This document shows positions 1 through 64,000 of a stretch of DNA of 64,000 nt, one piece after another. Below the pieces are notes generated by a model. The model saw only the letters and a program-made list of their open reading frames with translations, did no database searches and was not told the DNA's origin. The DNA is taken from NCBI RefSeq assembly GCF_040938485.1, contig NW_027271095.1, forward strand, positions 124,001-188,000. Direction: 5' to 3'. Origin of the DNA: Diadema antillarum (Eukaryota). A program made the position numbers and the translations under genes. Each line of letters begins with the position of its first letter. The first letter of the stretch is position 1.

Positions 1-451
1 AATTGGACAACCCATTTAAAAATTATAAAGTTTTGAACTTTCTGCTCAGTCATTGCTGGATGAGAAGACTACTACAGCTTGTGATGTCACATGTGTACAA
101 CAATACAAAGAAAACATGAAGAAAATTCAACATATTTTCACTTTTCTCGCATGATAAAATAATGCTTGACTTGCCTCTTTCAGAAGGCAGGGGGAATGAT
201 ATTACCCTTAACATATCAGTTACAGGTTGAGGAAATGTGCACTTTTTCAACAAAATTAAATTTTGTGAAATTTTCTTTATACTTTCCTTTCATTGCAAGC
301 ATGTGACATCATACACTGACACTGTAGTAGTCTTCTCATCCAGCAATGACTGCACAGATGATTTAAAAATGCATAACTTTTGCACGGATAATGTGTTCTA
401 AAAATATTGCTGCATTCACTTAAGCCACATGCATGAAGGTGAACTTATCCT
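1..451. mobile_element. Right part of a non-autonomous TTAA-specific (Kolobok-like) element
   Basis: 299-451 is similar to 48590-48766 (gtgacatcatacactg…tagtagtcttctcat…cataacttttg…atattgctgcattc) and ends at CC-TTAA. There is an internal inverted repeat, about 45-110 versus 299-356. The left end is outside the window. Confidence 0.6.
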
Positions 452-781
452 TAAGTGTGTGTATGGCCGTGCAGTACATGTATTGCCATTGTGTGCGACA
501 GGGCTGCGTGGAGGACGCCTCCGGGCCAGATGCCACGAAGTGGTCGGTACCTCCTTTAAGAGACATCGAGACTAGCTCGTTGTAGCTCCATGTTGGTAGT
601 CAATGGTAGTAGAGGTAATCAGCAATGCACACAATCAGACGTCACATTTCGTACATCATAGACTACTTAGTATATTACGCTTTGTGTCTCAGCAAAGTGA
701 TAAAAACAAGAAAAAAACATCAACATCAACATAGAATTGGGCTATCCTCAGTAAAGAGAAAGAGTTGGGTTCTGACCATAC

Positions 782-880
782 CTTCAGCTCTATCTGAGCC
801 ACTGCCCCATGTTTTTCGGTGTCCAGTGCATCAAATGCGTGCCAGAGCCATCTCGGAATGCACTCCTCTCTCCGCGCCAT
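782..880 (-). CDS. SWAP70: SWAP70/DEF6-like protein, first coding exon (rest of gene lies left of the window)
   Basis: Translates to MARREECIPRWLWHAFDALDTEKHGAVAQIELK and then a phase-0 donor AAG|gtatgg at 781. This resembles the SWAP70/DEF6 N-terminus (…WHAFTALD…G.V…LK), and the 99-nt length matches vertebrate exon 1 as I recall it. SWAP70 and DEF6 cannot be told apart from one exon. Confidence 0.8.
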
Positions 881-1969
881 CGTGGAACCTTATTTCCACC
901 GTTCTACCAACAAGTTTCAAAAGTTTTACACCGGTACACCTTCCACTGAAGTTACGGCAGTCTACTGTAACCCTGGCTCTTTCACGGATGCTAGATTTTT
1001 CAGGCGCGTGGTTTCTGAATAGTAACCCACAACTAGGACATGCCTACACCTGTACATTTACCAAGGACTGCGACTGACCAGCCTGTTGTCTCAATAGTTT
1101 GGTCCCGTTGAGGCGTTTTTTACGAATAGTGAGCGGCTGATACTGAGTAGATCGACAGTTTGTTTTTGTTCGCGAACTTCCGGGATGTGTGTACAGCGTT
1201 CTATCGGCTACATTGGTTATGAATATGCATGCATGACGTCCTCGACTACTTCGATTAAATACCGGTGTATTGCCGTTATCGATCGGATAGTAATTTCAAC
1301 ACACATGCACAGACACAAAAGACATGCCAGCATGAGGCTATCATGACAATTGTTAACTTTTTTTGGGGGGGGCGGGGGGAGCACATTTGTGCAGTTTCTT
1401 AAAATCTGTATGAATGGATGGAAGAGTTTTTACCCCCTGCTAGTACGACTACATGAACTCCCCTCCAAATCAGTATGGACGACCCCAAGCGCTTGGTAAT
1501 AAGCAAGAGCAATTAGGGAACTCCCCGTGCGTGTGTTTGACGTTCTCCCCACCCCCGCACCCTCTCTNNNNNNNNNNNNNNNNNNNNNNNNNNNNNNNNN
1601 NNNNNNNNNNNNNNNNNNNNNNNNNNNNNNNNNNNNNNNNNNNNNNNNNNNNNNNNNNNNNNNNNNNNNNNNNNNNNNNNNNNNNNNNNNNNNNNNTCTT
1701 CGTCTTTCCAATTCCGCCTCCGTCTCCCTTTCTCTCTCCCTTGACCTTTTTCTTTGCAAAATGAGGATGTATGTAGGTCAGTGGGACACTCTTCTTGACA
1801 GCTCGAAATCATCACCCATATATTATTAAGTCATGCACTCTTTCGTTATTTCACGTAAAACTTCAAAATTCCATACGCTTCTTTTATTCTAAATCCTACA
1901 CTTTTATCTAATGACTGTTCTATAGCTTTCAAAGCACTTTGAAGGTAAACAACCTTGTAAGTTCATTAA

Positions 1970-2333
1970 AGGGATGGTATAGTATTGGTTTAGGTGAGGT
2001 ATACTTAGAAACCATTGTACTTTATGAAAACGTAAAGAGAATACAATTCTAAGCCAGGAATCCAGAATTTATTTGAGGAAATTGGTTTTGAAATGCCAGA
2101 GATGTCCAAAAACAAAGTAAAACAAAGTGATCCTAAGAAAAGGTGGGTTCCACCTTTCATCAGGATTGCTTTGTTTTGGATATCTCAGCCATTCTAAAAC
2201 CAAATAAAGCTGTGAATTCCTCTTAGAATTGTATGCTCTTTCATATTTCATAAGAAGTTTCTCATTATCTCAAAAATTCATCAAAAACGTTGGAATCCTA
2301 AAGCCCCGTCTCAACCGAAACATTGCCATCCCT
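1970..2333. mobile_element. Kolobok-like MITE
   Basis: TTAA on both sides (1966-1969, 2334-2337) and termini AGGGATGG…CCATCCCT. The last ~190 bp are similar to the right end of the 11-kb element. Confidence 0.75.
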
Positions 2334-2336
2334 TTA

Positions 2337-2480
2337 AAGTTGGCTGAGGTAAACTACCTGGTAACTTCATTGAGGTTGGGTGAGGTAAACTACCGGGTAA
2401 GTCCATTGAAGTTGGCTGAGGTAAACTACCTGGTAACTTCATTGAGGTTGGGTGAGGTAAACTACCGGGTAAGTCCATTG
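2337..2480. repeat. 36-bp minisatellite with higher-order ABAB (72 bp x2) structure
   Basis: A = aagttggctgaggtaaactacctggtaacttcattg and B = aggttgggtgaggtaaactaccgggtaagtccattg alternate exactly twice. Confidence 0.9.
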
Positions 2481-4571
2481 AATGTGACGAACAAAAGGGG
2501 AAATGGAGGAGGAAGGAAGACGAGTCTATGCAGATAGAGATTGTTGGAAGGAAAGGAGAAATCAGTGTTGTCAACTGAAGAATTTACGTAGAGGAAGTTC
2601 GAGTTCAAAGTGTATAGACTGAATTACATTCTATAGGCACCCAGCTTATGAGCAGTTAATGGGATACGTTCCACATGATACTCGATATCATTTTTAGAAA
2701 TTATTGCTGCCATGCACTTTCTTGGAGGCATCGTGTTCACTCAAAGATGGGATGGTGATGAGGACACATTTTTTTCATGTAAACCATATCATACCCAGCA
2801 CAAATCCCAACCCTAATAATTTATGATCAATTACTACAAATCAAAAGTTCTTTTTCTCTACTCACAAAGGAATATTCTTACTTTACGTATAGTAATAACC
2901 CTATACATCGTTATATATAATTTCTGATTTCACGTTTTTTTTTAGAACAATTTCCTTGAAGAGTGTTGTTATAGGACTTTCGTATAATTGATATACATCA
3001 TAATAAGATGCGTATGAGTAAGCAGCGAGTATATTTCTCAACGGGTGTAACTGCAACGCTATAGCTGTCAAGACGACTTTTTGCAATTCGTGTCCGCATT
3101 CATTTCATTCACTTCATTCAACCACCCATGTCACACAGTCAGAGAAATGTATCGGTTATCCGATGCTGACTCTAAATATATGATAAGCACATGATAGTTT
3201 AATGTATTTCAGTGATCTGGCTGATAAATAAGTTCTAGAAAAGTCAATAATATAAATCCGGTGATGTACCCTGAAATTTACACAAATAACACATTTCGTG
3301 GCAGGAAATGAAACTGATGTTAACGACATACAGCCGTGTATCTAATTCCGTTGTTTACATTACGATCAGTTTCACTCGAATTCCATTGTGTACTTTTTTA
3401 CTAAGTTTCCACAAAATTTATATTCGTGACATACATCCATACCCAGATCAAACAAGAGTAAGATAGTAATGAAATCCCAAGAATACAATGATTATAATAC
3501 AAAAAGAAGAGTGACAGGATACACTTAATTCAGTCTTTATATACAGTATATATAGTCATGTCCATATTTGGAATTAAAATAATGTGTGGTGGAACCTCCG
3601 GTTCAGTTAAATTCTAAAAGACCGTGCATGCACACAGACAGACGTCGGGAATCTATGGATCCACTGGCGTATGATCACGATAGCGGAATCATCGCTTACT
3701 CTGACAGAGTGGACAGAGATTCACATACTAGTATAAATTTTTACATAAATATTACATGTGCCAACAGCTTGAATTAGAATAGAAAAAAAAAATAGTCTCG
3801 TAATTACTCTATTCACCAGTCCTCATGCATGCATTGACAATGACCCGTCTGTCGGGTCCGGGCCCATCACAAGCAAATATCTTTTCTTTTTTCATTTTTT
3901 TTTATTTTAACTCACATTAACTTTTCACTAACTCTCGCTCTTGCACGCACTTTATTCCATACATTTCTAATCACTCTATATATTGTGACATTACGCCTAA
4001 CGTTTATTACAAGCGACGCGAGTTTTACCTTAAATCTACCCTTCCAATCTGTCGAAAGGACAAATTGGTTACTGTCCTCACGTCAAGCACTTTTCATTGT
4101 GATAAAAATGTGGTAAAACTGCCATGTATAACTCACTGCTGTGATTACGGCATTTAAATCCCATACTTTTATCAATTTCTTTTTCTTGACTCACTAGTCT
4201 GCTTCATTTTGCTTTTAACGTCAAGCGTACATCTTACACATATTTCATGAGAAACATTTATCAATAATGCCTGCACAGTCGACGACTAAAGATATAGCTT
4301 GCTGCACAAGGCTGCACAAGGTTATCAGACATCTAATAATAGACGTTTAAAAAAAGAAGTGGAAGTGTCGAACATTTTGCCATCAAGCTCTCTTCTTCAG
4401 ATAACTTTTCAGGTAGTCATATTAACCTCTTTATAATTGTATCACATGCTATGTTTAATTGACGTTAGAGTGTGTATAATGGTGTTATAAGATCATACTG
4501 TTGACCGAACTCAAAATTTATTTGCATATATGAGGAAACATTATTCACTGAAGACTTGCAAGTTGCTTTAA

Positions 4572-5142
4572 TCATTTATCAGTCTTTTGCTTTCTTTTCA
4601 GATAGTCAGCCCTCCATTTGTAGATGACGTCAAAAACCTCATCAAATGCTGGGTTGAGTCGATCCCGGACCCTGTTCACGTACTCCTCCAGATTTTGGTT
4701 TCCTTCGCTCACGTGGCGTCCACTTACGGTATGTTGAATCATCTGGGCGGAGGAGAGAATGTGACAAAATATAGTGGAAATCTTACGAAATCGAAAGATG
4801 AGCATAAGGAAGCTTCAAAGCGAAATTTGAGAGGGTATACACTTAGTGCATTTTGCGTTTGTGTTTGTATGTGTGTGATTCTATTGGGTTGTGGTGCTTT
4901 TTTTAAAAGTTTATCTTCTGCAATATTCAGAGCTTCCTTGCGTATTTTCTCCTTTTATCACTTTGACTAATCACCTCCACTTTATTTTCTGTTCCATTAA
5001 AATTTCTCTCACATTTATCGTTGTTTGACGTCACAGGTGCGTGTTGTTGTTGGTGACGTGGAGGTGGTGCTGTTGTTGTTGTTGTTGTTTGGTCTTTTCT
5101 GACTTTGGAGTGATAAGAGTAAAAGTATGTAGTATTATAGTT

Positions 5143-5193
<51 letters not shown>

Positions 5194-8024
5194 CATTTTA
5201 ATGTTAAGAAAGAGAACTCATGATACCGGTCAATACACGAACACCAGTCACGCTTTAGGGTGATCATCATACCTATACTCAGTTATAACAAGACGTTGAC
5301 GTCACCATCAATTTATAAAACTTTTCACAATGTGCAACAATTTTCAAATAGGACGGTTTGCGAGTGATACTAGATTCTAAAAGTTAGAGCGGTGGCGATC
5401 ACACGAATGTTGTAACAAAGTTGATTTTACAGATAATCGATTGAATATACCATTGTTCTCTTAGTGAAATCAGCAGCTCACAGAGGGCACAATTAAAGAC
5501 AGTTTTTCACAACCCTTTGCAGGCGACCAGCGTTTTTCTGAACCGCAAAGACAAATGTCGAAAGGAATACTCGTTTACTCATCATTGTGATTGTTTCGCT
5601 GTTTTTTTTTTCATGTTACACATTTCATGAATAAGCACTTAACTGGTAACATAGTGGTGTTTTTTCCAACCTTTGCAAGCACGCTTACCTCACTGACCAT
5701 CATGATGTCCGCATAGCTGATCTCATCACCGAGGATGAAGGGCTTGCCAGCCAAGAAAACCCGCTCGAATGTACTCAGGGCTTTTCGAACGATTTTCTCC
5801 TTCTCTTTAATCGTTTCCTCAGAAGCTGATATGTTAGCTATTATAGGCAACAACACCTAGAAAGTCCAATAATAACAGAAAAATAAGACAGATAAGCATG
5901 GCAGTCATGATGTTTCAAAGACCTGTATATTCATGGGTGAGCTGGCTAAATACATGGATATTTTTGGGTTGTGTTTTGTCCCCCCCCCCCAAAAAAAAAA
6001 CACCAAAAAACACCAAAAAACAAAAACAAAAACAAAAACACATTCCTACTTGTTGGTAACTATCAGTCGTCTGTCTTTCTGTGTATGTATGTTAATCATT
6101 CACTTGTACTGTCTCCTGCAAATGCCGAATTACAAAACAGGAATAATAATGATAATGATGATAATAATAATAATGATAACAAAAATCTTTATGATATATT
6201 TTGGATTCAAGGGCATGTTTAAAATTGAAATCTATTGTTTGATAACAGATACAACCTAACACATCTATTGCAAATGTCAATAAGTTTCCGAAAGGTACGG
6301 TTTGTGATACCAGCGTTGCGTTCAAAAGGTTTCGAGGGGTTCCAAGATAGGCTAGTATTTATACAGCTTCCTATGAAAAGTGTACCGCTATGCAATATCA
6401 TATTGAAGTGGTTTAGTTCTACTTAGACTTCACGCTTCCAAGAACAGATGGCAGGTTGTAACACAAGAGGGCGCACCTCCGCCATGAAGAGCCCGTCTAT
6501 GGTCTCTCTGATGCCCTGGTGATGGAAGGCCATGTACTCATCTACCTTCGCTCTCTTCTCGATCTCCTTAGGGTACCAGAAGTTGGGCACATCTTCGGCG
6601 TATTTTGTTGCCAGGTATCGGAAAATGGCGACGCTGTGGTAAAGTGACGTGTATCGAGAAGTATATAGTCATGTCAGGGGCATTTTGAGAGATCTCGTTT
6701 TCAATGAAAACACGAAAAAATTATGGACAATGAACGCCAAGTCATTATGTCATTATTACATATGCATACGAGCTACCCTGAAGTCACGAATCATCGTATA
6801 ACCTGGAATAATCAGAATAGCACAACTTGCCTGATAGAAAATAAGACGTGAAGCTTAGAAAAGCAATCGTGTTGAAAGAAATGTCTAAGAAAAAATAAAC
6901 AAACAAAAACCCGTATCCAGTCTTCCGTGCATGAATTAACAATATCCATCGATTTCCATTTTTCAAATCTTTCTTTCCGTGATCTGCTTGGGAAATAATC
7001 ATTACTCTGAGATCCTCAGTTCCAAAAGGCAAATGCTGTGAATTTCTGCATAGAATCTTATAATTTTTGAGTGACCGTAAATTGATGTATGATGCCCGAA
7101 ATTGGTTTTCTATATATCATGTTAACGTTCCAGAAACAGTCGGGTCTTTGTCGAGGCTTCCACAGTATATGCCTTTCCTTTAAAATTATTGAGCATTGAA
7201 TTTCGTTCACTACCTTTCGGATAAACAGAAATCTCCATCCTTAATTGCTGGCACTTGCATCATTGGATTGATAGCAGCAAATTCCGGCTTTCTGTGTTCG
7301 CCTGTATGAAAGTGATATGAAAGTGACAAAGTGACAAAATCATACCAACAGCAACGAAAGTTCATTTCGAAATATCTCAGAATGAGAAATCAATTTCAGA
7401 TTCTCTTTTACATATCCTACATGATAACACAGATCTATGATAGACTTCAAAATTTACATCTTTTTGTTGAACAGTGTTGTACCGTTTGATCATCAATCGA
7501 TCCAAAGACAAATATGAATTATCAATCATCTTATATGGCATGTATCCTCAAAATATTCATTTATACATTCGAGATATGAATCATAATCCGGGAAGTTTCT
7601 GAATATCTTGATATGATATGCACATGTCCTTTTTTTTTTCTCAGACTTGATGGGGGGGGGTAGCTTTTAGCACATGACAAGTCTTATCTTATAGCTTTCA
7701 GAAATTGTTGTGACTAATTAAGACACAGTGATAGCCAATATGACAGATATGTGGTTTGACAGTCTTTTACCTGAATGGAAACATGAATCAGGTGTAGGGA
7801 TAATTCCTCTCTGATCGTTGCCTAAACATCCAAGTATTCACAATTACAGGGGTCGCGGAACGTTCTTAGGGAGGGGACGGGCTTCGGAGGTACCTCCTCA
7901 TCCTCTTGCCCCCCCCCCCCCCCCAACAGAACCTTCAGAAAGTCATTGCTGTGGCAAATTTCTTTCCCCGATTTTTCCCCAATTTTTTCCAAATTTTTTC
8001 TTTTAAGTCCCCCCAAAAGTGTGT

Positions 8025-8073
<49 letters not shown>

Positions 8074-8552
8074 CGGGTTGCTGTCCCCAATGCCCCCCCC
8101 CCCCACCCCCCTCGTTCCGGCCCAAGGGGCCCTGTAATAGATACAAACCATGGTGTGAACTATAAGAATAATATCATTTACATATTGTATTAATTGCGGT
8201 TCATCTGGCTGCAGAGCAACACGATTAATGCGTTTTAAGATCAAGAAACAAACCTTCAAGAGTCACATTGTTGCTAACCCCTGCACATGAACCTACGATA
8301 TTCATTCCACATCGATGAATCCCGAACCTTGCGCGTGTTGCCAAAAAGAGCTCCGACATGGAAATGGTGTTCTCCCACCTACCTGACTCAGATCTACTGC
8401 ACGGAATCGATGCTACGATCTAAGGAAAACAAATACTTGCCCTTTGCCAAATCAATGTCAACAATCTCGAATGGTATACTGGTGTGCTTTAAGAACACGA
8501 CGAGAGCACGACATGGCTGGGAGCCCAGATCCGCGTAAACTTGAACCACCAT
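4572..8552 (-). CDS. GSTT1: Glutathione S-transferase theta class, paralog A (231 aa, 5 exons)
   Basis: Exons 8552-8441 (112 nt), 7301-7214 (88), 6633-6477 (157), 5856-5689 (168), 4742-4572 (171) join in frame with phases 1,2,0,0. Motifs: MVVQVYADLGSQPCR with catalytic Ser11, INPMMQVP, ES, WYPKEIEKRAKVDEY, ISYAD. Intron 1 has a GC donor. Confidence 0.95.
7847..8134. mobile_element. GC-rich hAT-like MITE in GST A intron 1
   Basis: Starts CAGGGGTCGCGGAACG, which is the same terminus as the 51878 element, and ends …GGGGCCCTG. Internal poly-C and (TG)n. The TSD is not clean. Confidence 0.5.
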
Positions 8553-9275
8553 ATTGATAGATGAAAATAAACAGACTGCTTTGGAAGCTCCACTTTGAAA
8601 AACGGATAGATCATGAAACGCATGGAGCGACAAACACATGCATCAAAGTTTTTTTCCAAACCGGTGCACTCGCAAGAACTGACTGTAGAGTTTGAGGAAC
8701 TAGGTGGCGCCTGGCGTGTTTACATAGTTTTTTCTCTTTATCTCTTGCAGCTTACGATGCAGTAGAAGCACGGTAGAGTAGTAGTAGTTACAAGACATTT
8801 TACACGTATGAAAGGACCTCAGTGGGTGACACAACCTTGAATGTATTTGAATTTTGAATAGCGGCGGACCATTGAAAATTTCAACGAATTATGTTTGTTG
8901 TTGGGCAGAGTACAAAATCACACAATAACATGCAGATATCAAAGAGGAGCAATTGTTCGCTGATATAATATGGTTGAGCGCATACGGGTCGACAGGAGAG
9001 GCGTCCATTTTACTCTCTTTACACCCCCCCCCCCCTAAAAAAAAAAAAAAAAAGTTTGTATCATTGCCGTAGTGACAGTGGTGAACCATTGGTAAAAGAT
9101 TATAATGAATTATGACGAGATATTTTCCAGGCACTAGCACGTGAACCCTTTGTGTGTTTTGAGCCCCGATTGTTCCAGAAAACCCCATAGCGTTGTGCAC
9201 ACTGTCCAAAGTCCATGGCAGGGAAAGGGTTATAACTAGCATAAAAGCGTTGTGTGATATCTTAAACATCAACCG

Positions 9276-9309
<34 letters not shown>

Positions 9310-11876
9310 TATAACATATGTGTGTGTGTGTGTGTGCGTGTATGCGTGATGTGTTTGGGTTTTTTTTCTAGAGAAGATACTGCTAAATTTACCACGTCAC
9401 TCAGCTCAGATTACGATGTTTCGACGTTGTTTTAAATGTTTACATTTTCTTTTAGACTGTTAAAGGGATGGTCCTGTTCCTGTTTATGTGGCGTATCAGA
9501 ATGTTATTTGCTAGTATTTGCAGAATACTCGATGAAATTGTGTTGAGGAAGGATAGTATCAACATCCACGATGGTTCGTTTCACATTACAGGGTAAAATA
9601 GATGAGAAAATTACGAATTTAGTACATAGTAATTTGCTGCAAGAAGGCAAAATCTTTCAAACATCTATCAGGATGACCGTTACATACAGAGCGCCACCTG
9701 CCGTTTCCATTGCAATACGATACTGTCTCTGCGTTTTGCGAGCCAAACTCCAGCCACCTTCCACGCCTTCCATTCCTCCAAGCGACAGGCCCTCCTGACC
9801 CCTTGACCGAAACACATCTATTTTTAGGCTTTCCTATCACTCTGCGAGCTCCCCAAGGACTCTCGGCAGAATCTCTCTCCCCTTCTCCCAACTCTCGCCG
9901 TACAGACCTACACACACCAGAGAAACACACCCAATACCCAATGATGCCCAGCCACTTGCTTCATTTGGTGTACGGTGGAACACACACCGGTATCGTAACC
10001 CCATTGAACGTGTTGGGTCGCCGATACCAGTATCCCTACCTACCTGGTTATGGAAATGATCCGAATGTCTAGTAATGTACAGCTCCATCCATTGAATACT
10101 ATGTATCCAAGGTTGTGCCATTGGGTACTAAACTTTGTGAGTCCGAAGAAAGTAATTGAATGGTTATGGCACCGACTGTAGATATTTCACGTATGTCTGT
10201 ACTTGAGCCCACCGGCATCAACGATTTTATCATCTATTCGAACATGAAAGTTTGAAGCTAGACACACGTGTACTAGCTACTACACACACACAGAAAAAAA
10301 GATCCTAGATGGATTTCGATTGAATTTTTGATGTTCAAACCGCCAGCTCAGAGATATGTTTATGACTGTCTTGACACAGGCTTGATCAGCGCATGTGAGG
10401 CACTATTGAATAATCGCGACTAGCCACCCTCACAATTCCCAAAAGTAGGAAAAAAACTCTATCGGTAACTTCCGATTTTGTGTGTGTGTGTGTGTGTGTG
10501 TCAAGACATTACAGAAAGTATCCAAACAGATAGACGACGCCAATATTTGAAACGCTACACCTATATTGCAGTCTGCAGCTTCACACACATGAAACGAAAG
10601 AAGTTTGCATCAAGATTTCAACCTCCAAATGAGCCAAAATACATTAGTATAAACTATAAGCACTACATTTTTATAGAAATTAATTGTGAAGTTACAGCCC
10701 CCCCCCCCCCCAAAAAAAAAAAAAAAAAAAAAAAAAATTGCTGGGGTGAAATTCAGGCAATCTATCGTCCGGTCATTTATTATCATTTTTTAATCAAAAT
10801 TTACCGCATACAGTCACTTCCCGTTACAACTGCCGAAAAAAAGCTAACGAGCAGAGATTTGTTTACGTGAATGATCCATATTACGGGCAGGTATCACGGA
10901 GTACTTCCTTGGTATCACAACGTTTTGTACGTGAAGTATTTATAGAATATAATAGAGACAATACTTGGTTTCTTATCATCAAACGATGATAATAGATTTA
11001 GTGTTAATTTACTGTTACGGAACTATTGTGGCAAAGTCTGTATTATCAATCGCATCATGAATAATATGACTTACCTGCTTGACAAATGGTTCATTCTGCT
11101 TTATTCTGCTTAGCGCGTGTAAACAAAATAAGTAAACACGTACCGAACGCGATGTGATGAATAATTTGAATCAAAAATATTTTAATCAGAATTATTTTAA
11201 GTAAGACCCCCTGGCAGTGACTTGATTACATATCTATGTTGTATTATACTTCATGGAAACTTCTAGTTAGAATGCTATATATAATATCAATTGTCAGGTT
11301 TTTGTCAGCGATGGGATCGTATGTTTTGTTCAGTATAATTATAGTGGCCGAAATTTCACTGATTTCACTGTGCATAGCATGCAAACTGACTTGCCCATGT
11401 TTAGTGGATCGAGCTACAATAGAGTTCCGATGTATACCTATAATGCAAGTGAATTCGACAGGATCATGCTGGAACATTCAACTCCCTAGCAGTTATCATG
11501 ATGTACATCTCTCAAGCACCCCACAGTGAAATTCGACTGCGAAACTCGAAATATATTGACAGAATGGAGTCATGGTTCATATTACACAAAGCTTACTGAG
11601 CGTTTGTTATAAACAACGTATACATTGGAGGCGATGTGATGATCCATAAAAGTTTCGGTACGGAGAAATCAACAATGTTTTAATCAAAAATTTTTAGTAA
11701 GACACCCTGAAAGACATTTTATATGCTTCTATATTTAGGTTTACATTATTCTATATGGAAATGTCGTGTTACAATTTCAAATCAATGACAGCTTTTTATA
11801 CCTATATACTCACGTATAAATATGAAACAAGGTGTCTTGGCTCATCTGCAGGTTGAAATCTTGGCTGTACATGGAA

Positions 11877-12177
11877 GGGTGCTGTTCGTTATTCCGAAGG
11901 TTCTTTATTCCGAAGGTTCGTTATTCCGAAGGTTCCTTAATGCGAAACACACAAATTCCCTATACCTAGATGTTGGTTAATCTGAAAATGAAAAAGGGTT
12001 CGTTAATCCGAACATTTTTGTAGCGTTATTCAGAAGGTTCGCTATCGAAGATTTTGTTAATCCGAAAATGAAATTCGGAATAACGAACCTTCGGAATAAC
12101 GAAACTTCGGACTGAAGAGCCTTCGGAATAACGAGCCTTCGGAATAACGACCCTTCGGAATAACGAGCTGTAACCGT
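11877..12177. mobile_element. MITE with inverted arrays of TTCGGAATAACGA subterminal repeats
   Basis: The left side has (ttcgttattccgaagg)n and the right side has (ccttcggaataacga)n. A degenerate relative lies near 19330-19480. Ends are approximate. Confidence 0.7.
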
Positions 12178-12403
12178 ATGGAAGACGATGCCGTCAAGCA
12201 AAAACTCTTGTCAATCTATCTCCACAAGCAAAATCTATAACATGCAGTGACCATCATATCACAAACAGTGTTTGACAGTGTTCATACAGAGATGTGTGTA
12301 CATGTGTATTTATTGTAAATTTTGAACACCGCTTGTATTCGCGTGTCTTTTCCCATTCTTCAGAATAGAACTGGAAATTTGAGTAATTTCGAGACAGTTT
12401 TAC

Positions 12404-12455
<52 letters not shown>

Positions 12456-12650
12456 ATGTGTGTGTGTGTGTGACGGAAGGAAAACTTGCAGTATAGACGT
12501 TGCAGTGATGTTCAGTCTTGCCTTTATTCCCCAAGCTTTCGGCTGTTTCACCAGCCTTTTTCAAGGGCTTGATGAGACATAAACATAAAAGCAAAATAGC
12601 AACCAATTTGCATGCATTTGAACAGAAATAGAAATAGTAATAACAAGAGG

Positions 12651-12702
<52 letters not shown>

Positions 12703-12750
12703 TGTAATAAGAAAATTGGTTTGCTCGGCATCTTGATGATAATAAGTACA

Positions 12751-12966
12751 AGAATTAGTAGAAGAAGAACGCCGTAAAAAAAAAAAAAATCATAGATCCT
12801 GAAGATCTTAAAAACGGAGCATAGCTCTCAAATACTGAAAGGCAAGGTCACACTCTTGAACTGATGAAGAGTGTGACCTTGCCTTTCAGTATTTGAGAGC
12901 TATGCTCCGTTTTTAAGATCTTCAAGATCTATGATTTATTTTTTACGGCGTTCTTCTTCTAATTCT
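12751..12966. repeat. Near-perfect ~100-bp-arm palindrome (9-nt loop) between (TA)n arrays
   Basis: Arms agaagaagaacgccgt…ggtcacactctt and aagagtgtgacc…acggcgttcttcttct, with loop gaactgatg at 12858-12866. Confidence 0.9.
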
Positions 12967-12969
12967 TTT

Positions 12970-13022
<53 letters not shown>

Positions 13023-13805
13023 GTATATATAACAAATACTTGTATACATGTACCTATGTAAACCACAACACATATTTTTTTTTCAATCACAATTCTGACA
13101 GTGCTAAACAATGTATCTTGTTTGATGTGAAAAGGTAAGTAGCATAAGAAACAAGCCTTATAATAAATAATGATAAATCTGTTGATCTTAACATTGGAAT
13201 ATTTAAAAAAAATGCGTGTATTATGGTAAATAATTTTCACATAGTATAAAAATACAACGATAGGCCTACAGACTGCAGCAATTCTCTTTAAATTAAATAG
13301 CAAGACTCTTTTGGGCTATTTTGGAGGGGAAAACTATAAAGTATCAACATGGAGACAATTCGCAAACCATAATACAGATGAGACATTTTATGTGAACTAT
13401 AGATACATGCATCATTTTATAGAAATTGTATACATCACATCCAACTCATTTCGGGCATATACAGATACATAGATGTAAAAGACAGTGTACCAAAATTTTG
13501 TGTAGGAATAAGATGTCAATTTATTCCTGAAAATCCGGAGATCAGGAGGTCGTAGGTTTGAATTCTTTTCGATTATGTACATCCATGATTTATTTTGTCA
13601 AAGATACTTCAAAAACACTGATCAGATTTCTAATGCTTATAAACGTCGATGTATAAAAGGCAATTTTTCAATCGGATGCACCAAGACGAGGGATGAAACT
13701 GTGCGGCAGCACACCTCCCCGACCATGGATTACATTCAAATCTTTTCCGACAATTCTGATGTAAAAACTGAAACAAAACAACACGGTAAGCCTGAAACTA
13801 AGGTC

Positions 13806-13845
<40 letters not shown>

Positions 13846-16800
13846 AGAGAGAGAGAGAGGGAGGGAGAGAGAGGGAGGAGATATCTTTCCGTTCACAGTT
13901 CCTTGCTGAAACATGAGGTCGACAAAGCTGTGAACTTGACGAACGAAACAAGGTTGATCTTGTCAAGGATTACAAACTCGGTTCTAGTTTAGTTCAGTCT
14001 AGTTTTATTCACCATCATTCAAGTACAATGAAGTGCAATAAAAAGACACTAAAAATAATTGAATTACAATATAAATAAATTAGAACAAAACAAGAAGAGT
14101 TGATCTTGAAGGTGAACCCTATACATACATATTTTCATATGCTTTATATTCCCTGGAAGAGCATTTCAGTTGTGGTTAATCAAGTTCCCTCGATTGTTTA
14201 CAGTTAGTTTCTCGTCAGTGTATAAAGTTTATCTTGCAAGTGCTCTGGATCGGCATCTCGCTTTAAAATTATCCCTCTTGAAGCTAACCGAGCTAACCAG
14301 TATCCACGATTACTGCACATTATGACCTCGGACAGAACCGGAGATGGTGATATCGGACCGTACATACCAACATTTCAAGGGAAATGTAAGTACAATTACA
14401 AGACGAAGTGTCGATCACTTTTGAAAATGAATATTTCTGTGATTATTCTTATCAACTCGTATAACAGCTAATGAGGCCAATGTGGTTGCGTGAAGTAATT
14501 AATGCACTTAACTTTTTTTTTCATCAATCACAATCACGCAGTTCGTGGTATTAAAAAAAAATTCGAGGTTATTGCTAAACAAAACAGCTAACTCCTGGAA
14601 TTGGTATTGCCGCTTGAAATTGTTGCCTTTGTTGTTACCGTTTTTTATACCATTGTAATGATTATCATGAATACTGTACTATTATCATCATCACAAATGA
14701 TTTCATTCTCTATATAAGTTGTCATTACAAACCTCCCGAGAACCTCTGTTTTGATTGAGGAGAAAATATGTTTTGTCAAGATTATTTTGACGATGCTCAT
14801 AACGCCAGAGTACGTGGAATCCGTTCCAGTTAGTGCTAATGCTATCGACAATAATTATCTGATATCATTTGGCTCCCAGCCATTAGCCTCTTCACGATTC
14901 GCGAGATATAGGCATATAGCACACATACAAAAACAAAAAACACCAATGACCAATGACCAGTAACAGGAACAACAACGATGGCGAGACATAATACTAATAA
15001 TGTGAATATTATACAAAAATGAATTACACTGATAATACTGAGCAGTAACATGTGAATTATCATTATCTTCGGTTTGACAGTGTTCTTCCCAGTCGTATTC
15101 AATATATATCACCTATATAATAATTCCACGTCAAGCATATCGCTGTGCTTGAAAGCGCAAATTTAAACTTCTCTCTGCCATTATTTTAAAGAGGTGCGAA
15201 CATTGCCTGTTTGTTAATAGCAAAATTTACCTACTTACCGATGTAATAGATTATCTATACGAAACTTACGGTCAAGCCACATATTTGCAAAGAAAATTCA
15301 TACAGGGATAATTCACAGGGATAATATGAGAAAAGGAAGAGAAAAAATATACCTTCGACATAAAAAAGGAAATGTCTGAAAATCAAGCTTATCCGAGGTA
15401 CTAAAAAGGACAGATTACGAACATCTTGTGGGAATTTACCAGCAGGCCTGTACAGCGTATTGCACTACCAAAGAAATTAACCAGCATACATGTAAACATG
15501 TGTGTATACAATGTGTGAACTAATGATTGATCGTTGAGTCAATGTTTTTACTGTTTGAACGTCACTGTACAGTGTAAATTAGGCCCTACGTCCATGTGAC
15601 GGGGGATGGGCATTCAGGGTAATATCTTTGGAGTGACTGTTGCGTAATGTATACTGAGTATAATATTATTATTTTGTATCGTAATTTGTTGTTTTGTTGA
15701 ATATGACAACGGCAATAATAAACAAACATACAGCCTATATAAACATGAAAAATAAGTGAAAACGCGCTGGCATTCATTACTCATCTATACACGCCTATAG
15801 GGGGATTCACACGTATAAAAATTACTGGGTAACAAAACGAGAAATTTGTAACCCGCTAGTAAACTGAGTTCTTTGCACGAGTTGACAAAAACCCAACAAA
15901 GCGCGGTCAGCAGCGCAATGCTAAACCCAAGAAATCTTGCTGTTATTAGCGCGCTAATCTTTGTCCCGCAAATACACTACACACGTGTGAACGGTCGACC
16001 ACAAAAACTCGAATCTTTCATATCCCATCATTCATAGCGCACGCCACAACGGCGTGCACTCGACAATGTATGTGAGGTTCAAGAACAATGCTTGTAGTTT
16101 TATCGATTTATCGATAGGCAATTAGCGAGTTACTAGTATTTCTGTGAGGGAGAAAGGCTACAAAATAAAAACAGACAAATAAAGAAACAGACAAAAAGCC
16201 CAACAAACTCTAGTTTCCGAGCGCATAGTATACTCTACTAGCCAATTAATTTGGAGAGTGTCGATTAACGGTTTCAACAAAAACAAAGAAAACAAATAAA
16301 ACAAAACAAAATAAAAACTCGAGTTTCGGGGAGCTTGGTAACCCGCTATATGGTACATACAAACGCGGCTACTACACTCGTGGACCTTATACGTACAATT
16401 TCCTTCATAATACCCTATCAGTACAATGAAACAACCCGGATCGTTCGCATTCATGATCATGCATGTCTTGATATTGTGTTTACTATCTTTCCAGTATGTA
16501 GAATATCTACGCGCAATTAGCCGGAGCCACACGTATAACAACATAGCGGGATGACGACCCAGGATGACGATTGAACTCCAAATCTCGAGATTTTTCCCCC
16601 TCTTCACGCGTTTGCATGTACCGACAATATTTACGCAGCTGCCACACAGTAGTGTGATGTTGTCATTTACCCATTATTGTGATGCTCGCTTGAATGATGG
16701 AATATAAAATCTGGAGATGAGTAAAGTATTTTCGGTCAGCCGTTTACGCGGTCACCGGGAGCAAATCAGCGCACTATTGCAGAAATCAAGTGCAAGATTT

Positions 16801-19800
16801 GTTGGGGGTACCGTCGCGATGCTGATCGCGCAAATTAGTGGGATTTTGTGTGCACATTTGCAAAAATCTCGAGATTACGATGGTCATGTAAATCTCGAGA
16901 TTTGTATCCCGCTTTTTGGCATACGCGCGAACCCTAATAGTGGCTCTTGTGTTTGTGGGGATGTAGTTGTGTGCAAAACTTAGAACAATGTACAGTACAC
17001 TGTATTTAAAAAAAAAAAAAAAAAATTACGGCCTAATAGTACACCATGATATAGTCTACTGCCGATTCCACAGCAGAGTAGATTACCAAAGGAACTGTTC
17101 ATACAGTTTGAACAACCACCGTGGATACTCGCTATGATGCCATCAACGTCGTTCCCCAATGATCAACTCTTTAGACAGGTGGGCAGTGGTAGCAGCGGGC
17201 CAGATGGAATGACAGGCCTCGGGCTGGGCATGGTTTTCGCCAGGAACGTTCAGGCTGTGAAGGGGCTCAGCCGAACTTCGGAGAGGTGGAGGAAGAAACT
17301 TTTCAGGAGAAAGACAGATGGATAAAGCGACTTGTCTCTGGCGATACTTCGTGGCCGGGAATAGAAAATCGGCATGTCCGAACCTCTCCAATTTTTTTAG
17401 TGCTTTTGGTTTTGGTTTTGTTATTCTGTTGAACACATCTGCCTGTGTAATAAAGAACAAAACAGAAACATTTTCATATATAATTTTATCATTACCATGG
17501 TTCCATGAGTAGACATTTTCTTCAACTAATATACGATTCAATTGCACATCCTGTAGTTTATGTACCAGAGTAAAATGATATTCACACAATGCCTTCCATT
17601 CTGACTAATAAGAAATTCGCGGAATAAAAATAAGCGTCATATAGGCCGATATAGGCCTTACGTGTTTTCACATTCTACAAAAAAACACAAAACAAAATAA
17701 AACAAAAACACAAATACACATGCACACACACACACACACACACCCAATGCGAAAAAGAACAGGTCACGTTTGTTGATATATTTATTAGAATAACATTACC
17801 TTTGTTGACCGGCTTCCAATGCGCATTCCTGTCTTTTCTCGATTTGCTCCTGAGATCTATAAAAAAAATTGATACAGTGGAATTAGAGATTCATTCTTTT
17901 TTCACGCGTAAACGTATATTGAAAGAGTAACGTCGGGTCATACAACGTATCTCATTGACTACCATGATTCATCGTAATATCCCGCGTTCCCTGTTAATGG
18001 AATCAATTGAGTTTTCACAAGTTAATTCCGAGACAAACTTGAGTTTTATAAATTATTCATTTATTTTTGGTGTCCTGTTCGGATCGCTTACAAAAACGTT
18101 CAATTCGAATTTTGATGACCCGAAAAAAGAAATGTATCGTGGCCTACCAATGAAAGGAAACATTTTTTTCGACACAGTTCTCCGATGGAACCGTCAAAAT
18201 ATAAACTGTTTAGAAGTTAGGTGGTCTGATTTCATTTTCAGAGGTCCCGAGAAACCACTAAAGTGCCACTTGAGATGTAGAGTATCCATAGCCTACTGAA
18301 AGTGTAAAAGGAAAAGACATTGGTTGCATTCATAACCGACAATCTATGAAAAATTATATACGCATTGTTCCCAGGATGAATCCCTTTTGAGAAAAAAAAA
18401 ATACATCTGAAGATTTTTTTTTTTCTCAGAAGGGATTCATCCGGGGAACATAATCATAGCATCCTAAAAAGTTTTAGAACCTGACATCAAGCTGTTCTCA
18501 CTGACTGTGATAACAAATTATGAAATGGAAATGGAATTATGCAACCTGCAAATCATCTTATAGCTTGTCAAATTACAAAATCTATTTCATATTTCCATTT
18601 ATCATAACTTTCATATTCATTCAGTACTTCAAAGAAAAGGGCACATCAAAGCAAACAGCAATTCATCATGATGGATCTATGTACAACATGTACGATCTAC
18701 ATAGATGGACAAAACTGACACAGTGAATGAACAACCTACAGTCTTCTACGGCATATACATGTAGAGTCTCAGTCAATTTAATAATAACAAACAGTAATTG
18801 AAGAGCTTTGAAAACAAAAGCAAACAAATCAAAATACAAATCAAAATACATATAAGACTTTAATTAAAAAAGTATATAGGATACTACGCAGAGAAAATTG
18901 AATGAAAATGATACGTAAACACTCGCACATTATCATGATGCATCGGACCACTGAACCTCCGCCAAACGGCCAGCGTTAGTCGTTATGTTGCAGGTATTGT
19001 ATACTTCATTTTTATGATTATGATATGACAGATTAATTACATCATACGGATGAGCTATGTAATATGATGAAGAAACGGTTATTATAAATAGGGGCTACTC
19101 AAAGGTAGGGAAAAGAAAATGACACGACGAGGGTGCAATGCTGCCGCGCCATTGTGTTCCCCTGTTTCTGATACTACCTAGTAGTATACAGTGTAGATCA
19201 TCCCCTTCCAAATCTCATGTAAACTATACTCGACAGAAATTATGATCACCCCTTCCCCCATTCTCTTCGGGCACATATTATTCACTTTTAGAATTAATAA
19301 CGAATATTCCTTCATTTTTGACTAACGAATCTCCTTTTTGGAATAACGAGCCTTATTTCGTTTTCGGATCGATACACATAATCTTGAGAATACTATGGAC
19401 GCTTCAGAATAAGGAAATTTATTTCATTTTCAGATCAACGAACACTCGGCACTAAGGGACCCTACTTCATTCTCGTTTGGCCGATTACCCCTTGCGAATT
19501 TCATTATTCAGAAATCTATTTTTCTGAACTTTTTACACGCATAAAACCTTGAAAATCAAGGTGAAAAAATAAAGTAATCAAGTCTTTTGTGGGTCATCCT
19601 ACATACATCTTTTCTAGCAGGCACAGGATATTCTTCACGAGATAAACTTCAAGCTCTCACATCATGCACTTACGGATAAAGATGGGTCGGACTGACTAAC
19701 TTCTACACTAAATGCCTGTATACTCACTTTTTCACTCAGGACATCACATCGCGAGCTGGGGTCGGTAGATCCAGGTGTCGCGTCGGTTCATTTCTACGGG

Positions 19801-20727
19801 ATGAAGGCATCTTGTCCAGTTTCAATAATCGCGATCCCTTCGTTGTCCCCTACGCCTCATTTCGAAAGATTCTATATTCTTTTGCGAGATTTCTGGGTCG
19901 GAGACGTATGTACACCTCGTCTCGCAAAACCTAACTGTTTTAGTTGCTCTCGAGTCGGAATCCGTAGAGCTCTATACGCAGCATCACACCGAGGAAAAGA
20001 AACTACGTGCCCTCAAGTAAACAAACGGAACGACGCGACGGCTGATAGCGCAGTGCGATCACAGAACTCCACGCACACACGACGTGCATACAGGTCTGCA
20101 AATGTGCCATGAACCCCCATGATTACGCAATATTCCCTCGCCGCGCCGTCTCTCTCCCAAATTCACGGAGGTGAAAAGGTCAACCTCCCAGACCAAGCCG
20201 TGCGGTACACATCGCTCGCGTGTGCGGAAGATAACGGTTGAAAAAGCCCCAAGCCCAATGTAGTCAAATTCAAACGGTAGAGGGAGGTAAGGTCGTATCA
20301 CGGGGGAAAGTGTGGGTCCCACACTTTTATCGGACGACGTATTTTTGCATTTCTCAGCCATTTCTAGACCAATTTTTGTCAAACAAACTTTGAATTCCCC
20401 ATAAATTTCAATGCTCTTTCATATTTCATAAGTAGTTTCTCATTATCTTGCCAAAAAATTTCATCCCGACGTGCCATCATCAACCAAAACAGGACCTTCC
20501 CTTTAAGGTGGCAGGGTGATTTCACGAAAGTTATAAAATGCTAAATAGTTAAAGGTCGGATGTTCTCGAGTCTGTCCACGTTTGAGGACGATATTATGAC
20601 CACCACCGTTGCCCTGAATAATTCAACAAAGGTATTATAGCATAAAGCATGAGATGATTTCATAAGTTTTCATTTCATGAAGTACCATCGTGAATAGAGT
20701 GCGGTCAGGGCGTGCAATGTATATGTA

Positions 20728-21709
20728 AAGTGCACTCCCGTTATAACGACTCGGTTATAACGGCCCTGACACTTGGAATTCCCTTCCCACCGAAATTAAA
20801 AACATGACCACTATGTATTCATTTAAGAAGGCTTTAAGCAGCATTCCCCAGGATAACATTTTGATTTCTTTATTGTTCTGTATTATAATCAAATGTATAT
20901 AAACATGTACGTGACACATGATGCATGTATGTGTGCATACTTATATCGATCTATTTATCTATCCATGGTTATAAATATGGGTATGTATGTGTATGTATAG
21001 GATAGGTACATAATTATGTATATTATGTATATGAGCACGCATATGTGTATGTATACCTCATGTGCCTACTGTGCTGTGCACATTGAACCATGCACGATGT
21101 AATTTGTTATTTCATGTCAGATAACCTCGCGTAGAATGCTTTGTATTCATTCATTACTATTTTCATTATAGTGCATATTCGGTCACTACTACGGCAAAGG
21201 CAACTGAACGTTTTAACTTTAATGGCAGACTCATTTATTATCATTATTATTATTGTAAAGTAGTTGGAGTGGTACACATATACTCTGTAATTTTCCCTTT
21301 TCCCCCTACTCTTCCCTCTCTCTCTCTATCCCTTATTCTATCCAGAGTAGCTAAGTACTAGGGTCTCCATACCGTCAAGCCTCGGCTTATTTTGGAGACC
21401 CTTCTGTTTAAGTTCCCTAAGCTGTTTGTATTTGTTTTGCTTTGTTTTGTTTTGTACCAAAAACTATTTGTCGATATACTGCTTGTCATAAATGACTTGT
21501 ACACAATCATACCTGATGTAACGGAATTAAGCAGAAATAAATCAAATAAAATGAAATAAACGTAATTCCGGTTACAACGAAGTAAAAATTCATGCTGCAA
21601 CATTATCCGCTGTATGTATTTTATTGTTTATTTGTTCGGTTATAACGAAATTTCGATATAATGACAGAAACTGCCAGTCCCGAGGACTTCTTATAACGGA
21701 AGTCCACTG
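20728..21709. mobile_element. Tigger/pogo-like MITE interrupted by a LINE 3' end (copy B side)
   Basis: Termini (a/c)AGTGCACTCCCGTTATAACG…CGGAAGTCCACTG with TA flanks. An intact 186-bp copy is at 32909-33094. Confidence 0.75.
20763..21562 (+). mobile_element. 5'-truncated L2/Crack/CR1-group LINE 3' end
   Basis: 20774 onward encodes WNSLPTEIKNMTTMYSFKKALS, the typical C-terminal ORF2 motif WNxLP…SFK. It is followed by a 3' UTR ending in AATAAA-type repeats. It is absent from the duplicate copy, and aacg is duplicated at the junctions. Confidence 0.75.
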
Positions 21710-23550
21710 TACATAGACTATTTTCTTGAGACCTCCCGGAGGAAAATTGCTTGAAATATACTTATTATTATTATTTACTTATTATTACATCTATTAACCG
21801 ATTAGACATGTTGTGAACTTGACCTTGTCGACAGAATCCCCTATATAACTTCAGTGTCTGGTCTCTGTATTATTGGCGACTACTGAAGTAACGCCGGATT
21901 CAACTTATTAGCCTAAGAAATAAAAATGTAGAACAGCAACAATTTATAAGTAAGATTTTAATTTGAGTTAATGTACAAAGATTTGAAATACTGTCATGTG
22001 AATTATATACTCAGTCCTTTGTGATTTTGTTTATCGAGTAAATTTGACAAAGGGCCCAGCATACTGTATAAATGCAAGCGTTGAACCAAAATTCAGTGAA
22101 TGATAAAAAAACAAATACCCAGCAACATAATTATATACGGAGGCTTTTGAAAAAAAATACACTTGTACCACCATATACGCTAAAGGAGCTGAGATATGCG
22201 TAAACTGCATAACCAATAGTCTGTGATGAGTGGAAGAGATCTTAAGTGACCACGTGTAATGGGAACTAATGGTTGGCTTGTCTCTTACAAAAGGTTTTTG
22301 AATATCATGCCTGAGGTTTGAATTTACGTTCCTTGTATATAGGTTGAATCGTTGAGCTACAGTGATTAACTCTGGTAGATGTTTTGAACACCATGCAAAC
22401 GAGCCTTTTTAAAACGGGGACATTATACCACGGCCCCGTTTTATCAAAAGAATACCACACAGGCTGCTATAGATTTATCATAGAAATCAACTATATCAAT
22501 AATCAATTATAACTCTTCATAAAACAGGGCCCTCTGGAATAAACTTCACAAATTGTACTGAAAGGTCAAAAATCATTAGAAGAAAGTGCTTGGAATAATA
22601 TAGCACACACAGTGTCATTTCATTCAGATCGAAATCATGAAATTTAAGATACAAGATAATGTCAAATCTAGATTGGGATAGATCTGTCTCAGAGTTAATG
22701 CTATTTTTTCTTATCCATCCATTTATAAGTGGTGAAAATAAAGGATTAGGGTTATATCAAAAAAAAAAAAAAAGAATCACTGAATAAGATGGCTTGAATA
22801 TTTAAGACAAGGGTAAAAAATCTGTCACGTCGTATGTTCTTGTCATGTACATGTATATGGTCAGCAAAGGCATCCTATTGCTTTTCTTTCTGTTTCTCTA
22901 TACTTCATGTACTGATCGCAAAATGGTAACAGGCAAGGCGTCCAATGAATGCTTTTTATACGCATCCTGAACACTGATCATTGGTCACATTCATGATTTA
23001 CTGTAATTGTAACACGATGCTTGTACTATTTTCCTGTGTGTTCAGTGTTATTGCGTCAAAGTAAACTACGCATGACAGAGAAAGTAAACGTATAATCCGA
23101 TACATGTACTAAGAATCCTGCGTTGACACTTGATCCAACGGTCCTGTTTTGACGGCTACATCCAAAGGTCGACCCCACCTCCCTGATCAGACAATATACC
23201 TGAAAATACTCAAGGTAAAAACACATCGACACCAAAATTCATCCAAAAGAAAGTAAAGGTGTTTTATCAAGTTGTCTATTTGTCTATGACCTGGTGTGAA
23301 TTTCATATATTTACGTGTGTGAGAGTTGTAACGATGTAGATAAAATCAATGTGACATACTGAACGTATCACACACATAAATATTTAGCTAAAATGGAATA
23401 TTGCATTGTAATGACATGCAATCATGTTTGAAATTAACCAATAAACAGATTTCTTGAAAGTTAATTTACAGGAATGTGATGCTGTAATCCAGTGGGAAAC
23501 AAATTGATCGGACAATACAACTTCAATACATACATATATACATAATACAC

Positions 23551-23598
<48 letters not shown>

Positions 23599-24109
23599 CA
23601 ACATTAAAACATTTAGATATTGAACTCAAGGGAAATAATCAGATTCATGAGACAACTTTGTGCAATCAAAGTCTTTATATTAGGATTTCAGAATTCAGTG
23701 GGTGCTTTCGGAACGCATATTGATACAGAGTACTATGGTACTTTGTGTCATGTGAAAACATGTGACATAAGAATCATTTTCATAGAATAACCTCGCATCT
23801 GATCTTTTATGGAAGCTACCAGGAAATACTGTCTTTTAAATCATGAAGACTTTCTATGGATTTTTTTTTTTACATGATTTAAGTACTTTTGAATCCTTTA
23901 TATAAATCTTTTAAAAATATGAACTTGAAAACGTTTCTAGATGACGATATCCTTGCACTTGCTAAAAGGAGCAACATATTACACGCCGGAGTATAGCTTT
24001 TTTGTGGTGATGGCTATGATTCACTTAACATGCTGCTCTGCTTAACTTCTCAAGGCGGAAGGCTGTAATTCATCGAAATACTGTCTTGAAAAAAAAAAGT
24101 GTAAAATCC

Positions 24110-25079
24110 CATCAAGTGCGGAAATTTCGAATGAATATCAACACAATAATAATTCGATTGGCATGTCATTTTCACTTCAATGTCGGAGACAACCCCGCCC
24201 CCCCCCCCCCAAAAAAAAGGGGGGGGGGGGGTAAAAGAAATGAAATGTTGCTATTGCGACTGGTTTTTGCTCGTTATATCGCACAATTTCCCAATATCTC
24301 TACTGTACATTTTGCCAATGTGAAAAAGACAGTTTTACATGATTGGCAAATAACCATAATCTGGCAAAACACATAAGTTTTCATTGCAAGACTTAGAGTC
24401 ATTTTCAAATTACAGCTTACAGAAAATTTTCACTTGTCCTTTGACCCCATGGCTTAGATCTTTCCCTATCAGAATCATTGTGCAGTAGTGAGTGGATATC
24501 AAGTTTCAGTCATTTCCAAGGAATGAAGAAAATGCTACTAGTAATTGGTGTATCACTACTAAACGGTGTAATTAAATTAAATTTCATAAATTACTTAGTA
24601 CCTTTGACCTTTAACCAATGACCAAAAACTTACAAGAGAAAATTACTTTATGGCAATGCATGTATAATAATTCTATGTATACTTAATTTTATGTTAAGCC
24701 TTAAGACATCGAGGAAAAGGTGATATTTTCGCATTTTCACTTGACCTTTGACTTTTGACCCTATGGTTCAAAACTTTCCCTATAGAGAATTTTCATCTGG
24801 TCATACATACGTATACATTAAGTTTCATGAAAATACTTTCTGGTATGCCGAAATAAGAGTGAAATAGCGAAATTTTAAAATTTAATGTTGACCTTAAGAC
24901 CTTTTACCTTCAACACGTGCACCCAGTAGTTCATCATGCACAACTCCGTCCACTTATACATTCAAAATTATGTCAAGTTTCAGTTGGATAACTCAAACGG
25001 TTCTGAATTACGTCGTCTACAAAATAAATTAAGGACGGAGAGGGACAACCCTAAAATATATCGTGGCGGAGATATAAAA
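24110..25079. mobile_element. TGACCTTTGACC-rich non-autonomous element (DINE/HINE-like) next to the GST B stop codon
   Basis: Repeated tgacctttgacc/ttgaccttga motifs and an end of …ggacggagagggacaacc…tggcggagatataaaa. A paralogous copy is at about 35100-36032. The class is inferred and the left end is approximate. Confidence 0.5.
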
Positions 25080-25141
25080 CAAATATCCCACACATGAATG
25101 GGACAAATGATGTGTCACATTCGGACTCAGCGTCGAAGGAA

Positions 25142-25502
25142 CTACTTCTTGTTCTTAGCGATGTACTCGTCTCTCCATTTGTAGATATCAGCGGAGAGCT
25201 CGTCGAACGCTGGGTTCAATGCGTCTCGAACCCGCTCCATGTAGGCCTTGAGAGTGTCGTTGCTATCGGTGACCGGATCTCGAGAGATGGTGCTTTGTAC
25301 CAGCTACATGGTCATATGTGCGGTGTTCAAATTGAGAGAAAATGAGAGAATAAGAGGACATACTATACCAACAAGCTGTCCGCGTTCTTGCTTGGACAGA
25401 ATTCTTTGACTCCATAAGTATAGGTTTATCTACTCAAGTCCTTCTCGAATCTTATCAGAGCAAAAAGACTGAAACCATTTCATATACGTAATTATCTATC
25501 TA

Positions 25503-25545
<43 letters not shown>

Positions 25546-28500
25546 CATTCTTTAGTATGTGTGTTGTTGTTTTTTTTTTCCCTCCTCCTCCTTCTTCTTC
25601 TTGCAGGCTGTCTTGGCAAGCCAAATATTCTTTACAAATGCAACGTCTCCAAAATCTTATTACACCATAATATGATTTAGTGGTCCTGCGTTCCTTCTTA
25701 CTCTAATTCTGACCCTAATATATATCTTGTTTCTTCTGGTATCCCTAAACACATTAACAATTTTGCCCATTTGTCTCACACGTTGATTGAAGCAGTTGTT
25801 TTGTTACATTCAAATGTGATTTCATTAGTCATTTATGTATTTATTCGTTTCTGCCACATTCTTATTAAACTGTATGAAATGTTGACGATGAACTTTGACC
25901 TTACCTCATTAACAGCCAAAGCGTCAGCAAAGCTGACTTCCTCTCCGAGGAGGAATGGCTTCTTTCCCAGCCATGTCTTGGCGAAGATATCCAACTTTCC
26001 CTTAGTGTGCTCGTGGTATTTCTTGACCGCTTCCTCATCAATGGGCTTGTTCAGCATAAATGGGTACCACACCTGCAAGTATACCAAAAGAAAATGGAAA
26101 TCACATTGCACAATAACGATTTATCACATCGAAGTATTAATGTTAGCTTGTAAGACGGTACCACTGCTCGATCACCTCATGAGTCATACAAGGTCACCTT
26201 CAGATAGACACCGTGAGAGTCTAGGTAAATTTTTGATAAGTAAGAATGACGGAAGTTGCTTTTTCGCAAGGATAAGAAATTACATCTTTCGACTCCATTT
26301 CGAGGTAAGAAAAAAAAAGTATACGTCTATTCGATTTCACTCGTATTTCGTATATTGTTTATGTTTTAAAGTTACCTGTGCCCAGTTGCGATGGTCTTGT
26401 ATAATGAATATTCAAAATCTAACGCGGGATTTAGAAATATCGCAGATGGTAACCTAACGAAACTAGAACAATTTTTCATTCATATTGGTCCTCAAATTAT
26501 ACAAAATCATTTCATTATAACATGAGATGTTTTAAAGTCGACATTCGGCATCAGACAAAAGGGTCACATTTGATAAATGAAATTTCATGAAAAATTTAAC
26601 TCCCCCGATTGAACTATTTTGTGTGTCTGCATTTGTTTTTGCATGTCATTGTATAATCATTCATTTCCTTTCAGACAAGTAAAAAGTAGTTATACCTCGT
26701 CATTATTTTTTTATGTTCTTATTTGAGAATTAACGGTGAGATAGTCTCTGTTGTGGTTCAGAGGAGCTTTTTCGGTTCAGTTTGAAAGATCATCGGACTC
26801 GACCATTGTGTCCCAGACATGAATCCGTTGGCTGTTATATAAGTGGCAATATAGTCACCTCAAATATCATTGCCCATCAGAGATATCACTGAGCAGTCGG
26901 TCTTTTGCTTGGATGCGTAATAAATATGACCATTTCATAGCTTTCTCGATGGACGAAATTCAAAATTCTAACCCGCATTTTCGGTCCCGCACCACGCAAT
27001 ATGAGTGCGAGCACACAAACCATTGGCACAGTCCTCTCGCCACCCGCGACCACTAACCTCTTCATAGGCAAGCTCTTCGAGAGGTTGTCTGATGCCCTGG
27101 TGGTGGAAGGCCATGTACTGGTCCACCTTCGCGCGTTTTTCGATGTCCGCTGGGTACCAGTTGTCCGGGTAATCATTGGGGTACTTCATCGCCAAGTACC
27201 GTAGTATGGCAACACTGTTAAATTTGGAATATGCATGTGACCGTGTCAGCATCGGTGGGTGATACATTCAAACTTTCTTCCTCCTGTTATGTGATATTAA
27301 TTGCATGGTTAATGGAACGGTCTGAGGCAATGAAAGCTAATATCGGCTGCATCGGACTTCGAGAGCACGGGGGTCAAATATGTATTTAACGGATTCATTG
27401 CTTTTATTGCACTTTGAGAAATCATCGTTTTGCAATGAGAAAGTATAAGTTGGAATGACAGTATTTTACTAATGGATCTTACCACTATGAATCATTGAAT
27501 GAATCTGAACATTTGAAAAAGCATATTTGGCTTATCTATTTCATTTGGAAACCGAAGTTAACATAAATCTATATAGTTGCGGTTTTTTAAAGATTTGAAC
27601 TGATCTCACACACCAAAGTATCGCCGTCAATCAAATTTTATAAACCCTTTATAAGTAAAACTCCAATCTGTAATCAATAAAAGAAGAAACTCAAGGGTAT
27701 GGAAATCTCTCTCTTTTTGTAAGAATTTAGCTCGTTCAAAAGTGTCAATTTGTTTCTAAAGTACCTCTCGGATAAACAGAAGTCTCCATCCTTCATTGCA
27801 GGAACCTGCATCATTGGATTGATGGCCTGGAACTCGGGCTTCTTATGCTCGTCTGAGGAGAGAATTATCACATTTTCACACTATTTTCTAAAAAATAAAA
27901 GTAATCGCCAATACAAGAGGAATTTAGTGAAAGTACCAAGAAATAACATCTCTATTTTCAACTAAAACTGTTAAACTCTAAAGTACTGAAAATCTAGAGA
28001 ACTATGTACTATCAGACACACGTTGAGACACATGGCATACAGCAGAGGGGCTCATTTCACGATTAACTTCACAAGGCCCGGGTCACATTATATACACTCA
28101 GCAAAACAAGAAAGTAAACACTTTTTTAACTTCATCTTTCTCATAGATTATTTGGCTAATATTAATGTTTTATATACTATGTTAAAGGTTTTTATAGTTT
28201 AATTGGCTTTCAACCTAGCAGGTCAATAAAAAGGGAAACGTTACGCATGAGTGAACACGTTCATTTTTCTCTTCCAAGGCACAAAAGTAAAAATGGCAAA
28301 AATGGACAAGTTGTTATTCAAGCGCATGTGCTCTTCCATATAACAATGAAACAAAAGACAGATTCAACACAATAAAAATTGCAAATTGATTTATAAAAAT
28401 CAAAGTATGATCCCCATTATGTCTCCGTAACCCTCCAAAGATAAAGAAATACAAAAAATAACGGAGGACAATGAAGAATCTTCCGTCATTTCAATATTCA

Positions 28501-30831
28501 AAAGACATAAGAGAAGAAGCAATGGTAACAAAGATGGTAAAAATTTGAAATGCTATTCCAATTTAAGAAAATTTGAAAATAATATTTGGTTCTTGAATTT
28601 GTCTAATGAATGCTTTAATTTCTTAAAAGAAATAAAGAAATTCTGTCTATTTTATCACCTTTGCGGCTTACTCCCTGTGTCATTTAAACTTTGAGTTGAC
28701 AGAAAATTCCCATGTTTCCCCTTCACTTTCCCCACTATGTTACTATGTTTGAGAGTATAAAGAGAAACAAGAGAACGAACATTTATATCTGCTATTTCAT
28801 TCATGTCTCTCATTGCGCTACATTGGTCTTTTACTATCGTTGTTATCTTGAAGGGCATTTGTATATTAAGTTCATTATGGGAATTTCTGCAATTTATACT
28901 TTTGTGCCTTGGAGGACAAAAACGAATGTGGTCACTCATGCTTACATTTTCCTTTTGTATAAACCTACCAGGTTGATAGCCAATTAAATAACCTTTTATA
29001 TGGTATATGACACAATGATTTTTATGAAGATCTTCTATGAAAATATGAACTGGAAAAAGTGTTTACTTTCTTTTTTTTCTTTTTTTTTTGCTGAGTGTAT
29101 AGCATTATCTCGGCACATCTTCTGATCCTTCGTTGACTGTTGACCGTTTGTTAGGTATTGTCGTGTTTTTATAACAATTACCTTTTTAGAAGGGATTAAT
29201 CTTTTAATCATTAATTTCATGATATTTCATGCATTTGATATACTGTAATGGATTTCAACATTGGTGCATGCCATCATGAGTTTTAATGTGACCATTTCAG
29301 CTAATCTTTGCATAATGGGAATCATGTTTAAAGGGGATGGCTGGCAACTGATCAGTGGGAATCAGTGGGAATGCTGGGGGATGATTGTTCCAGTCCTTGT
29401 GGGATTCATTTAAGTGATTGCACATTACGATCGTTAACGATCGTTAACGATCGCCCCGTCACTGTACAGGCATGCTAACCTGGAAACATTAAACTGCACA
29501 TTACTTGAATATGAGACCATTCTGAAGCAAATAATTTTCACACAACAATACATATATAATGTACTCTTAAATGAATCCCACAAGGATTGGAACAATCATC
29601 CCCCAGCATTCCCACTGATTCCCACTGGTCAGCTACTAGCCATCCCCTTTAAATGAAAGTGCAATCAGGCAAATTATTGTAAGACTAAAATAAAACATTG
29701 GTCGTCTCGTTACTTTCGTATGTTACTGTAATAAGTGAGATTTCATGTCACGACGTAGCCGATTAGCTTGTTATCAAAATTCCTGTTCCCGTGCATACAT
29801 GCATGGCACACAGAAACCAATGCCACCGTATACGAGAATCATGAATTTCTCGGGCATACTGATAATCAAACATGCAGACGACCTTTTCCCTGATGGTAAA
29901 CATTTACAAGTCCATGGTCCCTTGCCGAAAGATAAGGCACACGCTTGAATGAATGACAGCACTACATCAATCATCGAAGATATTCATCTTATCTGTATAC
30001 TGTTTGTCACAGGAAGTCATCATCATATGATAATCTGCAATTCATCGTGTAATGATTGTTCCAGGTCCGTACGCTATAGATGCCAGGAGTGAGATTATCA
30101 TCTGGTTTTTTATTAATGTACATTACAGCTTGGATCAAGGAAATATGGACATGCACTATTCAGGATTAAGCATCAGGCATGTCAATGAGTCAATAAAAAA
30201 AAAGCAAATCTGGTGTTATTAAAATGTGGAGCTGGAATCCTGGAACTCCATACTACACTCTGAAATCCCTACCTGAATCCCATTCACTATACTAAACGCC
30301 GAAATCATAAACGCAAACTTCACTGCGAATATACCCACTGCATAATGTCAGCACAGAGTGACTTTCGAAAGTAAAACTGTGTGAAGCCAAGTGCATACAG
30401 ATGCCATCTTTCCTGTACAAACCACAAGCTATATGCTAGAGGTCTGAGCGGAGTACAGGTGTCCTCAGGTAAGGTCATCCGCATCACGTTTGCATATACA
30501 GCTGTTGGACCTTGCCTCGTCCACTACTCATGGGAAGCAGAGACAATTCCCCCTCCCGAGCCCCTCCCAATTTTGATATAACAATTACAGATGCAAACAA
30601 AAGGTGTAACGGGCTCCTCGCTCTCATATTCTGTGCATAATAATACACAGTAGATCAATTAAACTGCATCGGCGAGCCATTTTTATATGAACAGAAACTA
30701 TGAACAATTTTATACGCACCCTTCAGGAGTTCTACGTGGACGAACTCGTGAGGGATTTTCGAGTTCTTTAGAAAGAGCATGACGGAGCGACAAGGCTGCG
30801 ACAGCACATCGACAAAGACCTTCACCACCAT
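25142..30831 (-). CDS. GSTT1: Glutathione S-transferase theta class, paralog B (228 aa, 5 exons)
   Basis: Exons 30831-30720 (112), 27852-27765 (88), 27214-27058 (157), 26072-25905 (168), 25303-25142 (162). All introns are GT-AG and the frame is open. Motifs: DVLSQPCR, INPMMQVP, WYPADIEKRAKVD, VSFAD. Confidence 0.95.
28095..29097. mobile_element. Tc1/mariner-like non-autonomous element in GST B intron 1
   Basis: TA flanks and TIRs CACTCAGCAAAA…AAGAAAGTAAACACTTTT / AAAAGTGTTTACTTTCTT…TTTTGCTGAGTG. Confidence 0.75.
29332..29648. mobile_element. Kolobok-like MITE with ~83-bp TIRs in GST B intron 1
   Basis: TTAA flanks at 29328-29331 and 29649-29652, with long near-perfect TIRs AGGGGATGGCT…GGGATTCATTTAAG. 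Confidence 0.85.
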
Positions 30832-32300
30832 GTTGGACGTCTTGCTCTCGATCTTCCAGCAGGTAGAATACAGTAATGTGCAGCAACCTTCTCTCGCGGT
30901 ATCACACGTACATATGATTTGCGCAAGTCATTCCGCTGCCACTACAGAGTGTCGGCTGCCCACACTTGAAGTTCAACGTATCGTCGGTATTATGTAAACA
31001 TAACCTTTTAACTGATTTATGCTTCGCGTGGTGACATATTGCGAAAGATTAAAAAAGCAACGAAAATACAACGTATACAGGGTCGGAGCTATACTGCGAT
31101 ATGATATAGCATATAGATTGTGGTGGACGCATGTTAATATAATCATATAGGCCTACGTGTGTCGCGATAAACTTATTGCATATTTTATATTAGGATAATT
31201 GAGACATATTATGCATGCGTGCATACACATACTGGCACACACACAAACACACACACACGGCCACACACATGCTTACATTGTAAAACCTGCATTAGCGGCT
31301 ATCTGTCAATAGCGGCCACCTGCCGTAAAAGGCCACTAAAATGTTACCTAATGAAACTATGCTTTTGACTTCTTTCACTTTCATACGCGGCAGATCAACT
31401 TAATGCCTGCTTTGATTCGCGTGATACATAGCCGACGCCAAGTTTTCAAAAGTGTGTGTGTGTTGGGGGGGGGGGGGGGGCACTCCCGGGTTTCATCAGC
31501 TAACAAGCAAGCAACGTGCATTTTGTTATGTCATCATAATAAAATATGTTATTCTAGATTAGTTAAAAGCATTATATACCAGTTGCAGATGAAACAAAAA
31601 CCCAGCTTTAGTGCTTCAAAATAGTTCTAAAAATTAATGTGAGTTAAGGATAGAAACAACCAATGTAATAATTTTAATCATCATATAATCGATGTTACGT
31701 ATTGTTAATACACAAAATGTGAACAATAGTTATGATAACATTGTTTCCAGAATAACCGTCTACAATTATGGTTTCTTGAGAAAAATAGTGATAGCTCCTT
31801 ATATTTTAGATTGTACTGCAAATTTTATATATGGTAGGACGTTTAGTGATACAACTGAGCTACACATATGCATCAAATGTGATAAATCTAACATTTTCTA
31901 CATTACTGTTCCAAAATATGTAACCAATACCTTTAATGTTCTATCATAGCAGCTAATACAAATGTTTTAAAAAAATGATAGTGGAGAGCATGATTCAAAT
32001 GCTACCAAGAGGGATAAGAGAGCGGTTAAATGTGTTTCATATAATCATATTTACATTGTATAATATATATGTATATAATCCTATATATAGTCCTTTGGAA
32101 TGGTCCAGTTGTGGGTCGGTCGATGGAGGTGTACACTGATTTTGATTTTTCAGTACTTATCGCATTTATACACTGTATCTATTTTTTTTTTTTTTGTATT
32201 TGAATTTTGGTACTTTTGTATTATTTTGGTCTAAATATTAATTTTTCCGGTAAACCGTGCGCTTAGAAACATCCGTATTAATCGCCTTATAAATGTACTG

Positions 32301-32346
<46 letters not shown>

Positions 32347-32433
32347 TATATTCAACTCTTGCACTTTTCCGGAAAGGAGGAACAGTGAGAGAAACAATGA
32401 TGTCAAAGCTACGCACCGATTTCTCCTTCCTTT

Positions 32434-32589
32434 NNNNNNNNNNNNNNNNNNNNNNNNNNNNNNNNNNNNNNNNNNNNNNNNNNNNNNNNNNNNNNNNNNN
32501 NNNNNNNNNNNNNNNNNNNNNNNNNNNNNNNNNNNNNNNNNNNNNNNNNNNNNNNNNNNNNNNNNNNNNNNNNNNNNNNNNNNNNNNNN
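32434..32589. other. N run (gap or masked tract); others at 1568-1696 and 62181-62311
   Basis: Runs of 156, 129 and 131 N. Two of them are flanked by CT-rich sequence. Confidence 0.95.
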
Positions 32590-32908
32590 TTTCTAGAGAC
32601 GATACTGCTAAATCTATCACATCACTCAGCTCAGATCACGATGTTTCGACTTTGTTCGTATTAAATGTTTACATTTTCTTTCAGACTGTTAGGGTGGCAG
32701 GGTGATTTCACAAAAGTTATAAAATGCTGAATAGTTAAAGGGCGGGTATTCTTGAGTCTGTCAACGTTTGAGGACGATATTATGACCAACACCGTTGCCC
32801 TGAATAATTCAACAAAGGCGTAAAGCACGAGGCGATTTCATAAGCTTTGATTTCATGAAGTACCGTCGTGAATAGAGTGAGGTCAGTGGCATGCAATGTA
32901 TAAATGTA

Positions 32909-33094
32909 CAGTGCACTCCCGTTATAAGGAACTCGGTTATAACGTAATTCCGGTTACAACGAAGTAAAAATTCAGGCTGCAACATTATCCGCTGTATGTA
33001 TTTTTATTGTCTATTTGTTCGGTTACATCGACATTTCGATATACTGAAAGAAAACTGCCAGTCCCCAGGACTTCGTTATAACGGGAGTCCACTG
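32909..33094. mobile_element. Tigger/pogo-like MITE, intact copy
   Basis: TA-CAGTGCACTCCCGTTATAA…TTATAACGGGAGTCCACTG-TA. Confidence 0.8.
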
Positions 33095-34014
33095 TATATA
33101 GGCTAATATTTTCTTGAGACCTCCTTGAGCAAATTGCTTGAAATATACTTATTATTATTTACTTATTATTACATGTATTAACTGATTAGACATGTTGTAA
33201 ACTTGACCTTGTCAACCGAATCCCCTATAACTTCAGTCCTTTGGTCTCTGTATTATCGGCGACTAACGCCGGATTGAACTTATTAGCCTAATAAAAAGAA
33301 AAAAAAACAGCAACAATTTATAAGTAAGATTTTAACATGAGTTAATGTACAAAGATTTGAAATACTGTCACGTGAATTATACGCAGTCCTTTGTGATTTT
33401 GTTAATCGAGTAAATTTCACAAGGGCCCAGCATACTGTATAAATGCAAGCGTTGAACCAAAATTTAGTGAATGATAAAAAACAAATACCCAACAACATAA
33501 CTGTATACGGATGCTTTTGGAAGTATACACTCGTACCACCGTTACAGACAAGGAGCGGAGATTATGCGTTAACTGCGTAACCCATATAGTCTGTGTATAG
33601 AGTGTAAGAGATCCAAAGTGACTATGTGTAATGGGAACTAACGCTTGGCTTGTCTCTTACAAAAGGTTTTCGAATATCATGCCTGAGGTTTGAATTTACG
33701 TTCATAGTATAGTTGAATCGTTCAGCTACAGTGACGAACTCAGCTAGATGTATATGAATGAATGCAAGAGCCTTTTAAAACGGGGACATTATACCAGGGC
33801 CCCGTTTTATCAAAAGAATACCACACAGGCTGCCATAGACTTATGATAGAAATCAACTATATAAACAATTATAACTCTTCATAAAACAGGGCCCTGTGGA
33901 ATAAATTTCACAAATTGTATTGTAAGGTGAAAAATCATTAGAAGAAAGTGCTTGGAATAATATAGCACACACCGTGTCTCAATATTTCATTCAGATCGAA
34001 ATCATGAAATTTAA

Positions 34015-34322
34015 TTCAATTCAATTCAGTTCAATTCGTTTATTTCATTTTCAATCACAATCAAAAATATGAAGCATTCAGTGTTACAGAAAAACATAAA
34101 AAACAATGACATATAAAAGGAACCACAACGACATCAGAACTACAGTCATAAATTGTTCCAGATTACAGCACGCAACAAGTAAAATGGAAAATGGTGTACA
34201 CATAAAAAGCCAATAAGGCCTGTAGGCGCGTATACACCGTTGTTACAAATCATGTAGAATTGGAATCTAAGTTATTTTCAGAAATCATAAATCAGTTTTA
34301 TACAGAAGATACACAAAAGAAC
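34015..34322 (-). mobile_element. LINE-type 3' tail insertion specific to duplicate copy C
   Basis: (TTGAA)n-like tail on the minus strand and a 6-bp TSD ATTTAA at 34009-34014 and 34323-34328. It is absent at the B site near 22640. Confidence 0.65.
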
Positions 34323-34549
34323 ATTTAAGATACAAGATTATGCCAAATCTAGATCGGGGTAGATCTGTCTCAGAGTTAATGCTATTTTTTCTTATCCATC
34401 CATTTATAACTGGTGCAAATGAAGGATTAGGGTTATATCCTTAAAAAATCACTGAATAAGATGGATGTTGAATATTTAAGGCAATGAAACAAAGAATGCG
34501 ATCAGCGCGAGCTACTGTATGTTGATATGTAAGTACTCTCTTTGCCCTT

Positions 34550-34885
34550 CCAGAGAACAGGAAGCATTTCTTCGCATACGTCAGATCTAGGAAGAAAAGT
34601 GCATCTCCTCCAATTCTACTTGTATAGATGGGGAAGTCATCAATAAGAATAGTGACATAGCTAACAGCTTTGGAGTATTTTTTGAGTCAATCTACCCTCC
34701 TCCATGTGTGTTGCCAGAAGGTCCGAGTGCATGACAACGTAATGATCCTCTACCTCAACTTTGCTCCATTTCAATTTCATCTCAGGAAGTTTACAGGGGA
34801 ATCATGCAGTTGCAGGATAAGAAAAGCCCTGGCCCCGATTTGATCACTCCTACCCTTCTCAAAAAATCAGTGGGTGTGATATAAT
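34550..34885 (+). mobile_element. Degenerate non-LTR retrotransposon ORF2 fragment (CR1/L2/Jockey group, region just upstream of RT)
   Basis: Manual translation gives PENRKHFFAYVRSRKK / IDGEVINKNSDIANSFGVFFESIY…SISISSQEVYRGIMQLQDKKSPGPDLITPTLLKK, with one frameshift and stops. KSPGPD is the diagnostic motif. Confidence 0.8.
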
Positions 34886-36094
34886 CTCCTGTCCTGCAAC
34901 GTCAATACGACAATACAATATTTGTCTTTGCACATGCTAATAGCAACAACAGAGTAGCTTTTAAGTAGTGTGTACTAGTATACAAATTGTGGTGATGGCT
35001 ATCATTCCCTTGACATACTGCTCTCCTTAATTTCCTCAAAGCGGAAGGCTGTAATACATTGAAATACTGTCTTGACAAAACAAAAAGTGTAAAAGCCCAA
35101 AAAGTGTGGAAATTTCAAATAATTATTAACATAACAATTATTGATTGGCAGGTCATTTTCACTTCAATGTCAAAGACATCAGCCCATCCCCCCCCCCCCG
35201 GGAAAAAAAATTAAATGTGAATAGACCTTGCGCTGGTGACTGGTTTTTGCTCCTATATCGCTTTATTATCCCAATATGTCTAGGGTACACTTTGCCAATG
35301 TGAGATGACAGTTTTGCATGATTGGCAAATAATCATTATCTGGTAAGTATGCATCATGATGATACTTTGAGGCATTTTCAAATTTGGAAAATGTTCACTT
35401 GACCTTTGACCCTATGGCTTAAATCTTTCCCTACAGACTCATTTTGCAGTAGTAAATGTAAGTCAAGTTTGAGTCATTTCCAAGCCATGAAGAAAATATT
35501 TATTGGTGTATCAGCACTAAACGGTGTAATTCAAGCATTTTAACCTGACCTTTGACCTTTGACCAAAAACCAAAAATTTACAAGAGAGAAATATTGTAAG
35601 GCAGTACATGTGTAGTTTTATGTAAAATATTTTATGAAGATTTCACTTTAAGCCTAAGATATCAAGGAAAAGGTGATATTTTCGCATTTTCACTTGACAT
35701 TTGACTTTTGACCCTATGGCTTAAAACTTTCGCTTGAAAATGTTCATCTGGTCATACATATGTACACGTTAAGTTTCATGAAAAATACTTTCTGGCATGC
35801 CGAAATAAGAGTGAAATAGTGAAATTTTAAAATTTGATGTTGAGCTTAAGACTTTTACCTTCAACAAATGCACCCAGTAGTTCATTATGCACAACTCCGT
35901 CCACTTATACATTCAGAATTATGCAAAGTTTCACTTGGATAACTCAAACGGTTCTGAATTACGTCGTCTACAAAATAAATTAAGGACGGAGAGGGACAAC
36001 CCTTAAACATGTATTGTGGCGGAGACATAAAACAAATATCCCACACATGAATGGGACAAATGATGTGTCACATTCGGACTCAGCGTCGAAGGAA

Positions 36095-36683
36095 CTACTT
36101 CTTGTTCTTAGCGATGAACTCGTCCCTCCATTTGTAGACATCAGCGGAGAGCTCGTCGAACACTGGGTTCAATGCGTCTCGAACCCGCTCCATGTAGGCC
36201 TTGAGAGTGTCGTTGCTATCGGTGACCGGATCTCGAGAGATGGTGCTTTGTACCAGCTACATGGTCATATGTGCGGTGTTCAAATTAAGAGAAAATGAGA
36301 GATAAAGAGGGTATACTATACCAATAAGCTCTCCGTGTTCTTGCTTCGACAGAATTCTTTGACTCCATAAGTATAGGTCAATCTACACAAGTCCTTCTCG
36401 AATATATCAAAGCAAAAAGACTGAAACCATTTCATATAATCATCTATGGTGGTTCATGTTTCAAAGCATTGCAAGATTAATCTGATTTATAATATTACGA
36501 GTTGCATAAAGAAAGATTTCAATTCAAATCAATTCAATTCAAATTTATTTTCATTTCCATTAAATAAACAGGGCAAATTACATACAACGCATTAACAGAA
36601 CTGATTTGTAATAATTTCAAGAATGTAAATTAAGACATACATGTAATCATGAGTAACAAAATAATTGGATTGTTGGTATATAG

Positions 36684-36728
<45 letters not shown>

Positions 36729-38293
36729 TATTAGTTTAATTCGGTCCTGATCTTTGGTGTATTATATTTTTTCACTGCATGCAGAGTGAAAATAAAATAA
36801 ATTGTAAAAATCGGTCCCACGTGTTTTTATATTTTACCCCGTGAATAAACTCAACGTCATGATTACTTTATAGCAATCTATCAATACGCGATCCAGTTCC
36901 ATCTGATGCTGTTTTTACTGTGTGTGTTGTTGTTGCTGTTGTTGTTTTTTTCTCCTCCTCCTTCTTCTTCTTGGCAAGCCAAATATTCTTTTCAAAGGCA
37001 ACGTCTCCAAAATCTTATTACACCATAATATGATTTAGGGGTCTTGCATTCCTTCTTACTCTAATTCTTACCCTAATATATATCTTGTTTCTTCTGGTAT
37101 CCCTAAACACATTAACAATTTTGCCCATTTGTCTCACACGTTGATTGAAGCAGTTGTTTTGTTACATTCAAATGTGATTTCATTTGTCATTTATGTATTT
37201 ATTCGTTTCTACCACATTCTTATTAAAATTTATGGTATGATAACGCTGAACTTTGACCTTACCTCATTCACAGCCATGACGTCAGCAAAGCTGACTTCCG
37301 CTCCGAGGAGGAATGGCTTCTTTCCCAGCCATGTCTTGGCGAAGATATCCAACTTTCCTTTAGTGTGCTCGTGGTACTTCTTGACCGCTTCCTCATCAAT
37401 GGGCTTGTTCAGCATAACTGGGTACGGCCACGCCTGCAAGTATGCACAAAGAAAATGGAAATCACAATGACGATTTATCACATCGCATAAGTTATCAATG
37501 TTAGCTTGTAAGACGGTATCACTGCTCACCTCATGAGTCATGAAAGGTCCCCCTCAGATAGACACTCTGAAAGTAGTTTTATTTTTGCTAAGTAAAAATG
37601 ACGGAAGTTGCTTTTTCGCAAGGATGAAAAAAATCACGTCTTTCGACTAAATTTCGAGGTAAGAAAAAAAATACACGTCTATTCGATTTTACTCGTATTT
37701 TGTATACTAGTCAATTGTACCCGTGGAGTGCTGAATCAGCCGAAGCGGGGCATAGAGGGGGGCGGGGGGGGGGGGGGGGGGGGGAGGGGCTATGATGAAG
37801 TACATGTATCATGCTTGTTTGGCTTCAGCCAGTGCCCAGAAATCCTCTATGGGGATTCCCCCAGAAATGGTCAAGGTCACTAGGTCAACGGAGGTCAAAT
37901 AACTGTTTTGCGCTACTACTTGGTCCGATCTTGACCAAACTTGCTGGAAGCATAAGTAGGCCTACACTTGGGAAATCCCCATTGAGGATATTTCTGGGGG
38001 AATCCCCATATAAGTAGGCCTACACCTGGGAAATCCCTATTGAGGATATTTCTGGGGGAAAATAATGCACATACCGAGGTGCCACCGCATGTACCAATGC
38101 AGCCAAGGTAGGAAAAGTAAGAAATCAATATAGCGCCCTCTTATCGGGTCTCTGATTATTGCAGCTGACGAAGATTAAAAGTTATTTGACCTTTGACCTC
38201 GGTGACCTTAACCTTTCCAAAAATGAACCTGCATCCACCCACTAAGTTTGATGGAGATCGGACCAAGGACCTGGGAGGAGTAGAGGAACAAAT

Positions 38294-38326
<33 letters not shown>

Positions 38327-40906
38327 TACAGACAAACGTTGCTCGAATTACAGTATGATTCTTTGTTTTAAAGCTACTTGTGCCCAGTTGCGATGGTCTT
38401 GTCTAATGAATATTCAAAATCTAGATTTAGAAATATCACAGATGGTAACCTAACGAAACTGGAATAATTTTCCATTCATATTGGTCCTCAAATTATACAA
38501 AATCATTTTATTATAACATGACATGTTATAAAGTCGACATTCGGCATCAGACAAAAGGGTCACATTTTATAAATGAAATTTCATGAGAAATTTAATTCCC
38601 CAATTGAACTGTTTCGTGTGTCTGTACTTGTTTTTGCATGTTGATCATTATGTAATCATTCATTTCCTTTCAGACAAGTAAAAAAGCAGTTATACCTGGT
38701 CATTATTTTCTTAGGTTCTTATTTGAGAATTAACGGTGAGTAATAGTCTCTGTTGTGGCTCAGAGGAGCTTTTTCGGTTCAGTTTGAAAGATCATCGGAC
38801 TCAACCATTGTGTCCCAGACGAATCCGTTGGCTGTATATAAGTGGCAATATAGTCACCTTAAAAAACATTGCCCATCAGAGATATCACTGAGCAATCGGT
38901 CTTTTGCTTGGATGCGTAATATGACCATTTCATAGCTTCCTCGATGGACCAAATTTAAAATACTAACCCACATTTTCGGTCCCGCACCACGCAACATGAG
39001 TGCGAGCACACAAACAATTGACACAGTTATCTCGCCACCCTTGACCACTAACCTCTTCATAGGCAAGCTCTTCCAGAGGGTGTCTGATGCCCTGGTGCTG
39101 GAAGGCCATGTACTCGTCCACCTTCGCGCGTTTTTCAATGTCCGCTGGGTACCAGTTGTCCGGGTAATCATTCGGGTACTTCATCGTCAAGTACCGTAGT
39201 ATGGCAACACTGTGAAAGTTGGAATATATAGGGGAACGTGTCAGCATCGGTGGGTGATACATTCAAACGTTCTTCCTCCTGTTAGTGACTTCAATTGGTT
39301 AATTGAACGGTTTGAGGCAATGAAAGCTAATATCGGCTGCATCGAACTTCGTGAGCACGGGGGGCAATAATATATTTAACGGATTCATTGCTATTATTGC
39401 ACTTTGAGAAATCATCGTTTTGCAATGAGAAAGTATAAGTTGGAATGACAGTATTTTACCAATGGATCTTACCACTATCAATCATTGAATGAATCTGAAC
39501 ATTTGAAAAAGTATATTTGGCTTATCTATTTCATTTGGAAACCAAAGTTAACAGAAATCTATACAGTTTTTTTTCTTAAAGATTTGAACTGATCTCACAC
39601 ACCAAAGTATCGCTGTCAATCAAATTTTATAAACCCTCTTTAGAACTCCAATCTGTCATCAATAAAAGAAGAAATTAAAGGGTATGGGAATGTCTCTCTT
39701 TTTGTAAGGAATTTAGCTCGTTCAAAAGTGTCAATTTGTTTCTAAAGTACCTCTCGGATAAACAGAAGTCTCCATCCTTCATTGCAGGAACCTGCATCAT
39801 TGGATTGATGGCCTGGAACTCGGGCTTCTTATGCTCGTCTGAGGAGAGAATTATCACATTTTCACACTATTTTCTAAAAAATAAAAGTAATCGCCAATAC
39901 ACGAGGAATTTAGTGAAAGTACCAAGAAATAACATCTCTATTTTCAACTAAAACTGTTAAACTCTAAAGTACTGAAAATCTATAGAGAACGTAACTATCA
40001 GACACACGTTCAGACACATGGCATACATCAGAGGGGCTCATATATTATTTCAAGATTAACTTCACAGGGCCCGGGTCACATTATATACACTCAGTAAAAC
40101 AAGAAAGTAAACACTTTTTCATCTTCATCTTTCTCATAGATTGTTTAGCTAATGATTGATACGTTAAAGGTAATTTAATTGGCTATCAACCTTGCAGGTC
40201 AATAAAAAGGGGACACGTTACGCATGAGTAAACACGTTCGTTTTTCTCTTCCAAGGCACAAAAGTAAAAATTGCAATAATGGACAAGTTGTTATTCAAGC
40301 GCATGTGCTCTTCCATATAACAATGAAACAAAAGACAGATTCAACAAAATAAAAATTGCAAATTGATATACAAAAATCAACCTATGATATCATTATGTCT
40401 CTGTAACCCTCCAAAGATAAAGAAATGCAAAAAATAACTTCGAAAATAAAACTGTGTGAAGCCAAGTGCATAGAGAATCTTTCCTGTATAGAGAATACTA
40501 ACCATGAGCTATCATGCTATAGAGGTCTGAGCGGATCACAGGTGTCCTCAGGTAAGGTCATCACGTTTGCATATACAGCTGTTGGACCTTGCCTCGTCCA
40601 CTACTCATGGGAAGCAGAGACAATTCCCCTCCCGAGCCCCTCCCAATTTTGATATAACAATTACAGATGCAAACAAAAGGTGTGACGAGCTCCTCGCTCT
40701 CATATTCTGTGCATAATAATACACAGTAGATCAATTAAATTGCATCGGCGAGCCATACAGTATGAACAGAAACTACGAACAATTTTATACGCACCCTTCA
40801 GGAGTTCTACGTAGACGAACTCGTGAGGGATTTTCGAGTTCTTTAGAAAGAGCATGACGGAGCGACAAGGCTGCGACAGCACATCGACAAAGACCTTCAC
40901 CACCAT
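36095..40906 (-). CDS. GSTT1: Glutathione S-transferase theta class, paralog C (229 aa, recent duplicate of B)
   Basis: Exons 40906-40795 (112), 39838-39751 (88), 39209-39053 (157), 37433-37263 (171), 36256-36095 (162). All introns are GT-AG, the frame is open, and the protein is near-identical to B. Confidence 0.95.
37707..38359. mobile_element. DINE/HINE-like element with (ACAG)n in GST C intron 3
   Basis: Begins at (a)CTAG, contains poly-G, a ~58-bp internal tandem repeat and tgacctttgacc, and ends with (acag)n…agtatgat. It is absent from GST B intron 3 (26350). No TSD seen. Confidence 0.65.
40088..40438. mobile_element. Left remnant of the Tc1-like element; right part deleted in GST C intron 1
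   Basis: Aligns with 28095-28462 and then jumps to the sequence matching 30364. Confidence 0.75.
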
Positions 40907-41605
40907 GTTGGACGTCTTGCTCTCGATCTTCCAGCAGGTATAATACAGTAATGTGCATTAACCTTCTCTCGCGGTATCACAAGTACATTATTATGATTTG
41001 CGCAAGTCATTCCGCCCATTATACAGAATGTCGGCTGTCGACACTTGAAGTTCAACGTATCGTCGGTACCGTATTGTGTAAACATAACCTTTTAACTGAT
41101 TTATGCTTCGCGTGGTGACCTATTGCAAAAGATAAAAAAAGGAACGAAATACAATGTACAGGGTCGGAGCTACTGCGATATGACTCATATAGCACATAGA
41201 TTGTGGTGGACGCATGATAATATAATCATTTAGGACTACGTGTGTCGTGATAAAATAATTTCATATTTCATGTTAGGATAATTGAGACATACAATGCATG
41301 CATGCATACACATACTGGCACACACACACACACACACACACGGCCACACACATGTTTACATAGTAAAACCTGCACTAGCGGCTCTCTCATGTCAATAGCG
41401 GCCACCTGCCGTAAAAGGCCACTAAAATGTTATCTAATGAAACTTTGCTTTTGACGGCTTTCACTTTCATACGCGGCAGATCAACTTTGATTCGCGTGAT
41501 ACATAGCCGACGCCAAGTCAAGTGTGCGTGTGTGTTGGGGGGGGGGGGGGGCACTCCCGGGTTTCATCAGCTAACAAGCAGCAGGTGCATTTTGTTATGT
41601 CATCA

Positions 41606-42222
41606 TTATTACTTTGTATAGATGATGACTGGCGGGGGAGGGAACATACCGAATGTTCCACCCGAAGGGTTTGAAATGCTATTGAGGGAGGTTATAAGTC
41701 CCGAGACGAAGTCGAGGGACTTATAGCCTCCCGAAATAGCATTTCAAACCCTGAGGGTGGAACGTTTGGTACATGTTCCCGACAACAAAATTCATCATCT
41801 GTTATATTATATGGGTTAGTCAAATACGTCAACGTCAACCACCAAAGATCGTTGAGATTCAGTGTACTTACGCGTAGCTAGCGCAGTGCGCTACACAGCG
41901 ACTGGGCTGTAGTTACAGTGTATGATCTTTGCAATTAACCACCAGCATGCATGCAGAGCTAAATTCACTGTGCGCGCGTGGGTGACCCAAAGATAGTAGA
42001 TTAGTTAAGGGGGTTTGGGGTGACCGGTCCTACATGGCCTTCTGTCATTTGTTACGTGAAAATGTTCTCCCATGGGAGAACATTACCAAGAATGTTCGCC
42101 CATGGGCGAACATAACGAATGTACCTCCATTATGTTCGCCCATGGGCGAACATAACGAATGTACCTCCATCACGTGACTCTGTTTAGCCAATCACTAACC
42201 GGTATTTGACTAACCCATTTAA
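41606..42222. mobile_element. Copy-C-specific composite insertion upstream of GST C
   Basis: Absent at the B site (31535). It consists of a long hairpin at 41620-41800 and a unit with 24-bp inverted ends at 41804-42225 that contains a ~39-bp tandem duplication. Confidence 0.7.
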
Positions 42223-42993
42223 TATAATAAAATAGGTTATTCTAGATTAGTTAAAGGCATTACTTAAATTTGCAGATGAAATAAAAACCCAGCATTAGTC
42301 CTTCAAAATAGTTCTAAAATGTGAGTTAGGGATAGAAACAACCAATGTGATAATTTTAATCATTAAATAATCGATGTTAAGTATTGTTAAATATACAAAA
42401 TGTGAACAATAGTTATGATAACATTGTTTCCAGAATAGTGACCGTCTACAGTTATGGTTTATTGAGAAAAATAGTGATAGCTCCTTATATTTTAGGTTTT
42501 ACTGCAAATTTTATATATGGTAGGACGTTTTGTGATACAACTGAACTACACATATGCATCAAATGTGATAAACCAAACATTTCTACATTACTGTTTCAAA
42601 TGTAACCAATACCTTTAATGTTCTATCATATCAGCTAATAGAAATGTAAAAAAACAAAAACAAATAAAAAAGCAGATAGTGGAGAGCATGATTCAAATGC
42701 TACCAAGAGGGATAAGAGAGCTGTTAAACGTGTTTCATATAATCATATTTACATTGTATATTATATGTGTATATAATCCTATATATAGTCCTTTGGAATG
42801 GTCCAGTTGTGGGTCGGTCGATGGAGGTGCACACTGATTTTGATTTTTCAGTACTTATCGCATTTATACACTGTATTTTTTTTTTTGTATTTGTATTTTT
42901 GTATTATTTTGGTCTAAATATTAATTTTCCCGGTAAATCGTGCGCTTAGAAACATCCGCATTAAGCGCCTTATAAATGTTCTGTATTATTATT

Positions 42994-43035
<42 letters not shown>

Positions 43036-45105
43036 TATATATATATGTTATATATGTTATATATATAACATATATAACATATATATGCAATATATAACAT
43101 ATTGCCAACAGAATATTTCCAGGAGCAAACGTATTTTGTACGTTTGCTTCAGAAACGGATTTAATTTTACATCTTTTTCGCACCCTGGCCGCTGACGAAG
43201 AGTGCGACTACCTGCTTGTACAATTATGACTTGCGAGCTCCTCCGGCAGGAAGGAGTTTCCTGAATTTGCCGTTTTGGTTTTTCATATATATATATACAA
43301 ATGTATATATCTTATATATATATATATAGGTAAATAGATATGTGTAGTTGTCACTAATAAATCAATCGTTTCTGGTCAGTTTCCTTTTGTTTGTTTTCAT
43401 TGTATAAATAACCCACTTATTCAGTTTTGGGCATACTGAGGGTGGTATCGAAACAAAGGGAAGCTGAGGAAACAGCTGATACAGAAAACATATTGCCAAC
43501 AGAATAAATGGATGGATGAATTTATTTCCATATGAAATAAGAGGTAGAAACAACTAAATGGAAAAGAAAGAATGACAAAGATTATGAAGTGAAATGCAAC
43601 AAGAACCAGGCATCTATGATACTTAATTTATAACCTACACTTCCATGGTGCATGTGCACATCATTAGTTAAAAGGCAACTATCATATTTTCATTGCAGAA
43701 TTTTTCGACTGATTGCATCAATTGTAATGCTCACGAAAGGTTGATCCAATTCTTGGGTTTCTTCAATGCAATATAACATCACAGAGTAATCTTAATGATA
43801 ACGACTGTGGATTTATGTCATACCAATTTGTTTCAAATAACAAATTAAGTACACACCATACATTAGGCAAGATAGGGTTCATTTTTTTTTCAAGGGTAAC
43901 TTAATAAAGAGGTATAGAAGCAATCACTGAATTGAAAGGAAACAATGACAAATACAATAGTATGAAGTGAAAACGTAACAAGAACAGACATTTATAAAAT
44001 TCAATCTATAATGTACACTTTCATGGCACGTATGCATGTCAATACTAAAATGGCAACTACATTGTATTACACTGCAGTATCTTATTTTCTCTGCATAATT
44101 TTCAGCTGATTGGATCAATCATAATGCTCTCAAATGATTGATCTAGTAACAAACTACATGATAGTAGGACCAACTACTTTATTTCTTGTATCTAGTAACA
44201 AACTACATGATAGTAGGGCCAACTACTTTATTTCTTGTGTATCTTCACCACAATATAACATCACTGAAAAGATGGTAAGTACTGCGTCTTGATGCTATTT
44301 GAATTTGTTCATACTGACAAATTTGAGCATTGCATCATATAGCACTCCCTATACATTACACATGTTTTTGCTCTTTTTTCCATTTGAGGGTAATTAACTC
44401 ATAACAAGGTATTTTTCTGGGGGGGGGGAGCTCCTTCTTTTTTTATGGTAACACAATTTGAAGTATTATTTCTACATTTCCACAGTACATAACATGATTC
44501 TTAATGACTGCATGCAACACAATATGAAATATTAATGTTCTCAGACACGTTTGAATCTTGTATTGTCCTCTATATCAACTGTAGCTTCTCACATCTTCTC
44601 ATTCTTTAATATGTTTGAATATACATGTATCACGAGAGCTCATGATAACTTCAAAGCAGACTGATGTACACCTGTAGGCCTACTTGGGAATGTATGAAAT
44701 CACAACTAGTTATAGGTTATGCTCTTGGGGTCCTTCAAGTAGTGCAATTTTACTGTTTTAAGTGTATGTTATTATTTCATTATCCATGTTCATAGGTGGA
44801 ATGTATGTTTTATGTAGCTCACACATAAGCAATAACAAGACACTATATTTCTTTATAAATGTTTTCAAATCTTCTTGTTACATCCAGTAAGACCTTAAAA
44901 AAACATACCAAAACTCTCCATAAAACGTTAACATGTGCAACATGTTTATAATCAGGGAGGTGAGACCTGTTATAATCAATATGCACCATCTGTACAGAAT
45001 CTAAAACATGAACAGTTTGTTCTTGAGCTATTTGTTGATATGTCCATCGAAGGAGCACATCAGGTTTGTTTTGGTCAATGGCAGTGGGCAGTATCTTTCA
45101 CAAGA

Positions 45106-48100
45106 TCACTTCTTGTTCTGCTCGACAAAGTTGTCTCTCCTCTTGTAGATTGTTTCGAAGACCTCGTCAAACTCTGGATTCAGTCTTTCCCGGACTCTAG
45201 CGATGTAGGCCTTCACGGCGTCATTGTCCTCAATGACGGGGGCTCTAGACATGGTGTTCTGAACCAACTGTGTCACAGAGATGTGAGAAAGATGACAGAG
45301 ATGTGATATAAAGGACACTGATTAAGCTGCCTATGGGCTTGTTCATATTGTCAAACCTGCCTTAGCAGCCACCTGTTTATAGTGGTCACCTGCCATATCA
45401 GCCACTGAAAAAATTTCCCCTGAGAGAAAAGCCACGTAAAAGACCTTGTCTAGCAACCACTCGACTACAAAAGTCACTGTATATCTCCCTTGGGTGGCCA
45501 CCATATACAGATTTGACTGATACTTATATCATAAAGAATTCCATTTGCAAACAAAATATGAACAATTATCAACAAAGAATCATCATTCAATATGACTAAG
45601 AACTCTTGTGTGTGAACATACCATTTTCGTGGCATTTTGCTAATGATCTCTACTCGAGTAGGCTGATCAAATCCCTATATCATGTAAGTCTAAAACTTCT
45701 GTTTGATAGTTGTAGAGTACGATGACAAAGCTAAAATTGAACAATCTATTTCATTCTGTAATAGAACATTTAACCAACTGCTTCATTATCCTCACAAAGC
45801 AAACAATGAATGGAATGCTCCACTCTATGAATCAACATGCTGCTACCATTTATAACATCTTCCTCATTAATTTAACTGCCATGACTAAAATCTAAATATA
45901 AGATTTTATTATTTTAAAACAACCTACCAATCTTATCTGCAAAAGGAAAGGGTGTTTGTTATTTGATCTCTTCTTCACTAAGCATCATCACAGAGCCAGA
46001 AATAATAATTGTACATACAAGGTGCATAACAACTACCTATCCAAACCCATACTAGCAATAGAATCCAGGCATGCAGAGTTGATTGGTTTGTTGTGCCATC
46101 TTGGATTACCTTACCTCACTAACAGAAAGCACGTCGGCAAAGCTCAGTTCATCTCCCAGGAGATACGATCTATCCTTCAACCACACGTCAGTGAAGACAG
46201 CCATCTTTTTCCTAGCCGTCTCTAGGTGCTTAGTCACTGCCTCCTCAGAGATTGGTTTCCCTGTGAGGATTGGGAGCCACACCTATCGGTGGAATACAAT
46301 GGTAATGCCAAGGCAAGAGCATGGTTGAGAGGACATAGGTTACAAGTATAGGCCTACCGTCAACCTTGCCTAAGTCGAATCTATTTGGCCTGAAGAAATA
46401 GCTTCGATTTGGAGAAAATTTGACTTATGAGGGATTAACATCAATAGAATTTAAAGAGTAAAGGACAAAGACCTTCGGACTTGGGCGATTATATGACCTA
46501 CATTGTATGCGAGGTCATTGTAGTCCAATAAGATATCATGTAAGGTTATTGAAATAACCATTGTAATGCTGAACTTTCACATGGAGGTGCTTTCATGTTG
46601 AAAATCTTGTACTGACTAATTTGGAATTATATATCTTCATCATTAAAAAATTACACAGGGTTTTTAAGGAGCTCAGTGATTCACATGATCCACATCACTT
46701 TTCTCATCCCAGAAACATGAATCAGATGTCCAGTTAAACTTGGAATCAAATGGCTCTATGCAGAATGATGTCAACCAAGTTCAGGCCAGTATGGAGGGGG
46801 CGATCACAGTGCTGACTACCAATATATCTAAAATGACTACAGTTTGCACATTGAGCGGTCATGCAGGATAGCCAATCTGTAACTTTATGGTGACACAGAT
46901 TACCAAAGATGGCCAATATATCGCCCTGCCTTGCAACAATGCAGCACTGAAGGCCCTTCACAAATCCTCCTAGAAAAAAAAAGTATGTATAGAGACCTTA
47001 CTAAAATGTTAAAAGTCCATATTAACCCTATACACACAGCCACATTACCACTCCTTCCGGTCTCAAACAGTACAGCTCACCCTTTCCCTAGCCTAATGCA
47101 AAAGATTGTTGTTCCTCCAGTGTCAACTAAAGACATCCCCATATCAAGCTTCATGTTCATAGTGTCTTTCAAAAAAGGGCCAGAGCATTAAAGGACAAGT
47201 CCATCTTCATATACATAAGGATTGAGAGAATGCAGCAATATCAGGGAATATCAGGGAATGTGTACTTTTTTTTTAAAAATGAAATTTTGTGGAATTCTCT
47301 ATTTTCCTTATCATTATCATTCTATGCACACTCTTATTTCTTCCGAGTCAAAAATTTTTCACTCCAATCCGTGTAAATTTAACACCAACCGTGTACTTCT
47401 GACTCAAATCCGAGTTATCATTTTGGTTATCGGACTTTTTACACCTGCGCAGAGTCACATCAGAAATACCCAGCGCGGTGTACATGACATACGCGCGCTA
47501 CAATTGGACAAAACATGTCATGTGTCCTATGTGACGTAGTATCCCCGCGAAAAAAAAAGAAGCGCCATTTCTCGACGATCCGCCGTGGCTGCAGGATGTC
47601 TTACAACTTTTTGTCTTCAAGATGGACAATTTTGTGTGCACTTTTCTAGAGGAATGCAGAATGGAAGAATACATAGGAGTTTTCACCGGTGATTACCCAC
47701 CTCATTCACAACACTCATATAAATAATTGCCTGAAACATGGTCTAAACAGTCCATTTTATTTAGGGCAAAATGAACTTTCAACACGGACACATTGACTGG
47801 TAATGGCGTAGCCGTACGGTAGCTCGTACCTTTTGTACGTAGCCTGGGCTATATGCTATACGTTTAGAACCATTTGTAAACCTACCTATTCTAATAACAT
47901 GTAATAAATAAGTTTCAATCCGCCCCCTTCCCGTAGTTTCATCGTACCATACGGGTAGGTTCCATGCATGTACAGTGGAGGTGTAGCTAGGTAGGTTCAC
48001 ATCTATTGCAGATTGGTTCTAACGTACAGCATATAGCCCAGGGCTACGTACAAACGGTACGAGTTGCCGTACGGCTGCCTATGGCTACGCCATTACCAGT

Positions 48101-51100
48101 CAATGTGTCCGTGTCGAAAGTTCATTTTGCTCCAAATAAAACTGACTGTCAGGTAATTATTTATATGAGTGTTATGAGTGTTATGAGTGTTGTGAATGAG
48201 GTGGGTACTCACCGATGAAAACTCCTATGTATTCCTCCATTCCGCATTCCTCTAGAAAAGTGCACACCAAATCGAGTCATTACTACACCAATGGGTTACT
48301 TACAATGCGGGTAACGACACCGTATCAGAGTGACATTGTGATCTTTTGATTCGGAAATCCGTGTCATTTTGCACCTAACTGACCCCATTTCCGAGTCAAA
48401 TTTGACACTTTCCGAGTTAATTTGACACCACAGAAATGACTCGGAAAGTGACTCGGAATCAGAGTGATATCATTTGACTCGGAAGTCCGAGTAGCTTTCA
48501 CTCGGAAGGAGTTGACTCCCAGCTGGCACCATTTCCGAGTCATATTTCACACTTTCCGAGTTATTTTTGACGCCGCAGAAATAAGAGTGCATGTGACATC
48601 ATACACTGTAGTAGTCTTCTCATGCATGCATTAGTGACTCTGCAGAAATTTCAAAAATCATAACTTTTGAATGGATTGCCCAATTTTCCTCAAACTTTCA
48701 CTGATGTGTTCTATTGATATTGCTGCATTCTCTCAATCCTTATGTATATGACAGTGGACTTGTCCTTTAAACCTGACAATGATAAATATAACTGCCGGCC
48801 AATGTCTTCAAACACCTGCCTCTTCCACAGCCACAGCCTCAAGAGGTTCCCGGACACCCTGGTGGTGGAAAGCCATGTACTCGTCTACCTTGGCTCGTCT
48901 TTCAATGTCCGCTGGGTACCAGTGGTCTGGGAAGTCATTGGGGTACTTTGCCGTCAGGTACCGGAATATTGCAACTCTGTCAAGGATGACCGTAAGATAT
49001 ATTATCATCAAGTTATATTCAAACTCCTATACACATTGACAGTATCCCTGTTCTTGCTGTAAGATGGGAAATATATGATAGCATGATTCCAAAAGAAATA
49101 CAAACTTTGGGAGAGAATAAGAGAATCTTTCCTGAGAGATAAAATAAATGATATTCAAAGTCGACAAGAATGTTAACAGTAGATTCTGAAGTTAAAACAT
49201 TAAATTAGAAAGTTTCTCTTTACGTATGGAGTGTATTAAATGAAACTTCAGAAAAATTTTATGCACTGGTTATGATAGCCATCCATTAATCAGAAATTGA
49301 TACAAAGTTGTCAAGTTTAGTGACCAACATAATCCACAGTACATCGATCTGTTTACCATAACAATGCTTGTTACTAAACAAAGACATTGTTCTTGCGTTT
49401 AAATTGCGGACTGCATGATGAGGAATACAGGTTGAGGTGTAAGGGGAAAAAGTCTTTTATAGGGAAAAAATAAAACATTTGGTATATGCAGACAGAAATG
49501 AAATGGGGAAAACACAATTGAGGATATCAATCAGAAAACATGTACGCACGTCTCAGACAAGCAGAAGTCTCCATCCTTCATTGCAGGAACTCGCATCATT
49601 GGATTGATGGCCTGGAACTCAGGCCTCTTCTGCTCTCCTGTGGGTTTAGTAATAATTCAAGAATAATGTCAGCATTCAACACAGTTAAGTATACTGAGAC
49701 AGAGAGCAAGTAAGAAAGGTCTGGGGTGGTTGGGGCTTCGAGGAGCTCAAGAGAGCAAAGCACTTTGGGATTTTCATTATTCATATTATATCACAAGTAT
49801 GTGTGACTTGTGTAAATCTGTTCGGGTACTATAAGAAGTACACACAGATCATGTGTCATACACACAATCCAAGCAGGAATGTAGAGCTATAGCTTAAGCA
49901 GAGTCTGGCAAATTGTTGTTTTTATGTGTAGACCATGGTTGTTTGTACTGCATGTACATATAATAATACAGTTTGGTTCACCAGTGTCATGTGGGTGCAA
50001 AGGGGTGGGGCATACGGTGTAAAAATGTAACAAATGTAGATACATGTATATGTATTCTTGGAGAATTAGAAACAGATGTGTGTGTCTGTTTGTACAGGAA
50101 TCATGAGATAATTCCCCACACAATGCACAGAATATGTATCTCCAGCTCTTTACAAAGTGATTAGATGGGAGAAGAATTTTTTTAAGGAGTTGTTGCTTTA
50201 TTTGTCAGATGGGGTGAAATATGAACAAATGTGTGTAAAGCTTTTTAATACATACATTGGGAAAAAATATATATCATTTTTTACTTATGTAGATTTTATC
50301 GTGACCTGGGCCCTAGCTGTTGCATACAGCAAAAGATAGACCTGCAATCAAACATAACTCGTAAAATCAAACATATAATAGATCCATTATTAGCCAATCA
50401 GAATTGGACATTCAGAGATTTATGCTTGATTTTCTGAGTTATGTTTGATCTCAACTTTTATGCAATCCACGGTCCTAGTCAGTAACAGTAACCCACCTCT
50501 GGTATGCCATGCCATCCATACCAGTTTAATGAAGAGACAGCTGAGTTGCATATATTATAACTACAAAAATATTAAAACAAGCTCTATCCACAAAATGCAG
50601 ATTTTTTTTTTAATCTTTAATAATCACATGAAACACAATTTCGATTATTGTTTGAATGTATTATCTTAACGGAGGAATTTGACATGGCAATTTTTATGGT
50701 TGATGACTACAGCCATAATGATAACATCAGTTTTGATATCCGTACATCCTTATTCATAGCCATTCAAATTACTATTCTCACATTTGCACGGGAAGTTCTG
50801 GTATGGAGGAAAAGAAAATTTTAATGGTAAAGGCGATCAATGATATTGCTGAATGTAATATCTTCTTCTTTTTTTACCCTCATACACCTGTTCCCTATAC
50901 CTTTCGACTTTACAGCATCTTTTTTGTGCTTTTGTTTGGTTTCTGCTTCATGTTCATTACCTCTTGCAAAAAAAGAAGAAGTAATAATAATAATCTTTTT
51001 TTTTTTCATCGTCTGTTAGTGTTGTGTGAATACAGAGTCAGTTTATATTTAGTTATTCTATACGTGATTCCACATTGTTTCTTTGAACAGTACGCCATAC

Positions 51101-51598
51101 CCGGACTACAATGGACACACATATGTATACACCAAATCATGGTACTCATTCACGACACGTGATCTGGCACAATTCAAGTGCAGTGGCAGTGTGTCTAGCA
51201 ACCACTGTCGCACTGAACCGGCAAAGGATTACCTCACATCCAAATGATTTTTTTTTTCCATTCACAACATTTCGCTATACGAAATTCTCTGTACAAATCA
51301 GTCTTGCATGCTGACTGATAGATAGAAAACAAGAAGAAGGTTCCTACTCTGAACAAGATAACGACTCAAATGTCCAGTTTCAGCTTGCATTTGATAATTC
51401 ATACATGCACGAGTAAAAGCGACAGTATTAAACTTTAATCAATCATTTCACTTACTCCATAATAACCTGGTTATGTATATACTTACCTTCCAGCGTTTCC
51501 ACGTTCTCGAGCTCAAAGGGAATTTTCGAATTCTTCAGGAAAACGATGAGAGCTCGGCATGGCTGGGAAAGCAAATCGACATAGATCGTCACCACCAT
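45106..51598 (-). CDS. GSTT1: Glutathione S-transferase theta class, paralog D (228 aa, 5 exons)
   Basis: Exons 51598-51487 (112), 49637-49550 (88), 48976-48820 (157), 46282-46115 (168), 45267-45106 (162). Motifs: MVVTIYVDLLSQPCR, INPMMRVP, WYPADIERRAKVDEY, LSFAD. Intron 3 needs a GC donor to stay in frame. Confidence 0.93.
45348..45519. mobile_element. Tigger-like MITE in GST D intron 4
   Basis: Termini GTCAAACCTG…CAGATTTGACTG. Related partial sequences lie at about 31280 and 41363. Confidence 0.55.
47329..48589. mobile_element. CACTA/EnSpm-like non-autonomous element (middle layer)
   Basis: TIR CACTCTTATTTCT / AGAAATAAGAGTG, 2-bp TSD CA, and many TTCCGAGT / ACTCGGAA subterminal repeats. 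Confidence 0.75.
47634..48267. mobile_element. Foldback MITE with ~250-bp inverted arms (inner layer)
   Basis: GTGTGCACTTTTCTAGAGGAATG… pairs with …CATTCCTCTAGAAAAGTGCACAC over roughly 250 bp. The TSD is not resolved. Confidence 0.8.
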
Positions 51599-51877
51599 TT
51601 TGATTTCTTCGATCTTGATGTTCTAATGTGCAGACGTAGACTCGGTTAAGAACGCGCGTTTTACTCCCGCACTAGTTGTCACTTCTTTTGGAGGCCCGTT
51701 TTCTATCACATACTGTAATCTCTTGACATTATGACCTCACATAGCTGTACCCTGGGAATCTCTCCCGCACTCACCCACCCGTCTTTTGAATAAAATTATG
51801 TTGATCAAGTTCGCTCGCTCTTTGGATTCTTGACCTTTGCCATTCACATGACGACCGCACAAATCCAGCTCTTATGT

Positions 51878-51912
51878 CAGGGGCCGCGGAACGTTTTTCA
51901 GTTTGGGGGGGT

Positions 51913-51946
<34 letters not shown>

Positions 51947-52877
51947 CTGCGCAGCCGGAAGGGGGTATCAAGGTCAAAATAATTTGGACTTTTTTTCAGG
52001 AAAGTGTTAATAGCAAAATCACGGCATTTAGCTCTTATTCCGCGTGTGCATCATCTATAGGGCTTTTTACACTTGTGTTTCTTAACCCCGGACTTTCTCT
52101 GACCCAGGATTATCGTTAGTCCCGTTTTTTCAGCTTTTTACACTCTCCAATTAGTCCCGTACTATCTCTTGTCCGGGGTTAAGGAGAAAACTGACCTTTT
52201 TACACTCGTATTTCTTAGCCCCGGACTTTCCAAACCACATGAATATTCATAATTACGCTGTGTACTGTACACGTACACGTACGCACCGGCAGCACTTGAT
52301 TTACCTCGTTTCTGATTGGTCAGTGAGGGTCGGACTTCGTCTCCGTCGCTTAGCCCAGGGAAATTTTTTCGTTCTGTTTACACTCACTTGCTTGGCACCG
52401 CAATTGCGGTGCTAACCCCTGCTATTTTGCAGGGCCAGATAGTATCGTACTATCGGTGGGGCTAGCCCACTTTGGCAAAAACGAGTGTAAACAGAAAGTG
52501 GGCTAAGGATAGTCCCGTACCAACGGTGGGGCTAAGCCCCCCCCCCCCCTTAGCCCCACCGTTGGTCCGGGGCTAAGCAAAAATTTACAAGTGTAAAAAG
52601 CCCTAAAGTGTATGTACAAAGTCTAATGAGGTAGAGGGGGAGGGTGTGGGAGGGGGATGCCCCCTCCCACTCGACGGAGCTGTTGCGTTTTTAAAATCGA
52701 AATAAAGTGATCTGAAGAAATTTTGTGAGAAATTCGGGTAGTGTGATTTTCCCCCCGATTTTTCCCCTTTCTTTCTTTTTTTTTTCTTTTTTTGTCAAGA
52801 TCCAAAAGTGTGTGTGGGGGAGGGGGGGGGGGGGCTGCAACCCCCCAGCCCCCCCCCCCCCCGTTCTGCGGCCCCTG
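51878..52877. mobile_element. GC-rich hAT-like element with 5-bp TSD just upstream of GST D
   Basis: TIR CAGGGGCCGCGGAACG / CGTTCTGCGGCCCCTG (15 of 16) and TSD TATGT at 51873-51877 and 52878-52882. Contains poly-G and poly-C tracts. Confidence 0.8.
52060..52603. mobile_element. Nested MITE with GGGC termini (PIF/Harbinger-like ends)
   Basis: TIR GGGCTTTTTACACTTGT / ACAAGTGTAAAAAGCCC with TA on both flanks and internal TTAGCCCC repeats. Confidence 0.75.
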
Positions 52878-53534
52878 TATGTGAATTCCTTTTTGTAACT
52901 CCATGTGCTATCGACGAACGAGGAGCAATTAATATTAAGGGGTATAGGTATAAGCAGTGAAGTAGCTGCTTTGATAATAGTTTTAACATTTAAATTTATA
53001 GGTCACATAAAATTCAATATGTTTGTTTGCTTTAAAGCACTATTTTCAACTCAATAATTCAACTCATATTCGCTTTATATCTCTCACATCTCAACTCTAT
53101 GTTTACTTTATCATTCACGTTCTTATGCTAGAAAGAAAACAAAACGAAACGAAACGAAAAAAAAGAAGAATTCCTAAGTAACATACCACTTATACACGAT
53201 TATGGAATACAGCTCCAAATCCTTGAATCACTTTTGATATCCCTTTCTCCCTTCTTTGTGTGAAGGTATTCCTTTCTCTGCATGTTCCTCGTATTTGTCT
53301 CGTTATATAATTATAGACAATCAAGCTTTATTATGCTAAGCTTGATGCGTTTAATTTAAAGTATACATGAAGGAAAACTAGAGGCTAAAGTTGTTTTTTT
53401 TTTCCATTGCTCCTTCAGTTCCGATCAGAAATTTGGATTTTTTTACAAACACCCCATGTTACACTGAGGCCGAGGTGAGGGGATTTACCCCTCTCACAGA
53501 AGGGAGATTTTGCATAATATGTATGTATATATAT

Positions 53535-54165
53535 AAGTAAGTAAGTAAGTTGGCATCCATTCGTCTCGAGAAACGATGGCGTAGCACGAGCTAGGCAAGA
53601 AGTTTGCACTGCCTTGAGTGGCTGTAAAGCCCCACTCTTGAGTGGCAATCCTTAGAGCACTTGCAGCAGATGAAGTCTGTTGGGGCCATATAGGACTGCC
53701 CGTGCCTTTCTCTTAGCTCTCCTGTCGGTCTGCTGTACGTGCCTTACAGCTTCAGCTCTCTGAACGCCCTCCCTGACGGTGCCTCTCCATAGCGGACGAT
53801 CTTCAGCTACACCTTCCCATGTGTTGGTGTTGATGTCCATCGTCTTCATGTCACGTTTGCACACATCTTTGAAGCGAAGATGCGGCCTTCTCATGGGACG
53901 AGACCCCTCGCTTAGCTCTCCATACAGCATTGTCCTTCGGGATGCGACCTGGTTCCATTCGACGCACATGACCCAACCACTTCAGGCGTCTCTGGCCGAG
54001 GAGTGAAAACATGCTGAGAATGCCGGCACGCTGGAGGACCTCTGCATTTGTCACCCTATCCTGCCATTTTATGTGCAGGAGTCGTCTGAGGCAACGGAGG
54101 TGGAAGGTGTTGAGCCTCTTCTCCTGGCCAGCATATGTTGCCCAGGACTCAGAGCCGTATAGCCG
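53535..54165 (-). mobile_element. 5'-truncated RTE-clade (BovB-like) LINE 3' end
   Basis: LYGSESW…LNTFHLRCLRRLLHIKWQD…RRLKWLGHVRRM…RIPK…LYGEL…RPHLRFKD, followed by C-terminal CCKCSKDCHSRVGLYSHSRQC in a shifted frame. Two frameshifts and an (ACTT)n tail at 53535-53550. Confidence 0.9.
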
Positions 54166-54384
54166 TATATATATATATGTATATATATACATATATACAT
54201 GTATATATATTTTCGCAAAAACATTATCCCAATTCACCGCTACGTGAATCTCATTGGAGATCCAGCTGAGGCACGCGGCTGGTCGTTATTCATAACTCTC
54301 TGCCCCAAAAAGGAACGTATGCTAAAGAGTTGAAAGGTTGGTCCGTCGGGTATTCGAGCTTGGGTCTGCCTGAATCGCTATGAC

Positions 54385-54456
54385 GTCTCCGTGGCCGAGC
54401 GGTTAAGGCGTTGGCGTTCCATGCCAAAGACCCGGGTTCGATTCCCGGCGGAGACC
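54385..54456 (+). tRNA. tRNA-like gene with anticodon TCC (Gly) but a non-Gly body; probably a tRNA-derived repeat head
   Basis: Complete cloverleaf: acceptor GTCTCCG/CGGAGAC, D stem GCC/GGC, anticodon stem TTGGC/GCCAA, T stem CCGGG/CCCGG with a TTCGATT loop. TTTTT at 54459-54463. The 3' flank recurs at 32352-32433. Confidence 0.55.
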
Positions 54457-54566
54457 AATTTTTCAACTCTTGCGCTTTTCCAAAAAGGAGGAACAGCAAG
54501 AGGAATAACGATGTCAAAGCTCCGCACCGATTTCTCCTCCCTTTCTCATATCTCACATAATATATA

Positions 54567-55459
54567 CAGTATGTGAATATTGTCCCTAAAAAAATTACAA
54601 CGGGGCCTTCCGCAATGATATCTTTAAAAATAGTGAATCAATCTAAATACAAATTCAGGGTATGAAACTATAACTCATTGCCCACATCTTACAGAAAACC
54701 CCATTCGATTTGCTTCAGTGTTCAAAGAGAAATGAGGAATTTTGTAGAGGATGTCGGGAATCTCTTTTGTCCAAGTTCAGTCTATTATTCACACACAAGA
54801 GCACTGAATTGCTAAAATTGGAAGACTGAGACTCATGACATGCTTAAAAACAATCCACATTTCTCTGTGACCCCTTAACCAAATTGAATGGGGTTTTCTG
54901 CAAAATAGAGCTAAGATGTTACATTTTAAGACCCTGAAGTAGCACTTAGACAGGTTGATCATAATATTGGGTGCTATCGATTCGAAAATCTGATTGTAAT
55001 TTTTGGGGCGACTTACTGCAGTATGTCCCCCAAAAAATTAAAATCAGATTTTCGCATTGATAACGCCCATTGTATGATTACATTTCCTAAATGCTTCTTC
55101 AAGGTCTTAAAATATAACATTTTAGCTCTATTTTGCAGAAATCCCCATTCGATTTGGTTAAGCGGTCACAGAGAAATGTGGATTGTTGTAAAGCATGTCA
55201 TGAATCAGATTCTTCCGAGTTTAGCATTTCGATGATCTTGTGTGTGAATAATAGACAGAACTTGGACAGAAGAGATTCATGACATCCTCTACAAAATTCC
55301 TCATTTCTCTTTGACCACTGAAGCAAATCGAATGGGGTTTTCTGTAAGATGTGGGCAATGAGTTATAGTTTCCTACCCTGAATTTGTATTTAGATAGATT
55401 TACTATTTTTAAAGATATCATTGAGGAGGGCCCCGTTGTAATTTTTTTGGGACATACTG
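54567..55459. mobile_element. Inverted dimer of a ~450-bp Tc1-like MITE
   Basis: 54567-55018 is the reverse complement of 55019-55459, with scattered mismatches. Each unit has CAGTATGT…ACTG ends, and the two are fused at CTG|CAG. Confidence 0.85.
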
Positions 55460-55467
55460 TATATATA

Positions 55468-56682
55468 CTAGGTGTTTCAAAAAACATTTCCCACTTTTGA
55501 TTCTTAATAATTCCTAAACTATAAATCAGATAACATTGTCATTGATATGACTTATAGCTGAATAGTGTACAATTTTGTTGAAGGTAGTTTAAATATGAAA
55601 GCATAAATTAGTTTCATGAAATCCATGATTAATTTCACGGTTAGGTTTCAGATTTTGCTCTATTTTCAACCCTCTGTACAAAACGTTCACTTTGCACAGG
55701 GGTCAATGGGTGTGTGTGGGAGTGTGTGGTTAACACCCTGACATAATGGTCCTGAACAATGGCCAGGGTTTGAATGCTTCATTATTTATTCATGAGAAAT
55801 TCCACTATATACTAGTTTTTATTCAGCCTATGGCAGTATCTGTGTAAAGTCAAACGCCTGCCGATACTGTCGTTGAGTGGCGACAGTGCTCTCCCTACTT
55901 CTGAAAAACGAAATTACAATGAATACCTTCTGTTCTGTCGTAAACATGGTGACAGGAAGCAAAGAAAATCAATATAGAGCATACACTTGTGTATATGGAG
56001 CCTTGAATAAATCTTCTGTGAAACAAATTGCCCCAGTGAAAAATGCTGCTGAACTCTTTACCAAAAATGATCTCTTTTTATTAAAAAAGCGACAAATTTG
56101 TCAGATTAGTGGACAGTTGTATTAAAATGAAGAACTCTAGATCAGTTATGCTTATTTATATCCCAGATTCAGTGATATGTAAAGCAAAATTTGAAAATGA
56201 TTGTCAACTGGAATGAAATTTGGTGTTTGCAAGCACATGGAAACATGTGCTTACGTTTTCCATGTGCATATGTTTTACCCTTTACCGTGCATGAATTCAG
56301 ACTAGCAGTGCCCAGGGCAATCCACATGAATTATTGATTAAGCATTCATGTGCCTGGGAGCGCGAGACTGACGCCTCGTGAACAGGTGGTTCAGGCATGT
56401 CCATTGCTCAGGGCCATTGTCAGCACACACTCACAGACACATCATTGGTTCCTGTGTAAAGTTCATTTTTGCACAGAGGGCTAAAATTTGACCAAAATCT
56501 GAAACCTTACTTCAAAATCAATCTTAGATTTCATGAAATTGATTCATGCTTTCGCATCCAAATTGCCTTCAACAAAATTGTACACTCTTCAGCTATTACT
56601 CATATCAATGACAGTTTTATCAAATGAATAGTTTTTGCGCTGTTAATGATCAAAAGTGGGAAATGTTTTTTGAAACACCTAG
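55468..56682. mobile_element. Tc1/mariner-like non-autonomous element with ~200-bp TIRs
   Basis: TA-CTAGGTGTTTCAAAAAACATTTCCCACTTTTGAT… / …ATCAAAAGTGGGAAATGTTTTTTGAAACACCTAG-TA. No transposase ORF seen. Confidence 0.8.
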
Positions 56683-56841
56683 TATATATATATATATATA
56701 TATTAAGAACTGAACTGGTGCACACTTTTTGGTGGAATATTTCGAAAATTGTCAATCAAAAAGTGAGAAATGTGATATCTGTCACCTAGCTCCTTCCACA
56801 TTTGCGTCTTCACTGTGTACTAAGTATATACGACAGAAGGG

Positions 56842-56885
<44 letters not shown>

Positions 56886-57361
56886 TGTGTGTGTGTAGGG
56901 CTGGGGGAAACTCCTCCCATTTAGGGACAATTTGAATCTTGGAATCTGTCACGTCTTGTTCCACCTGTGTGTCTTTATTGTGTACATTGTCTACGGAGAT
57001 GCAGAGCGATCATAATAAATAGCTATGAATCAATGGAGTGGTGGCAGATGCATGTATGTAGCTCCAATTAAGAAACCTAAGAAATAAACATTATACATCC
57101 TTTATTGTTGCGTGTATTTCTTACTTACTTATAACATCATTATTTGAAAATATTTTATCTAGACTCCAAAGGAAAAAGGGGGAGGGGGCGGAGCGTGTAC
57201 GTCACTTCTTATACAATCTCACATTGAAGGACATCGATTCTTGCAAAACATATTGTGATTCAGTACGTGAAAAGTAGAGGTCCAGGATAGTATAAGCGGT
57301 TCGCCTTTCAATGTATCATGTATATGTAATGTGATAATCTTCCATCTCATACATCGGTTTT

Positions 57362-57656
57362 CAGAGACTCCAACTCTCCCGTTTTCGACGGGAGATCTCC
57401 CGCCGAAAACCCATTTTTGCAAAATCTCCCGTTTTCCCGATTATGATTTAATTTCTCCCGCCCTGGCTCTTTGTCTCCCGTTGGAAAGGATTTCTTACTT
57501 ATTTCTATGGTATGTTGAAAAAATAAGCCTTAAATAGCACCAGCGAGCATCTAGAACCCTGGGAATTTCGCACACATCCACTTGGAATCTCCCGTTTGCT
57601 AGGGGTTCAGGCGGGAGAATCTCCAGATCAGAAGGTGCTTTGGGTTGGAGTCTCTG
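57362..57656. mobile_element. hAT-like MITE
   Basis: TIR CAGAGACTCCAAC / GTTGGAGTCTCTG, internal TCTCCCG repeats, and an imperfect 6-bp flank duplication GGTTTT/AGTTTT. Confidence 0.7.
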
Positions 57657-58919
57657 AGTTTATGTAAGAATGTATATAATATGACTGTATGTTTCTGAAA
57701 CAATCACCGATTGCACAAAAAATGGACACTATCGGACATTATTACAAAACAGGAACGCATCCCTTAACGAGTAAACTGCTATCAGAGACACAGAGTGTAG
57801 GTAATATTGTTTTTATGAAGCCACATTCACACGGTTCACATCACTGAATAATCTCTCTCCATAGTGTTCGCAGGTATTATAGTTCTGAGTTACGTTTTCT
57901 GTCTATTATTACTATAACATGCATGATTATCGCAATGCTCTTTTCATGTACTTATGTTTAGAGTAATTTAGCTTCTAGTAGATAGATAAAAAGTATATAT
58001 AAACACCGAATCAAATACAATGTACATATTCACAGATCTGAAAAGGAGAGCCACATTTTGGTGATGAATACACATAAGCAATCCTATATACCGGTGAATT
58101 TCATTCGCATGTTACAGTCGTTATGTGCGTGCGTGTGAATGTCGGTTTAATCGAAGTCAACAAGTCAATGTTGATTGATTATATTACCAGTGTACCGAAG
58201 TCAACAATCTGTGAATTAATGCACTGTACTTTGCGATGAGCTGAAGTCAGGGGCACCTAATAAAATCATGCACAGTGGAGTGATATACTGAATTATTTCG
58301 GCTGAACTGGCCGCTATGAAAGGAGTAGTGAAAATATGGGGGGAAAAATGATCCGCTCGCGTCTGCATGCCTATTCAGAAATATTGATTAAGAGAGTCAT
58401 AAAACTCGATTGAAAAAATTCAGTCTTATTCGCATGTAGTCAGTGTATGTCTCTAGGAAAGAATTTTGCCAGATTTCTAGTGTTGGCAGTAGAAGCAAAA
58501 GAAGAAGAAGGAACAAGAAGAAGAAGAACAAACAACAAGAAGAAAAAGAAGAAGTAGTAGTAGCCTAGTAGTTTAGAAGAAGAAGAAGCTAGATGAAGAA
58601 GAAGAAGGAGAAGGAGGAGGAAAAGTAGACGAAATGAGGTATAAACACTATGGTAAGTAACTGAATACAATCGAACTGGTATGGACTTCTCATTAAAGAT
58701 TCAGTCTCATGACTAAAAGTTGTAGTCCATTCAATTGCCATTTATTCTCCTTCTGTATGGATTTTTTTTTGTGTGTGTGAGCATGATAACGAGAATATAT
58801 CTTTTTTCTATGTTACCAAAAGTAATATTTCTCATATTTTGTATTCCACTGTTCATGATATAGAATATACAGCAGTGCATATCATTGTATGTATATATTA
58901 TGTATGTATATATATAAAT

Positions 58920-58967
<48 letters not shown>

Positions 58968-58996
58968 TATAATGATAATAGTTGGTATCAGTACAG

Positions 58997-59148
58997 AAAA
59001 GATGACGAAGTAGGGTGGTATGGTCCAACAGTGCTATTTATTCAGACCAAATTTTTGTCGACCCTGAGGAAGACGTATGTATTCGTCGAAAATTTGGTCT
59101 GAATAAATAGCACTGTTGGACTGAAATGCATTACCACCCTACTTCGTC

Positions 59149-59155
<7 letters not shown>
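58997..59155. mobile_element. Penelope-like inverted pLTR remnant
   Basis: ~55-bp inverted arms around a central CCCTGAGGAAGAC…GTCGAAA motif, AATAAA downstream, and (TA)n arrays on both sides. Confidence 0.55.
59060..59099 (+). ncRNA. Minimal type I hammerhead-ribozyme-like motif
   Basis: Stem I GACC/GGTC, core CUGAGGA, an extra A, stem II GACG/CGUC, GAA, palindromic stem III AAUU, and U at the cleavage position. Confidence 0.5.
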
Positions 59156-59207
<52 letters not shown>

Positions 59208-59695
59208 ATTATTATCATTATTATCACCATGAATAATATTTTTGTAATACAAAAGTAATTAGAAGGTAATTTTCAGTGGGCAATGCTCTGAATCGAATGA
59301 AACTATGAATGATGAATGCCACAATTTGTTGGTAAATTGTTGCTGCTGAGCCATGGAACACTGTTTATGACGAATTATTTTCTTCCTCCACTGGAATGTT
59401 AAAAGAACTCAAGATGTTATTGCGTATTCATCCATGTATAGAGAGCAGAGCAAAGCAGTCAGTAGATTCCAGAATTGGCTTCCTGACCCCACACGTTGGT
59501 GGTGTTTCAACATCCTTAGATCCATCACAGTGCGGGCGCAATGATATCTCATCTGGGCGTCTCGCCTTCCTCTAGTCTATACAGCTCTGCAATAGCGTTC
59601 ATAAATATATCATATCCACGCATATCTCTTGTTCATTTCTTGGCATGAATCTATGTACATTGTACATAACTTGCTATATAGTGTCTCAGCACGAA

Positions 59696-62600
59696 TTATA
59701 CCAAGTCTGGTGTACGCGATAGGTCCTTCTGTTTCCATAAAATATAACAGGGCAGACTCAGTGTCGTGAGGTCAGCTGCAATAAATCCAGTTGTTACCTG
59801 TGTGTTTAATAAAGTACGTATAGAGAACGCCAGCTGATGCCTTTAATATACTGATAGAGACAAGCTCCTTTTGCATATTGCTACCAAGTACATCCTAAAG
59901 TCATATATGTGTTTACTTTCAAAAATTATCATGTTTTACGATGCCATCATAATTATGCCAACCATTGCTACTTCAGGCTGCAGTATGAGACTATCAAAAC
60001 TTTTTCATTCCCCTCTTGCAACTTCCAGTGGAATTGATACCAGTACATCACTAACTAATTCAATAAGAAATGCAACCAAAGAGGTTATTGATGGTAATGA
60101 TAATAATAACAAATGATTATTGTAATAATAGGGAAAATAGTTTAAAAGCAAAATAATGACAAAATTTCATTATTCTCTAGAACTTTGCACTCAATCTTTT
60201 CAATATGATCCTTTTAATATATAGTAATTAAAAAGAAAACACGTAGCGATCACGTTCCTTACATTAAAGTATTGTTTGCAGTATAGTATAATATTCCAAG
60301 TAAGCTTTCTTACGAAGAAAGGATCCCCTTGGAGATGTCGTTGTATGAAGGTGAAGAGAGGGTATTGCAGGAGAAGACACACGCCCCCTAGTGCTCGGAT
60401 AAGTCCATACACAGTGGCGAAGTTATGACGGAAACTGAAATGTGGATAAGAAAGAAGACATCAAAGGGATTTCACTTCCAGCGGAACTGGCGTATTTATG
60501 TCAATATTGGCATCGTCCACCCACCCCCTTATCTTTCTGTGACATGTCTTTACTAATATCTACAAAGATGAATCGTTAAGATAAGAAGGTCCACCTGGAC
60601 AAGTATAATTTGATTATGATTCCCATTTTCAAAAGTGGAGAATATATTTAACAGTTAAAAAGTTGTGCATTTTTTAACGGTGAATTCTTTGTGTAAACAT
60701 CAATCATTCGGGGTCTTAATGGTTTTGTTTCATTTTGTTCGATGAAAATTAAGTAAAATTACATGTACAATCTCTTACGAGTTCATCGACAGAGCGTTTT
60801 CTTGAGCAATGATTTAGCAGAATTAATGCCGTGATGTTGCACCGTGATGATCCTGTCAATTGCATTTCCAAAAGACAGCAGGCTGTCGTTCTTTTGGAGT
60901 GTAGTGAGTCTCAATTTTGGTAGAGCGTATAATGATAATACATTCTATTTCTCTAGTGCATACTTAATAAACGTCGTCACCACTGAAGATAATCAGAAGA
61001 AATATGGATTTTTTCCCCATCAAACTGCCACTTCGTAGGCATGATTGACAATATCTGTATAGCTGTGAGATAGACAGGTATATATTTTGGTTTGCAACAA
61101 ATTAATGGTAGCAACACAAACATACAAACATTCCCTTACGCGATGGCGGATACAGCAGCGCCAACTCCATAGAGCATGGATCGCATGAAGAGCATGAAAA
61201 TGGCAGTCACATACTGCATGAGTAGACTGGGCACGAGAAGGCAGATGGAGTAACCAACAGCCAGGAGTGTAATGAGGGCGAGAGGTAGACAACTAGTTCT
61301 CAGTTCAGCAAAAGTGTTCCTACGGCATCCTGCAAAATGTTGGGGCGACAAGATTAACATTCTATGACTGTGAAGTTAACGTTTGTCATGTCGTTTTATC
61401 GCAGGGGAGTGATCCTGTTTATGATATCTGGCACCAATTCATATACGAGACGGATGATTTGGCTGTAATCCCATGCATGTACGAGGCGCAAAGTTCTCCG
61501 AAATACGTTCTAAGCTGTTCTCTGGATAGAAGACACGAAGATTTGCAAGTAGGCCTACTTGTCCATGTTTTGAGTAAAAGTTTGATTAATTCAATTCAAT
61601 ACAACAATTCATTTATTTCCATTGAAAGAATACATGATACAACGCGGTATATGTATCAATTAAATTATTAGTAACAGACGTCATTGTAAGAAGGAGCTTA
61701 CAGACATTATTCCCCTTAGCTTAAAGAAGAAAAATCCCGAATTTTAATCAGTATCGGAAAAAAGGGGGTGGTAAAAGGTGTTATTAAAGAATGACTCATG
61801 CAAAGTCAGCTGCATTAACATTTCCCATGCGTATATGAACTGTAAATAAACGATGTAAGACGCACAGAATTATCATAGATAGAGCATTACTGGCGTGAGG
61901 TTACTATCGGGGTGATAATGGAAAACTACGTGAATATCATCTTGTAATGCTTCTTCAAAAAACACTCTTGTAAAATCCATGATGCAAGATGAAATGAGTG
62001 TTGAACTGGTGTTGAACTCACCTCTCCTCGAGTCAGGATGAGGAGGTTTGCTCCTCGCTTTCCTATCTATGAGCACGCCCCCAAGGGCGCCAACCACGAG
62101 AGAGAAAGACTGAATGATGGAGAAAACATTCGTGTAGCTCCCGACTGCTCCGTGAAAACAAAATGGTTATGTTGGGAAGCNNNNNNNNNNNNNNNNNNNN
62201 NNNNNNNNNNNNNNNNNNNNNNNNNNNNNNNNNNNNNNNNNNNNNNNNNNNNNNNNNNNNNNNNNNNNNNNNNNNNNNNNNNNNNNNNNNNNNNNNNNNN
62301 NNNNNNNNNNNTGTCATTTCCATTGGAAGTAATGATTAATTTCATTGGAGAATTTCACGTGAAAGTCTTATTGTTTAGGGAAAATATATTACACAGTCAT
62401 GGCAGTGAAACATGTAATCTTCACCAATTTGCGCTTCCAGAATATTCATGAAGCATTTCATTTTGTTCATTCTGTGACAAGGTTCACATATCGTAGTGTG
62501 ACTTCTTAACACATGACGTCAAGCCCGACCCCTATTGGAGTCGATGACTCACTTTGCTACAACTGTATAACGTCATTGATTAAACTAGGAGATTTTCCGC

Positions 62601-63779
62601 ACCTTTCTCGTTGTTATATTCAGCGAGACGCGATAGAATATGATTGAGTGCTCCGAAGGCGAAAGTCATGTCGAGCTGGAGGATGGTCATCCACACCAGG
62701 ATCAGCCAGAACGTGGTCGATTTCACGCAGTCGACAACCGATTCGTTATCTTCGTCAGCGGCTTGGGCAATTTCGCTCTCTCCATCAACAATATCCGAAT
62801 CGCATGACAGCATATCCATTGCAATTTGTGCAGCAGGATGCCCGTTTGCGGCCTCTGGGAAAATCATTAAACATTGTTAAAAGAATGAACATCTCACTTT
62901 ATAATCCACATCTGTTACAATAATGATTAATTTTCCATTTACAAACTACCTCATTTAGAGCTGAAATGCGTGATTTGATAACATTTTGAGATGTGCGTAA
63001 TCACACTTTATATTTCTATGCCCTTGAATAAAAATTGATCCTGTCTTAAGTGTATTTGCTGTGGTTCCCGCTTGCAGGGGGGGGGGGGTGGTATTACTGC
63101 ATTAACGATTCGGATTGTGTTACTTCTACATTGTTTCTATTCACCTATGCAACTATTGCTTCTTTATCGCCTCATTTTACTGATTCTGGCCGATTCTCTA
63201 CCAAAGCAAATACAACCAAAGAAGATGTACATCAGTGTCTTCTCCTGGCAAAAATGAGCTACAACCAGGTTTAAGCTCCTCCAATAACGTATTGAAGCCC
63301 AATTGACTGACCAACTACTACAGCCTGTTATGATGGATAGAATGTGGTACATACTGTCCGATGCTTCGACATATTTCTCGTCCGGTAACGGGGGCCACTT
63401 GATACCGTCTTTTGGCAGGAGGCAAGTAGTGATGGTAAACACTGGGGTAGATGCAGCCATGATAAAAAAGGACGTTTGCATAGAAATTCCAGACTCGTAA
63501 GCTATCTGCAACACAACAGAAGCAACAAAATACATTTGTATATCCATATTGACGTTATCAACTTTTGATATACGTCCTCTATTCGAGCAGGTCTGAGTTC
63601 AACCAGAAACACATATTTTACAGTCCTTTTTCTTTGTTGCCGACGTAAATTCTCAACCGACATAAATTCATAAAACGTTTTCTCACCTTGATGATAAAGA
63701 AAACGATCAGAGAGGTACTGTAGGATCCATTCATCAGATTTATCATTGTAAAACGATGACCTTTGAAGAGATTTCCTAT
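59696..63779 (-). CDS. SLC43A3: SLC43A-family MFS transporter (SLC43A3/LAT3-LAT4-like), last seven coding exons; 5' exons lie beyond the window
   Basis: Exons 63779-63687, 63505-63355, 62854-62603, 62144-62022, 61329-61140, 60434-60314, 59797-59696 join in frame with GT-AG junctions. Peptides IGNLF…MINLMNGSYSTS, VGSYTNVFSIIQ…GVLIDR, RSMLYG, LLQYPLFTFI…LQGDPFFV and LPCYILW resemble SLC43A members. The paralog assignment is uncertain. Confidence 0.85.
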
Positions 63780-64000
63780 CTGCAAACAGAGTAGAAATGC
63801 AAAATCATGCGAAATCATTCGATCATTATTCTGTTCTAGCCCCTCATAGATTGCACATTATCATCAAAAGTGATGTTGTTTATGATTTGCTACTGTTAAT
63901 CATAGTTAAAGGTCCTGTTTACCTTTGGGAGCAGTGATTTAAAAAATGTTCAAGATAAGACTCCACTAACAAGTATACTTTCGAAAGTAAGCGCTGATAT

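What the first reader, a model, noticed from the sequence alone, without database searches (positions are those of the whole stretch)
9464..20502. 11-kb Kolobok-type insertion with its empty site preserved in the duplicate copy
Seen: the segment starts TTAA|AGGGATGGTCCTGTT and ends AACAGGACCTTCCCT|TTAA. Removing it gives …agactgTTAAggtggcagggtgatttcacgaaagttataaaatgct. This matches the uninterrupted paralog at about 32683-32728 (…agactgTTAGggtggcagggtgatttcacaaaagttataaaatgct), where the target reads TTAG. Established: Kolobok DNA transposons use TTAA targets, have RR…YY termini, and autonomous copies encode a transposase plus KolX. Inference: an 11,039-bp element with no recognisable transposase inserted into only one copy of the duplication. 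It carries about 9 kb of host-like cargo (microsatellites, nested MITEs, CpG-rich patches, candidate exons), like a Pack-type cargo transposon. It pushed GST A's upstream region 11 kb away from GST B. Alternative: a short element later swollen by nested insertions.
Basis: partly seen in the sequence, partly recalled or inferred. Interest (0 to 1): 0.82.

Follow-up and report, generated by a model that had tools for sequence, protein, structure and literature searches.

The report
Long non-coding Kolobok-type transposon copy
The 11-kb segment is a real jumping gene: one copy of a family of 11-13 kb TTAA-targeting (Kolobok-type) DNA transposons of Diadema sea urchins with no recognisable gene of its own. 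It landed between two tandem GST genes after they duplicated; it is ordinary in kind but unusually long for an element with no transposase.

Summary
TTAA|AGGGATGGTCCTGTT...AACAGGACCTTCCCT|TTAA bounds window 9464-20502. Removing it restores exactly the uninterrupted paralogous site, which reads TTAG at 32689-32692.

The interior is not locus-specific host cargo, and it is not a MITE swollen by nested insertions. The same interior with the same termini occurs at seven or more other loci in the Diadema antillarum assembly GCA_040938485.1, and in marine metagenome contigs. Three copies are complete (12,762, 12,767 and 13,069 bp). Every junction seen is TTAA, and all flanks differ.

Complete copies differ by 0.5-1.8% in substitutions. 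The two GST units differ by 8.3% (K2P 0.088), so the insertion is much younger than the duplication. The window copy is a derivative lacking about 1.7-2 kb.

The TTAA target, AG...CT ends and AGGRR terminal motif fit Kolobok/T2-type elements, not piggyBac. No transposase, THAP, KolX or host domain was found. NCBI's only gene model inside the D. antillarum copies is a 132-144 aa orphan with no sign of selection.

Best reading: a non-autonomous Kolobok-type element moved in trans. This is a new member of a known kind. The scan had already noted large Kolobok elements elsewhere in this genome.

The parts
9460..9463 (.). Left target-site duplication TTAA
   Evidence: The paralog holds a single TTAG at 32689-32692.
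9464..20502 (+). The transposon copy, 11,039 bp, a shortened member of a 12.8-13.1 kb family
   Evidence: The same sequence lies between TTAA pairs at other loci.
9464..9503 (+). 5' terminal inverted repeat: 15 nt near-perfect (AGGGATGGTCCTGTT), imperfect to about 40 nt. Beyond about 45 nt there is no significant similarity to the 3' end.
   Evidence: The first 25 nt are identical in L002, L008, L011 and L012, differ at one base in L004 and at two in L005.
20488..20502 (-). 3' terminal inverted repeat (AGGGAAGGTCCTGTT on the minus strand)
   Evidence: Identical in L003 and L007-L012.
20223..20502 (+). 3' arm homologous to positions 105-364 of the 364-bp MITE at 1970-2333 (about 70% identity)
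   Evidence: alignment score 174 against a shuffle maximum of 50.
20503..20506 (.). Right target-site duplication TTAA
32689..32692 (.). Paralogous empty site (TTAG) in tandem unit B
10807..11275 (+). A single copy of a repeat that is present twice (91% alike) in long-form copies. The window lacks the roughly 1.7-2 kb that lies between the two copies, at about position 11234.
   Evidence: The long-form joint 11796>10858 (31 nt between) appears in all four runs.
11877..12175 (.). Nested very-high-copy MITE with 16-bp GTTCGTTATTCCGAAG sub-repeats in inverted arms. It is shared by the copies at other sites, so it is older than their spread.
   Evidence: In one search, depth is about 600-3000 times that of the rest, with loose ends at 11877 and 12175. 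Searches show it in the other copies.
12757..12960 (.). Near-perfect palindrome (core arms 12780-12857 and 12867-12944, 97% complementary) flanked by (TA)n tracts
17146..19810 (-). Region matching NCBI's three-exon orphan gene model of D. antillarum (exons at 19739-19810, 17788-17856 and 17146-17448). Probably not a real coding gene.
1970..2333 (+). Related 364-bp hairpin MITE with TTAA duplications (1966-1969, 2334-2337) and AGGGATGG...CCATCCCT ends

Best explanation
Window 9464-20502 is one copy of a low-to-moderate-copy family of long (11-13 kb) DNA transposons of Diadema sea urchins. No protein is recognisable in it. The family has the structural hallmarks of the Kolobok superfamily, T2/AGGRR type.

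Inferred mechanism: a Kolobok DDD/E transposase encoded elsewhere binds the AGGGAWGGTCCTGTT ends. It cuts the whole unit out and pastes it into a TTAA, which is duplicated on both sides.

This copy entered the spacer between two tandem theta-class GST genes after the tandem duplication, about 0.9 kb upstream of the start codon of the GST at 6.4-8.6 kb. It is a shortened derivative, lacking about 1.7-2 kb between two internal direct repeats.

Shown here: the insertion, the family, the TTAA specificity, and that it is recent relative to the duplication. Inferred: the superfamily of the transposase, mobilisation in trans, and any effect on the GST.
For: 1. Exact empty site in the paralog, TTAA on both sides and a 14/15 inverted repeat.

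2. The same interior and termini occur elsewhere. An interior ORF led to 'uncharacterized protein [Diadema antillarum]' models on 8 contigs of GCA_040938485.1. That assembly is D. antillarum with both haplotypes retained (PMC13511894).

3. Loci L002 and L007-L012 hold the interior at 92-97% BLAST identity for all but short blocks, with substitution divergence of 1.5-1.8%.

4. L008, L011 and L012 are complete copies (12,767, 12,762 and 13,069 bp) with TTAA on both sides.

5. Seven different 5' flanks and eight different 3' flanks were seen, including metagenome contigs L003-L005. All 15 junctions are TTAA.

6. L008 and L011 differ by only 0.47% although they lie at different sites. The GST units differ by 8.3% (K2P 0.088).

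7. In one run labelled as the other organism, a contig starts exactly at the TTAA (9460). In a run of the window's organism, a contig starts at 9468, just inside position 9467, where the AGGG and AGGA variants differ. This is what several copies with different flanks would produce.

8. TTAA target, 5'-RR...YY-3' ends and a terminal AGGRR motif are the published Kolobok and T2-MITE hallmarks. Full-length Xenopus Koloboks are 6.8-13.9 kb (PMC6004289; PMC9587614).

9. There are no Pfam domains in 222 open-frame pieces of 30 aa or more from the window copy. There are none in the ten longest open-frame pieces (53 aa or more) of the extra 2 kb of a long copy.

10. The only gene model called inside the D. 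antillarum copies is the orphan.
Against: - No transposase was tied to these ends, so the superfamily call rests on target site and termini alone.
- I do not know whether Pfam has a model of the Kolobok catalytic domain. Earlier notes of this scan (untested here) say Kolobok genes in this genome are intron-rich. A hidden or decayed transposase is therefore not excluded.
- A 12.8-kb family with copies 0.5% apart would more usually be autonomous.
- The window's two junctions were not bridged by independent reads.
- Whether the GST-site insertion is fixed, polymorphic or shared with other species is unknown.
- Copy number in the window's own species is not calibrated.
Confidence: 0.85

Rival explanations
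1. The family is autonomous. An intron-rich or unusual transposase gene is hidden in the 11-13 kb interior and was missed by the domain search.
For: The length equals that of full-length Xenopus Koloboks, which do carry a coding sequence. Copies are young. Earlier notes of this scan report large intron-rich Koloboks in this genome (untested here).
Against: No domain was found in any open frame of 30 aa or more. The longest open frame is 171 aa. NCBI's annotation of seven D. antillarum copies calls only a 132-144 aa orphan. That ORF has an 8-nt frameshift in five copies and variable sites of 3, 8 and 2 at codon positions 1, 2 and 3.
Confidence: 0.06
2. It is a Pack-type or macrotransposon cargo carrier: host DNA captured between two MITE-like ends.
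For: The interior is non-repetitive apart from a few nested repeats. The 3' 280 bp are MITE-like. An ancient capture of non-coding host DNA cannot be excluded.
Against: There is no host gene fragment or domain. The interior is the same at all eight loci recovered (this one plus seven in D. antillarum), so nothing was captured at this locus. There are no inner termini or inner TTAA, as a composite of two complete MITEs would have.
Confidence: 0.04
3. It is a non-autonomous member of the piggyBac superfamily, or of another TTAA-targeting group, rather than Kolobok.
For: TTAA duplication at all 15 junctions.
Against: The ends read AGG...CCT, not CCC...GGG. PMC9587614 states that the RR/YY ends are what separates Kolobok from piggyBac.
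Confidence: 0.04
4. The element was present before the tandem duplication and was later excised precisely from unit B. The TTAG would then be a repaired site.
For: The paralogous site is TTAG rather than TTAA.
Against: Family copies differ by 1.8% or less, against 8.3% between the GST units, so the copy is far younger than the duplication. One change in four bases is expected at this divergence.
Confidence: 0.01

Closest known systems
Xenopus Kolobok elements (XKol) and their T2-MITE derivatives (PMC6004289)
   Same: TTAA target duplication, AG ends with an AGGRR terminal motif, full lengths of 6.8-13.9 kb, and short MITE relatives that share the ends.
   Different: XKol full-length copies carry a transposase coding sequence of about 2.3 kb. 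None is recognisable here. This family is in a sea urchin, and the sequences are unrelated.
Kol0-type Kolobok (transposase plus KolX; Kapitonov and Jurka, as summarised in PMC9587614)
   Same: TTAA duplications and 5'-RR...YY-3' termini.
   Different: Neither a transposase nor a KolX (P2X7-ballast-like) protein was found in the interior.
KolobokP (PMC9587614), also reported in echinoderms
   Same: Same superfamily hallmarks in part, and presence in echinoids.
   Different: KolobokP has long terminal direct repeats and 3-5 bp duplications. Here the two ends show no direct-repeat similarity, and the duplication is always TTAA.
piggyBac
   Same: Strict TTAA target, and an empty paralogous site of the same length.
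   Different: piggyBac ends read CCC...GGG. These read AGG...CCT.
Pack-MULE / Pack-type cargo transposons
   Same: A long non-autonomous element with short recognisable ends.
   Different: Pack elements carry host gene fragments with parental copies elsewhere. No host fragment was detected here.

Membership tests
Kolobok superfamily | 4-bp TTAA target-site duplication | tested here: met
   TTAA at both window junctions and at all 13 further junctions in L002-L005 and L007-L012.
Kolobok superfamily | Termini 5'-RR...YY-3' (T2 type: AGGRR) | tested here: met
   The element starts AGGGA (AGGAA in L004 and L005) and ends ...CCCT. The definition is taken from PMC9587614 and PMC6004289.
Kolobok superfamily | Mobilised by, or encoding, a Kolobok-clade DDD/E transposase | not testable with these tools
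   No transposase is in the element. No curated Kolobok protein was available to search with, and no autonomous partner with matching ends could be looked for in the genome.
Kolobok Kol0 group | Second gene KolX (P2X7 ballast-like) | tested here: not met
   No P2X7-type or cysteine-rich domain hit in any open frame of 30 aa or more.
piggyBac superfamily | TTAA target with CCC...GGG termini | tested here: not met
   The target is met, but the termini are AGG...CCT.
Pack-type cargo transposon | Interior made of captured host gene fragments | tested here: not met
   No Pfam domain. phmmer of the second-longest open frame, the one that matches NCBI's orphan gene model, against 1.84 billion proteins found only the family's own copies. 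The interior is identical in organisation at other sites.
MITE | Short (under about 800 bp) non-autonomous element | tested here: not met
   The length is 11,039 bp here and 12.8-13.1 kb elsewhere. A true MITE relative lies at 1970-2333.
Composite / macrotransposon of two complete elements | Inner termini with their own TTAA at both ends | tested here: not met
   There is no inner TTAAAGGR or YCCTTTAA between 9464 and 20499.

The most novel reading that the evidence does not exclude
A wholly non-coding 12.8-kb element is being moved efficiently in trans and is still active. Two D. antillarum copies at different sites differ by only 0.47%, and the window insertion may be a presence/absence polymorphism. 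This would show that a Kolobok transposase naturally carries 13 kb or more. It would also raise the question of what keeps so long an interior intact, for example cis-acting sequences needed for transposition or a non-coding transcript.
Probability: 0.4. Interest if true: 0.5.

Novelty: new member of a known kind. Interest (0 to 1): 0.4.

Why it matters
It turns a guess from raw sequence into a documented transposon family: complete copies, a strict TTAA target and a dated insertion with its empty site preserved in a paralog.

For transposon biology, the notable point is the length of an apparently gene-less element that has nevertheless spread recently. That bears on how much DNA a Kolobok transposase can move.

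For annotation, the repeated 'uncharacterized protein' models of D. antillarum (XP_071511613.1 and relatives) are most likely pieces of this transposon rather than genes.

For the GST cluster, the insertion replaces everything beyond about 0.9 kb upstream of one theta-class GST. It could therefore have changed that gene's regulation; this was not tested.

Tried and rejected
- Single-copy reading of the read lay-out. I first took the even depth of the interior as 'single copy in two species' and inferred that the insertion predates their split. The D. antillarum loci showed that this depth is the family's copy number, not a calibrated single-copy level. I withdrew both inferences.
- Long subterminal inverted repeats. 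Beyond about 45 nt the 5' end has no significant similarity to the 3' end or to the MITE. No shared subterminal motif stands out.
- RNA genes as cargo. No tRNA was found, and nothing reached an Rfam gathering score; only generic hairpins appeared.
- A third paralogous copy of the target site, to decide between TTAA and TTAG. None is in the window.
- UDPGT or other genes linking the L002 locus to the window. None was found.
- Junction-spanning ORFs looked up by exact sequence. Not on record.
- A flank ORF searched for relatives, to reach an orthologous empty site. No hit.
- Exact scans of JGI metagenome contigs with both termini. No match.
- ESM Atlas search of the orphan protein. No usable hit.
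- Extension of L002 beyond window position 19841. Not possible. That copy is interrupted there by unrelated repeat-rich DNA.

Full report
**1. The observation**

The window reads ...agactg TTAA AGGGATGGTCCTGTT... at 9460-9478, and ...AACAGGACCTTCCCT TTAA ggtggcagggtg... at 20488-20518. The paralog reads ...agactg TTAG ggtggcagggtg... with TTAG at 32689-32692.

Self-BLAST shows a tandem duplication. Unit A is 9365-9462 plus 20503-32351. Unit B is 32590-43042. The units differ by 8.3% in substitutions, K2P 0.088. The two flanks of the 11,039-bp segment abut exactly in unit B.

The terminal inverted repeat is 14 of 15, and imperfect to about 40 nt. A chance origin is excluded, at about 6e-10 for fixed ends. 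An N run at 32434-32589 hides what lies upstream of the paralogous site, and I left it alone. The TTAG needs no special explanation: at this divergence the chance that one of four bases differs is roughly one in three.

**2. What the ends are**

A 364-bp hairpin MITE at 1970-2333 has TTAA on both sides and AGGGATGG...CCATCCCT ends. The last 280 bp of the big element are homologous to its positions 105-364. The 5' end shares only about 45 nt.

Two more TTAA|AGGR elements lie in the window, at 29332-29648 and 47192-48766.

The literature read here defines Kolobok by TTAA duplications and 5'-RR...YY-3' ends, which separate it from piggyBac. It defines the Kolobok-derived T2-MITEs by a terminal AGGRR. 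Full-length Xenopus Koloboks are 6.8-13.9 kb (PMC9587614; PMC6004289). The element meets the structural criteria.

**3. What the interior is**

- *Open frames.* The longest start-to-stop ORF is 149 aa. The longest stop-to-stop frame is 171 aa.
- *Domains.* None of 222 open-frame pieces of 30 aa or more hits a Pfam domain beyond low-complexity noise. There is no THAP, DDE, reverse transcriptase, P2X7-like or host domain.
- *RNA genes.* There is no tRNA and no Rfam family at gathering score.
- *Repeats.* The interior holds microsatellites. It holds a very-high-copy nested MITE with 16-bp sub-repeats at 11877-12175. It also holds a palindrome at about 12757-12960.

**4. Read lay-out, and a correction**

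Contigs of four public runs were laid on 9200-15199 at 80% likeness. Two runs carry the window's organism label and two carry another organism's label. All four cover the interior evenly, apart from the nested repeats.

I first read this as 'single copy in both species'. That reading was wrong, because the depth was never calibrated against single-copy DNA (see section 5).

Two details do fit a multi-copy family. In one run of the other organism, a contig starts exactly at 9460, so the shared sequence ends just outside the TTAA. In one run of the window's organism, a contig starts at 9468, one base inside position 9467, where the AGGG and AGGA end variants differ.

**5. The decisive evidence: other copies**

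phmmer of the interior ORF at 17146-17604 (minus strand) against 1.84 billion proteins found only two near-identical proteins. One is on contig JBFRCO010001134.1 of GCA_040938485.1 (locus L002). That assembly is Diadema antillarum, with both haplotypes retained (PMC13511894).

L002 matches window 9460-19841 at about 96% BLAST identity. Its 5' terminus and TTAA are followed by a completely different flank.

A Tara metagenome scaffold (L003) holds the last 3.9 kb, the 3' terminus, TTAA and another different flank. Two more metagenome contigs (L004, L005) give two further 5' flanks.

The protein cluster has four members on eight D. antillarum contigs, all named 'uncharacterized protein'. Loci L007-L012 each hold the same interior.

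Summary of the copies:
- L008, L011 and L012 are complete, at 12,767, 12,762 and 13,069 bp, with TTAA on both sides.
- There are seven distinct 5' flanks and eight distinct 3' flanks.
- All 15 junctions are TTAA.
- At least eight different insertion sites are documented: the window plus seven D. antillarum loci.
- Three D. antillarum copies lie within the range of a gene model, presumably in an intron: a UDP-glycosyltransferase (L002), an aminotransferase (L007) and a glycosyltransferase (L008). A fourth (L009) lies next to a doublecortin-domain gene.

**6. Age and structure**

Substitution divergences among the complete copies are as follows:

| Pair | Divergence |
|---|---|
| Window copy vs L008, L011, L012 | 1.5-1.8% |
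| L008 vs L011 | 0.47% |
| L012 vs L008, L011 | 1.7% |

The first 510 bp of four copies differ by 1-2%. All of this is far below the 8.3% between the GST units. The insertion therefore came long after the tandem duplication, and excision from unit B is not needed.

The long form has two direct repeats, 91% alike. Both correspond to window 10807-11275. Between them lie partial duplicates of neighbouring sequence and a second, inverted copy of the nested MITE. The window has one repeat and lacks the roughly 1.7-2 kb between them. The long-form joint (11796 to 10858 with 31 nt between) is present in all four runs. The window's organism therefore also holds long-form copies.

The nested MITE and the palindrome are in every copy. 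The element was not swollen at this locus.

**7. Coding capacity**

NCBI's only gene model inside the D. antillarum copies is a three-exon orphan of 132-144 aa. Its exons map to window 19739-19810, 17788-17856 and 17146-17448. Several results argue against a real gene:
- It has no relatives outside the family.
- Five copies carry an 8-nt frameshift.
- One copy (L002) has an in-frame stop just upstream of the modelled exon.
- Variable sites fall 3, 8 and 2 at codon positions 1, 2 and 3.

The ten longest open-frame pieces of the extra 2 kb of the long form have no domain either.

Caveat: I do not know whether Pfam models the Kolobok catalytic domain. Earlier notes of this scan (untested here) describe intron-rich Kolobok genes in this genome. 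A hidden transposase keeps a small probability.

**8. Context**

Four theta-class GST paralogs lie on the minus strand. First exons carrying the MVV...SQPCR motif lie at about 8552, 30830, 40905 and 51597.

The insertion point is about 0.9 kb upstream of the start codon of the first GST, and several kb downstream of the GST of unit A. Units A and B differ by several other insertions, so transposon turnover in this array is frequent.

**9. Verdict**

The 'Pack-type host cargo' reading and the 'swollen MITE' alternative are both rejected.

It is a new member of a known kind. It is notable mainly for the length of an apparently gene-less element that has spread recently.

From its labels and nearest sequences, the window's genome is a diadematid sea urchin close to D. 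antillarum. Which species it is remains an inference that I did not settle.

Noticed in passing
window 29332-29648: A 317-bp MITE with TTAA on both sides and 17/20 inverted ends (AGGGGATGGCTGG...). It lies inside a 1.9-kb block (28463-30363) that unit A has and unit B lacks (unit B is continuous at 40438/40439).
   Followed up: partly
window 47192-48766: A 1,575-bp element with TTAA on both sides and AGGACAAGTCCA... inverted ends (17/20), next to the 3' part of the fourth GST. The ends resemble the Xenopus XKol A3 type (AGGACATGTC...).
   Followed up: no
window 20763-21558; 34015-34322; 37707-38341; 41610-42223: Further insertion/deletion differences between the two GST units. Unit A has a 796-bp insert with an A-rich tail, only 257 bp from the big element. 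Unit B has a 308-bp insert flanked by TTAA, and two more of 635 and 614 bp.
   Followed up: partly
window 11877-12175: A MITE built of 16-bp GTTCGTTATTCCGAAG repeats in inverted arms, with a possible 7-8 bp duplication (ATGGAAG). Its depth in the read lay-out is hundreds to thousands of times that of its surroundings in both organisms, so it is one of the commonest repeats of these genomes.
   Followed up: partly
D. antillarum proteins XP_071511613.1, XP_071477591.1, XP_071492158.1, XP_071502832.1, XP_071505847.1, XP_071511786.1, XP_071505555.1: These 'uncharacterized protein' models all lie inside copies of this transposon family, and they carry frameshifts among copies. They look like annotation artefacts of a repeat.
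   Followed up: yes
L004 1-41 (Tara metagenome contig): The flank of this copy ends ...GAGTGCCT right at the shared TTAA, which is itself a Kolobok-type end. Two TTAA elements appear to sit back to back on one TTAA.
   Followed up: no
L002 1-9969: In this D. antillarum copy the element is interrupted at the equivalent of window 19841 by more than 10 kb of unrelated DNA. That DNA carries about 275-bp tandem repeats (931-2866) and many TAGGACTTAAA-type palindromic motifs near the junction. It is probably another transposon inserted into it.
   Followed up: partly
window 8552, 30830, 40905, 51597 (minus strand): Four theta-class GST paralogs in tandem, all on the minus strand, with microsatellites at the unit boundaries (9274-9354, 32288-32354, 42985-43045). 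These may have mediated the duplications.
   Followed up: partly
window 31563-31830 and 42251-42532; L003 flank: A repeat starting TTAAAGGCATTA... occurs near the end of both GST units, and at about 76% identity 34 bp from the 3' junction of the Tara copy. It may be another TTAA-element family.
   Followed up: no
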